Source: Tubulanus polymorphus
Taxonomy: Eukaryota; Animalia; Nemertea
Length of the DNA stretch: 64,000 nt
Assembly (NCBI RefSeq): GCF_964204645.1
Contig: NC_134029.1
Span: 15,122,950 to 15,186,949, forward strand
Reading direction: 5' to 3'
A model generated the notes under the pieces. It saw only the letters and a program-made list of their open reading frames with translations. It made no database searches and was not told where the DNA came from. A program made the position numbers and the translations under genes. Position 1 is the first letter of the stretch. Every line of letters begins with the position of its first letter. This document shows, piece after piece, positions 1 through 64,000 of this stretch.

Positions 1-329
1 CAGAGGTTTTCAACAAGGTCACAGAGGCACCGGTGTCTAAGAGTATAGATGTACGTGTTGAACCATTAAGGATACCAGAGCAGTAAAGCCCAGTGTCTCT
101 CAAATCGACACGACGCATCATTTTCTCAGCCACGGGGCAGCTCGAACCTATTGACACATCTGACCGGTCAGTTGTTATTGTGGTTAAGACCGTATCTTCA
201 TGTGACTTAACAAACAGAGAGTTATCGGAGGTAAAATATTTGAAACTGTCCCCTGCCTCAGAGGAGAACCATCCGAAATTACATCACCCGGTTGACAGAC
301 CAACAGTGAGGTATCTGGGTAAGGAGTTT

Positions 330-3300
330 GCTTCAATCCAAGATCAGTGAAAAATAAGACATTGGCATTGAAGGATTTGTAGTTTCAAACAACTTGGACA
401 TTTTAGCTGTCACATAATCATGGCTTTGTGCAGATAGAGATGAACAAAGCATCTCCGAACTGAAACCAACTGGATATGACATTAAACACTGCCCGCGTCC
501 TAATAATAAGCAAGGAGGAGGGGTTGCGCTCTTACATAAACTGTCTATTCCAGTTAAAATCCTGGAATCAACTATTGATAACAAATTTTCTCACTTTGAA
601 TATATTGACTGCAAGGTTTATCTGCCAAACCAAACTCTTAGTGTTTCTGTCATTTATCGACCCCCACCTTCAAAAAACAATGGTTTTAAAAATATTGTCT
701 TCTTCGAAGAATGGATGAACTATATCGAACGGCATATCACTAACTCCAGTGAAACACTTCTTCTTGGCGATCTAAATTTCCATCTTGATGATGAAAGTGA
801 TAGTGACGCACAAAACTTTTTGCAGACCCTGCATGAGGTTAGGCTCCGGCAGCATGTTCGCGGTCCGACTCTTGTAAAAGGACATACATTAGATGTTTTG
901 ATTACCAAGGACTCAAGCTCTTTTTTATCGAACATAGATGTCGTTGACACGGGAATTTTCAGTCAAGATAGCCTTAAACCCTGCGATCACTATGCAGTCC
1001 TATGCGATGCCAATACCCCAAAACCAGTCAGCAAAAAAGTATCCATCGCTTATAGGAAGCTGAAGGCAATTGACATTGATGCTTTTCGGGAGGGCATAAA
1101 AGTAAAATTATCTCCAATGAATGATCAGAATAGAGGATCCGTTAATGAACTAGCGTCAAACTATACAGCTATCATTAAGACACTTGTTGATACCCATGCT
1201 CCGCTCAGAGAAAGAAGCATGTACTTGAAACCGAACGCTCCTTGGTATACGGACGAACTTCATGATGCTAAACGGGAACGGCGTCGCTTTGAACGGCAGT
1301 GGCGAAAGAGTAACCTGGAAGTTCATAGGTAGATGTATCAACTGCAGTGTCGTTTTGTTAACCACATGATCGTTGAAACAAGGATGCATTACTGCAACAA
1401 TAAAATCATTGATTGTGGTCGTAATTCCAAAAGTGTTTTCTCAGTAGTGAAACACCTCCTTGGTTCATCATCTGTGCCAGTTTTACCACATTATGAGTCA
1501 GCTGAGGCTTTAGCAAATCAGTTTAATACGTTCTTTTTGGATGAGATAAGTGATATCCGTGCTGATATGCCCTTACCACGTTCTGAGAATTTAGGCAGTG
1601 ACCACTCACTTCCGGAGTTTAATAGTCTATCAACTTTTTCTTTAGCAACGCAGGATGAGATAAGGAAAATAATAACTAGTTCAGCTAGTAAATCCTGTGA
1701 ATTGGATCCTTTGCCAACATGGCTTTTAAAAGAGTGTTTAGACGATCTTTTACCAATTATCACAGGGATAGTTAACCAGTCACTTATTGAGGGCTATGTC
1801 CCACTAGACTTTAAGATGGCTCACATACGGCCACTCCTAAAGAAAACTGGACTTAATCCTGAAGTGCTAAAAAACTACAGACCAGTTTCAAATCTTAGCT
1901 TTATTTCAAAGATTTTAGAAAAAGTTGTTAACAGTAGAATTGATGACCATCTAAATATTTCTGGTCTTAAACCTTGTTTTCAAAGTGCATATTCTAAATT
2001 CCATTCGACTGAAACTGCTCTACTTCGAGTTCAATCTGATATATTGGATGCACTTGATTCTGGCAATGTTGGTGTTTTAGTTTTATTAGATTTGTCAGCT
2101 GCCTTTGACACGATTGATCATGGCATTTTATTAGATAGATTGTATAATATGTATAACATTTCTGGCACAGCATTTAAGTGGTTTCAGTCTTATTTAAGTG
2201 ATCGATACCAATCTGTAGTAATTGATGGTAAGCAATCTGCTAAATCAAAGTTGTTTTTTGGTGTTCCTCAAGGTTCAGTTTTAGGACCTAAGCTTTTCAA
2301 TATGTATATTAAACCCTTGACGGAAATAATATCTTCTCATGGACTTGACTTTCATATGTATGCTGACGACACCCAACTTTATGTGTTCTTTAAAAAGAAT
2401 TCAACTGCACAGCAGTTTGCTGCTATTAAGCGTCTTGAAAGTTGCCTGATTGATATTGAATGTTGGCTTAAGGAAAATGTTGAAACAAAATTGTGACAAA
2501 ACCGAGTCTTTGTTTTTCTGTTCTCCTCGTTATGTACTGTACCACCTACTGATGTACAACTGCATGTTGGTTCTGTTTCTGTAGTATCTGCTCGCTTAGT
2601 ACGGAATCTAGGTGCTATTTTTGATAGATCCATGTGACGGATCATGTATCATCTGTCATAAAATCCTGTTATTTCCATATGAGAAACATTGGTCGTATTC
2701 GTAAGTATCTAACTAGGGATTCTACCAAGTCAATTGTAATTCTTTGTTATCTAATATCCCGGCGACACAGTTTTACAGATTACAAAAGGTACAAAATGTG
2801 GCAGCTAGAATAGTTACCCTCACTAAATGAAGTGAACACATTTCTCCTGTTTTAGCAGATATTCATTGGCTGCCAGTCCGCTTTAGAATAGATTTTAAAA
2901 TCTGTGTTTTGATATTTTCTATCCTTAAAAATGAGGCTCCTCATTATCTCTGTGACATGATTAGTTTTTATAGACCATCGCGAAATCTTAGATCTGTTAA
3001 TTTTAATTCACTTTTTATTCCACGTACGTTTTGCCAATTTGGTGACAAGTCTTTTAGAGTCTATGGCCCAAAAACTTGGAATGCCTTGCCTAGTCATCTT
3101 AAAAGCAGTAAGTCTATTGAGTGTTTTAAAAAGAATTTAAAAGCACATTATTTTAGAATTGCATTCAATTGAAATTGTCTTACTGAATGTTCACTGTTTT
3201 TAAATTCAATATTGTAATGTTTTTATCACCATATTTTATTGTACGTCGTATTTCTTTATTTGTAAGTGCTCTGGAGCAGTTTCATTAATCTGGACAGGGC

Positions 3301-3330
3301 ACTAAAACATGTATAATAATAATAATGGTA
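330..3330 (+). mobile_element. Decayed CR1/L2-clade non-LTR retrotransposon (APE endonuclease + RT)
   Basis: ORFs 715-1332 (LLGDLNFH, GHTLD, DHY endonuclease motifs), 1333-2496 ([35 protein letters not shown]) and 2909-3172 (C-terminus); (AAT)n tail near 3313-3327; stops and frameshifts. Confidence 0.93.
1333..2496 (+). pseudogene. LINE reverse transcriptase domain
   Basis: Canonical RT motifs [10 protein letters not shown] and YADD; separated from the endonuclease part by a TAG and frameshifted after 2496. Confidence 0.92.
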
Positions 3331-3578
3331 ATAAGGAGTTAAAACATTTGAAGTTGCCTGCTTTTCCAGATATGCACTACCTGTCGTATCGGTTCCACCA
3401 AGAATTTCGTTCCCAACAATTTCCCTTACGCAAGGGTCTAATGAACTATTTACAATTATTGAACTACTTACAATTTGGGCTCTATCATGCACGGAATCGT
3501 TAACGGGTGAAGGAACACTTTTCTGTATTCTACGGTGTGGAGGCAGATATTTCTCCATCATATATGTGGAGGGTCTCT

Positions 3579-4537
3579 CTATTGGCGGCGATTCCCTTGC
3601 CCCCTGGAGGACCGCCTGTAATCGTTTCCCGGTTTCCCGGGCCAGTTCCTGGCATAGTGACCTCTACCAGAACATGTATGACATGTAACCTGCGGACATG
3701 TATCAGCTGTATGATCCGGTTCTCGACACCGCCAGAAAGTGTTGTCCCTACCCTGGGAGTTGGCCTGAGTCTGCGCGTTAACCCTGGCCTCTAAACCGTC
3801 CATGCGAACATCTAAACCGTTGACGAGGCCCACGAGTTCCGAAAGTAGCTCATCCGTCTGACTGGCCTTCACCTCATTTACATGTCGACGAGGGGGTCTG
3901 GACTCGTGTCTCTCAGTCAGGCGCCGCGCAGTCTCATGACCTCGAGCCAATGACACAGCCTCCGATAGAGACTGTGGCTGAGCCACGTACAACTGCTCCC
4001 TAACACTCGAGGGTACCGCCACACCTGCCAAGAATTGGTCACGTGCCAACTTATCCTGCAAACTGTGATCAACCCCTGGGTACGCGCTCTGTGCGAGTTC
4101 TGTCAATGCATCCGCGTAGTGCCCGATGTTTTCTTGGGGTTTCTGCTCTCGACATCAACATCATTTTGAAATCTGAAGCTGACCGTGTCAATGACATACG
4201 GTCCTTTATCCCCTCGACGAAACTACTGAATCCAGGGATGGGGCAAGACGGAGGTTTTTAACTCCCTGGTATGACTCATGGTCCAGGTACGTTAGCAAAT
4301 GTTGTTCTCAAAACGCTCCAACCAGATGGAAACATTATGCCCCATACTGTACATTTTGGGGCACGGAATTTTTACCCGGGCATCCTCCCTGGTCCCTGAT
4401 GGCGACTCAGATTCCCTTTTTATGCTACGTGAGACATATTGGGTAATCGAACTTAAAAAGTCATCCAAACCTGTAGTTGGGTGGACCCCTTCCTGGGCCG
4501 CACCTGGTTGGCCTGCATCCGGGTCAGAGTGAGACAT
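3579..4537 (-). pseudogene. Gypsy-type LTR retrotransposon gag (capsid + two degenerate CCHC knuckles)
   Basis: ORFs 4292-4537 and 3579-4106: WLERFE, LARDQFLAG, QPQSLSEAV, CxxCxxxGHYARN. Confidence 0.8.
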
Positions 4538-4827
4538 TTCTAATTAGTAATTGTGAATATATTGTACGTATACACCGAACAAAAACTGAATTAAAATAAA
4601 ATTCCAAAAGTTATTTTATGAACCTATCAACCTATGTGCAAAACTGTAGTTAGTGTCTGAAATTATTCCCGCTATATTGAAGCAAGCGTATAACAACGGT
4701 TTAACTACTGAAGAGTATCCGCGATACCGCAGTCGCAAGGAAGTAGGTCAGACAGACTACTCACGCGCACGCTTCTCGAAAAAAAAGGGTAGCGATTCAA
4801 CTCAATAATACGGCCGTAAGGCTCTCT

Positions 4828-4849
4828 AATCCCATTAACGCTACCACCA
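4828..4849 (-). promoter_or_regulatory. Primer-binding site, tRNA-Leu-like
   Basis: TGGTGGTAGCGTTAATGGGATT 1 nt after the LTR end; resembles the complement of the tRNA-Leu 3' end (TGGTGGCAGCGGTGGGATT). Confidence 0.65.
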
Positions 4850-4850
4850 G

Positions 4851-5079
4851 TGTTACAATCCTGTCTTCTAAATCTCTAATACCACCTTCAAGGATGATTT
4901 ACGCTCCGACCATAGGCTATAAAGGGGTAATTTATCCCGAACAAAAGAACAACGAACTTACTCGGACAATGGTTCCACTTCTAAGAGACCGCACCTAGCG
5001 GTGATTTATTACGCTATACATTACACAAAATTATCGACGGAAAACTACATACATAATAACGGGTACGAGACCCGTTACA
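4851..5079 (-). repeat. 5' LTR of the Gypsy remnant (TGTAAC...TGTAACA, 229 bp)
   Basis: On the minus strand it begins TGTAACGGG and ends TGTAACA, directly followed by a PBS and upstream of gag; no second LTR seen. Confidence 0.7.
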
Positions 5080-6132
5080 AGGGATGCGAGCAAAGATTTC
5101 ACCCGAAATAAGTTCGTTACATTCCGTTTTTTGAAAGAGTGCCACCTAGGGGTCAACTCAACATGGATATGTTGACCCACATGTGCTACTACGCGCGAAG
5201 TACTAATGTGCCGGGTTTTGGGGGAAATAACATCGATAAGAACGAAGCTACGGAGTTTTTACCATTCCCTAGTGACAGTTTAAGCGCATATTCGGTTATC
5301 ATTAGGTTCGAAAAAAGTCGACTAGATGAGAAAACCGAATTTGGCCCGAAGCAAAAATTTGGCCTATAGGGTAAACTATGCAGGAGGGAAGGCCTTATAG
5401 TGTTACTATTAGTCGAGGAGTGACAAGTCAGTCTGACAAGTCAAGCGATCGGATGGGGACTACAATTCACATATGAAATTGACGTCCAATAACCATTACG
5501 AAAACATAATCACGAACGGTATCATCACTCCCCATTACTGACTGTCGCTGGTCTCTGGTTAGCAATCATTCTTTATCGGTGCAGTGGGTAGGTATTTCCA
5601 ACTGACTTTGTTCTTCTTCTATGACATTACCATCGCCGCTGCGTCACGATGTGATGTACATGTACAAGGGACCTCCAATTTGTAATATATGTGATGTATA
5701 AACTGACTTTAGACCGTTTAATATCGACGATAACAAGGTATCACCGACGCTGACATTTTCTGACGCTTACTACTATGACCCGCCTTTTGGACCTGACCAA
5801 TTCAATTCAATTAAGAAAACTCGTACCGGTACAGTAAATAAATAAACCGCTGTTGATTTTTCTTCCTTCTTTATTTATTTATGAAATGACGTCACAAACT
5901 TTCAGATTCGCGCCAGTATGCGCGCCATGATTGATGATTGCTATTTCCACCGGTGTTATCTTAAAGTAACTTCAAGTTTAAAATAGGAAGCACAGTACAT
6001 CCATAGAAACTACGCGCAGAAAGAGACTGTTATATTATTATCAGAGTTTAACATTTCGTTTCAAAGTTGTTAGTAGTCAAATCTAATAGAAGATGATTTT
6101 TATGTGACGAAACTCAGTGGAAAATATGTTAA

Positions 6133-6188
6133 AATAATAATCAGCAGGAATCCAATAGGGTTTCTGCCGAGGCAGCAGAAACCCTAAT
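6133..6188 (-). mobile_element. Probable 5' end hairpin of a Helentron/HINE-like element
   Basis: AATAATAA...CAATAGGGTTTCTGC-CGAGGCA-GCAGAAACCCTAA, same architecture as the HINE end at 40711-40746; other end not found. Confidence 0.45.
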
Positions 6189-6707
6189 AATAAGAGCTTG
6201 TATAGCGCAGAATCCGTGTTTCCACGTTCAGTGCGCTGTCTCCACATAATGCCTTCTATACAATAAAGTTTTCAAAGCTTTTCGAAAGCAGGTCACATCT
6301 TCAATTTTCCTGATTCAGACTGGTACACTGTTCCACAATAATGGACCTTTATGAGAAAAGAACCGATCGCCATATTCATTGTTGCTACGCGGTACAACTA
6401 GGCTCCGGTTGACACATGACCGTGTTCTATCTTCCACCAATTTCAACATGTCCGACAGGTAAACTGGCATCTTCTCGTACAACGCACGATATACAAGACA
6501 GATAACTTTATATTCAGTGCGAGACTGGATTGGAAACCAGTGAAGCTCCTGAAGGACAGATGATGTGTGGTCATACTTTCTGCGCCGACTAATCACTCTC
6601 GCAGCCATATTTTGTACCCTTTGTAAGGGTAGAAGAGAACTGGACGGTAGTCCACACAGCAATGAATTGCCATAGTCAATGCGGGACATAACAAGTGCAT
6701 GCACTAG
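6187..6707 (-). mobile_element. 3' part of a CR1/L2 LINE interrupted by Polinton A
   Basis: ORF 6315-6704 HALVMSRIDYGNSLL...LQRVQNMAAR...LHWFPI; minus-strand 3' end GCGCTATACAAG...TTATTATT. Confidence 0.9.
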
Positions 6708-6794
6708 AGTAATTGGAAGATGTGGGTTTCATACCAGAGGTCGAAGGTCGACCACTCATCACCACAAGTAATTTTTTTTCCTTATAAATGGGAG
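6708..6794 (+). repeat. Left TIR of element A (87 bp)
   Basis: AGTAATTGGAAGATGTGGG...CCTTATAAATGGGAG is the exact reverse complement of 23811-23897. Confidence 0.95.
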
Positions 6795-7114
6795 ATAGAA
6801 AAGCATTCTTAGCAACAATAAATAACAGAATTAAACCAACAAAAAAACAATTTGAAATAAAAAAGTTAGTTGATGTTACAAAAGAAATTGAACATAAGAT
6901 ATTGAAATTAGAAAAGATAAAAACTAAATATGGAGAGAAAGTATCAGCTAATTTAAGCTACTGTAATGTTAGTACATCACGAGAATTTAAAGTGTTTTTA
7001 CCTGATAAATGGGTTTCATTGAGTACAGAGGAATTGAAAGATTTAGTAGGATTTAAAATAATATATCATGGGAAAAATGAAGACGGTCATCATGATTTAG
7101 AAATTGTTGATTAA
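6788..7114 (+). CDS. 108-aa basic terminal protein of unknown function (possibly OB-fold/ssDNA-binding)
   Basis: Intact ORF with TAAATG start inside the TIR; homologues at both ends of element C; TKYG...KVFLP motif; fold is inference only. Confidence 0.75.
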   Translation: MGDRKAFLATINNRIKPTKKQFEIKKLVDVTKEIEHKILKLEKIKTKYGEKVSANLSYCNVSTSREFKVFLPDKWVSLSTEELKDLVGFKIIYHGKNEDGHHDLEIVD

Positions 7115-7154
7115 ATAAAAAATAAAAATAATGAATATCTAGAATCCAAAATGA

Positions 7155-8093
7155 CCTTAGTCGTTTTATAAACAACTACAATCATACAGTCAAACATCTG
7201 TTACATGTTATTATAAGAGAGTGCTTCATTTGAATATTGATCAATCAAACAGGTGTTGCACAACGTTGTTGTTATATTGGATAGCTAGCAGTTATATAAT
7301 AAGCGCGCAGTACATACAACACACACAAGCCAGTTAGCCGGCATTGAACTACCACGTTTTCATTGGTTGCTGAAAGCGAGGTTTATTTAAATTAGCTCGG
7401 CCGTGACGACAGGAGGATAGTCATCATTCTCTCTCGTGATTAAAAGGAATATTTCAATGTTTTTACGGTAGTTTTAGCAAAACCACCCGACTTGACTCGC
7501 AGAGTTTTTAGGGGATAAGCATCCCGTTATTGAGAGGCGCCACGAGATACCTATCCCCAAGCATTTCTAATTACACCCCTGTGACCCACACCTCACCAAT
7601 TCTCCTTCAATGGTTGACAGGAAACACATTATATTAAAGGCGCCTAATGCATTTCCTATCAACCCCTTACCCCCGAAAGGAGGATCGAAAGTCGAAACTG
7701 AAGGAGAACCACGGAGGGTGGACAAAGGTGCATTTTCGAAATGCCCCTGCAAGCCAAGCCCGGCGGCACTCCAGTGGTTGAATGAATTGCCTTATATACT
7801 TAGCTAAAACACCTAAGTAAATGTTGTTGGTGCTAAAAAAATTTAAATTATAAATTATTCCGAATGAAAAGAATATAAGAATGAAAACTGATAAATGAAT
7901 TATGGATTTTTAACTTAATTATGATATAATTTTTAATCAAATTAGTAATCAATTACTATGTTAATTGATTAACAAATTCAAATTCAAATATTCATTTTAG
8001 CATCACACCCAGTGCTGCCATCTTTCAATTTAAAAAAAAACTAATAATAAGAAACGACTGTAATACAATATTCAAGTAAAAACAAAATAAATT
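7155..8093. other. ~940-bp foreign insertion in element A flanked by ~35-bp direct repeats
   Basis: AATAAAAATAATGAATATCTAGAATCCAAAATGAC (7121-7154) is repeated at ~8094-8130; absent from the matching place in element C; largely higher GC. Confidence 0.65.
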
Positions 8094-8116
8094 AATAAAA
8101 ATAATGAATATCTAGA

Positions 8117-8210
8117 GAATCCGAAATGACTTATCTGGACAATTTAATTGCTCCGCATAGATGGTGCCATAAACGGCACCCACACAGTGATAGACAAAAG
8201 TAGTGAGATA
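8117..8210 (+). promoter_or_regulatory. Conserved non-coding subterminal motif of the Polinton family
   Basis: GAATCCGAAATGACTTATCTGGACAATTT...GCTCC...ACAAAAGTAGTGAGAT also at 25544-25607, 55862-55927 (rc) and partly 36071-36099. Confidence 0.6.
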
Positions 8211-8257
8211 TTCAATTAATTAAAACAAATTATTTTTTTTGCTTTTTTTCTAAAATA

Positions 8258-8626
8258 TTAATCCATTTTTTTTATTATCAATTTTGGAATTTCAGAAGTA
8301 TTTTCATTTTTGAAAGCAGTTGTTTCAGAATTATTAATATCATGAATTTTATTTGATTTCTTATACCAATTACACCCAATCAAAATGAATACAATTACAA
8401 ATCCAACCGTAAAATATAGATATTTATCAAATATTCTATTATCAGAAGGAGTAGAAATAACAATATTTTCACCATTTTTATTAACATTTTTATTACTTAT
8501 TTTTTCTTTTACAGCTTTTTTATATTCTTGTGATTTAATTCCTAATTGCCGAGACCATTCAATTTGTTTCTGAGTTCTCGGTTTTTTCTTCACAGTTAAT
8601 TCCTTCACTTCTTTCACCTCGCTCAT
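8258..8626 (-). CDS. 122-aa basic protein with one predicted TM helix
   Basis: TAAATG start; hydrophobic YLYFTVGFVIVFILIGCNWY; homologues in B and C. Confidence 0.75.
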   Translation of the reverse strand: MSEVKEVKELTVKKKPRTQKQIEWSRQLGIKSQEYKKAVKEKISNKNVNKNGENIVISTPSDNRIFDKYLYFTVGFVIVFILIGCNWYKKSNKIHDINNSETTAFKNENTSEIPKLIIKKMD

Positions 8627-9163
8627 TTATTATAGAAAAATTTTTACTTTCAATATTTGAAAATGTTATAACCCCAGTTGATAATAATGTCATAAATCCA
8701 CCTAATTGAAATGATAAATATCCAATCCATTTATTTAATTCAGTCATAACTAAATAATCATTTTTTAAATCTGAATATAATCTATTTTCATCTTCAATTG
8801 GTAGTATATAATTACATAATTTACTATAACCTTTTACTACATTTTCTGATATCGCGTTATTAATTTTAGCTGTTCTCGCGGCTTCATAAATCTTAAATAA
8901 TCTAATAATTTCAACTGATTTCATTGTATCTAATTCATGATAAGTTAAATTTTTATCGACAAATTTTTTACATTTTCCAGATGCTATTAATATTTCTAAT
9001 TGATGTTTGCAATAAAGATAATATTCATAATTATTATTTGTTGTAACATTATTTAAAACACCATCATCTGGAATTAATTTGTTTTCTGTTATTCCTAAAT
9101 CATCTAAAGTTTTTCAATTGGAACATCACCATTTTTAGATTTTATCTTCTTTTCACCTACCAT
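8559..9163 (-). pseudogene. ~202-aa conserved Polinton protein (frameshifted near 9115)
   Basis: Matches the intact ORF 54905-55513; one base missing in a homopolymer. Confidence 0.8.
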
Positions 9164-9179
9164 TTATATAACAAAAAAA

Positions 9180-9445
9180 TTAGTTGTGACGTTGCAACTA
9201 GAATTCAACTAGAATGTAACTAGAATTCAACTAGATTAACAAGCTAGTTGAAATATTGTTGTTTTTGTTTATTTCTTGTTAAATCTAGTTGATTTTTGTT
9301 TCAACTACTAACAACTAGAATTCAACTAGAATGTAACTAGATTTAAACTAGATTAACAAGCTAGTTAAAATATTGTTAAATCTATTTGATTTTTGTTACA
9401 ACTACCAATAACTAGAATTCAACTCGATTAACAAACTAATTGAAT
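9180..9445. repeat. Intergenic array of ~11-bp CAACTAGAATT-type repeats
   Basis: Repeated AACTAGAATTC/AACTAGAATGT/AACTAGATT units; counterparts at 54590-54880 and, degenerate, at 25620-25830. Confidence 0.8.
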
Positions 9446-9447
9446 TT

Positions 9448-10054
9448 AAATAAATTCATATTTAAATGGGTGTTGTAATCTAAATAGTAATTTTGATCTT
9501 TTAATATTTTTCAACTTATCCATATATTCATTATGTAAATCATATGGAATAATATCATTTTCCTCAAGTGCATTTTTCATCGATTTTCTATCTTTATTGT
9601 AGAATAAAACTAGAAATCTAATGTTTTCTCTAAAGTCTTTAACAATTGAATTATATTTTTGATTTAAAACCCAAGTTGTTATCCCAAAATGTCTCCCAGA
9701 GAAAGCTAAATAGCATAACTCACTTTCTCTAACTTTTGAATCATGTAGATTAGCACAATCATCTATAATGAATAATGTATTTGATCCTTTATAAATATCA
9801 ATTGCTATTTTAATACAATTATCTCAATTTTCTTTTACTGTTTTAGGATCTAATACAATAAATTTATTATTCCTAGTAATATTTCTATTATAAGTTTGAT
9901 TAAATTCATATGTTGGACAAAATAATACTATATTATTAAAATAGTTTTCATAAACAGTTTCTGATAAATTTAATATAAAATAAGTTTTTCCACAATTTGT
10001 TACGCCGGATATTAACATATTATGAGGCTCGAATATAAATAATTCTTTATTCAT
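9448..10054 (-). pseudogene. A32/FtsK-like DNA packaging ATPase (in-frame TGA at 9824)
   Basis: Walker A GVTNCGKT, Walker B LFIIDD, GRH motif; the intact copy in C has Leu at the stop. Confidence 0.9.
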
Positions 10055-11182
10055 TTATATATTTTTAATTTTACTTGATAATATCCATTCATTGAATTTA
10101 TCTGGGCGTCCAACCCATTTTACTAAAGAATATTTTTTTCTTTTAATAGTTTTTGTTTTTAATACTTTTTCAAATTTATATTCTTGTTCTAGATTTTCAG
10201 TAGTTAAACTTAATTCTTCTTCGTAAAAGTAGCCATCAACTTCTTCACCATCTAAATCTTCTAATTTATAGACATATGGTTTTGTTGTTATTACCTTTTT
10301 TATTTTATATATTTCTCTAGTAAAATTTCGATCGTATCCTTTATCAAATATCTTTTCATACTTAGAAATTCTAACATTTTGACCAACTTTAAATTTAGGT
10401 TCACCAAAATCATCTACAAGAAATGCTCCATATAAATTATTCCAAACAATTTCAGCATTTTCAGGTTTTCTAGCATCAATAGGTTTCATTCCAATAGAAG
10501 AATGATAAGAATTATTATATCCTTCTATCAATTTTGGTAAAACATCTATCCATTTAAAAGTATTATTTGCTGTAAAATATTTCCACATTCTTGTTCTTAA
10601 TGTTCTATTAAATCGTTCAACGACTGCTGCTTTTTTATCCGATTTTGTTGAAAAATATTTAATATTATGATTATCTAAGAGTTCATGAACAAGTGAATTA
10701 TCAAACACTTTTCCATCATCAAATTGTATTTTTTCTGGTTTTAGTTTATCATCCGAAAGAAATTTTCTTAAAACATTTGATGTTTGTACAGCATCTTTTC
10801 TATAAAGTGGGAAGCTCCATACGTAACGACTAAAAATATCAATTATATTCAATAACCACCAATAATCATCATTATCTTTCTTAACATTTTTCATATCAAT
10901 TAAATCTCCTTGCCACTGTTGATCTACATAACTTACCATAGTTTTACGAGTTATATATTTTCTAACAATTTTTTTATGTGTTGTATATGTTGGTTGTTCT
11001 AACATAAATTCATTTATATCTTTATATTTAACTAAATTTTGTGGGATTATCTCATCTAATTTATCTTGTTTTACTTGACACCATATATTTTTAGTAGAAG
11101 AATAAGCAACTGAACTCTCAGGGTTGTAATATAAATTTCTAAAATATTGTTCTTTAGTATTAGGAGTTTTTTTACCACCCAT
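10055..11182 (-). CDS. Retroviral-like (RVE) integrase with C-terminal chromodomain
   Basis: WQGDLID, IDIFSRY, QFDDGK, VERFNRTL (DDE triad); chromo-like EKVLK...LVKWVG.PDKFNEWI. Confidence 0.95.
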   Translation of the reverse strand: MGGKKTPNTKEQYFRNLYYNPESSVAYSSTKNIWCQVKQDKLDEIIPQNLVKYKDINEFMLEQPTYTTHKKIVRKYITRKTMVSYVDQQWQGDLIDMKNVKKDNDDYWWLLNIIDIFSRYVWSFPLYRKDAVQTSNVLRKFLSDDKLKPEKIQFDDGKVFDNSLVHELLDNHNIKYFSTKSDKKAAVVERFNRTLRTRMWKYFTANNTFKWIDVLPKLIEGYNNSYHSSIGMKPIDARKPENAEIVWNNLYGAFLVDDFGEPKFKVGQNVRISKYEKIFDKGYDRNFTREIYKIKKVITTKPYVYKLEDLDGEEVDGYFYEEELSLTTENLEQEYKFEKVLKTKTIKRKKYSLVKWVGRPDKFNEWILSSKIKNI

Positions 11183-11212
11183 TTATATATCCTTAATTTT
11201 AACTTTATATTT

Positions 11213-12460
11213 CTAATATTGAATACTATCTAACTGTGAATTTACAATATTTAATTGCGCGTCAGATATAATATAAATATGCATTTTGAAATTTTTGTCC
11301 CCTTTTTTCTTCGCCATGAATAATTGTATTCCATCTTTAGTGTTTTGTAATTTTTTTCCAGAACCATGTAATGAATTATCCTCTGTTGTTCTAAAATCTA
11401 ACCATAATGCATATTTATTGCCGGTATAATAATCAATTTGATTAATATTACAATTTTCTAATGATTTTACTTTTTCATTCATAAAATGTTTTCTAATTTC
11501 TGGCCACTGATCTATCATTCTCATTCCTTGGCAAAATATTTTATTTGCTATTCCTTCGATAGTTATTTCTACTTTTGTTATTTCAGGATTATAATAATTA
11601 TCTACCTTTATTGCACCATTAAAATATGTTGCAATGGTAAAAAATATTAATATACCTTTAATAGATCTTCTTGGGAAGTTAATATTCTCATTAATTATTT
11701 CATCATTTGCATTAATAGTTACGGTTTTAAATTTATCAATATAATCATATAATAATGAAAATCCTTGATTGTATTGAGTTTGAATTGTGCTAGCAATATT
11801 TTCATTAGTTACTGTGTTATATTCTAAACATATATTCGATAATTTATAACCCATATCTTTAACAACGCTAGATAATACAATTTCATTTACAGGAGCAAAT
11901 GTTATCTCAAATATAATATCTTCTTGAATTGCGTATTTATATAAAGGTGCATTATTATTTATCAATTCAAAATCTAATGGAATTTTATATTTGCTTCCAT
12001 AAATCTTTTTAATCAAATTATCTGTGGCACGAGTTACTATTGCGTCATTAGCTCCTGATCTTAATTTATTATGGTTTTCCGATTGGATGCCTTGAAATAT
12101 CATATTATTTCTATTTTCTTTAGTTAACCATAAATCTTTATAATGCATAAATAAATAATAATCATCTAATGAGAAAACTGTTTCCGGACCAATCTTTATA
12201 GTTAATTTTTTAATCAAATATCTTCCAACATTATCGACAACATAATTATTATCATGACCAGTTACTTTTATATCAGCTGATAAATAAATACTATTTGGAA
12301 CATAAAAAGTATTTTGTGTTAATCTAGGAATTCTAACATATAAAGTTTCATCGGCATTAATATTTGAAGGGTTATTAGTAATTATATGATGTGATCTTTC
12401 TGCTTTAATAGCATTAGATATTCTAGAAATCTTAGAAGGACTTATATAACTCCCACTCAT
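11213..12460 (-). CDS. Major capsid protein (double jelly roll), 415 aa
   Basis: Size, beta-rich pattern, YALWLDFRT..D..LHGSG motif typical of animal Polinton capsid genes; next to integrase and ATPase. Confidence 0.8.
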   Translation of the reverse strand: MSGSYISPSKISRISNAIKAERSHHIITNNPSNINADETLYVRIPRLTQNTFYVPNSIYLSADIKVTGHDNNYVVDNVGRYLIKKLTIKIGPETVFSLDDYYLFMHYKDLWLTKENRNNMIFQGIQSENHNKLRSGANDAIVTRATDNLIKKIYGSKYKIPLDFELINNNAPLYKYAIQEDIIFEITFAPVNEIVLSSVVKDMGYKLSNICLEYNTVTNENIASTIQTQYNQGFSLLYDYIDKFKTVTINANDEIINENINFPRRSIKGILIFFTIATYFNGAIKVDNYYNPEITKVEITIEGIANKIFCQGMRMIDQWPEIRKHFMNEKVKSLENCNINQIDYYTGNKYALWLDFRTTEDNSLHGSGKKLQNTKDGIQLFMAKKKGDKNFKMHIYIISDAQLNIVNSQLDSIQY

Positions 12461-12480
12461 TTATTTAACAAAAAACTTAA

Positions 12481-13916
12481 TTATTTATTTTTTATTATTT
12501 TTTCTTGATATCTTTTTGATATCATATTCACTAACCCAAAAATAATAGCACTTACAACTGTAATTAAAAATAAAATAATATGTTCAGCAGCAAAGTTAAG
12601 AATATTCCCAGCAGATTTCAATATAAAACCAACAATTGATGCAATAATTCCTGGTAATGCTGCAGCAGATTTTTTAGATAGTTCCCATAAATATTTTGCT
12701 AATTTCTTTAAACCATCCTTAACTTTATCTTGTATAGAATTATTGCCTGGAGGTTTATCTGGTTTATTGGGAGTGGGAGTAGGAGTAGATTTTAAAGCAT
12801 TTGATATAGCTAAACCTATTGTTGTAAATAACATAGTTACAGCTGTTAGAATTGAAAGAATTGTTATTCCTTCTAATTTAAATAATAACTTTATTCTATC
12901 TTTTAATGATATTTCAGAATTTTTTTTAATCTATTAATATTATAATCATATGATTTTAATAATAATTTAATTTCTTCTTTCTGTACTTCTAAATTATCTT
13001 TTAAATTACTAATTTCTTTTTCTAAACGTAATTCTTTTTGCCTATATTCTATTTCATCAATTACTTGATGATGTAAATCAGACTTTATTTGTTCTATTTC
13101 TTTATTTGCATTAGTTAATTCTTTTTCCAAATACATAATTTTTTGATCTCTTATACTTTTATTATGTGCAATTTTATCAGATGCAAGTCTTATACTAATA
13201 ATTTCTCTAATTGCTTTATCAGAAAATATATTTAAATCTTCTAATTCTTGATCTGTTGCATCGAGTAATCCATTCGGTAAAAGTTTTTCAATTGGAACTT
13301 TATTTGATTTAAGTTTACTATTTTTGGAAGTTTTATTCTGTTCAGAAGTTGTTTCTGTTTCTGATTTCTTTTTGATTATTTTAAATAATTCATTAATTCT
13401 TTGTTTAAATACGTCTATATTATCATCTATTTCTTTTTGTGTAACATCAGTTATTTCATTACTAATACTTATTCTCTTAATTCTATCTGGATCTAAATCA
13501 CTCAAAGTTGATTTTGTTAATATTTTATTTTTATTATTTTTATGAGTGATGGCAATATAATAATCATCTTTCAAATGATAATAACATTTACCATCATCTA
13601 AAAATTTTAATTTATCTACTAAAGGTCCGACGTCTTCATCATTTATGTTAAGTTTAGAATTTTCAATTAAATCTTCTAATTTAGCTATTTTGTTTAAATT
13701 ATCTAAATCTTGTTTTACTAAATATGGGTCTAAATTTTCGGGATTTAATTGTGATTCAGCATTTTTAATATAATCAGGCATATTCAAATTATTATTATAT
13801 TCTGGCTCATTACCAACATTAAAACTTGTTTCATCAAAATCAGGTGGTTGTTCATCAGTTATACCAGGTTCATCAAAAGGATCCATTCCAATATCTTCTC
13901 CACCTTCTACATCCAT
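12481..13916 (-). pseudogene. Large acidic/coiled-coil protein with C-terminal hydrophobic (TM) segments, frameshifted near 12905
   Basis: ORFs 12903-13916 and 12481-12834 join; long heptad region then LSILTAVTMLFTTIGLAI and IILFLITVVSAIIFGLV. Confidence 0.75.
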
Positions 13917-13932
13917 TTATATAATAAAAAAA

Positions 13933-15234
13933 TTAAAATTTAAAATATAATATTCCTCCTATAACAATTCCTATACAAGTTAAAGCTAATTTAGTATTTT
14001 CATGTAATTTATTGTCATTATCAGTTTTAATTATATTATGTTGAATATTATCAGTTTTAATATTTTCTGATGTACTATAATCTTTTATTTTAGAATCATT
14101 ATTTAATTTAATATTCTTAGTTTTAGTTTCAGTTGATTGAATGTGTTTTTTAATTTTTTCGCCTTCCATTAATTTTGGAGCAGTAATAATCTTTTTATTT
14201 ATATCATTCAATCCAAATGAATTATTTATTGTTGCAGTTTTAATTAGATTATTATAACCAATTATATTTCCCATCTTTAATACTAAATCATTAGAAATAA
14301 TTAATAGATTAGGGCCTGTACAATAATTAAGCCTTACATGAGATTTATCTGAATAATTTTGATATCTTATAATATTTTCTGGAATCGATCTATTTTTATC
14401 ATTATGAATTGAATCTTCAAATAATACTTTGAATTGTTTCTGTGCATCGAATGAAGTGTTATCATTTCCAATTATTGGGGATCTTGTTTCAACTTGTGCA
14501 CCTAAAATACATATCAAATAAATTCTAATAGATTGATTTATTCTTTGTATACCTGATTTTGTAAAACCTTCACCATTTTCTAAAATGAAATTAACCCAAC
14601 CATTATTATTATCAATTTTATAATTATGATAAGCTGAAATTCTATGCATATTATCAATTCTTTTTATTTCAAACTCTTCACCAACACCTTGCAATTTACC
14701 ATGCGCTCTGAAATCGGAATTAATATTTATATTAAATTCATTACATATTTTATAAAACTTAGATATATTAATATTATTATCCAATTCTTTAAACTATTTA
14801 GACCCGGGTAAAGGACATTCTAATTCATTTAATATTATTCTGATTTGAAAATATGTGTGAAATCTAAATATTGTGTGAATTAATTTTAAATCAGAATACT
14901 TCAAATTTTATCTAAGCTATTTAAATGATTATTCCAACTTATTCCACATCCTGTTGTTGCACAATAAACAGCAAAATCTAATTGGTTCTGCCAATATTTC
15001 ATATTAGATTTTACTTTATATATATGATATTCATCTCGAGTAAAAGTAACTTCATATGTATTAAATATATTTTCCATTTTAGAAATAAAAAAACTGTGAT
15101 TCAGTAACATAAATTTCTAAATTAGTTAATGAATTTAAAACTACATTTTTATATGTAATATTTTTCTTAAAATCTATTGCCGGAATATTATATTTAATTG
15201 ATTTATTATATTGGACAGCTTTTGGAAACCCCAT
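13933..15234 (-). pseudogene. ~433-aa conserved protein (YWQNQLxFAVYCATTGCG motif) with C-terminal TM anchor
   Basis: TAAATG at 15234; two compensating frameshifts and one TAG; ends LALTCIGIVIGGILYFKF; homologue at 48753-50357. Confidence 0.75.
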
Positions 15235-15250
15235 TTATATAACTAAAAAA

Positions 15251-15685
15251 TTAATAATTAACTAATTCTTTTAATAATTTATCTTGTTCTTCAACTGTTA
15301 TATGACCATTTAAACTTATGATATAATCTAGTGTGTTCTTTAATTTATTAATTTCTTTTATATTAGTTTTAATTTTTTCTTTATTACTTTTTATATTTGA
15401 TTTTGAACTTATACCGGTTAAAACACTTGAACTTAATCCTAACACACCAATTGATATAGCTAAAGGTGTTAATGGACTGAATATTGCTAAAAATGTTATT
15501 ACAGAACTAATTGTAACCGAACCACTTATAATCAAATAATATATAATTTTACTTTTTAGATATTTTTTCTTTTTAACTTTTAAGTCACTTTCAAATTCTA
15601 ATATTTGTTTTTCTAAATATGTTTTTAATTTAGTTTTATTTATATCATGAGGAATAATATCAATACTATCAACTTTATCTTCCAT
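15251..15685 (-). CDS. 144-aa coiled-coil protein with two TM helices
   Basis: IIYYLIISGSVTISSVITFLAIF and LAISIGVLGLSSSVLTGI; homologue at 48305-48736. Confidence 0.8.
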   Translation of the reverse strand: MEDKVDSIDIIPHDINKTKLKTYLEKQILEFESDLKVKKKKYLKSKIIYYLIISGSVTISSVITFLAIFSPLTPLAISIGVLGLSSSVLTGISSKSNIKSNKEKIKTNIKEINKLKNTLDYIISLNGHITVEEQDKLLKELVNY

Positions 15686-15705
15686 TTATTTAGCAAAAAA
15701 AATTA

Positions 15706-16128
15706 CTAATTAGTAAATTTATATGCTACAAATATAACAATAACAGTTCCACCTAAAATCCATATTATTTCATATTTCTTCTGTTCATTACTTGGGGTAT
15801 AATAATCTGATAATTTAGGTTTGTATAGATGTAATTTTTCTTTATTAGTTACCGCGTTATATAAACTCATTGCATCATCGACTGATTGAAAATCTCTATG
15901 TGAAATCTTCTGATCATATAATTCTTTGTTAATATAATCCATATAGTTTTGCCTCTTTTCTCTATATTCTTCTGCAGCTTTATTATATTTCTCTAACGCT
16001 AAGTTATGTCTTCTTTGTTCTCCTAATGAACTATTTTTATCAATATGTTTAAATAAATAACCACCACCAGTAAATGCTAAAGCGTTAACAATTGCCGATC
16101 CTATAATAGTTATAATTGCAGAAGCCAT
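15706..16128 (-). CDS. 140-aa protein with N-terminal Gly-rich hydrophobic segment and C-terminal TM
   Basis: MASAIITIIGSAIVNALAFTGGGYLF...RHNLALEK...IIWILGGTVIVIFVAY. Confidence 0.8.
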   Translation of the reverse strand: MASAIITIIGSAIVNALAFTGGGYLFKHIDKNSSLGEQRRHNLALEKYNKAAEEYREKRQNYMDYINKELYDQKISHRDFQSVDDAMSLYNAVTNKEKLHLYKPKLSDYYTPSNEQKKYEIIWILGGTVIVIFVAYKFTN

Positions 16129-16152
16129 TTATTTAACAAAAAAATTATGTAT

Positions 16153-16374
16153 TTATATGGGAGGAATATATTTTTGTTTTTCCAAATAATCAATTGTTAA
16201 ATTAGATAAAGTAACTGCTAATGTTAATTTTAAAATATCATTTATATCAAATCTATCAACATTAACACTTCCCATTTTGAATACTTTTTTTAATACCATT
16301 GAATAAGCAACAGTTCCAACTGATAGTAAGGCGCCATTATATAATCCAGTTATTATCCACTTATTATCACTCAT
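16153..16374 (-). CDS. 73-aa small hydrophobic (membrane) protein
   Basis: TAAATG start; two hydrophobic helices; homologue at 47618-47838. Confidence 0.75.
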   Translation of the reverse strand: MSDNKWIITGLYNGALLSVGTVAYSMVLKKVFKMGSVNVDRFDINDILKLTLAVTLSNLTIDYLEKQKYIPPI

Positions 16375-16377
16375 TTA

Positions 16378-16731
16378 TTAATCAAAAAAATTACTATCTT
16401 CAAAATATTTAGTTATCTTATTTATGATTAATTCAACATTTATTTTATTACTAGTTTCATTTGTATATATTTCAATTATTATTTTTTTAATATCATCGAT
16501 GATAAAATCTTCATCTAATTCATAAAATCTTAAAGGTTCTCTAATTAAATTAGTAATCTTTTCTATATTTAAAGTTTCTTTATCTATTGTTTTTTCATAC
16601 TTAAATGTTGTTTCATTAGAAAATGCAATATTTTTGATTTGTGTAATTACATCATTAATGTTAAATTTCATTTCTTTCTCACGTTTAAAATCAAATCCAA
16701 AACATATACTCGGTCCAACAGTTATATTCAT
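16378..16731 (-). CDS. 117-aa hypothetical Polinton protein
   Basis: TAAATG start; homologue at 47262-47614. Confidence 0.7.
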   Translation of the reverse strand: MNITVGPSICFGFDFKREKEMKFNINDVITQIKNIAFSNETTFKYEKTIDKETLNIEKITNLIREPLRFYELDEDFIIDDIKKIIIEIYTNETSNKINVELIINKITKYFEDSNFFD

Positions 16732-16747
16732 TTATATATCAAAAAAA

Positions 16748-17549
16748 TTACTCTTTACATCTTATAACTAATTCATATATCACAGGAAAATTATTCAAAT
16801 CAATTAAATAACCATTATGATTTCTTATTTCTAATTTAGAATTATTGAAATGTGGAATACAAGGTTTAAAATCACATTCAGCTAAATTATAATTTATTTG
16901 CGTTCCAAATTGTTTAACGTTCTTCAATGGTAAAATATTTAATATACTAGAATTACATGTTGTATCTTTAGTTGCTTCGAATGTTTTTGTAGGATCGATT
17001 AAATTGCAATAAATATAAAAGTGTGTAAAAGGTATTATATTTGAGTTACCGTGTATGTTTACACCAATAAAATTATTTGGAGTAATTCCTAACAGTTTAG
17101 CTATAGGTTTTTTTTACCGTGTAAGTATGTCTTCTTGTCATCATTACATCAGATTTAACAAGTTTAATAAGTTCATCATCAAACTTTATTTTAATTTTAT
17201 TAGAGCTCTCACTTTTTATGAATTTAATATTAAATTTAGAATTACCATTACCTAATCTAATCCGAGCTTTTCTATTAATTTCTTGCTCTAATGTTTCTAA
17301 ATTATATAATCCTGGTGTAAGCATAAGTTGAATCCATTTTTTTTCAAGTTTATCAAAAATAAGAAGGCTTCTATGTTCATCAGTTTTATCTGATATATTG
17401 TAAAATGAGTTACATAAACTTATATTTACTAATTTTAAATCAACACAATTCTAAAATTCTCTATCTAATTGAACTAGTAAATTATGAGATTTATAATTTG
17501 TAAGTCTTCTAGAATCAACAAATATTCTGTATTCTTTTAATTCTACCAT
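16748..17549 (-). pseudogene. Penton (minor capsid protein, single jelly roll)
   Basis: Reconstructed: IFVDSR...SFYNI...PGLYNL..L...LLG...FYIYCNLID...ILNILP...LEIRNHNGYLIDLNNFPVIYELVI; one stop and one frameshift. Confidence 0.8.
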
Positions 17550-17617
17550 TATTTATAACATAAAAAAATTACCTCTCATCACTAAAAATTAATTTTAATA
17601 AAATTTTTCCTAAATAA

Positions 17618-18930
17618 ATGGATGAGAAGATAGGATGTGAAATTTGTGGTGAACTTCTAAGAAAAAGTAATATGGCTCGACATATGAAAAAACATGATGA
17701 AAATTATAAACCCCCTAAAATAAAATGTCCAAAATGTAATAAATTATTCTCAAGAAATTATGTTAAAAAACATTCAGAGAAGTGTAGAATTAATGGCGCA
17801 ACGGCTAATTTTGATAGTAATGAAAGTAATAGTAATTCTGCTGAAGTTGAACCTGAAGTTATTTGGAAAAGACCTTTCTTATTCTATGATAAGGATAATA
17901 TAAAAGATCATTTCTGCGAACCTTGTCGAATAAAATATAGCCCTGAAAATATAGAAGATTGGGAGAAACATCAATTTCGTAAAGTACATATAGATAAAAT
18001 TTCTAATAAATTTGAAACTGAATTTAATGAAAGAAAAAATAATTTATTAGAAAAAATAAAATATGAGAAAACGTTACCAGATAATGAAGAAACAGTTGAA
18101 AAGTTAGAAAAACAATATAATGAATTAACAAGAAAAACATATTATTGTAAATATTGTAAATTGATTATTACAACAAGTAATTATAAATCTACATGATAGA
18201 ACAATAAAACGTAAGAAAATACCAAGAGCTTAATAAAGATCTATTACCAATAAATTATAAACAAAAATGCCCACAATGTATTTATGCGACCTTAAGACAA
18301 GAGGGTACTGAGATATTTTGTGTTGATGTTGATTGTGGATGGCGAAAGAATTTATGGGGTGGAGAAAAAACTAGAAAATTTCCCTTAGAACCAAAATTAG
18401 ATTATCTAGATGAAATTTTTAGAATATTTTCTATAGAAGATCATACACCAGAATATATGCAATGGCTTGAAAAAATGAAAATAATAGAAAATAAAAATGG
18501 TGAAATAACTAAAAAAGATATTATAAAAACAATTATTCCACCAACATTTAACACAAAACAAAAGAAAATGTATTTATATTTATTATTTAACGATTATTAT
18601 GAAAAACCTAAATTAACAGAAGAAGATATGGAAAATATAAAAAAAATATTCGAACAAATATTATTGTATTATTTGGAAAATAGAATAACAGATTCAATAA
18701 ATTATGAATTCTTTTTAAATAAGATTACAAATTATTTAAACATCGATATTATAATTCCATTTGATGAATTAACAAACAAAAAGAAACAAAGAGAGCGAGA
18801 TGAAATGTGGAACAAGATAGAACTTTATTTAAATAAGAAAAATGGAATGGAAGAAGAACCTGAACAATTAAATGAAAATGAAGAAGCCAATAGTGATTTC
18901 GAGTATGATGATATTGATTTTATGTTTTAA
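17618..18930 (+). pseudogene. Multi-C2H2 zinc-finger protein with acidic tail (frameshifted near 18190-18220)
   Basis: CEIC..H, CPKC..H, CEPC..H..H, CKYC; homologue at 45155-46576. Confidence 0.75.
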
Positions 18931-21900
18931 TGACCATAAGGTAATGTTTTTATACCATCATCTAAAATATGCCTTTTATCATCAAATGGATTTAAACTAG
19001 TTTTTTTCAACTTCATTAATGTACATCTCATGATCTTCTGATCTTAAACAATTCATTTTGTGTTTCATTACAATTGATTTATATAAACACTTTATATAAT
19101 CTTGAAATTCTATATGTTTATCAACCACATGTTTTGTTATTCCTTTTAACTTTTTAGCTTCATGATCTTTTGTTCTGTAACTATACATTTTACTTCTTAT
19201 CCCAACAAATTCAATCATTTCATCACCCCCTAATTCATTTTTAAATTTACCAGGAATCTTTTTATTATCATTGCTAAATAGTTCATGATCTTTGGGATAA
19301 TTGCTAAAATCAAAATGATGTTTTAATGTTTTTAAGTCTTTTGTTATGTCATTTGTCTTGATTTTTAGTATGTAGGTGTCCGTATTTTTGGCTATTAATG
19401 GAAATCCACAGTTAAATGTGCCATCTTCAGTTGATAAATCATAAACATAATCTGTTGGGTTACATATTTCAAATAAATCTTTAACTTCTTCTGTTAACTC
19501 ATTTTCTACATGGCTTAAATTAAAGCAATTTGGTTTAGATTTAATCAATCCAATATTCATATTAAAACCTAATGAATTGCATAATATATTTAATCCTGAT
19601 ATAGCAACTTTTCCTTTTTGAGCTAAAGATATTGTTTTGCGGTTTTTGAAACTTTTAGTACCATCTGCTGCGTAGAATCCAATGAAGAACCATTTTCTTA
19701 AATTATCTTTTGCATTTAATGCATAATCTGGAACTATCTTTTCTTTTGTTGAAGTATTACTTTTAACTATTGCATGAATATAGAATTCATCATTATATTT
19801 TATAGCAAAATCTTTAGGATTATTTACAAGTATTCTATAAACTGCTGTTGATTTCATATGATCCACGATTCTAAATATTTTATGTGAATAAACTTCTTCA
19901 CAAAATTTCTTTATTCTTTCTAATAATTTTAAGTCTTGATTGCATAAATACCAGCAATATTGAGTGCGATTAACATAATTATACACACCTGCTGAACCAT
20001 CACCCATGAAAAATCCTTTGATAAAATATTTCTTTTTCTTCTAATGTTTCGGGTTCTATATTATAAATATTATCAATAATTTCATCAAATGACATATGAT
20101 TCATTCTTTGGAAAAATCTTTTATGTAATAATTCATCTCCAATTTTTATATCAGTTGGTTTTATTTCATCGCCATTTCGTTTAATTAAACTATGATCTTC
20201 TGTAACATCTACAAATCCTAATTTAGTTCTAACTCTATAGATTTTCTTATTTGTTTTATGTCTAATAATATTCTTTAATTTTTTCCATCCATTTCTTGTC
20301 CAAACATCCATTAAACCATTTATTTGTATTAATTCTTTTTCTCCATATGAAATATAACATTCATTTTGTTTTGGAATTATTTCTGAAATTCTTCTTATCA
20401 ATATTTTATCATTACATTTTAATAATATTGGGGTGTCAGCTGTTACAGAATCAAAATATAATATTTCAATATGCTTTTCCCCAAAAAGTGGTTGTAAAAC
20501 ATTATAATAAAAATCATACATTAATAATTTTGATACTTCTAAAACAGTCGAACCAATAAATATAGGTTTATTAAATTTCATTGATGTTCTTTTTAATTTA
20601 ACTGCTGTTAAATAATCTTCAAATCTTTTATTTCCTAAATGTCTAGGACTTGATTGTAAATGTCTTAATCTTTCAGAATTATTCACTAATTCAATATCAT
20701 TTCTATTTCTAATATTTTCACATGTTTTACCATAAAAACTATTATTCATTAATTTGAAGAAATCTTTTTCAAAATCTGTTTTTGATATTGTTCTCTGTTG
20801 AGTATTGAAATCTATATATTTTTCTAACCACTTCGATTGATTAAATTCAATATATCTATGTACTTTCTTTAATTTCATTCCTTGTTTTAGATAAAATTTT
20901 AACATTCTATAATGAACAATATAATTGTATTTATTATTTTGAGTAAGTATTAATTTTTCTGTAAAAACATGATCTTTCGGTTTTATTTTCTTCTGGTATT
21001 CACTTAAATAACTATCATCTACAGTTAAATGTTCTGGGCAATAAGGTAAGTTTCTTGTTTTAAACTTTATATTTTCAGGATATTCTAAATCAACTACAAA
21101 GAAATAACCAATTGGTGCTTCATCTTTTAAACTCGCAATTGCGCTTTCCCAATCAGTTTTATCACCATTTTCAACTTCTGTTAATATAAAATTTTTATAT
21201 GGTTGAGGTTGCATCATTGCCCAACCATATAAATTATTGGCATCAATATATAATGATTTATATTCATCATTTGCTTTAAAATATCTATCTCCCATAACAC
21301 CACTAATTCCACCTCTAATTGATTTTTCAAATAATAAAATCATATCTGGTTCTTTTAATAAATCTAATTCTACATTTGTATATTTTAAACCACATTGCCA
21401 GGTTAAACCAGGACTAGAGTAGCAATAACAAGGATCAACATTAAAATGATTCAAATTAACTTCTCTAAATTTTTCAAATATGTCAGCCAATATCATAACA
21501 TCTGATTTTAAATATAAATCAACTAATTCACCATGATTTTTCATCTTAAAATGGTTCCAAATATTTAATGTTCTATTAAACACTTCGTCTTTCACATACT
21601 CCTCTTTTAATTGATCATAAAATTGATCTTTCAATAATTCTGTTACATTAAAATCATTGTGTGTTTTATAAAATGAATAAGGAATTGCGCCTTTATATCT
21701 CAATAATTTAAAATCTTGTTCATTTGGATAATAATATCGAGTTATAACAAAATCATTATCAACTAAACTTTTTGATAAATTATCTAATGAACTTGCTAGA
21801 AATCTATAAGAATCTAAAAATCTAATGCAACCAAATTGAAATGAAATATAATTTTCAGATGTTTTAGCTAATAGTTTAAAATCATATTTTCTTACATTTG

Positions 21901-23817
21901 CTTCATTCATAGCATTATATTCTTCTATTTCTATGAATAAAAACGTTTTTCACAATAACAACAATGAGTTGCATAATTAAAATCAATTTCATCTTCTTTT
22001 GTCATAACTATTCTTTCATTTTTGTTTAATAATTTTGCAAAATCACTTTCTAATTCAATCATTTTATCACAAAAATCATTAACTACATTTTCACCTCTAA
22101 AAGAAATATATTGACTTTCATATAATTCGGGATAATTTGATTTTATATAAATTCAATAAGCAGCAGCTCTTTGATGAACTTTTTTAATTGTATTTATAAT
22201 TGGTGGGTCTTGTATTGTGTCTTCATTTAATTCATTTCCTTTATCCATTGATTTTAATAATTGCTTTTTGTTATATATTTCTTTTCTATCTTGATCAGTT
22301 AATTCTTTATTCAACGATTCAAAATCCCCATAAATTACAAATGGAACAATATTCTTAAATTTATGATTAGTAAATTTCAATTTATAATCTTTTTCTGTTG
22401 GCATTATTAATTTACAAAAATCTTTATTATCACATAATTCTTTATGTTTTAATAATGTATTCTCAGTCATAAATTTAGATAAACATTTTCTACATAGATA
22501 AATTTTACGATGATGATCACTTTCTGTTCTAAAGAATAAATCAATTTGTTTTAACCACATATAATGTTCATTTTCATCTTTTTTATAATATAACAAATCT
22601 ATAACATTTTCATCATCATAATATTCTGTTAAATATAAAGCTTCCAATGTATAATCTTTAATATTTTCACCTTTTGTCTTTGGTAATTGCATTAATTCGA
22701 ATACATTTATTTTTAAATTATTAATTTTTTCTATTTTAGGAATCATTTTTATAGTTACTGGATATTGATCAATTTTATATAATGTTTCATATTTCCGGTA
22801 ATTTGTTATTCTAAAACTATGTGTCATATCTTCTGTTGGGTGTAAGCAACTAATAATTGACCATAGAAAACATTTATTATCTTCATTTTGAACATTTATT
22901 ACTGCTTTTGTTGTAAATGGTAATTAAATATAAGATGATGCTTTAATATCCTTTTCTGTTGTAAAGTTTGAATCATTTTTAAACATTTTATTACTTTTTG
23001 ATGTTTTATTTCTTTTTGTATTATAAACATTTAAATCTAAATATATAATTTCATTCAATGTTAAGCCAGAACCCTCAAAATATCTTTCTTCAATATGACG
23101 TTTAAATTCATTAAAGATTTTTTCTAACTTCTCTTTTATTTGTGTTTTTGAAATTATTTCTTCAGAGTGTGTTTGAATATTATAATTCATTTTTTCTTCT
23201 GACTTTATAAAACTTACTTTCCCAGAGATACTAATTTTTGGATATTCAACACCTGTTATCAAATCTAGTATTTTTTCTATTATTTCATTAAATTTACTAT
23301 AATCTTCTATTGTTGTACCTTTAAAAAATCTAAATATAATAGCTGCAGGACCAATTTTACTATGTAATGTTTCTAAAATTTCAATTGTATCTTTTATTTC
23401 TAGTGAATCAATATAATTTCTAACATTTTCCATGTAAGGTTTATTTGAAATGGATTTAGTTTTTGAAGTTGATTTTTTTACTTGTTGAGGTTTATTATCA
23501 AAATATTCTGATCCTAAAACATTTTTATTTAAATTTTTATAATGTTTTTGTGATTCGAGATGTCTATTATAATTCCTTTTTACTATAAATTCATTACAAA
23601 CTTCACATTTTATTTCATCCACATTCATATTTTCTAATCGTTCTTTTCTTTCATTGGAATTTTCTGGAGTTTCAAAATCTATTACATCTTTTATATGATT
23701 TGCAGATTTTTCATGTCGTGATTTTTGGGATTTATCGATGTATTTTTTACAATATTGACAATAATATTGATTTTTATTAACATTATTGTTTTCTGGTTGG
23801 TGTTCATTTCCTCCCAT
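18927..23817 (-). pseudogene. polB: Protein-primed family B DNA polymerase (pPolB) with N-terminal zinc fingers, containing an intein
   Basis: YGDFES (ExoI), RFLDS, YLKSDV (ExoIII), SIRGG, YIDANNLYG (motif A), KLMNNSFYGK (motif B), YFD|TDT (motif C), KMYS, KLKG; several stops, frameshifts and a deletion. Confidence 0.95.
19384..20449 (-). mobile_element. Intein with LAGLIDADG homing endonuclease in PolB motif C (~355 aa, one frameshift at ~20030)
   Basis: N-terminus SVTADTPILL, block B VDVTEDHSL, LAGLIDADG blocks FIKGFFMGDGS and FFIGFYAADGT, block F/G YVYDLSTEDGTFNCG...IAKN followed by Thr; removal restores ILYFDTDT. Confidence 0.93.
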
Positions 23818-23897
23818 TTATAAGGAAAAAAAATTACTTGTGGTGATGAGTGGTCGACCTTCGACCTCTGGTATGAAACCCACATCTTCCAATTACT
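23811..23897 (-). repeat. Right TIR of element A
   Basis: Perfect inverted copy of 6708-6794; contains the pPolB start codon. Confidence 0.95.
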
Positions 23898-24671
23898 CAC
23901 TAGTTTTTTTGTGCTCTCAGTGTCGAGATGTTTCCTTATACGGCTAATCTGATATAAGCTACCGAAAGCGGCTTTGCATGACGCTTTTATATGCGCATCC
24001 ATTGTCATTCCACGATCAAGCAAAACACCCACGTCTTTTACACATTCAGAAACCTGAATTAATGTTCCATCGACGTTAACATCATGTATGATACCAGATC
24101 TTCTGGTTGAGACGAAGGTAGCAGCCTATATCTTTACAGCATTTAGAGCTAGCTTGTTTGCAGTCAGCCACGACCTGATATCAACAATACACGTTTGAAC
24201 ATTATCAACCATAGCCTTGGTAGCTCGAGATCACCAAGTGGTACAAAGTCCATAACCTGGTTTTCATCTACAAAAAGCTCATACGGCATGTTATTTTTCA
24301 ACATGATATCAATAAGGGGAATTGTATACAATGTGAATAATACAGGGCCAAGTACAGACCCTTGAGGAACACCATATGCTAAAGGGGTTGGGGTAGACTG
24401 TTCTCCTTTAACACAAACTCCTCCCGTGTAGATAAGATCTAAATTAAGACAAAGCACATTCACATATTCCCATTCGCGCATGAAGTCTTTGTAATAGAAT
24501 CTGATGGTCAAAAGTATCGAATGCAGCCGATAATTCTAAAAGGACCAACAAAGCCTCATGACCATTATCTAATGCTGACAGTATAAAGTCAGAAACTTTA
24601 AGAAGGGAAGTTTCAGTGCTATGCCCACAGCGATGGGCTGATTGATGCTGATTGATGGAATAGTGACCCAC
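23898..24671 (-). mobile_element. 5' part of the LINE interrupted by element A (RT fragment)
   Basis: [25 protein letters not shown]; removing A and one TSD copy restores STKKLV-HALVMSRIDY. Confidence 0.92.
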
Positions 24672-25882
24672 AGAATGAACCGTATACTGAGACTAAAATC
24701 AGCAGTTAGAATAACAGCAACGCCCAATCTTTATGAAATTGCTTGAACATTAAAACATCTGTCACATAATTGCACACGTAAAATTTCATTATAAACGAAC
24801 ACCCGTCGCCGACGCGGCAAACGTACAGAAATAATCAATTTGCTCGAACATGTGTCACGCTGGCAGTTAGAAATGAGCACGCATATACACAAGACACATA
24901 GATATCTCCCTCTCGAAATACAATTCGGAGTTACAGTTTGCGAGTTAAGTGTAAGAACTGTTATTTGTTGCTATTATGAAGTAGGGAAAGTGGGCTACTA
25001 AATATGAAACCTTTAAATATACTTAAGTGCAGTAATTCATATTTAACAACAACGCTGTGACTTTGGAGTACTCCGAGCTGTAATAAAGTGAGATACGGGC
25101 CACTTCTCAAACTCACAAGCAATGATTTTACTGGTGATAAATTTTAGCATAAACCTGGTTCAACTTCAAGTTAATTATATTCTACGCAAGATATCATTTA
25201 GATAACAAAATGCTATACGTAACAAGAAGACAATTGCCATTTATGGATGTTTCATCTCAAGAGACTGTAGCTGTTTTGTTGTACTGTATAGATTTTCAAT
25301 GTATGATATTTTGCCCGAATTGCAGTTTCTATTACTTTCGATGTTCGGTCGTTGTTAATGGTAACAGCAATAGCTGTTGTATTATACCATATTGATTTCA
25401 ACAATCCACGCATACCTTACCGGGCTTCGCATGAGCGGCTTGGAATGTTGAAATCAATACAATTTGCATAATAAATATATGTGTTTATCATATCAACTGG
25501 TGTTTTTGATAAATTAATTTTCAGTTTGAGGATGTAATATCAAGGATACGAAATGACTTATGTGGACAATTTAATTGCTCCTAATAGATAAACAAAAGTA
25601 GTGAGATCCTTATCTAATAGAAAGTATTAAAAATTACATATCTTTAACTAGCTATTGAATTCTATTATATTTTTTTTATATATTCTTAATCAATTCTAAT
25701 TAACACTAGATTAAATAGATATTGATAAGAATTGAATAAAAATTACATAACTTCAAATAGATATTCAAATCTAGTTAATACTAGAATTTTTTAACTTTAA
25801 CTAAATAGTATTAACCCAAAGAGTTACTAGTATCATTTGAAGAATAATTATAATATTTTTTTTCACTTTTTTTCTAAAATGA

Positions 25883-26467
25883 ATGTCTAAAAAATCTAGT
25901 AAGAATAATATTGATATTGAAAAGACATTACATGATTTAGGTATTACTGAAAATAATGATAATGTAGCAACTAATTGTATTCAAAATAATAATATTGATA
26001 TTGAATACTACTTATATTGTAAGCACCAACTTGAGTTACTAGTTGCTAGTGGCAAATGTAAAGAATTCTTAAATAGAATTATAACTTTTCAAGAATTACA
26101 TGATATGAAATCAGAAAAAGTAATCAGATATTTTAAAATATATGAAGAAGCAAGGTTAGCTCGAATAAGCGATTCTATTAGTGACGGTATTATAAAATGT
26201 TATTCTAAATTATGTAATCGGATAATACCAATTGATGATGAAAATAAATTATATAGTGATTTAAAAAATGATTACTAAGTTATGACAGAACTGCAAAAAT
26301 GGGTTGGATATGCTTCATTTCAATTAGGTGGAATAATGACATTAATTTCTACTGGAGTTATAACATTTTCTAATATCAAACCTATAGTATATAAGTCAGA
26401 TAATATCGAAACAGATATCGAAACAGATATTAGTTCAGAACAAAAATTAAGTAAAATAAATAAGTGA
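25883..26467 (+). pseudogene. Element B homologue of the 202-aa protein
   Basis: EYYLYCKHQLE..ASGKCK...SDLKNDY*VMTEL...FQLGG. Confidence 0.8.
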
Positions 26468-26732
26468 TGATATTCAGAAAAAGCTTTGATCTGAAAAACA
26501 AATTAAATGGGCAAGGGAATTAGATAAAAGATCTGAGTTAAAACGAGCTAAGAAAAAGAAATTAACTGATATAAATGAATCACAGAAATTATCCGTTATT
26601 AATTCGAATGATAATCCATCTAATTCTTCTAATACTGGAAGAAATAATAACTTATATATTACAATTGGATTAATCACAGTAATTATATTTTCTGGTGTTT
26701 TATATAAATTCAAATTTAATAATAATGATAAG

Positions 26733-27020
26733 TAACGAGACGAGTAGTACTGTATAGGTTAACCATTTATTTGACGTACGAGCTTTCGCATCTAATGAAT
26801 AGAAGCTTCATCAGGTGAATGAGTATAGTCAATGGAAAAACAACAGTACTTATAGGTAGACTGACACTAATTACAGAGAACTGAGTGAGAAGAGTAATTA
26901 CAAATAAATTATTGTAATGATTATTATTTATTAATAATAATAATTCTTTTCACTCAGTTCTCTGTAATTAGTGTGAGTCTACCTATAAATACTGTTGTTT
27001 TTCCATTGACTATACTCATT
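26733..27020 (-). mobile_element. Penelope-like pLTR fragment with internal inverted repeat and hammerhead
   Basis: Inverted repeat 26818-26900/26940-27020; minus strand CCTGATGAAGC...GCGAAAGCTC. Confidence 0.6.
26776..26817 (-). ncRNA. Minimal hammerhead ribozyme
   Basis: CUGAUGA-agc-uucua-uucau-uaga-ugc-GAAA-GCUC core on the minus strand. Confidence 0.65.
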
Positions 27021-27902
27021 ATCATAAAGATAATTTTATGAAAATTGCATTAGATATTTATAAAGGAATAAATACATTATTATTCAAATAATACGTATTC
27101 TAAATAGACTCCTTTTATAATAAATATTATTTATACAATATATTTAACATTTTCAACCAATATATTTTTAATTTATCAACTAATATATAAATAAGTTTGA
27201 AAATAATAAAGGTTATAAATTATAATTGAAACTTCAATATAAATTCTTGAAATAAAATTATAATTTAGGTTATTTTAGTTAATACGTATTAGATACATTA
27301 ATACTTAAAACCCCCTTTTTTATAAACTATTATTTTATACAATTTTCAACCAATATATTTCTTATGGAAGTAATTAAATATAGTATTTAAAACATAAAAT
27401 AAACATCATCATACTCGGTATCGCTATTAGTTTTGTTTTTTTCATTAGACTCTAAAAGTTGATCTATCCCATATAAACTATTATTAGGAAAATGTTTTAT
27501 TTTATTAATACCAGTAACTTTATCTTCTATTTTCAATTTCTTAGTACCTTCATTATCATGATCAATATGCTTACCTGTAACTATGTTTTCCTTGCCCTCT
27601 TTCTTAGTGTTTGACACTAATATTTTATTTACAATGTTTGACACTAATAATTTATTCGCATCAGTTAAATCTATTTCAGCTTTACTGAGTTCAGGTTCCT
27701 TAAGTAAAAAATCATCTAATAAATCTTTATATAAATCTTTACCATTTTTTTAATTTGAAGCAAACTTTGTAACATATCTATGTGGATGTTCTATAAATTC
27801 TCTGATACCAACATGTTTTATAACATTAGCAATAGCCGAATAACCATAGAAGCGATAACATTAAAAACCTCATTTTCTAATGAGTAACTACAGTTTATTA
27901 AC

Positions 27903-27938
27903 ACGAACGTTTTCGGGATCATATCCCTTCATCAGGTG
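27903..27938 (-). ncRNA. Hammerhead ribozyme in the inverted Penelope arm
   Basis: CUGAUGA-AGGGAUAUGAUCCC-GAAAACGUUC on the minus strand. Confidence 0.7.
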
Positions 27939-28545
27939 AAATACAAGTGAATCAAATGATTAAACTACAGGTTTATATACAACATAAGTTACAAAATTAC
28001 AAGTGCTAAATTCTAAGCTAATTACAAACCAAGTATTTAATTACAAACTAATTATTTGAATACATTTAGGATAAAGGATGAGCCGTTTTGAAATAATTGT
28101 TGATTTAAAGAGGGTCGTTGCGCTTTAATAAACAGGGCCTCCCTAATTTTACAGTCGAGATCAGATGAACCTTTGTCTAGAATTTTGAATTTGTTGTTAC
28201 TGAATTCCTGATCACAAGTGTGACAAATTGCGAGAATGTGTCCAATCGCAGAAGTCTTTGATCTGTGTTCCTTAATCCTGATGGCCAAATGTCGTTTAGT
28301 TTTCCCAATATAGGAAGTGTTTATATCACATAAACAATTAAATTTATATATGACTTTAGCCTTCAGCGATTTAGGGGTAGCACATTTCAAAGAGAAAAAA
28401 TTCTTAATTTTGGTCGTAGTGAATGCACATTTCAAGTTGATTTCAAAATTCCTTTTAAATAGATATTTTAATTTTCGGGCAAATAGGATTGACGGGTTAC
28501 CAATATACGGTAATGAAATGAATAGATCATATACCGTCTAAATTC

Positions 28546-29838
28546 GTGTTAAATAGCACTTGGGAGTTCCTTAAAAAACTGAAACAATTCGTTTTTAAAC
28601 CTTCTGATATTCTAATAAGTTTTGATGTAGAGTCACTTTTCACTAATGTTCCATTGAAAGAAACCATTGATATAGTTTCCGATTATATATATGCTTCCGA
28701 CTCTAAACCTACATATGATCAGGCTACATTCAAAGAATTACTTAAAATCGCAACTTCGGGTTTGTTTATGTACAATGATCGTATTTTCAAGCAAGTTGAT
28801 GGGGTCACCATGGGCAGCCCCTTAGGCCCAACCTTAGCGAACTTTTGTCTTGCCCATTTTGAAAACTTGCTCCTCTCCAAAACTAATTACAAACCGACAT
28901 TATACCTGAGATACGTGAACGATATTTTCGGCATATTTCGAAATGTATCCAGTTATAGACTATTTTTTGAAGAATTGAATCGCCTCCATTCTAACCTTAA
29001 ATTCACTTTTGAACTAGGTCCTAATCTATTACCTTTTCTCGATACCGAAATACAAATTCCGTTAGAAACCGGTAGTGACTTTATATCTCGAGTGTACAGG
29101 AAAGCTTCCAACACAGGCCTACTTTTGAACTTCAACGCCATGTGTCCGTATAAATGGAAAATAGGACTCATCAATACCATGCTTTTTCGTGCCTACAATA
29201 TTTGCAGTGATTGGACCATCTTGTCAGAAGAAATCAATTTCTTGAAAAATCTGTTTAAATCTAATGCGTTTCCTATTCATGTCATCGATCAATGTATTAA
29301 TAGATTTTTGAAATCAAAACAGAACTCAGAACCTCAACCGAAACCTGTTGAAGATGGAATTGATCTATTCATTTCATTACCGTATATTGGTAACCCGTCA
29401 GTCCTATTTGCCCGAAAATTAAAATATCTATTTAAAAGGAATTTTGAAATCAACTTGAAATGTGCATTCACTACGACCAAAATTAAGAATTTTTTCTCTT
29501 TGAAATGTGCTACCCCTAAATCGCTGAAGGCTAAAGTCATATATAAATTTAATTGTTTATGTGATATAAACACTTCCTATATTGGGAAAACTAAACGACA
29601 TTTGGCCATCAGGATTAAGGAACACAGATCAAAGACTTCTGCGATTGGACAACATCTCGCAATTTGTCACACTTGTGATCAGGAATTCAGTAACAACAAA
29701 TTCAAAATTCTAGACAAAGGTTCATCTGATCTCGACTGTAAAATTAGGGAGGCCCTGTTTATTAAAGCGCAACGACCCTCTTTAAATCAACAATTATTTC
29801 AAAACGGCTCATCCTTTATCCTAAATGTATTCAAATAA
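28546..29838 (+). CDS. Penelope RT-GIY-YIG endonuclease (5'-truncated)
   Basis: SFDVESLFTNVP, GVTMGSPLGP, YLRYVND, VIY...YIGKT.R.L..R..EH, E..FI...PSLN. Confidence 0.92.
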   Translation: MLNSTWEFLKKLKQFVFKPSDILISFDVESLFTNVPLKETIDIVSDYIYASDSKPTYDQATFKELLKIATSGLFMYNDRIFKQVDGVTMGSPLGPTLANFCLAHFENLLLSKTNYKPTLYLRYVNDIFGIFRNVSSYRLFFEELNRLHSNLKFTFELGPNLLPFLDTEIQIPLETGSDFISRVYRKASNTGLLLNFNAMCPYKWKIGLINTMLFRAYNICSDWTILSEEINFLKNLFKSNAFPIHVIDQCINRFLKSKQNSEPQPKPVEDGIDLFISLPYIGNPSVLFARKLKYLFKRNFEINLKCAFTTTKIKNFFSLKCATPKSLKAKVIYKFNCLCDINTSYIGKTKRHLAIRIKEHRSKTSAIGQHLAICHTCDQEFSNNKFKILDKGSSDLDCKIREALFIKAQRPSLNQQLFQNGSSFILNVFK

Positions 29839-29951
29839 TTAGTTTGTAATTAAATACTTGGTCTGTAATTAGCTTAGAATTTAGCACTTGTAATTTTGTA
29901 ACTTATGTTGTATATAAACCTGTAGTTTAATCATTTGATTCACTTGTATTT

Positions 29952-29988
29952 CACCTGATGAGGGGATATGATCCCGAAAACGTTCGTG
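29952..29988 (+). ncRNA. Hammerhead ribozyme of the Penelope pLTR
   Basis: cac-CUGAUGA-gGGGA-uauga-UCCC-GAAAACGUUC-gug; palindromic helix III as in minimal PLE hammerheads. Confidence 0.72.
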
Positions 29989-30535
29989 TTAATAAACTGT
30001 AGTTACTCATTAGAAAATGAGGTTTTTAATGTTATCGCCTCTATGGTTATTCGGATATTTGAACTCTCTTCCTAAGATCCATTAGCAATAGGTCTATTTG
30101 TAATCATATGATTATACCAATTTGTTTGAAAGTTTGAAAATTCACCATTACAATAACCACAATAATTTCTATTTTCACTATAATTTAATATTATTTCATT
30201 ATTAGGTGTAGAAGGTATAACATTGTTAGATGTAGAAGGTGGAAAATTATTATCAATTTCATTACTTAAATAATCAATAACACCACTTTTATTATTTTCG
30301 GTTTCAATTAGATTATTATCTGTTATATTATCGATTTCTATTAGTTTAGTTTTATAATATTTAAAAATAGGATCAAATATCAAAGCTATATAACAAGGTA
30401 TTAAATAATACAGACCATCATTATTTTCATGTTTATCATTGTATGGAATATGTTTATATACTTTACCTTCATCCATTTATTATAAAAATTTTTTTTAAAG
30501 ATTATTTTATTAATTCATTTTATTAATACATTTTA

Positions 30536-31464
30536 TTAATAGATAACACTATCTAATTGAGAATTTATAATATTTAATCGCACGTCAGATATGATAAAAA
30601 TATGCATTTCATAATTTAAAACTCCTTTTTCTTTTTCATGAATAAATGTATGCCATCTTTTGTATTTTGTATTTTGTTTCCAGAACCATGTAATAAGTTA
30701 TCTTCAGTTGTTCTAAAATCTAACCATAATGCATATTTATTGCCAGTATAATCATCAATTTGATTAATATTATAATCTTCAGATTTATTTTTCAGTTTAT
30801 TTTTTTTCAATCATAAAATGTTTTTTAATTTCTACCCATTGATCTATCATTCTCATTCCTTGGCAAAATATTTTATTTGCAATACCTTCAATTGTTATTT
30901 CTACTTTTGAAATTTCAGGTTATTATAATAATTATCATCTTTTATTGCGCCAATAGAATATGTAGCAATGGTAAAAAGTATTAATATACCTTTAATAGAT
31001 CTTCTTTGGAAGTTAATATTCTCATTAATTATTTCATCATTTGCATTAATAGTTACAGTTTTAAATTTATCAATATAATCATATAATAATGAGAATCCTC
31101 GATTGTATTTTGTTTGAATTGTGTTAGAATGTTTGAATGTCTTTATAATGCGTGAATAAATTATAATCATCTAAAGAAAAAACTGTTTCTGGTCCAATCT
31201 TTATAATTAATTTTTTAATTAAATATCTTCCAACATTATCCACGACATAATTATTATTATTACCAGTTACTTTTATATCAGCTGATAAATGAATACTATT
31301 TGGAACATAAAAAGTATTTTGTGTTAATCGAAGAATTCTAACATATAAAGTTTCATCAGGATTAATATTAGACGGATTATGAGTAATTATATGCTGAGAT
31401 CTCTTTGCGTTGATGCATTAGATATTTTAGAATTCTTAGAAGGATTTATATATCTCCCACTCAT
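30536..31464 (-). pseudogene. Element B major capsid protein (internal deletion, frameshifts)
   Basis: YALWLDFRTTEDNLLHGSG, GFSLLYDYIDKFKTV matches to the A MCP. Confidence 0.85.
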
Positions 31465-31482
31465 TTGTTTAAGAAAAAAAAT

Positions 31483-32007
31483 TACTTATTTATTTTTTAT
31501 CACGTTTACTAATCCAAAAATAATTGCACTTACAACTGTAATTAAAAACAAAATTATATGTTCAGCAGCAAAACTAATAATATTTCCAGCAGATTTTTAA
31601 ACAAAACTAACCGTTGATGCAATAATGCTGCAGCAGATTTTTTTAGATAATTCCCATAAATATTTTGCTAATTTTTTGACACCATCTTTAACTTTATCTT
31701 GTAGAGAATTATTATCATTTGGTAGTTTATCCGGTTTATTTGGAGTAGGCGTAGATTTTAAAGAATTCGATATAGCTAGACCTATTGTTGTAAATATCAT
31801 AGTTACAGCTGTTAGAATTGAATGAATTGTGATATCTTCTAATTTAAATAATAATTTTATTCCATCTTTTAATGATATTTCAGAATTTAATTTTATCAAC
31901 ACATCTTTAAAAATAACTTTTAATCTAATAATATTATAATCATATAATTTTAATAATAATTTAATTTCTTCTGTCTGTAATTCTATGTTATATTTTAAAT
32001 CATCAAC
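31483..32007 (-). pseudogene. C-terminal part of the coiled-coil/TM protein of element B
   Basis: ILTAVTMIFTTIGLAISNSLKSTPTPNKPDK homology to 12481-12900. Confidence 0.75.
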
Positions 32008-33345
32008 AGTACAAATCTCATTTTCTAATGAGTGAATATATATTTATTATAGCGAACGTTTTCGGGAGTTACATTATCCCCTCTTCAGGCATAGCGCAAG
32101 TGATTAAATTTACATCATACTGGTATCTATATAGAATAAGACGAAGCTAATTATAAACAATTTATAATTACTGAGTGACAAGATAATTATAATACAAAGA
32201 TAATTAATTACACACAAGCTAAATTACTGAGTGAAGATATTTGACTAGTAGTTAATTATCTAAAAACATTGAGAATGAATCCTGACCCGTGTTCGAATGG
32301 TTGTTGATTAAGGGAGGGCTGTTGAGTTTTGATAAAAAGTGCTTCTCTCATTTCGCAATCTAAACCAGAGGAACCTTTATCTAAAATTTTGATATTCTTT
32401 TCGCTGAACGAGACCTGACAGTCACGGCAATTTGACAGATGTTGGCCAATTGCTGAAGGTTGTGCTCCTTAACTCTTGTTACTAGGTGTATTTTTGTTTT
32501 ACCTATATAGGCAGTGTTTATATCACATAAACAAGTGTACTTGTAGACAACCATAGCTTTCAAGGATTTAGGAGTCGGACACTTAAGTGAAAAGAAATTC
32601 TTAATCTTAGTGGTTACGAACGAGCATTGAAGGTCTATTTCGAAATTCGACTTAAACAGTTTCTTTAATTTTTGAGCATATAGAATAGACGGGAAACCCA
32701 CATACGGTATGGAAATGAAAAGAGAAACTTTATTCTCATCGAAGGTTTTGGGCTGGGTAACAAATTTAGAGTCGAGAAACTTTTTAACACAGTGATCAAA
32801 AACATGGCTAGGATAACCATTAAGTTTGAATAATTTCTTTAGAAAATCAAATTCTTCCGAAAGAATGTTCCAATTGCTGCACATATTGTATGCACGAAAA
32901 AGCATCGTGTTGATAAGACCAGTGTTATCCATTTGTAAGGACAAATTGCATTAAATTTCAAAAGTTATCCAGTATTAGAAGCTTTTCAATAGATGCGTGA
33001 GATGAAATTAGTACTACCAGTGTCAGTCGATGCTTGAATGGGAGTATCTAAAAGGGTAAAATGTTCGGGCCAAGTTCAAAAGTGAATTTCAGAGTGGGAT
33101 GCATAGTATTTAATGCATCAAAAAATGAATAGTAGTTAGAGTTGATTCGAAAAATACAGAAAATGTCATCAACATATCTCAGGTACAATGTGGCTTTGAA
33201 TTTGCAATCAGTCAATAGTAAATTCTCAATATGTGCCAGACAGAAGTTAGCTTAAGTAGGGCCTGATGGGCTGCCCATGGTTACACCATCAACTTGTTTA
33301 AAAAGACGTTTGTTATACATAAACATTCCAGATGAAACCGAAAGC
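32008..33345 (-). mobile_element. Second Penelope-like element (decayed) at the site of a large deletion in element B
   Basis: GVTMGSP, YLRYVDDIF, YIGKT; hammerhead CUGAAGA-GGGGA..UCCC-GAAAACGUUC at ~32052-32090. Confidence 0.85.
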
Positions 33346-34970
33346 TGCAGCTGATTGATGAATCTTTTTAATTGTATTTGTTTTTGGTGGTTCTTCTAAG
33401 AAATCATTTTCAGAATTTAATTTCTTTCTTTTATAATATATTTCTTGTCTATCTTGATCAGTTAATTCTTTATTTAATGATTCAAAATCTCCATATATTA
33501 CAAATGGTACTTTATTCTTGTAATCATATTTTTTTGAATTCTAATATCTTATCTTTTTCATTTGGTAAAATCATTTTACAATAATCATGATTATCACATA
33601 TGATTTAATAATGCACTTCCATTACTGAATTTAGTTATACATTTTCTACATAGATATATTTTATGGTGATCATTTTCTGATTTAAAAAATAAATCAATAC
33701 GTTTTATCCACATATAATGATTCTCGTAATATAATATATCTATAACACCATTTGAATCATAATCTTTTGATAAATACAAAGGTTCTAGTGTAAAATGTTT
33801 TATATTGTTACCTTTTGTATTTGGTAATTTGATTAAATCAAATACATTTATTTTTAGATTACTATCTCTTTCTATTTTTGGTATATTTTTAATTCTAACA
33901 GGATAATTATCTATCTTATAATTATTTTCAAATGGTTTATAATGTGTTAATCTAAAGTATGATGATTATAATCTGCAACTGGGTGTAAACAACTAATTAT
34001 TGTCCATAGAAAACATTTATCATCAAAATTCTGTACATTTATAACAGCATTAGTTTTAAATGGTAATTTGATATAACTTGATCCATCTATATTATCATAT
34101 TTATAATATGATAATTTATTTACATCAATTGGTTTCGATTTAGTTAATAATTTATATTTTGTATTGTATACATGTAAAGTCAGAAATATTATTTCATCAA
34201 ATATTAAACCTGATCCTTCAAAATATTTCTCTTCTATTTTACTTTTTATTTCATTATAACATTTATCTAATCTATCATCTATATGTTGTTTTGAAATAAT
34301 ATGTTGTGAATGAGAATTTATATTATATATTGGTTTATCTTCAGATTTCAAAGATTTAACTTTAGAAGATATACTAATTTTAGGGTATTCTACGTCTGTA
34401 ATTATTTTCATAATATTTTTCATATTTTCTAAATGTTTTTTATTTTCTTCTAATGTTTTACCTTTATGAAATTTAAACACGATAGCAGCTGGTCCAATAT
34501 CACTTTTAAATGCTTCGGTTATTTCAATATCTTTTTTATTATCAATGAATTCATATATAATCTAACATTTTTCATGTATGGTCTTTTATTGTTTAATTTA
34601 TTTTTTATTCTTTTAATCATGCTTTCTTTCTTATCATTGTTTTCATCGAAATAATCTTCACCTAAAATATCATTATTAATATTTCTAATATGATTTTTAG
34701 ATTTTAAATGTTGTTCGTAATATCTTTTGTTACTGAATGATTGATTACATGTATCACATATATATATTTCTTTTCCATTCTTTAATTCATCTAATTTAGT
34801 TTCTAATATATCATCTTTTTATTCTAATTTCAATTTATTCTCTAAGTGAGATTTAGTTTTATTATGTCTTGCTTTTGGAGATTTATCTATATTGATTTTA
34901 CATGTTGGACAGTATTGCTTCCATTTTAATATCAAATTTTTCATTGAAATTGATTTTAGAAGTTATTCAT
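33345..34970 (-). pseudogene. polB: N-terminal part of element B pPolB
   Basis: YCPTC..H zinc finger, YFEGSGL, SYIKLPF, INVQN.D.KCFLW, YLCRKC, YGDFES. Confidence 0.85.
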
Positions 34971-35003
34971 TTATATGTTATTCATTAATATAAAATGATT
35001 AGA

Positions 35004-35149
35004 AGTAATAGGGAATATGGGGGTTCAGGTTGAAGGGGAGAGTGAGTAAAAAATAAAAAAATAAATTCGAGCGTGCGGGAATTTATCTTTTATTTTTTAC
35101 GAGCTCGATCCTTCGACCTTTGGCCTGAACCCCCATATTCCCTATTACT
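35004..35149. repeat. 146-bp imperfect palindrome forming the right terminus of element B
   Basis: 26-bp perfect outer arms AGTAATAGGGAATATGGGGGTTCAGG and ~22-bp inner arms GTAAAAAATAAAA.ATAAATTC. Confidence 0.85.
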
Positions 35150-35624
35150 CCCTCAGAAACAGCCCATCGTCGTAGATTTTGTTCCTTTTTTGGAAAAATC
35201 AAAAACCCCCTTCATCTCCTTAACAAACAGCTCATTTTCACTTACAATAATAAACTTAGTCATAACTTAACTCACAATTCCTGCAAAACGGAACCTTTGA
35301 ACATTGGGGTATACAAAATACCTTGAAAAGTATGTAATAAAATATTTATTTTTGAAACTGGGCGTGATTTGAACAAGCGCCTCAGAGAACATAAAAATGA
35401 CGTAAACAATTTCAAACCCGAGAGTGGAGTAGCTAATCGCGTTTATGAAACTAGTCACATTTTTGATTTTGATAATGCCGCTATAATCTTTCCCTGTCCC
35501 GATAAAACCAAACGTCACATTATGGAATCTGCCCTTATTATTGAAAATATGGATAAATGAGTTAATTTGAATAACGGTTTTTCTCCTCACAATATTTTGA
35601 TCTCTAAATTTCTCGCTTCACTTG
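35150..35624 (+). mobile_element. Penelope GIY-YIG fragment lying between elements B and C
   Basis: GVYKIP*KVC...ETGR.L.KRLREHK...H.FDF...ESALII; continues after element C. Confidence 0.8.
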
Positions 35625-36100
35625 AGTATTTGGAATATCAGGGTTTCAGGCCAGAGGACGAGAGGACGACACACCACTCATCAACACAAGTAATTTTTTT
35701 CTAATAAATAGGAGATAGAAAGGTATTCTTAGGAACAATAAATAACAGAATAAAACCAGCGAAAAAACAATTTGAAATAAAAAAGTAAGTCGATGTTACA
35801 AAGGAAATCGAACACAAAATATTGAAATTAGAAAAGGTAAAAACTAAATATAGCGATAAAATTTCAGCAAATTTAAGCTACTGTAATGTTAGTACAACGC
35901 GAGAATTTAAAGTATTTTTACCTGATAAATGGGTTGCATTGAGTACAGAGGAATTAAAAGATTTAGAGGGATTTAAAATAATCTATCATGGAAAAAATGA
36001 AGACGGGCATCATGATTTAGAAATTGTTGATTAAAAAAATAAATTGATAATAAAATCAATCAAATATTAAGAATCCGAAATGACTTATCTGGCCAATTTG
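35625..36100 (+). repeat. Left long TIR of element C, including a copy of the 108-aa gene (pseudogene 35708-36034)
   Basis: Inverted match to 55897-56372 from AGTATTTGGAATATCAGGG through GAATCCGAAATGAC...CAATTT. Confidence 0.9.
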
Positions 36101-38229
36101 ATTGATCGAGGCGCTGACGAGAACAGTCGATTGCGTTGTGCTGTACAGTGAGTGCGCGTAACAACAGCTGCGCTTGGATAGATCGACGCGGCGAGGCATT
36201 GACGAGAACGGTCTACAGTGCGTTGCTATATATAGTAGTACAGTGATTGTGTACCAGCTGCGCTCGGATAGATCGATGCAGTGAGGCACTAACTGAGACG
36301 GTTTATTGCGTGTTTGTTATACACGGGGGGAAGGTGACTGCACTCGGATGGTCCCGGTTCATTTAATTGTTTCAAAATAGATATATTGTTTAATGAATTA
36401 AAATATTTTTGCTTTTTATAATCACTCATCACTACAAGTAATTTTTTTTCCTAATAAATGGGAGAGAGAGAGTTCCAGACAGAAAACAATGATGTTAATG
36501 AAAATCAATATTATTGCACGTATTGTAAAAAATACATTGATAAATCTAATAAATCTCGGCATGAAAAAACTGCAAATCATATAAAAAATGTTATAGATTT
36601 TGAAACTCCAGAAAATTCCAATGCAAGAAAGGAACAATTAGGAAATATGAATGTGGATGAAATACAATGTGAAGTTTGTAATGAATTAATAGCAAAAAGG
36701 AATTATAAAAGACATCTCGATTCGCAAAAACACAAACAAAATTTAAGTAATAATGTTTTAGGAACAGATTATTTTGATGATAAATCTCAACAAGTGAAAA
36801 AACAGTTTCAAAAACTAAATCTATTTCAAATAAACCTTACATGGAAAATGTTAGAAAGTATATTGATACTCTAGAAATAAAAGATACAATTGAAATTTTA
36901 GAAACATGACGTAGTAAAATTGGTCCTGCAGCTATTATATTTAGATTTTTTAAAGGAGCAACAATAGAAGATTAAAGTAAATTTATTGAAATAATGGAGA
37001 AAATACTAGATTTGGTAACAGATGTTGAATATCCAAAAATTAGTATTTCTTGAAAAGTAAGTTTAATCAAATCAGAAGAAAAAATGGATTATAATATTCG
37101 AACACACTCTGACGAAATAATTTCAAAAACACAAATAAAAGAGAAATTAGAAAAAATATTTAATGTATTTAAACGTCATATTGAGGAAAGATATTTTGAG
37201 GGTTCTGGTTTAACATTGAATGAAATAATTTTTTTTAGATTTAAATGTTTATAATACAAAGAAATAAAGCATAAAAAAGTAAAACAATGTTTAAAAATGA
37301 TTCAAACTTTACAACAGAAAAGGATATTAAAGCAACAAGTTATATCAAATTACCATTTACAACAAAAGCAGTAATAAATGTTCAAAATGAAGATAATAAA
37401 TGTTTTCTATGTTCAATTATTAGTTGCTTACATCCAACAGAAGAACATGTTTATAGAATAACAGATTACCGGAAATATGAAACATTATATAAAATTGATC
37501 AATATCCAGTAACTATAAGAATGATTCCTAAATTAGAAAAAGTTAATAATTTAAAAATAAATGTATTCGAATTAATGCAATTACCAGATACAAAAGTTGA
37601 AAATATTAAAGATTATACATTAGAAGCTTTATATTTAACAGGTTATTATGATGATGAAAATGTTATAGATTTGTTATATTACAAAAAAGATGAAAATGAA
37701 CATTTTATGTGGTTAAAACAGATTATTCTTTAGAACAGAAAGTGATCATCATAATAAAATATATCTATGTAGAAAATGTTTATCTAAATTTATGACAGAA
37801 AATGCGTTACTAAAACATAAAGAATTATGTGATACTAAAGATTTTTGTAAATTAATAATGCCAACAAAAAAAGATTGTAAGTTGAAATAACTAATCATAA
37901 ATTTAAAAATATAGCTGCAAAGCAGCGATAACGGGTTTTCTGCACAGTCTTAGAATCCTGTTCAACGGTGGATTTCGACATAGCATTTTATAAGGCACAA
38001 CATCAGCCATTACTAACTAAACAGGCTATTAGGAAACAGTATCAATGATAGGTCGCCCAAATGGCTCAGCAGTTATCTCTGAACGAAAACTTGTAGCCGA
38101 AATCAACGGAACGCCTCATTTTGGAATAAGTCGGTCTAACTAGTGTAGTCACGCAAGGTAGTATCCTAGGTCGTCTTCTGTTTAATGTCCTGACAAATGA
38201 CATACACAGTAATCTAAAATATACCAGAC

Positions 38230-38811
38230 CGAGTAAATTTCCCAAACGAACTTAACACGCTGTTCGACCAAAAACTTAATGTTCCGACAAGAAAATCGTG
38301 TTCGAGTGAAAACAATTCAGTTTGGTTGAACAATACGCTTTTTTTGAACCAAAACTTTCTTCATTCTGACAAAAAAATATGTTCGAATGAAAAGCTATGT
38401 AATTGTTGAAATGAAATCTTTTTGTCCCGGCAAAAAGATTTGGTTGAGCAAAAACAATTTTTTCGACCGAATGTTTGAATGAAAACAATTCTGTTCGATT
38501 GAACGAAATACTTTTGGTTTGGAGAAAAAACTTTTTACAATATACTTGTTCGAATGAAAAACTTAATGTTCTGACAAGAAAATATTCTGTTCAAATTAAA
38601 ACGATTCTGTTTGATCGAACGATTGTTCGAACGAAAAACTTTTCGTTTGGAAAAAAAAAGTTTGTTCAACTTTGTTCTAACGATTTTTCAAATTGGTTCA
38701 ATCGAAAAGAATATTATTGGTTGGAACGAAATAAATTTTGTTCCGACGAAAGAATTTTCAAGCGAAAAAGGTCTTTTGAACGAAAAAAAGATATTTCTGG
38801 GGCTCCGCAGT
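38230..38811. repeat. TTCGA-rich short-repeat MITE-like sequence
   Basis: Numerous TGTTCGA/TCGAAC units, low complexity. Confidence 0.45.
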
Positions 38812-38814
38812 AAC

Positions 38815-39139
38815 TTAAAGCCGGACGTAGGTCGGCCTTGTGACGCGATGCGATCCTCGCGTTGCATCGCAAGTTTTGGTGCAAGTCGGTTGCGATACGA
38901 TTGTGTGCAACTAGTTTCAACCAGTCGCAAGAGCGCGTAGGTCGGTTGTCACAGGCGTGTCGCGTCGCAGAAAGTAGAACACGTGTGACTCCTTGAAACT
39001 GGCGATGCTGACAGTCGCAACCCTTCGCAAGGGAGCGTAGGTCGATGAGTCGTTGTGACACAATCGTCGCTGGCGGTCGCAGTGAATGGCGTCGCAGTGA
39101 GTCACAAGCCGTCGCAAAGCCGACCTACGCCCGCCTTAA
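38815..39139. mobile_element. MITE (PIF/Harbinger-like)
   Basis: TTAA-AGCCGGACGTAGGTCGGC...GCCGACCTACGCCCGCC-TTAA inverted termini, GTCGC-rich interior. Confidence 0.65.
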
Positions 39140-41046
39140 CTCATTAGGAATTAATGAAATACCAGGTTCATTTATGATGCAAAAACTCAAATGAAAAGTC
39201 TGGCTTATAAAGCTGTCTGCTCAGACGACATTTTCAAAAAAAATCTTCATTTTTGCCAATGAAATAGATAATTGTGATTGATCGTTGCAAGTCAGAACCA
39301 GTTAATCACTAATTAACATGCATTTTAATAAATCTGGTTCCTCCTATACAGTGAACTTAGCTTTAACCTAGTAGAGGCTACTAGCCTATGTAGGCCTATG
39401 TATATGCGTAGGCCTAACATCCGGACTGATTTGTCGTAGGCCTATTGAATAACAACCCTCCTAAATATCGTAAATTTTGTTTTGAAGTTCAATCCAATGA
39501 GTCCGTTAATAACCGCAACATTTATACTGTCTTTGTTTGAGACAGTAAATGTCAGTACCGGTAGGCCTAAAGCCTTAAGGTCGCGTAAAACTCGACACAG
39601 CGAACGATCTCCTTTCCCCCACAGCGAACGCTTACTCCGAATGTCAAGTGTGAGTCCAACATACGGATAAGAGTGTTTTATATACTTGTATTTAGTAAAT
39701 ACCTTGTGCATTTGACAATGATCGGTATGTACTGTAGGAAATATAGAGAATTGATGGTATTGATATAGAGGTTGAAGCCCGCGGCCGAATAAAGTAATAT
39801 ATTCTTTTATTTTGATACCTCGTCGACATAACAGTTTCTCTCCGCTATATCCCTTCGGCGTGTTTAGTTTAGGTCTACGACTCCCCGGTACACTAAAGAT
39901 TATCTTAGTAAATACACGGTTAATTTGGTAAAGAAAAATAGGTATCATTAAACTAACTCCTTGAAACCCGCAGCCAAATCACTGATAGTAACCAAATTAA
40001 TTTGTACTCGATTTGATTCTCATGCTGAGGAGAAACTCGCAGCTGATCCCCGGAACGACGATGTAGTGACACACGTCGATTCGTCGATGTGTACGGCTCG
40101 AAAGTGCTTTTAAAATCTAAAGTAGTAAATTTCCAGTGTATCGGTAATATGATTTGATGAGGAAAGTGGGCTATTGTTAAAATTACTGTTTGAAGACCGC
40201 GGCTGAATGTGAAGTCTCTGGCAATAAATTAGTTCATTTATACTTGAATTGATAATCGAAGTGACAATTGGCCTGCGGGTTTATTTCGGGATGACGACTC
40301 GAAAAACATGTAGCCCCATTGAATGGGGCTAAATTTTCAATGTTGACAGTGCTTTTGTAACGATGATTCGTGAAAAAACACGCGGAGTATTTGTAGATCT
40401 CAGTGAGCTGAACGATATCATACGGATTGTATCGACAACAGCGGCAAGGTAACAAAGCCTTAGTTCTTTTAGTGAAAATAGTGTGACATAAAATAATAAA
40501 TATAGCTGCAAAGCAGCGATAACGGGTTTTCTGCACAGTCTTAGAATCCTGTTCAACGGTGAATTTCAACAAAGCATTTGATAAGGCTCAACATCAACCA
40601 TTACTAAAAAGGCTATTAGGAAACAGTATCAATGATAGGTCGTTAAAATGGCTCAGCAGTTATCAAAATAGTGTGACTTAAAATAATAATAAGAAGAAAC
40701 ACGCGAATCTCAATAGGGTTTTCTGTGATGTAACAGAAAACCCTAAATATTGTTTCATTTGTAATTCATGGGGATTTTGAATCGTTGAATAAAGAATTAA
40801 CTGATCAAGATAGAAAAGAAATATATAACAAAAAGCAATTTTTAAAATCAATGGATAAAGGAAAAGAACTAAATGAAGATATAATTCAAGACCCACCAAT
40901 CATTAATACAATTAAAAAAGTTCATCAAAGAGCTGCTGCTTATGGAATTTATATAAAATCAAATTATCCTGAATTATATGAAAGTCAATATATTTCTTTT
41001 AGAGGTGAAGATGTAGTTAATGATTTTTGTAACAAAATAATTGAAT

Positions 41047-42815
41047 TAGAAAGTGATTTTGCACAATTATTAAACAAATATAAAAGAATGATTATGACAA
41101 AAGAAGATGAAATTGATTTTAATTATGCAACTCATTGTTATAAATATCGTGGAGCTGCTCATGAAGATTGCAATTTACAAGCTAAGAAAGTTAATTTCGT
41201 ACCAATATTATTTCATAATTTATCAGGATATGATACCCATCTATTTATAAAACAATTATTAGGAAAATTGGGCGCAATTAATCAAGAAATAGAAGAATAT
41301 AATGCTATGAATGAAGCAAATGTAAGAAAATATGATCTTAAACTATTAGCTAAGACATCTGAAAATTATATTTCATTTCAATTTGGTTGCATTAGATTTT
41401 TAGATTCTTATAGATTTCTAGCAAGTTCATTAGATAATTTAGCAAAAAGTTTAGTTGATAATGATTTTATAATAACTCGACATTATTACCCAAATGAACA
41501 AGATTTTAAATTATTGAGATATAAAGGCGCAATTCCTTATTCATTTTATTAAACACGTGATGATTTTAATGTAACAGAATTATTAAAAGAACAATTTTAT
41601 GATCAATTAAAAGAGGAGTATGTGAACGATGAAGTGTTTAATAGAACATTAAATATTTGGAATCACTTTAAGATAAAAAATCATGGTGAATTAGTAGATT
41701 TATACTTAAAATCAGATGTTATGATATTGGCTGACATATTTGAAAAATGTTAGAGAAGTTAATTTAAATCATTTTAATGTTGATCCTTGTTATTGTTACT
41801 CTAGTCCTGGTTTAACTTGGCAATGTGGTTAAAAATATACAAATTTAGAATAAGATTTATTAAAAGAACCAGACATGGTTTTATTATTTGAAAAATCAAT
41901 TAGAGGTGGAATTAGTGGTGTTATGGGAGATAGAAAGTGATTTTGCACAATTATTAAACAAAAATAAAAGAATAATTATGACAAAAGAAGATGAAATTGA
42001 TTTTAATTATGCAACTCATTGTTATAAATATCGTGGAGCTGCTCATGAAGATTGCAATTTACAAGCTAAGAAAGTTAATTTCGTACCAATATTATTTCAT
42101 AATTTATCAGGATATGATACCCATCTATTTATAAAACAATTATACGAAAATTGGGCGCAATTAATCAAGAAATAGAAGAATATAATGCTATGAATGAAGC
42201 AAATGTAAGAAAATATGATCTTAAACTATTAGCTAAGACATCTGAAAATTATATTTCATTTCAATTTGGTTGCATTAGATTTTTAGATTCTTATAGATTT
42301 CTAGCAAGTTCATAAGATAATTTAGCAAAAAGTTTAGTTGATAATGATTTTATAATAACTCGACATTATTACCCAAATGAACAAGATTTTAAATTATTGA
42401 GATATAAAGGCGCAATTCCTTATTCATTTTATTAAACACGTGATGATTTTAATGTAACAGAATTATTAAAAGAACAATTTTATGATCAATTAAAAGAGGA
42501 GTATGTGAACGATGAAGTGTTTAATAGAACATTAAATATTTGGAATCACTTTAAGATAAAAAATCATGGTGAATTAGTAGATTTATACTTAAAATCAGAT
42601 GTTATGATATTGGCTGACATATTTGAAAAATTTTAGAGAAGTTAATTTAAATCATTTTAATGTTGATCCTTGTTATTGCTACTCTAGTCCTGGTTTAACT
42701 TGGCAATGTGGTTAAAAATATACAAATTTAGAATAAGATTTATTAAAAGAACCAGACATGGTTTCATTATTTGAAAAATCAATTAGAGGTGGAATTAGTG
42801 GTGTTATGGGAGATA
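41047..42815 (+). repeat. 884-bp tandem duplication within element C polB
   Basis: TAGAAAGTGATTTTGCACAA at 41047 and 41931; junction at TAGA microhomology. Confidence 0.9.
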
Positions 42816-43654
42816 GACATTTTAAAGCAAATGATGAATATAAATTAGTATATATTGACGCTAATAATTTATATGGTTGGGCAATGTTGCAACATCAACC
42901 ATACAAAAATTTTATGTTAACTGAAGTTGAAAATGATGATAAAACTAATTGGGAAAGCGCAATTATGAGTTTAGAAGATGAAGCACCAATTGGTTATTTC
43001 TTTGTAGTTGATTTAGAATATCCTGATAACATAAAGTTTAAAACAAGAAACTTACCATTTTGCCCAGAACTTTTAGCCGTAGATGATAGTTATTTAAGTG
43101 AATACCAGAAGAAAATAAAACCGAAAGATCATGTTTTTACAGAAAAATTAATACTTAGTCAAAATAATAAATACAATTATATTGTCCATTATAGAATGTT
43201 AAAATTTTATCTAGAACAAGGAATGAAATTAACGAAAGTACATAGATATATTGAATTTAATCAATCGAAGTGGTTAGAAAAATATATAGATTTTTATACT
43301 CAACAGGGAACCATATCAAAAACAGATTTTGAAAAAGATTTCTTCAAATTAATGAATAATAATAGTTTTTATGGAAAAACATGTGAAAATATTAGAAATA
43401 GAAATGATATTGAATTAGTAAATAATTCTGAACGATTAAGAAATTTACAATCAAGCCCTAGACATTTAGGAAATAAAAGATTTGAAGATTATTTAACCGC
43501 GGTACAATTAAAAAGAACGTCAATGAAATTTAATAAACCTATATTCATTGGTTCAACTGTATTAGAAATATCAAAATTATTAATGTATGATTAATATTAT
43601 AATGTTTTACAACCACTTTTTGGGAAAAAGCATATTGAAATATTATGTTTTGAT

Positions 43655-44703
43655 TCTGTAACAGCTGATACCCCGATATTATTAAAATACAATAACCAAA
43701 TATTAATTAGAAGAATTTCAGAAATAATTCCAAAACAAAATGAACTTTATAATTCATATGGTGAAAAAGAATTAATACAAATAAATGGATTAATGTATTT
43801 TTGGACAAGAAATGGTTGGAAAAATTAAAGAATATTATTAGGCATAAAACAAATTAGAAAATCTATAGAGTTAGGGTTTGTAGATGTTACAGAACATCAT
43901 AGTTTAATTAAACGAAATGGTGATGAAATAAAACCAACTGATATAAAAATTGGGGATGAATTATTACATAAAAGATTTTATCCAAGAATGAATCATATGT
44001 CATTTGATGAAATAATTGATAATATTTGTAATATAGAACCAGAAACATTGGAAGAAAAAAAATATTTCATTAAAGGATTTTTTATGGGTGATGGTTCAGC
44101 AGGTGTGTATAATTATGTTTGGGTTATGGTGAATATGGTTGGTATTTATGCAATCAAGATTTGAAATTATTAGAAAGAATTAAGAAATACTGTGGAGAAG
44201 TTTTCTCAAATAAAACATTTAGAATCGTGGATCATATGAAATCATCGGCAGTTTATAGAATACTCGTGAATAACCCTAAAGATTTTGCAATTAAATATAA
44301 TGATGAATTCTATATTCATGTAATAGTTAAAAGTAATACTTCAACTAAAGAAAAGATAGTACCAGATTATGTATTAAATGCGAAAGATAATTTAAGAAAA
44401 TGGTTCTTCATTGGATTCTATGCTGCAGATGGCACTAAAAATGTACAAAACAGAAAACTATATCTTTGATACAAAAAGGGAAAGTTGCTATATCAGGATT
44501 AAATATACTATGCAGCTCATTAGGATTTAATACGTTGGTTAATATTAGAAAGGATAAATTTATTTCAATTAGCGCATGTAGAAAATGAACTAACTGAAGA
44601 AGTTAGAAATTTATTTGAAATATATAACCCAACAGATTATGTTTATGATTTATCAACTGAAGATGGAACATTTAACTGTGGATTTCCATTAATCCTCTTA
44701 AAT
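43655..44703 (+). mobile_element. Degenerate copy of the PolB intein
   Basis: CFD|SVTADTPILL...FIKGFFMGDGS...FFIGFYAADGT...VYDLSTEDGTFNCG..N|IDA. Confidence 0.9.
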
Positions 44704-45154
44704 ATAGATGCTTACATACTAAAAATCAAGACAAATGACATAACAAAAGACTTAAAAACATTAAAACATCATTTTGACTTAAGAAATTATCCAAAAGATC
44801 ATGAACTATTTAGCAATGATAATAAAACAATTCCGGGTAAATTTAAATATGAATTAGGGGTGATGAAATGATTGAATTTGTTGGGATAAGAAGTAAAATG
44901 TATAGTTATAGAACAAAAGATCATGAAGCTAAAAAGTTAAAAGGAATCACAAAGCATGTGGTTGACAAACATATAGAATTTCAAGATTATATTAAGTGTT
45001 TATATAACTCAATAGTTATGAAACATAAAATGAATTGTTTAAGATCAGAAGATCACGAGATGTACATTAATGAAGTTGAAAAAACTAGCTTAAATCCATT
45101 CGACGATAAGAGACATATTTTGGATGATGGAATAAAAACATTTCCTTATGGCCA

Positions 45155-46576
45155 TTAATCATTAATATTTCTATGAAATTGTTTCATTATGAATAAATCA
45201 TTATCTTCTGAATCATCATCTTCTAATTCTTCATCTTCTAAAATTTCTATATTTTGTTCATTAATACATTCAATTAAACATCTATAACTTTCAATCATTA
45301 GATGTTCTTCATTTTCATCTGATTGTTTTTCTATAATTTCTTCAGGTTCTTCCATTTCATTTTCATTTTCATTATATTATTCCACATTTCATCTAGCTCT
45401 TTTTGTTTCTTTTTGTTCGTTAATTCATCAAATGGAATTATTATATCGATGTTTAAAAAATTTACAATCTTATTTAAACAGAATTCATAATTAATTGAAT
45501 CTGTTATTTTATTATCCACATAATATTTTGATATGTTTGTGAATGTTTCTTTTATATTTTCCATATCTTCTTTTGTTAATTTAGGTTTTTTATAATAATC
45601 GGTAAATAATAAATATAAATACATTTTCTTTTCTTTTGTGTTAAATGTTGATGGAATAATTGTTTTTATTATATCTTTCTTAGTTATTTCACCATTTTTA
45701 TTTTCTATCATTCTCATTTTTTCAAGCCATTGCTTATATTCTGGTGTATGATCTTCCATAGAAAATATTTTAAACATTTCATCTAGATAATTTAATTTTG
45801 GTTCTATAAGAATATCTCTAGTTTTTTCATCACCCCATGAATTTCTTTGCCATTCACCTTCATTACAAAATATCACAGAATTTTCTTGTCTTAAGTACTC
45901 ATAAATACATTGTGGGCATTTTTTTCTATCATATCTTGGTAATAGATCTTCATTAAGTTCTTGGTATTTACTTACGTTTTCTTTATGTTTTATTGTTCTA
46001 TTATGTAGATTTGAATTACTTGTTGTAATAATCAATTTACAATATTTGCAATAACATGTTTTTCTTGCTAATTCATTATATTGTTTTTCTAACTTTTCAA
46101 GTGTTTCTTCATTATCTGGTAACGTTTTCTCATATTTTATTTTTTCTAATATTTTATTTTTTTTTTCATTAAATTCGGTTTCAAATTTACTAGAAATTTT
46201 ATCTATATGTACTTTAAGAAATTGATGATTCTCCCAATCTTCTATATTTTCGGGGCTATATTTTATTCGACAATACTCACATAAATGATCTAATATAATT
46301 CTTATCATAGAATAGGAAAGGTCTTTTCCAAATAATTTCAGGTTCAGTTTCAACAGAATTACTATTATTTTCGTTACTATCAACATTAACCGTTGAGTCA
46401 TTAATTTTACACTTCTCTAAATGTTTTTTAACATAATTTCTTGAGAATAATTTATTACAATTTGGGCAGTTTGTTTTAGGGGGTTAGTCATTTTTATCAT
46501 GTTTTTTCATATGTCTAGCCATATTACTTTTTCTTTGAAGTTCCCCACAAATTTCACATGGTATCTTTTCTTCCAT
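45155..46576 (-). pseudogene. Element C zinc-finger protein
   Basis: Homologous to 17618-18930; frameshifts; different acidic C-terminus. Confidence 0.8.
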
Positions 46577-46644
46577 TTATTTAGGAAAGATTTTATTGAA
46601 ATTAATTTTTAGTGATTCGAGGTAATTTTTTTGTGTTATAAGTA

Positions 46645-47243
46645 ATGGGTGAATTAAAAGAATATATAATATTTGTTGATTCTAGTTGATTATAAATCAC
46701 ATAATTTACTGGTACAATTAGATCGAGAATTTAAGAATTGTGTAGATTTAAAATTAGTAAATGTAAGTTTATGTAATGTATCTAAAACCAGGGTTATGTA
46801 ATTTAGATACATTGGCACAAGAAATTGATAAAAAAAGCCTGGCACAAGGTAGGTAGTGATGCTTGATTTCATAGTGCTCATAGTGAAAAACATCAATTTT
46901 TAGTTAAAAAACCTATAGCTAAACTGTTAGGAATTACACCAGATAAACTTTATTCAAATATTAAGGCTTCGCCAAACCTTATACCTTACACTCATTTTTA
47001 TATTTATTGCAATTTAATTGATGCTACAAAAACATTTGAAGCAACTAAAGATACAATTTGTAATTCTAGTATATTAAACAATTTGGAACGCAAATAAATT
47101 ATAATTTAGCTGAATGTGATTTTAAACCTTGTATTCCACATCTCAATAATTTCAAATTAGAAATAAGAAATCATGATGGTTATTTAATTGATTTGAATAA
47201 CTTTCCTGTAATTTATGAATTAGTTATAAGATGTAAAGAGTAA
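46645..47243 (+). pseudogene. Element C penton
   Basis: Nucleotide homology to 16748-17549 with deletions. Confidence 0.75.
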
Positions 47244-47261
47244 TTTTTCCACTACATAAAT

Positions 47262-48736
47262 ATGAATATTACAGTAGGACCAAGTATATGTTTTGGATTT
47301 GATTTTGAACGTGAGAAAGAAATGATATTTGATATTAATGATATAATTACACATATTAAAAATATTGCATTTTCTAATGAAACAACATTTCAATTTTAAA
47401 AAACAATAGATAAAGAATCTTTTAATGTATAAAAGATTACCGATTTAATTGGAGAGTCATTAAGATTTTATGAATTATATGAAGATTTTATCATCGATGA
47501 TATTAAAGAAATAATAATTGAAATATAAACAAATGAAACTAGTAATGAAATAAATGTTAAAATAGTCATAAATAGGATAACTAAATATTTGAAGGTGGTA
47601 ATTTTTTTGATTAATAAATGAGTGATAATAAGTGGATAATAACTGGATTATATAATGGTGCCTTACTATCACTTGGAACTGTTGGTTATTCAATGGTATT
47701 AAAAAAGTATTTAAAATGGGAAGTGTTAATGTTGAAAGATTTGATATCAATGATATTTTAAAATTAACATTCGCAGTTACTTTATCTAATTTAACAATTG
47801 ATTATTTAGAAAAACAAAAATATATTCCTCCTATATAAATGCATAATTTTTTATTTTTTGTCAGATAAATGGCATCTGTAATTATAACTATTATAGGATC
47901 GGCAATAGATAAAATTTTTAATTGGTGGTTATTCATTTAAACATATTGATAAATATGGTTCAGTACCTGAACAAAAAAGACATAATCTAGCATTAGAAAA
48001 ATTTAATAAAGCAGCAGAAAAATGTAGAGAAAAAAAAGACAAAATTATATGGATTATATTAATAAAGAATTATATAATCAGAAAATAACACATAGAGATT
48101 TTCAATCAGTCGATGAAGCTATGAGTTTATATAACGTAGTAACAAATCGTGAAAAATTACATCTATATAAACCTAAATATTCAGATTATTATACACCAAG
48201 TAGTGAACAGAAGAAATATGAAATAATTTGGATTTTAGGTGGAACAGTTATTGTATTATTTGTTGCTTATAAATTTACTAATAAGTAATTTCTTTTCTAA
48301 ATAAATGGTTGATAAAGTTGATAATATTGATATAAATAAAATTAAATTAAAATAATATTTGGAAAAACAAATATTAGAATTTGAAAATGATTTAAAAGTT
48401 CAAAAGAAAAAATATTTAAAAAGTAAAATTATATATTATTTTATTATTAGAAGTTCAGTTACAATTAGTTCTGTAATGACATTTCTAGCATTTTTCTCAC
48501 CATTAACACCTTTAGCTATCTCAATTGGAGCTTTAGGTTTAAGTTCAAGTGTATTAACCGGCATAAGTTCAAAATCAAATATAAAAAGTTATAAAGAAGA
48601 AATAAAATCTAATATAAAAGAAATTAATAAATTAAAAAATTTTATTTCTTCTTTTGCAGATTATATAATAAGTTTAAATGGTAATATAACAGTTGAAGAA
48701 CAAGATAAATTATTAAAAGAATTAATAAATTATTAA
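47262..48736 (+). pseudogene. Element C block of four small genes (117-, 73-, 140- and 144-aa homologues)
   Basis: Starts at 47262, 47618, 47869, 48305; collinear with A 15251-16731; stops and frameshifts. Confidence 0.8.
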
Positions 48737-48752
48737 TTTTTTTATTATATAA

Positions 48753-50357
48753 ATGGTAGATAGTTTTCCAAAAGCTTTCCAATATAATAAATCAATTAAA
48801 TATAATATTCCTGCAATAGATTTTAATAAAGATATTTCATATAGAAATGAAGTTTTAAATTCATTAATTAATTTAGATATTTATGTTACGATGTTATATG
48901 ATGGAAAATATATTTCATGTATATTTAATTAATTTTAAAAAATTGAAAAATGAAAAACAATGGTTATTAAAATCTAATATGAAATATTGGTAGAACCAAT
49001 TAAATTTTGCAGTTTATTGTGCAACAACAGGATGTGGAATTAGTTGGAATGATCATATGAATAATTCTAAATATAAATTAATTCAAAGTTTATTTAGATT
49101 TCATACATACTTTCAAATAAGATTAATACTAAATGAATAAGAGTGTCTTCCAATGTACATTTGATTAATTTAAAAAAATTGAAAGATGAAAACAATGGTT
49201 ATTAAAATCTAATATGAAATATTGGCAGAACCAATTAAATTTTGCAGTTTATTGTGCAACAACAGGATGTGGAATTAGTTGGAATGATCATTTGAATAAT
49301 TCTAAATATAAATTAATTCAAAGTTTATTTAGATTTCATACATACTTTCAAATAAGATTAATATTAAATGAATTAGAGTGTCCTTTACCAGGATCTAGGT
49401 ATTTTAAAGAATTAGATAATAATATTAATTTGTCAAAGTTTTATAAAATTTGTAATGAATTTAATATAGATATAAATAATTCTGATTTTAGAACAAAACT
49501 TGGAACAATGAGATCACTTCCTTGCCCTAAAAAGATTGTAGAATATTGTGCACTTCCCATACCATCTAATAGTTTTTATAATATCTATAATAATAAATTA
49601 GGTTATGGTAAAATAGAAATTAAGGATTTAGAAACATTAAATTTCGATCAATTACCGAAATTCTATGATAATTTAAAACAAGAAAACAATAATGATTGGG
49701 TTTTAGTTTATTTTAGAAAATAGTGAAGGATTTACTAAAGCTGGTATACAACGAATAAATCAATCAATTAGAACTTATGTACTCTAGGTGCGCAAGTCGA
49801 AACAAGATCCCCGATAATTGGAAATTGAAATACATCATTTGATACACAAAAACAATTTAAAGTTTTATTTAAAGATTCCATTCATAATGATAGAAATATA
49901 TCGATTCCAGAAAACATAGTTAGGTACCAAAATTATTCAGATAAATCTCATGTAAGACTAAATTATTGTATAGGTCCTAATTTATTAATTATTACTGATG
50001 ATTAAATATTAAAAATGGGAAATATAATTGGTTATAATAATTTGATTAAAACTGCAACAATAAATAATTCATTTGGATTAAATGACATAATTAAAAAGAT
50101 TATTACTGCTCCGAAATTAATGGAAGGTGAAAAAAATTAAAAAACATATTCAATCAACAGAAACTAAAACTAAGAATATTAAATTAAATAATGATTCTAA
50201 AATAAAAGATTACAATACATCGGAAAATATAAAAACTGATAATGTTCAACATGAAATAATTAAAACTAATAATGATAATAAATCCCATGAAAGTACTAAA
50301 TTAGCTATTACTTGTATAGGAATTGTAATAGGAGGAATATTTTATTTTTAATTTTAA
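48753..50357 (+). pseudogene. Element C YWQNQ..CATTGCG protein with ~236-bp internal tandem duplication
   Basis: Motif present twice (copies start 48917 and 49153); C-terminal TM. Confidence 0.8.
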
Positions 50358-50374
50358 TTTTTTTTATTATATAA

Positions 50375-51749
50375 ATGGATGTAGAAGGTAGAGAAGATAT
50401 GGGAATGGAGACTTTTGACGAACCCGGCAAAACTGAAGAACAACAGCCTGAGTTTGATGAAACAAGTTTTAATGACGATAATGAAACAGCATATAATTCT
50501 AATTTAGCAAGACCTGATACTAATGAATATGTTAATAAAGCACGTTCAAGATTGGACATTGAAAATGAAAATCCAGATTTAATAAAAAAAGAATTAGAAT
50601 ATGAAGAATTAACTGATAAATTTAAACCAATATTTAAATAATCTGGATTCAATATAACTAACAAAGGTGTGAATTATTTAGTGAAAGATTTGAAATATCT
50701 AAATGGTGATTATTGGCATTTGAAAGATGACTATTATCTTAAGATATCTTCTAATAAAAGTCTCGATAAAATAATAACAAAACCAACTTTAATTAGATTA
50801 GAACAATCTAGAATTAAGAAGATCAATAATGATGTTATAACTGATGTTACAGAACAAGAGATAAATCAAAATAGAACAGAATTTAATCGAAGAAATGATG
50901 ATTTTTTGAAGAAAATTAATGAAAATTTAAAACGAGAAACAATTCCTAAAGAAGTTATCAATTCCAAAACTAGTAAACTTAAATCAACCGAAGTTCAAAC
51001 TGAAAAACCTTTACCGAATGGATTAATAGATGCAACAGATCAACAACTAGAAGATTTAAATATATTTTCTGATAAAGCAATTAGAGAAATTATTAGTATA
51101 AGAAATGAAGCTGATAAATTTGCGCACAAAGGGAAGTAAAAGAGATTTTGAAATTAGAACTTAAGAAAAAGATAGAACTGATGAAATTAAAGAAATAGAA
51201 CAATTAAAATTAGATAGAGTAAAGTTATTGAAGGAATTGAATTTAAAAAAAGAAATGCATATTTAGAAAAAGAAAAAGATGATTTAGAATATAACATAGA
51301 ATTTCAGAAAGAAGAAATTAAATTATTAAAAAAATCAAATGATTATAATATTAATAGATTAAAAGTTATTTTAAATCACTAAAAGAAAGAATAAAATTAT
51401 TATTTAAGTTAGAAAGTATAACAATTCTTTCAATTCTAACAGCTGTAACTATGTTATTTACAACAATTGGTTTAGCTATTTCAAATTCATTAAAATCTAC
51501 GCCTAAACCCAATAAACCGGATAAACCACCAAATAATAATTCTATACAAGATTAAGTTAAAGATGGTTTAAGAGAATTAGCAAAATCTGCTGCAGCTTTA
51601 CCCGCAATTATTGCATCAATTGTTGGTTTTGTTTTAAAATCTGCTGGGAATATTCTTAACTTTGTTGCTGAACATATTATTCTATTTTTAATTACAGTTG
51701 TAAGTGCTATTAATTTTTGGTTAGTGAATATGATAAAAAATAAATAATT
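50375..51749 (+). pseudogene. Element C coiled-coil/TM protein
   Basis: MDVEG.ED.GM..FDEPG, LPNGL.DATDQ.LEDLNIFSDKAIREIISIR. Confidence 0.8.
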
Positions 51750-51767
51750 AATTTTTTTGTTGAATAA

Positions 51768-52820
51768 ATGAGTGGGAGTTATATAAATCCTTCTAAGAAT
51801 TCTAGAATATCTAATGCTATTAAAGCAGAGAGATCTCATCATATAATCACTCATAATCCTTCTAATATTAATCCCGATGAAACTTTATATGTTAGAATCC
51901 CGAGATTAAATCAAAATACTTTTTATATGTTTAAATAGTATTTATTTATCAGCCGATATAAAAGTAACTGGTCATGATAACAATTATGTTGTTGATAATG
52001 TTGGAAGATATTTGATTAACAAATTAACTATAAAGATTGGACCAGAAACAGTTTTTTCATTAGATGATTATAATTTACTTATGCATTATAAAGATTTATG
52101 GTTAACAAAAGAAAATGGAAATAATATGATATTTCAAGGCATCCAATCAGAAAACCATAATAAATTAAGATCAGAAGCTAATAATGCAATGATAACTAAT
52201 GCTACAGATAATTTGATTAAAAAGATTTATGGAAGCAAATATAAAATTCCATCACTCAATACAATCAAGGATTTTCATTATCATATGACTATATTGATAA
52301 ATTTAAAACTGTAACTATTAATGCAAATGGTGAAATAATTATTGAGAATAATAACTTCCCAAGAAGATCTATTAAAGGTATATTAATATTTTTTACCATT
52401 GCAACATATTCTAATGGTGCAATAAATGTTGATAATTATTATAATCCTGAAATATCAAAGGTAGACATTACTATTGAAGGTATAGCAAATAAAATATTTT
52501 GTCAAGGAATGAGAATGATAGATCAGTGGCCAGAAATTAGAAAACATTTTATGAATGAAAAAGTAAAATCATCTGAAAATTGTAATATTTATCAAATTGG
52601 TTATTATACCGGCAATAAATATGCACTATGGTTAGATTTCAGAATAACAGAGGATAATTCATTACATGGTTCTGGGAAAAAATTACAAAATACAAAAGAT
52701 GGAATATAATTATTCATGACAAAGAAAAAAGGAATCAAAAATTTCAAAATGCATTTTTATATTATATCTGACGCGCAATTAAATATTGTAAATTCTCAAT
52801 TAGATAGTATTCAATATTAG
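51768..52820 (+). pseudogene. Element C major capsid protein (internal deletion)
   Basis: Collinear with 11213-12460; deletion at ~52251. Confidence 0.88.
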
Positions 52821-52850
52821 AAATATAAAGTTAAAATTAACGATATATAA

Positions 52851-53978
52851 ATGGGGGTAAAAAAACTCGAAATACTAAAGAACAATATCTAAGAAATTTA
52901 TATTATAATCCTGAGAGTTCGGTTGCTTATTCTTCTGTAAAAAACATAAGGCGTCAAGTAAAACAAGATAAATTAGATGAGATAATCCCACAAAATTCAG
53001 TTAAATATGACGATATAAATGAATTTATGTTAGAACAACCAACGTATACAACGCATAAAAAAAAATTGTTAGAAAATATAAAACTCGTAAAACTATGGTA
53101 AGTAATGTAGATCAACAGTGGCAAGGAGATTTATTTGATATGAAAAATGTTAAGAAAGATAATGATGATTATTGGTGGATATAAAATATTATTGATATTT
53201 TCAGTCGTTATGTATGGTGCTTCCCACTTTACAGAGAAGATGCTGTACAAACATCAAATGTTTTAAGAAAATTTCTTTCGGATGATAAACTAAGACCAGA
53301 AAAAATACAATTCGATGATGGAAAAGAATTTGAAAATTCACTTGTTCATGAACTCTTAGATAATCATAATGTTAAATATTTTTCAACAAAATCGGATAAA
53401 AAAGCAGCAGTTGTTGAACGATTTAATAGAACATTAGGAACAAGAATGTGGAAATATTTTACAGTAAATAATAGTTTTAAATGGATTGATGCTTTACCAA
53501 AATTGATAGATGGTTATAATAATTCTTATCATTCTTCTATTGGAATGAAACCTATCGACGCTAGAAAACCTGAAAATGCTGAAATTGTTTGGAATAATTA
53601 ATATGGAGCATTTCTTGTAGATGATTTTGGTGAACCTAAATTTAAAGTTGGTCAAAATGTTAGAATTTCTAAGTATAAAAAGATATTTGACAAAGGATAC
53701 GATCGTAATTTTACTAGAGAAATATATAAAATAAAAAAGGTAATAACAACAAAACCATGTGTCTATAAATTAGAAAATTTAGATGGTGAAGAAGTTGATG
53801 TTACTTTTATGAAGAAGAATTAAGTTTAACTACTGAAAATCTAGAACAAGAATATAAAATTGAAAAAGTATTAAAAACAAAAACTGTTAATAGAAAAAAA
53901 TATTCTTTAGTAAAATGGGTTGGATGGCCAGATAAATTCAATGAATGGATATTGTCGAGTAAAATTAAAAATATATAA
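52851..53978 (+). pseudogene. Element C RVE integrase-chromodomain
   Basis: WQGD, DDGKEF, VERFNRT, VKWVGWPDKFNEW; frameshifts and stop. Confidence 0.9.
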
Positions 53979-54587
53979 ATGAGTAAGGAATTATTTATAT
54001 TTGAGCCTCATAATATATTAATTTCTGGTGTAACAAATTGTGGAAAAACTTATTTTATATTAAATTTATTAGAAACTATTTATAAAAACTATTTTGATAA
54101 TATAGTATTATTTTGTCCAACGCATGAATTTAATCAAACTTATGACAGAAATATTACTAGAAATAATAAATTTATTGTATTAGATCCTAAAACAGTTAAA
54201 GAAAGTTTAGATAATTGTACAAAAATAGCTATTGATATTTATAAAGGATCAAATACATTATTTATCATTGATGATTGTGCAGATTTACATGATTCAAAAA
54301 TTAAAGAGAGTGAGTTATGCTATTCAGCTTTCTCTGGGAGACATTTTGGGATAACAACGTGGGTTTTAAATCAAAAATATAATTCAATTGTTAAAGATTT
54401 TAGAGAAAACATTAGATTTTTAGTTTTATTCTACAATAAAGATAGAAAATCAATGAAAAATGCGCTTGAGGAAAATGATATTATTCCACATGATTTACAT
54501 AATGAATATATGGATAAATTGAAAATTAATAAAAGATCAAAATTACTATTTCGATTACAACACGCATTTAAATATGAATTCATTTAA
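53979..54587 (+). CDS. Packaging ATPase (A32/FtsK-like), intact ORF
   Basis: GVTNCGKT, LFIIDD, GRHFG, Q...R motifs. Confidence 0.92.
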   Translation: MSKELFIFEPHNILISGVTNCGKTYFILNLLETIYKNYFDNIVLFCPTHEFNQTYDRNITRNNKFIVLDPKTVKESLDNCTKIAIDIYKGSNTLFIIDDCADLHDSKIKESELCYSAFSGRHFGITTWVLNQKYNSIVKDFRENIRFLVLFYNKDRKSMKNALEENDIIPHDLHNEYMDKLKINKRSKLLFRLQHAFKYEFI

Positions 54588-54589
54588 AT

Positions 54590-54880
54590 TCAACTAGCTT
54601 GTTAATCTATTATATTTTCAGTTACATTTTAGTCAAATTTTAGTTATTGGCAGTTGAAACAAAAAATTAAGTAAAAACAACAATATTTCAACAAGCTTGT
54701 TAATCTAGTATAATTTTAGTTACATTCTAGTTGAATTCTAGTTATTGGTAGTTGAAACAAAAATCAAATAAAATTCAACACAAAATAAATAAAAACAACA
54801 ATATTTCAACTAGCTTGTTAATCTAGTATATTTTTAGTTGCATTCTAGTTAAATTCTAGTTGAATTCTAGTTGCAACTAC
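54590..54880. repeat. Intergenic CTAGTT/ATTCTAG repeat array of element C
   Basis: Reverse-complement counterpart of 9180-9445. Confidence 0.75.
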
Positions 54881-54904
54881 AGAACTAATTTGTTTCTTAT
54901 ATAA

Positions 54905-55513
54905 ATGGGAGGTGAAAAGAAAATAAAATCTAAAAAAGGTGATGTTCCAATTGAAAAAACTTTGGATGATTTAGGTATAACAGAAACAAAATTAGCGTCA
55001 GATAATAATGGTGCTTTAAATGATATTACTACATACAATAATTATGAATATTATCTTTATTGCAAACAACAATTAGAAATATTAATAGCATCTGGGAAAT
55101 GTAAAAGTTTTATTAGTAAAAATTTAACTTATAATGAATTAGATACAATGAAATCAGATGAAATTATTAAATTATTTAAGATTTATGAAACTGCGAGAAT
55201 AGCTAGAATTAATGATGCGATATCAGAAAATGTAGTAAAAGGTTATAGTAAATTATTTGATTATATGCTGCCAATTCAAGATGAAAATAGATTATATTCC
55301 GATTTAAAAAATGATTATTTAGTTATGACTGAATTAAATAAATGGATTGGATATTTATCATTTCAATTAGGTGGATTTATGACGCTATTATCAACTGGAG
55401 TTATAACATTTTCAAATATTGAAAGTAAAAATTTTTCTACAATAAATGAGCGAAGTGGAAGAGGTGAAAGGATTAACTGTGAAGAAAAAACCGAGAACTC
55501 AGAAACAAATTGA
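54905..55513 (+). CDS. 202-aa conserved Polinton protein, intact
   Basis: TAAATG start; homologues in A and B; hydrophobic C-terminal segment. Confidence 0.8.
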   Translation: MGGEKKIKSKKGDVPIEKTLDDLGITETKLASDNNGALNDITTYNNYEYYLYCKQQLEILIASGKCKSFISKNLTYNELDTMKSDEIIKLFKIYETARIARINDAISENVVKGYSKLFDYMLPIQDENRLYSDLKNDYLVMTELNKWIGYLSFQLGGFMTLLSTGVITFSNIESKNFSTINERSGRGERINCEEKTENSETN

Positions 55514-55820
55514 ATGATCTCGGCAATTAGGAATTAGATCAAGAGAATTTAAAAAAGCTATAAAAGAAAAAATAAATAATAAAGATGTTAATAAAAATGG
55601 TGAAAATATTGTTATTTCTACTCCTTCTGGTAATAGAATATTTGATAGATATTTATATTTTACAACTGGATTTGTAATTGTATTCATTTTGATTGGATGT
55701 AGTTGGTATAAGAAATCAAATAAAATCTATGATATTAATAATTCTGAAACAACTGCTATTACAAATGAAAATACTTCTGAAATTCCAAAATTCACAATGA
55801 AAAAAATGGATCAATATTTT
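55446..55820 (+). pseudogene. Element C TM122 homologue
   Basis: Overlaps the 202-aa gene as in A; TGA replaces Trp. Confidence 0.7.
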
Positions 55821-55896
55821 AGAAAAAAGCAAAAAAATACTTTCATTTCAATGAATTGAATATCTCACTACTTTTGTCAATCAACGCGGAGCAATA

Positions 55897-56372
55897 AAAA
55901 ATTGTCCAGATTAGTCATTTCGGATTCTTAATATTTAATTAATTTTATTTTCAATTTATTTTTTTAATCAACAATTTCTAAATCATGATGCCCGTCTTCT
56001 TTTTTTCCATGATAGATTATTTTAAATCCCTCTAAATCTTTTAATTCCTCTGTACTCAACGCGACCCAGTTATCAGGTAAAAATACTAAATTCTCGCGTT
56101 GTACTAACATTACAGTAGCTTAAATTTGCTGAAATTTTATCTCCATATTTAGTTTTTACCTTTTCTAATTTCAATATTTTGAGTTCAATTCCTTTTGTAA
56201 CATCGACTACCTTTTTTATTTCAAATAGTTTTTTGCTGGTTTTATTCTGTTATTTATTGTTGCTAAGAATACCTTTCTATCTTCTATTTATTAGAAAAAA
56301 AAATTACTTGTGGTGATGAGTGGTGTGTCGTCCTCTCGTCGTCTGGCCTGAAACCCTGATATTCCAATTAGT
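55897..56372 (-). repeat. Right long TIR of element C including the 108-aa gene copy (55964-56287)
   Basis: Inverted match to 35625-36100. Confidence 0.9.
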
Positions 56373-56760
56373 CACTTGTACCCCCATTATTCTAATCTCG
56401 TTAGCTTGTTTTTCTCCGTTTGACACTTCCACTCACTAACTCACTCACTCACTCCCTCACTCATTCCTTGATTATCCCTTTGATGTTCTAGCCTTTTGTT
56501 TTGGTCCGATTACCCCTTAGTTTGTCTGCCTTTGAACCCTCTGGGCTTTGTTTTTAGATTACTTTAATCTCGCACTACTTCCCCTTAGTTTGTCGTTTGC
56601 CTTCTTTGTTTTCTTCCTTAGTGTTCCGGTTTTTGTTATCTAATTACTTTAATTTTAATCCTTTAATCTTTTTCATTTGTCATATTTTTGTATAAATATC
56701 CTGTTATTTGATTTTGTTCTCAGTACGCCTGATGATGGCTAACAGTCGCTCCTCAAATAC
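56373..56760 (+). mobile_element. 3' remainder (pyrimidine-rich UTR/pLTR) of the Penelope split by element C
   Basis: Follows the TSD; T/C-rich; partial hammerhead CCTGATGATGGC at ~56728. Confidence 0.55.
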
Positions 56761-57109
56761 AATCATTCTGATATAAACGCAGTCTCAACTGTTTTGTGAC
56801 TTTCTCAAAATGTATCAAAAATTTGACTAATTTTTAGTTCATAAGTCCTCAAATATTCATAAATGAACAGTTAAAAATTGTTGTAACATGTCGACTCTGC
56901 CGTAAAATCAACCTATTAACAGTCCGGAATTTGGGATAATATTGGGCTTTAGAGAACATAATGCCCCCGAGGTCTTCACATTTACAGAAAAGATTACGTA
57001 AGTGATTCACGCGCAGCGCGCGATAGGCGCACAATAGAAATCTGAGCCGCGCGTTCTTTGAGTGTCACACTTCCCTGGTGTCACCAATTAAGAGGACCGC
57101 TATTGTGAA

Positions 57110-57451
57110 AATTGACCTTGGGAGGAATATTCCTCCCAAAGTCAATCGATGGAAACTTGACCAAAGGGTTCGATATTCAAAGAATTGACTTTGGGAGGAA
57201 TATTCCTCCCAAGGTCAAACGAAGAGAATTTGACCTTCAGGTCTGATATTCAAAGTGGATCATTCAAAGTATCGACTTCGAGAGGAATGTTCCTCCCTAT
57301 GACAAACGAAGGAAAATGGACCTGGTCCGATATTCGAAATATTGTCATATGTCAACTGAAGGAAAATGAACCCGAGTCTTAGATTCAAAGTATATTGATT
57401 TAGCGAGGAATTTTTCCTCCCACCACTAAACGCTATAACCTGGATTTTTAG
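57110..57451 (+). repeat. Repeat built from GGAGGAATATTCCTCC palindromes, with an inverted partner at 63424-63610
   Basis: CCTCCCAAGGTCAAACGAAGAGAATTTGACCTTCAGGTCTGATATTCAAAG found in reverse complement at ~63555-63605. Confidence 0.75.
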
Positions 57452-59847
57452 AAAGATATGTATTGGTGTTTTGGGTGTAATTAGTTTTTTTAAGCAATAA
57501 AGTCAGGTAGATTTATGAATTTCGTGTGATACGATACACAGTGTTCGAGCTAATGAGACGGTATGAGACATACATACAATTTTAGAAAACTAAATAGGTT
57601 TTGTATTTTCTTTGTCTAACAGTAAATTGCTATAACTTTGTTGACAATCAATTGTAATCGGATTGTAATCAGGCCCTTCTCGATAAACATGTAGAGGGGA
57701 AATCGTAATTAAAACACTATATTAGGACTGCTTACAAATTTTCACAAGACTGCGATAAATCTGAATAGCTTAATACGGCACGAGTTTAGCTAATTTACGG
57801 GTTTAAAGGTTCACTTTCAAAGTCAATGGACGTAATTTGATAAATGCATTCTTTAAATGGAAATTCTATAGTAATCGATACAAATAATTTATATTAAGTG
57901 TTTTGTGTTGATTAAGAATGGTCATTCAAGGATTATAGGTCATTATGAAGCTGATACATTTCATTCGTGTGGATTCTTCTCTCATTACTAGTGTTAATAG
58001 GAGATTCGCGTGTGACGCATGATAAATATAAAAATATTCGAGTCGTATTTCTTTCATTTACGGTCGCAAATTAGCCATTGTCCTAGTGAGCATTATTCTC
58101 ATTTATACGTAAAAGTGTATTCGGTATGAGGGTTTGTTTCTTTCTTCACTCCTTTATATAAAATTCAGAAATAGGAGTTGATAAGGAGGTTTTTACTCCT
58201 AACCGAACTCAGTTCCCATTCAGTTCAGTTCAAGTTTATATGCATGGAGATCTATGAAATAAGGGAAATACAATCCCGCCTACTAGCCACTGAACGTTAG
58301 CACCCACAAAACGTCAGGAATTTGCAGAGAGAAACATTATGTTACAAAAATATCGGATAAAATTCATTCTAAACATGCGTTACTAAGCCCAGAACTCCAG
58401 ATATCGGGATGATATGTTTAAGGCAGATTTCTCCCTTTGTGACACAACCATTTAATTACTCATGTGACCATTATGATTAAACACCTCTCACAATCAAGCT
58501 TAAGATTAAGTGGCCTGCGGTGTGAATGCGGTATGAATGCTTTAGTATTGATTCATATACGAAGCATTATAGTCTTTACATTGAAATTAGTTGATAGAAT
58601 GCATCTTACTTTTTCTCTACTTAAAAATTATTATTTGATTGACATACCACGGATTCGGAAATTAGTTGATTAAAAGCACAAACGCATATAGTCGCTATCC
58701 TGGTAATTAAATCGACTTAAAAATCGATTGATTGTTATTGAAATGAAGAAAGTTGAAAAAGACAATCAACGTTTGTATGAGATATATGTTTCGTTGTTCG
58801 TGATACTCAGCATACACCAATGTCCAGTAAAATTTAACAATTCAAAGTTATTACAAAACCTGCAAATTCTAATGTTTATTAAGCGGCAATTTTCCCCTTG
58901 CCATTTTTCCAACGTTTATCCAAAGATTGAAATACTTCATTAATACTAAACTAATACTAAAAGTTATCGCACTGGTAAAATAATATTTCAAATTTCAAAT
59001 AGTATTTCAAAGATATTTCAAATAAAACGTTTCAATAATTTATCGCATCGCACAGCAAAATTCGTGAAATACATTTTTGATTTACGGGTGCCTCATAGGC
59101 CTGTCATCGCTTGTACATTGTCACAATGAATTCTCTTTAATTGAGCAATATTTACTTAGGACTTAATCACTGACTTTCTATAGATAATGAGCTATACAAA
59201 GCCTAACCAGATAAAATCCAGTGGCTTGTTATTGTCAGCTTGCTTGTATACCAAGCTTCGCTAACTTAAACGATGATGTTGCCCTTTTTACTGAAATCTT
59301 GACGTATCAAACCATAGATAAATAAAACGGCAAAAATTGCTTCAATCGTTTTTACGCATGAGGAATCGATCTTGATTTGAAAGGCACTTGTTGACGTGTG
59401 GGGGAAAATTGAAAATTTTTCACAGAAATCCTTTAAAACGATTCCAGTTATTTTGGACTTAATTTTGCAATACAAACGAAAACATACCGGCGGCAGCAAA
59501 TCATAAGCTCTTTAATGGGTATTCTTATGGGATTTTTACCGGGGAATTTCGACCATTACCGTGAAGACGAGCCGGTAACAAAAACCTTTGTGGAAACATC
59601 AAATTATTCGCTTGTATGAATTAACGCCACTTTTGATAGGACTGCCTAATCAAATATTTCAATCATGAAGATGGCGAGTTGACTGAGCCCGAGGCGCACA
59701 GTCAATAGTAGATATAAAGGAACTACGGACATAATGCGTTTTCCTTAAAAGTGTTTCATCTATAGAGATTTAATACTACTTGTCAACAGTCCAATTTCTA
59801 TAATGCGATGACCTATGTATGAAAATATGTTTTCTGTTTGTTTTACG

Positions 59848-60467
59848 CGTGATACCGGGGGATAATACCTTCGCCCAAACGTTCTACACACACATGATAC
59901 CGTTTAATGAATCCGAAATATATCCAGGCCTAGAGTTCATGCTGAAGGATGAAGACTAGGAATATCTTAGCAATATAATTTTTAGAAAGAGATTTTTGTC
60001 CACTGAAGTTTAGAAAAGCACGCCGGACTCTTTGTTAGGATCGACCACAGTTCTATAGTGAATTGATTACAAGTAGTTAATTTAGCAAAACAAAGTAAAT
60101 TGTTCATTACAGTGCATTGCTTAGGGTTAGCGGTAAAAAAACCCAGAATGTTGGAAACGTGATACCGGGGGATAATACCTTCGCCCAAACGTTCTACACA
60201 CACATGATACCGTTTAATGAATCCGAAATATATCCAGGCCTCGAGTTCATGCTGAAGGATGAAGACTAGGAATATCTTAGCAATATAATTTTTAGAAAGA
60301 GATTTTTGTCCACTGAAGTTTAGAATAGCACGCCGGACTCTTTGTTAGGATCGACCACAGTTCTATAGTGAATTGATTGCAAGTAGTTAATTTAGCAAAA
60401 CAAAGTAAATTGTTCATTACAGTGCATTGCTAAGGGTTAGCGGTAAAAAAACCCAGAATGTTGGAAA
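59848..60467 (+). repeat. 310-bp tandem duplication
   Basis: CGTGATACCGGGGGATAATACC at 59848 and 60158, near-identical units. Confidence 0.92.
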
Positions 60468-60524
60468 AATGGCCAAGGAAAAAATGGCCAGGAAAGAATG
60501 GCCAAGGAAAAAATGGCCAAGGTA
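60463..60524 (+). repeat. ~15-bp minisatellite GGAAAAAATGGCCAA x4
   Basis: Direct reading; probably a MITE subterminal repeat. Confidence 0.75.
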
Positions 60525-62391
60525 AACATTAAGCTTTCAATTTAATGACATCACATATTTTTCATGGGGCTTAAAACAATTAAAATCGGTATTAATGAGT
60601 TCAGAAATGTGATGAACTTACATTTCATTTCATTGCATATAATGAATATATCAAGAACTATCATGCAAGTGGTCAATGAATAAACTTACTAGTGATGAAC
60701 TTAAACTTAATAAAATAACTAGGTCAATAATTCAAAACATCTAAGTATGCGAGTAAAAATCCCCTAGGTAAAAATCCCCAATTCTTCAAAGTAGGTAATC
60801 CCCTCTTTTTGAAGGGATTATAAGTAGATACAATCTTAAGGTCAATGAATTCGTATTGTTGATACCTATATCCAATTTATTCATATTTTACTGTCGAACA
60901 GGGATATCAATATGCCCATACAAACTATGCTATTTAAATTAAAACATACTACAAATAAACGTTTCATTGTTACTAAATTAGTACATATACATGTAGTGAT
61001 TGTACAGCTTAGTAAAGGGGTTCGTCACATTTCAAATATATTACACTAGCTTGAATCTAAAATATTTAATATCAAAAGTACGTTATTTCTAATAGTTCAT
61101 GGCATCGCACAGCTGAAATATACCGAAAGTTAACAAGAGTCCGCAGTTCAAAAATATTCCAGTTCGAATCTTAAGATATTACAAATAAAAGTTTAATACT
61201 CTTATTAATTCTTACAATTTATTTTATCCGTAAGAATTTATCGCAACGAAAGATTTCATTTAAAAGTTCAAACATATTTCAGTCTCATTGCAAATTCGAG
61301 AAACATCGTGCTTTGAAATGTTCTTGACAATCACCAAGTATGAATATTTGGGGGATTTTTACCAGGGTATGTTTACCATGTTTAATTAGGGTTTAGATTT
61401 TTTAGATTTCTACATAGGAAATCTTTACCAGGGGATCTTTTTTGAACGGATGAAGGTATTTTGAAGGAGATATTCTGGGGGATTTTCAATTGTCATATCT
61501 AGCTACGGTAGATACTTTTCTTATTGATTATTCGCTACGATACTTATTACATATCACACAAGTCCGCGTATACGCTAGAATCAATACTGTTAGCAAAAAT
61601 CACTAAGATTCGCAATTTGCTCATTTTGTAATATTTTTGAAATCGTCCAATTTTATTGCAGAGATTCCCCGATATATCACGAGTAATGAAACAGATATCA
61701 GTATAAACGTAGATTTTTCTTTTATTTTGAAATCCATAGAAACATTGGAACCTAATGTTATTGAGCATAAAGCTCCCGACCCTCCCTGCATTTATACATC
61801 GAGAAATCCAACTCGACTATAATAGGCTCTAACGTCACTGAGTCATTACGTTAATTGTGAGGTGTTTATACATAATAGTTACATGAGCAATTCATGCGGT
61901 GGGATCATAATCGGGAAAGATCTGCCTTAAACACTTTATCGCCTTAGGGAGTTTGAGCTTCTCGATAAAATTCCCCAAAAATAATTCAAAATCGCCCTAT
62001 CCAATATCTAAAGGCCATTCGAAGCAATATATTTTGTCAATTCTTTTTGAATTTATTCATAATTAATAACCTATTCTTAATAGTAATGATTTTATTATTA
62101 GGAATCTGATCTAATATATTTCTCGTTGTATAACGTAGCTGTCGGATTTACGAGCAATTATCTCATTAATGAGATGATCGCTCGTAGGTCGGATGGATGG
62201 ACGTATTGGTGTGTACCGGTTTACAGTGTCTTTAATCAAAGATTCCATTTGATATCTGTCGTATTTCTATGAAAGAGTACAAACAGAAATATAAACCCCT
62301 ATGCAGGGTACAAATCAGAAGTTAAAACTAGGAAAATGGCTAATTTGCAAACAAAAAAGGGAAAGATTTCTCTCAACAATCATGACCCACA

Positions 62392-62600
62392 TAAGCCGCG
62401 ATCACACGGAGACGATTTGGCCCGGGCCAAATAAGCACCGATCAGGCTCGGGCCAAATTTGGTAATTAGAGAGTGCGTTCACACGCAAACCATTCACTAG
62501 ATACCAAACAATGCTCAAACAGAGCGAAGTGGATCATTTACGGTGCTAGATGCAATTCAAACGCAGTCATTTGTTTGGTACACGGTGTGATCGCGGCTAT
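62392..62600. mobile_element. MITE (Harbinger-like)
   Basis: TAAGCCGCGATCACAC...GTGTGATCGCGGCT inverted termini. Confidence 0.6.
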
Positions 62601-63423
62601 AGAGACGATTTGTCGGGGCTAAATTGGCTCGAATCAGGTCTGCCTTAAATTGTACGTATGGCTTACCAAAGAGCGCGCAGATTTTCATGTTCAAATTCAT
62701 TTCACATTCAAATTCAAACCCATTCATTCGTTACTAAACAATGCTTAAACCATGGAATCTAAAACGAATCCATACTTAAACCAAGCGAAGTTACTGTCTT
62801 CCAGAACCAGTTTAAATCAACACGCTTAATTTGACTCAGGTCTGGTCCGTCGTTTTTGGTCGGGCAATTAGGCACGGGTCCATTTTGCGCCCATTACTGT
62901 TTTTTTCGCCGGATCTCTCCGTCCCTACACCTTTTAACTTGAATTTTATCATCACGTATTTAAATTTCGATTCTTGTGTTAATTTTATACTCATGCAAAG
63001 CACACTGATTACAATTTGCAGCAGTGCGCTATATAATGAAATAAGTAATATTGATTGTTAATATCAATATCAAGTGTGAATTTGCAGTTGTAAAATAATT
63101 GATTTGATTAACAGTATAATTTGATCTAGACCTCCCAGCGTCAATCAATGAAGAAAAAATTTAACTTGTCAAAGACTCAAGATCAAGTAAAGAAAAAGGA
63201 AGATGCATTCTAACAACTGATTGCGATGTGAAGACTATATTAGGCTTATTATTAGAACCTGCACTACAGCTATTCAACTTTCTATAAATCATTCGTCGCA
63301 GACCCTCAAATACCGTGTACATTATCACTCAAACTGCCTAAATATGTCTGGTGTCGTCGCTATAGTATACTACTTATTAAAACAAATATTACACCAATAT
63401 AATTAATATATATACCTATCATT

Positions 63424-63610
63424 CTAAAAGCTCAGGTTTTTAGCGTTTAGTGGTTTGGAAGAGCATTCATCCCAAAGTCTATATTTCGAATAACAGACCA
63501 GGTCCAGTTTCCTTCGTTTGACATTCGGAGGAACATTCCTCCTGAAGTCGATACTTTGAATATCAGACCTGAAGGTCAAATTCTCTTCGTTTGACCTTGG
63601 GAGGAATATT
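63424..63610 (-). repeat. Inverted partner of the 57110-57451 repeat
   Basis: Direct sequence match in reverse complement. Confidence 0.75.
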
Positions 63611-63629
63611 GTGGAAAAATAGTAAAAAT

Positions 63630-64000
63630 AGTAGAATACCTGTCTATTTGAACTATTGTAACAACAACAAGGCAGAGGCGTTTCAAGCAAGCCGTTGATG
63701 TCTATGGACTACCAAACAAAGTTCGATCCGACCATGGAGGTGAAAATGTAGCCATCGCTGGTTACATGATTATACATCCAGATCGCGGACCTGGAACATT
63801 TATATCTGGGAGAAGCGTTCATAATCAACGCATCGAGCGGCTGTGGAGGGATGTGTTCACACTTTGCCTATCATCATACTTTCACCTATTCTAAAAGCTT
63901 GAGGAGGAAAGTGAATTATCTCCAAAGGACGAAGTAGACAAGCACGTTCACCATTTGGTTTTCATCCCTCGTATTCAAAACAGCATAGATCGCTTCAGAC
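63630..64000 (+). pseudogene. IS3EU/IS481-like eukaryotic DDE transposase fragment
   Basis: Manual translation: [15 protein letters not shown]...[19 protein letters not shown]...F*KLEE; runs off the window. Confidence 0.8.

Follow-up and report, generated by a model that had tools for sequence, protein, structure and literature searches.

The window (the whole 64-kb stretch of DNA that was analysed) contains two copies of an intein, each lying within the protein-primed polymerase (pPolB) gene of an integrated Polinton. The two Polintons, designated A and C, and the genes assigned to element A were located as follows:

6708..23897, minus strand: Polinton element A (17.2 kb), ending in AG...CT, with a TIR identical over 88 bp and the 6-bp TSD CACTAG
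9446..9823, minus strand: A32-like packaging ATPase, fragment (Pfam Pox_A32, E 4e-5)
10055..11182, minus strand: retroviral-type integrase (Pfam rve, E 3e-9)
11213..12460, minus strand: predicted double jelly-roll major capsid protein of element A (ESM Atlas look-alikes, 0.97-0.98)
18208..18930, plus strand: VLTF3-like ORF adjoining the polymerase (Pfam Pox_VLTF3, 26.4 bits; cut-off, 25)
18930..23817, minus strand: element A pPolB gene (Beta/group-1 type) with ~4 breaks (tblastn with the intact homolog P0003)
35625..56372, plus strand: Polinton element C, rearranged, with ~480-bp inverted repeats and the TSD CACTTG

Several features by which Polintons are recognized were present, namely, TIRs, a 6-bp TSD, pPolB, an rve integrase, and a packaging ATPase. 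Element A is complete between its TIRs and TSD and carries pPolB, integrase, and ATPase, which bears out the placement of the intein in an endogenous Polinton by the preliminary description. An intact counterpart of the ATPase fragment was found at 53979-54587 (Pox_A32, E 4e-12). The capsid ORF (11213..12460) had no match in Pfam, and some of its ESM Atlas look-alikes carry the Capsid_N, Capsid_NCLDV, or DJR family at a low member share. Pfam searches of the window proteins identified neither a penton nor a protease. A VLTF3-like ORF, preceded by a zinc-finger ORF, lies beside the polymerase in both elements (18208-18930, plus strand; 45331-46416, minus strand); VLTF3 is a giant-virus late transcription factor family, and these ORFs possibly represent a second gene link to Nucleocytoviricota.

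Element A sits inside an L2-like LINE fragment (6315-6728 and 23691-24535), and a near-complete LINE ORF2 occupies 418-3172. A third Polinton remnant at ~25500-35700, which is more diverged (~70% identity to element A in the N-terminal part of the polymerase) and lacks the intein site, is broken up by Penelope elements at 28522-29838 and 32216-33325. Insertions within elements A and C were located at 7156-8080, 37913-40745, and 41047-42817, and the polymerase of element C contains an 888-bp tandem duplication (99% identity). The flanks contain L2-like LINE, Penelope, and gypsy remnants, and retroelements of these kinds tend to have a metazoan bias. No host gene, tRNA, or credible Rfam family was identified within the 64-kb window, and six window proteins gave no match in exact look-ups. 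What bears the intein is a viral gene, the pPolB, lodged in a host chromosome and not an animal gene, and the Polinton intein family likely resides in animal genomes. A non-animal host, such as a repeat-rich alga or another protist, appears quite improbable in view of the retroelement remnants, of the animal-restricted virion proteins of adintovirus-like elements, and of a close intein-bearing homolog filed under a clam-symbiont bin; it would take away the animal setting and leave the Polinton intein as it is.

Motif C of the element A pPolB (YFD/TD; slashes mark intein boundaries) is interrupted by a 1066-nt insert at 19384..20449 on the minus strand. The features of this insert and of its counterpart in element C were as follows:

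19384..20449, minus strand: intein copy A, PolB-c type, with a Hint domain and a two-motif LAGLIDADG endonuclease (junctions, profiles, and empty allele in reads)
20192..20203, minus strand: block B, TEDH, intein residues 83-86 (motif reading)
19996..20025, minus strand: LAGLIDADG motif 1, FIKGFFMGDG, catalytic Asp retained (motif reading)
19660..19689, minus strand: LAGLIDADG motif 2, FFIGFYAADG, catalytic Asp retained (motif reading and Pfam)
19384..19446, minus strand: blocks F and G, VYDL ... FNCGFPLIAKN, with terminal Lys-Asn, then Thr+1 (motif reading)
43655..44703, plus strand: intein copy C, decayed, with many frameshifts and stops and the +1 nucleophile gone (comparison with copy A)

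On the minus strand, the N junction reads ...HIEILYFD/SVTADTP at 20449, within an ORF (20000-21949) in which pPolB motifs A and B precede it, and the C junction reads ...TFNCGFPLIAKN/TDTYILK at 19384, within a second ORF (18997-20040) in which the polymerase resumes. One frameshift near 20.0 kb spreads the intein over these two ORFs; Ser1, TEDH, FIKGFFMGDG, FFIGFYAADG, VYDL, Lys-Asn, and Thr+1 are all kept. The profile TIGR01445 (intein N-terminal region) matched the insert from the junction onward, beginning at its residue 2, with 31.5 bits against a cut-off of 24.5, and Pfam LAGLIDADG_3 matched inside the insert with 33.3 bits (cut-off, 22.5). PF14890 exceeded its cut-off in the homologs P0005 and P0006. 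Upstream of the insert, a match to Pfam DNA_pol_B_2 (E 1e-16) identified the extein as a pPolB and not an RNA-primed Pol-delta-like PolB.

The best PDB sequence match was PI-PkoII (E 2.5e-9), and an AlphaFold model of the intact homolog P0005, in which the intein blocks mostly had pLDDT values of 85-98, matched the TliVMA, PI-PfuI, PI-PkoII, and PI-SceI inteins (E 4e-16 to 1e-12). The residues of a class 1 intein were found: Ser/Cys1, the block B TxxH, the block F Asp, the terminal Asn, and Ser/Thr/Cys+1. The penultimate residue is Lys and not His, as it is in 130 of 262 related inteins. Copy A and all 11 intact homologs keep the acidic residues of both LAGLIDADG motifs. The insertion occupies a conserved site for which precise empty alleles exist, and it is in frame in intact homologs and frameshifted in copy A. 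The insert was thereby confirmed as an intein with a LAGLIDADG domain in an endogenous Polinton pPolB, and the split motif C and the intein features claimed in the preliminary description were recovered in the junctions and in both profiles.

The second copy that had been reported at 43655-44703 lies at exactly that position, but its C-terminal junction is degraded, reading ILLN/IDA without a +1 nucleophile, and Cys stands in place of the Tyr of YFD. Copy C is 1049 nt long and 90.0% identical to copy A over 1042 aligned nt, with nine frame-changing gaps separating the two. The flanks of the two copies are 94.8 and 93.0% identical, so that the intein is not the more alike. Both window copies are dead relics of a Polinton intein family.

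Occupied and empty alleles were sought in X6, a raw genomic run with the same species label, of which ~12% was read and in which reads were counted at 85% likeness. In 35 X6 reads, which begin at 23 different points, 19374 and 20450 are linked by 9 other letters, for a net loss of exactly 1066 nt and the product YFD/TDS. Three further reads and one contig (run X1) had the same net 1066-nt loss. Since the empty reads lose exactly 1066 nt, the intein boundaries are independently confirmed. The summed X6 depth was 144-259 within the intein versus ~215-510 in the flanking bins, and ~150 reads span the occupied junction. By our own very rough estimate, a quarter to half of the family-like copies are empty, a proportion to which sister subfamilies may contribute at 85% likeness. 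The +3 residue is Ser in the empty reads and Thr in copy A, and the empty reads may come from a sister subfamily rather than from the same one. The frameshift of the window was not shared by 178 of the 225 reads over it, so this break is not typical of the family. The copy number is given only as "many" because all flanks are repetitive and single-copy depth cannot be calibrated. A junction of 20828 with 19394 occurs in three reads, and other internal intein deletions occur in several, consistent with decaying copies. Contig sets presumed to derive from RNA contained nothing across the intein, which speaks neither for nor against its expression. The survey for intein-minus alleles called for in the preliminary description thus found, among the reads, precise empty alleles coexisting with occupied ones.

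Inteins at the same site were found in pPolBs belonging to 14 clusters at 90% identity (P0003-P0007, P0016, P0067, P0182, P0183, P0187, P0190, P0192, P0195, and P0358), and for several of these the contig is between 50 kb and 1 Mb long. The count of 1 intein in 78 site-bearing homologs is not a frequency, as a size limit left out full-length intein-bearing proteins. The P0183 cluster has 136 members, and of the 15 listed, the intein is intact in 7 and absent from 6. P0170, which matches the P0004 exteins at 97-99% identity, is an empty allele; the window's pPolB gene has an empty relative in P0282 (85% identical), and empty near-copies were also found for P0183 (P0410-P0415) and P0358 (P0376). 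Near-identical occupied and empty alleles therefore coexist in at least four Polinton families, the window's included.

No Polinton locus with context was obtained from viral contigs with the window intein piece, P0004, or the capsid as a probe or from prokaryote genomes with P0183. Among 155 viral and metagenome loci, none matched the pPolB or capsid probes and 133 matched the RNA-primed PolB (rPolB) probe. Because these scans gave no Polinton context, the 14 other pPolB-intein clusters are known from proteins alone, without neighbourhood or host. Some pPolBs are filed under bacterial names (P0187, P0286, P0289, and P0345; a Thiodiazotropha bin from a clam, Sulfurimonas, and Bartonella), with the Thiodiazotropha and the listed Bartonella records on contigs of <3 kb; these are probably host contamination. 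P0187, from the clam-symbiont bin, is a close intein-bearing homolog.

In searches with the intein, the best 150 of 528 representatives comprised 126 rPolBs, 4 topoisomerases II, 2 pPolBs, and 18 unassigned proteins, and the best 120 of 2517 matches included 106 rPolBs and 11 pPolBs. The viral label of most of these rPolB rows derives from motifs and a BLAST probe, with names supplied only by GVMAG contigs and ChoanoV1: GVMAG-named contigs made up 9 of the top 12 among 75 viral loci, and one named match was Mimiviridae sp. ChoanoV1. The pPolB-family intein is 30-42% identical to giant-virus-type inteins and, in keeping with a PolB-c allele, combines the YxD/TD site with highest similarity to viral PolB-c inteins. 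An Atlas look-up returned generic LAGLIDADG/intein clusters of mixed taxa. Prokaryote genomes yielded 16 loci, all partial or distant. Phages gave no match for the C-part and four partial matches for the N-part, and a phage origin was ruled out on these grounds. The YGD of P0003 was considered as a trace of the donor and dropped, since YGD is present in empty alleles too. These comparisons support giant-virus-type PolB inteins, and not bacterial or phage inteins, as the nearest relatives outside Polintons; the clustering with bacterial or phage inteins that the preliminary description named as evidence against its proposed origin was not seen.

Members of the same intein family were also present at motif B (SAN/SMY) and at a second motif C position (DTD/S) of viral-type PolBs, as well as at two topoisomerase II sites, and some PolBs carry two copies (alternative-site members: P0017, P0018, P0022, P0028, P0113, P0128, P0014, and P0032). 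The family changes sites readily. A 185-aa mini-intein at L156:5001-5560 lies in a viral-type PolB whose contig, filed as a Saccharimonadales bin, is probably a mis-binned giant-virus contig.

Phylogenies were inferred with IQ-TREE from 57 rows subsampled from 266, with near-copies and fragments left out and Mimivirus's own intein absent. The 13 pPolB rows, including both pieces of the window intein, formed one clade (100/100). In a rooted tree of 49 rows, with 8 archaeal PolB-c inteins as the root, this clade fell within a 26-row viral-type clade (97/89). It was sister to the ChoanoV1/GVMAG marine clade in the 57-row tree (80/92, unstarred), a relationship that the rooted tree did not resolve and in place of which FastTree gave other sisters. 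The best tree favours transfer from NCLDVs to Polintons. The proposed jump from an NCLDV PolB into a pPolB thus fared well in the nesting of the best trees, but a sister position of the pPolB clade, outside all viral-type rows, survived the AU test (p=0.113). That result, together with the long stem leading to the pPolB clade (0.39-0.46), would also suit parallel inheritance by Polintons and giant viruses or entry via some other group of viruses or a polymerase of eukaryotic cells; inteins of cellular Pol alpha/delta are described for Anaeramoeba in the accessible text of PMC10710043, and the trees were built without them. We regard such another direction or donor as unlikely, given the starred support for a pPolB clade nested within viral-type rows in the best trees, the far greater number and diversity of viral-type inteins, and a C-terminal F-N-[CST]-G-x-x-L common to all 13 intact pPolB inteins and 67 of 249 other inteins, ChoanoV1 included.

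Within Polintons, intein identity among Beta pPolBs (46-70%) is roughly equal to flank identity (39-78%), which makes the intein an old resident of these polymerases. The Alpha-type P0007, compared with Beta pPolBs, is 17-32% identical in the flanks and 44-55% identical in the intein, and its intein clusters with that of the window's lineage (97/88; keeping it outside gave AU p=0.04), which indicates a lateral gain by this Alpha pPolB. Intein presence is scattered over an extein tree built from non-randomly sampled rows, 14 of them occupied and 34 empty: it needs 11 changes against a shuffled mean of 12.3, and at least 9 presence/absence changes are forced. Copies of P0183 are 95-99.7% identical in the intein versus 98-100% in the flanks, and no recent sweep was visible in copies A and C or in these copies, the intein being no more alike than the flanks. 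The matching divergence of intein and extein fits vertical descent with losses as well as it fits ongoing homing. It does not agree with a single recent jump into this virus and points instead to an old, widespread Polinton lineage, which corrects the preliminary description.

Among 66 intein-free relatives, the +1 residue is Cys in 22 and the +3 residue is Gly or Ala in 24; in the trees, each of the 13 intact pPolB inteins is followed by TDS. Motif C shows unusual variability in P0408-P0415, P0292, and the 66 intein-free pPolBs (YMDCDS, YIDTDG, YFDTDA, YGDTDA, and YTDCDS). In pairs that are at least 95% identical elsewhere (21 pairs from 10 proteins, mostly of one family), 341 sequence windows were compared, and the eight with the lowest conservation overlap the intein site; P0408 and P0414 are identical elsewhere and 67% identical at the site. 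Site-focused divergence among empty alleles was present in three of nine clusters and absent from the other six. As a lead from homologs and not from the window itself, this variation at the target might reflect escape from the homing endonuclease or conversion tracts.

Alternatively, the intein might have entered Beta pPolBs once, as an element that still splices and has lost homing, with its patchiness produced by repeated precise loss. Intein and extein identities that track each other across Beta families, the same three deep groups in the intein and extein trees, and the absence of signs of a recent sweep agree with such a history. It nevertheless appears quite improbable, because the endonuclease catalytic residues persist in all 11 intact homologs, which are 44-70% identical, the extein tree forces repeated changes, the intein reached an Alpha pPolB (P0007), and empty alleles in some clusters diverge at the site. 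A chimeric assembly or chance motif match, for which the broken state of the window copies in a very repetitive region might speak, has virtually no likelihood and is already refuted, since two independent insertions, each with its own TSD, carry the intein, an independent run has reads along its whole length, and intact homologs and precise empty alleles exist.

The preferred reading, which we consider probable, is that of a full-length homing intein in motif C of the Polinton pPolB, self-splicing if intact and likely homing, that derives from an old transfer from Nucleocytoviricota. It draws on the anatomy, the exact boundaries, the coexisting alleles, and the single pPolB-intein clade among giant-virus-type inteins. 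The precursor would be translated whole, and an intact intein would excise and rejoin YxD to TD. By standard intein chemistry, an acyl shift at Ser1, aided by the block B Thr/His, would be followed by transesterification onto Thr+1 and then by Asn cyclisation, restoring YxDTD. The LAGLIDADG endonuclease would cut intein-free YxD/TD alleles, and repair off an occupied copy would convert them; targets would be supplied by tens of Polinton copies per genome or by co-replicating elements. The RNA-primed PolB of a member of Nucleocytoviricota would have passed the intein once, long ago, to a Beta-type pPolB. Intein and polymerase would then have diverged together for a long time, with losses and renewed homing recurring within subfamilies, and at least one further jump would later have reached an Alpha-type pPolB. 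For a giant virus to be the source, both genomes would have had to share one cell, presumably through co-infection; in insects, Polinton-like viruses have turned up together with entomopoxviruses, according to the accessible text of PMC11296320. A further-reaching reading is put forward tentatively, as a possibility that we lean slightly against: animal genomes may hold live self-splicing homing inteins that were captured from giant viruses, long kept in Polinton polymerases, and drawn into an escape race at +1 (Thr to Cys) and +3 (Ser to Gly/Ala).

Large DNA viruses, prokaryotes, fungi, protists, and plastids are the sources from which inteins have been described. The preliminary description correctly equated the insertion site with that of the Mimivirus PolB intein, which in the accessible text of PMC549080 is a 351-aa intein at position III (PolB-c) with Ser1, Asn, and Thr+1. 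The PolB-c inteins of Mimivirus and other Nucleocytoviricota, as far as the accessible text of PMC549080 and PMC5784728 describes them, resemble the present one in the motif C site, the length of ~350 aa, Ser1, the Thr/His of block B, two LAGLIDADG motifs, the terminal Asn, and Thr+1. They differ in the extein, which is a Pol-delta-like polymerase in those viruses and the pPolB of a 17-kb integrating element here, and the pPolB inteins form a clade of their own whose nearest viral rows are marine (ChoanoV1 and GVMAGs), in a comparison that did not include Mimivirus's own intein. Archaeal PolB-c inteins, PI-PkoII, PI-PfuI, TliVMA, and PI-SceI share the Hint and LAGLIDADG fold, and archaeal PolB alleles share the site (YGD/TDS), but structural identity is 12-18% and the outgroup branch measures 2.8 changes per column.

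The carrier element resembles the Polintons/Mavericks (adintoviruses), with their Beta and Alpha pPolB classes, in its AG...CT TIRs, 6-bp TSD, pPolB, rve integrase, ATPase, and predicted capsid, as these are given in the accessible text of PMC8502044, PMC10748475, and PMC11071308. In contrast, the pPolB insertions known from that text consist of nuclease domains of the HNH and VSR types, for which no splicing domain is reported; they have been suggested to derive from intein invasions, with a splicing domain not shown (PMC11071308). According to the accessible text of PMC8502044, virion proteins of the adintovirus type seem to be confined to animals. Eukaryotic nuclear inteins, known from fungi, Anaeramoeba, and endogenised giant-virus PolBs in algae (PMC5784728, PMC10710043), are likewise nuclear and of virus-linked origin, whereas here the carrier is a multi-copy transposing virus; the hosts listed in the accessible text of these surveys are fungi, protists, plastids, and NCLDVs, with no metazoan among them. 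The words "hint," "LAGLIDADG," and "homing" are absent from the accessible text of PMC10748475, as is "intein" from that of PMC8502044, and inteins or homing endonucleases are treated only generally in the accessible text of PMC12220804, PMC13768754, PMC5718144, PMC3671162, PMC9939771, and 10.64898/2026.10.13.758929. Full-text searches of the open literature on Polintons, Mavericks, adintoviruses, and pPolB yielded no description of such an intein, and the novelty claimed for a Polinton intein stands within that literature; an annotation in supplements, subscription papers, or Repbase is conceivable. The PolB-c kind of intein itself was already known; a Hint-containing intein in motif C of a pPolB appears to be new.

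The surveys, in their accessible text, include neither an animal host nor a protein-primed polymerase. The Polinton family represents a probable case of inteins in animal nuclear DNA. Homing would here have crossed the deepest split of the family B polymerases, from RNA-primed to protein-primed enzymes, and then passed from Beta to Alpha pPolBs, and the intein may serve as a tracer for Polintons that share cells with giant viruses. Because homing needs an expressed extein and reachable empty targets, its persistence would imply replication of these Polintons and recombination among them. The probable animal setting would also make these mesophilic inteins a potentially practical resource, and the families with both alleles make the cycle of invasion, decay, and loss testable within single genomes.
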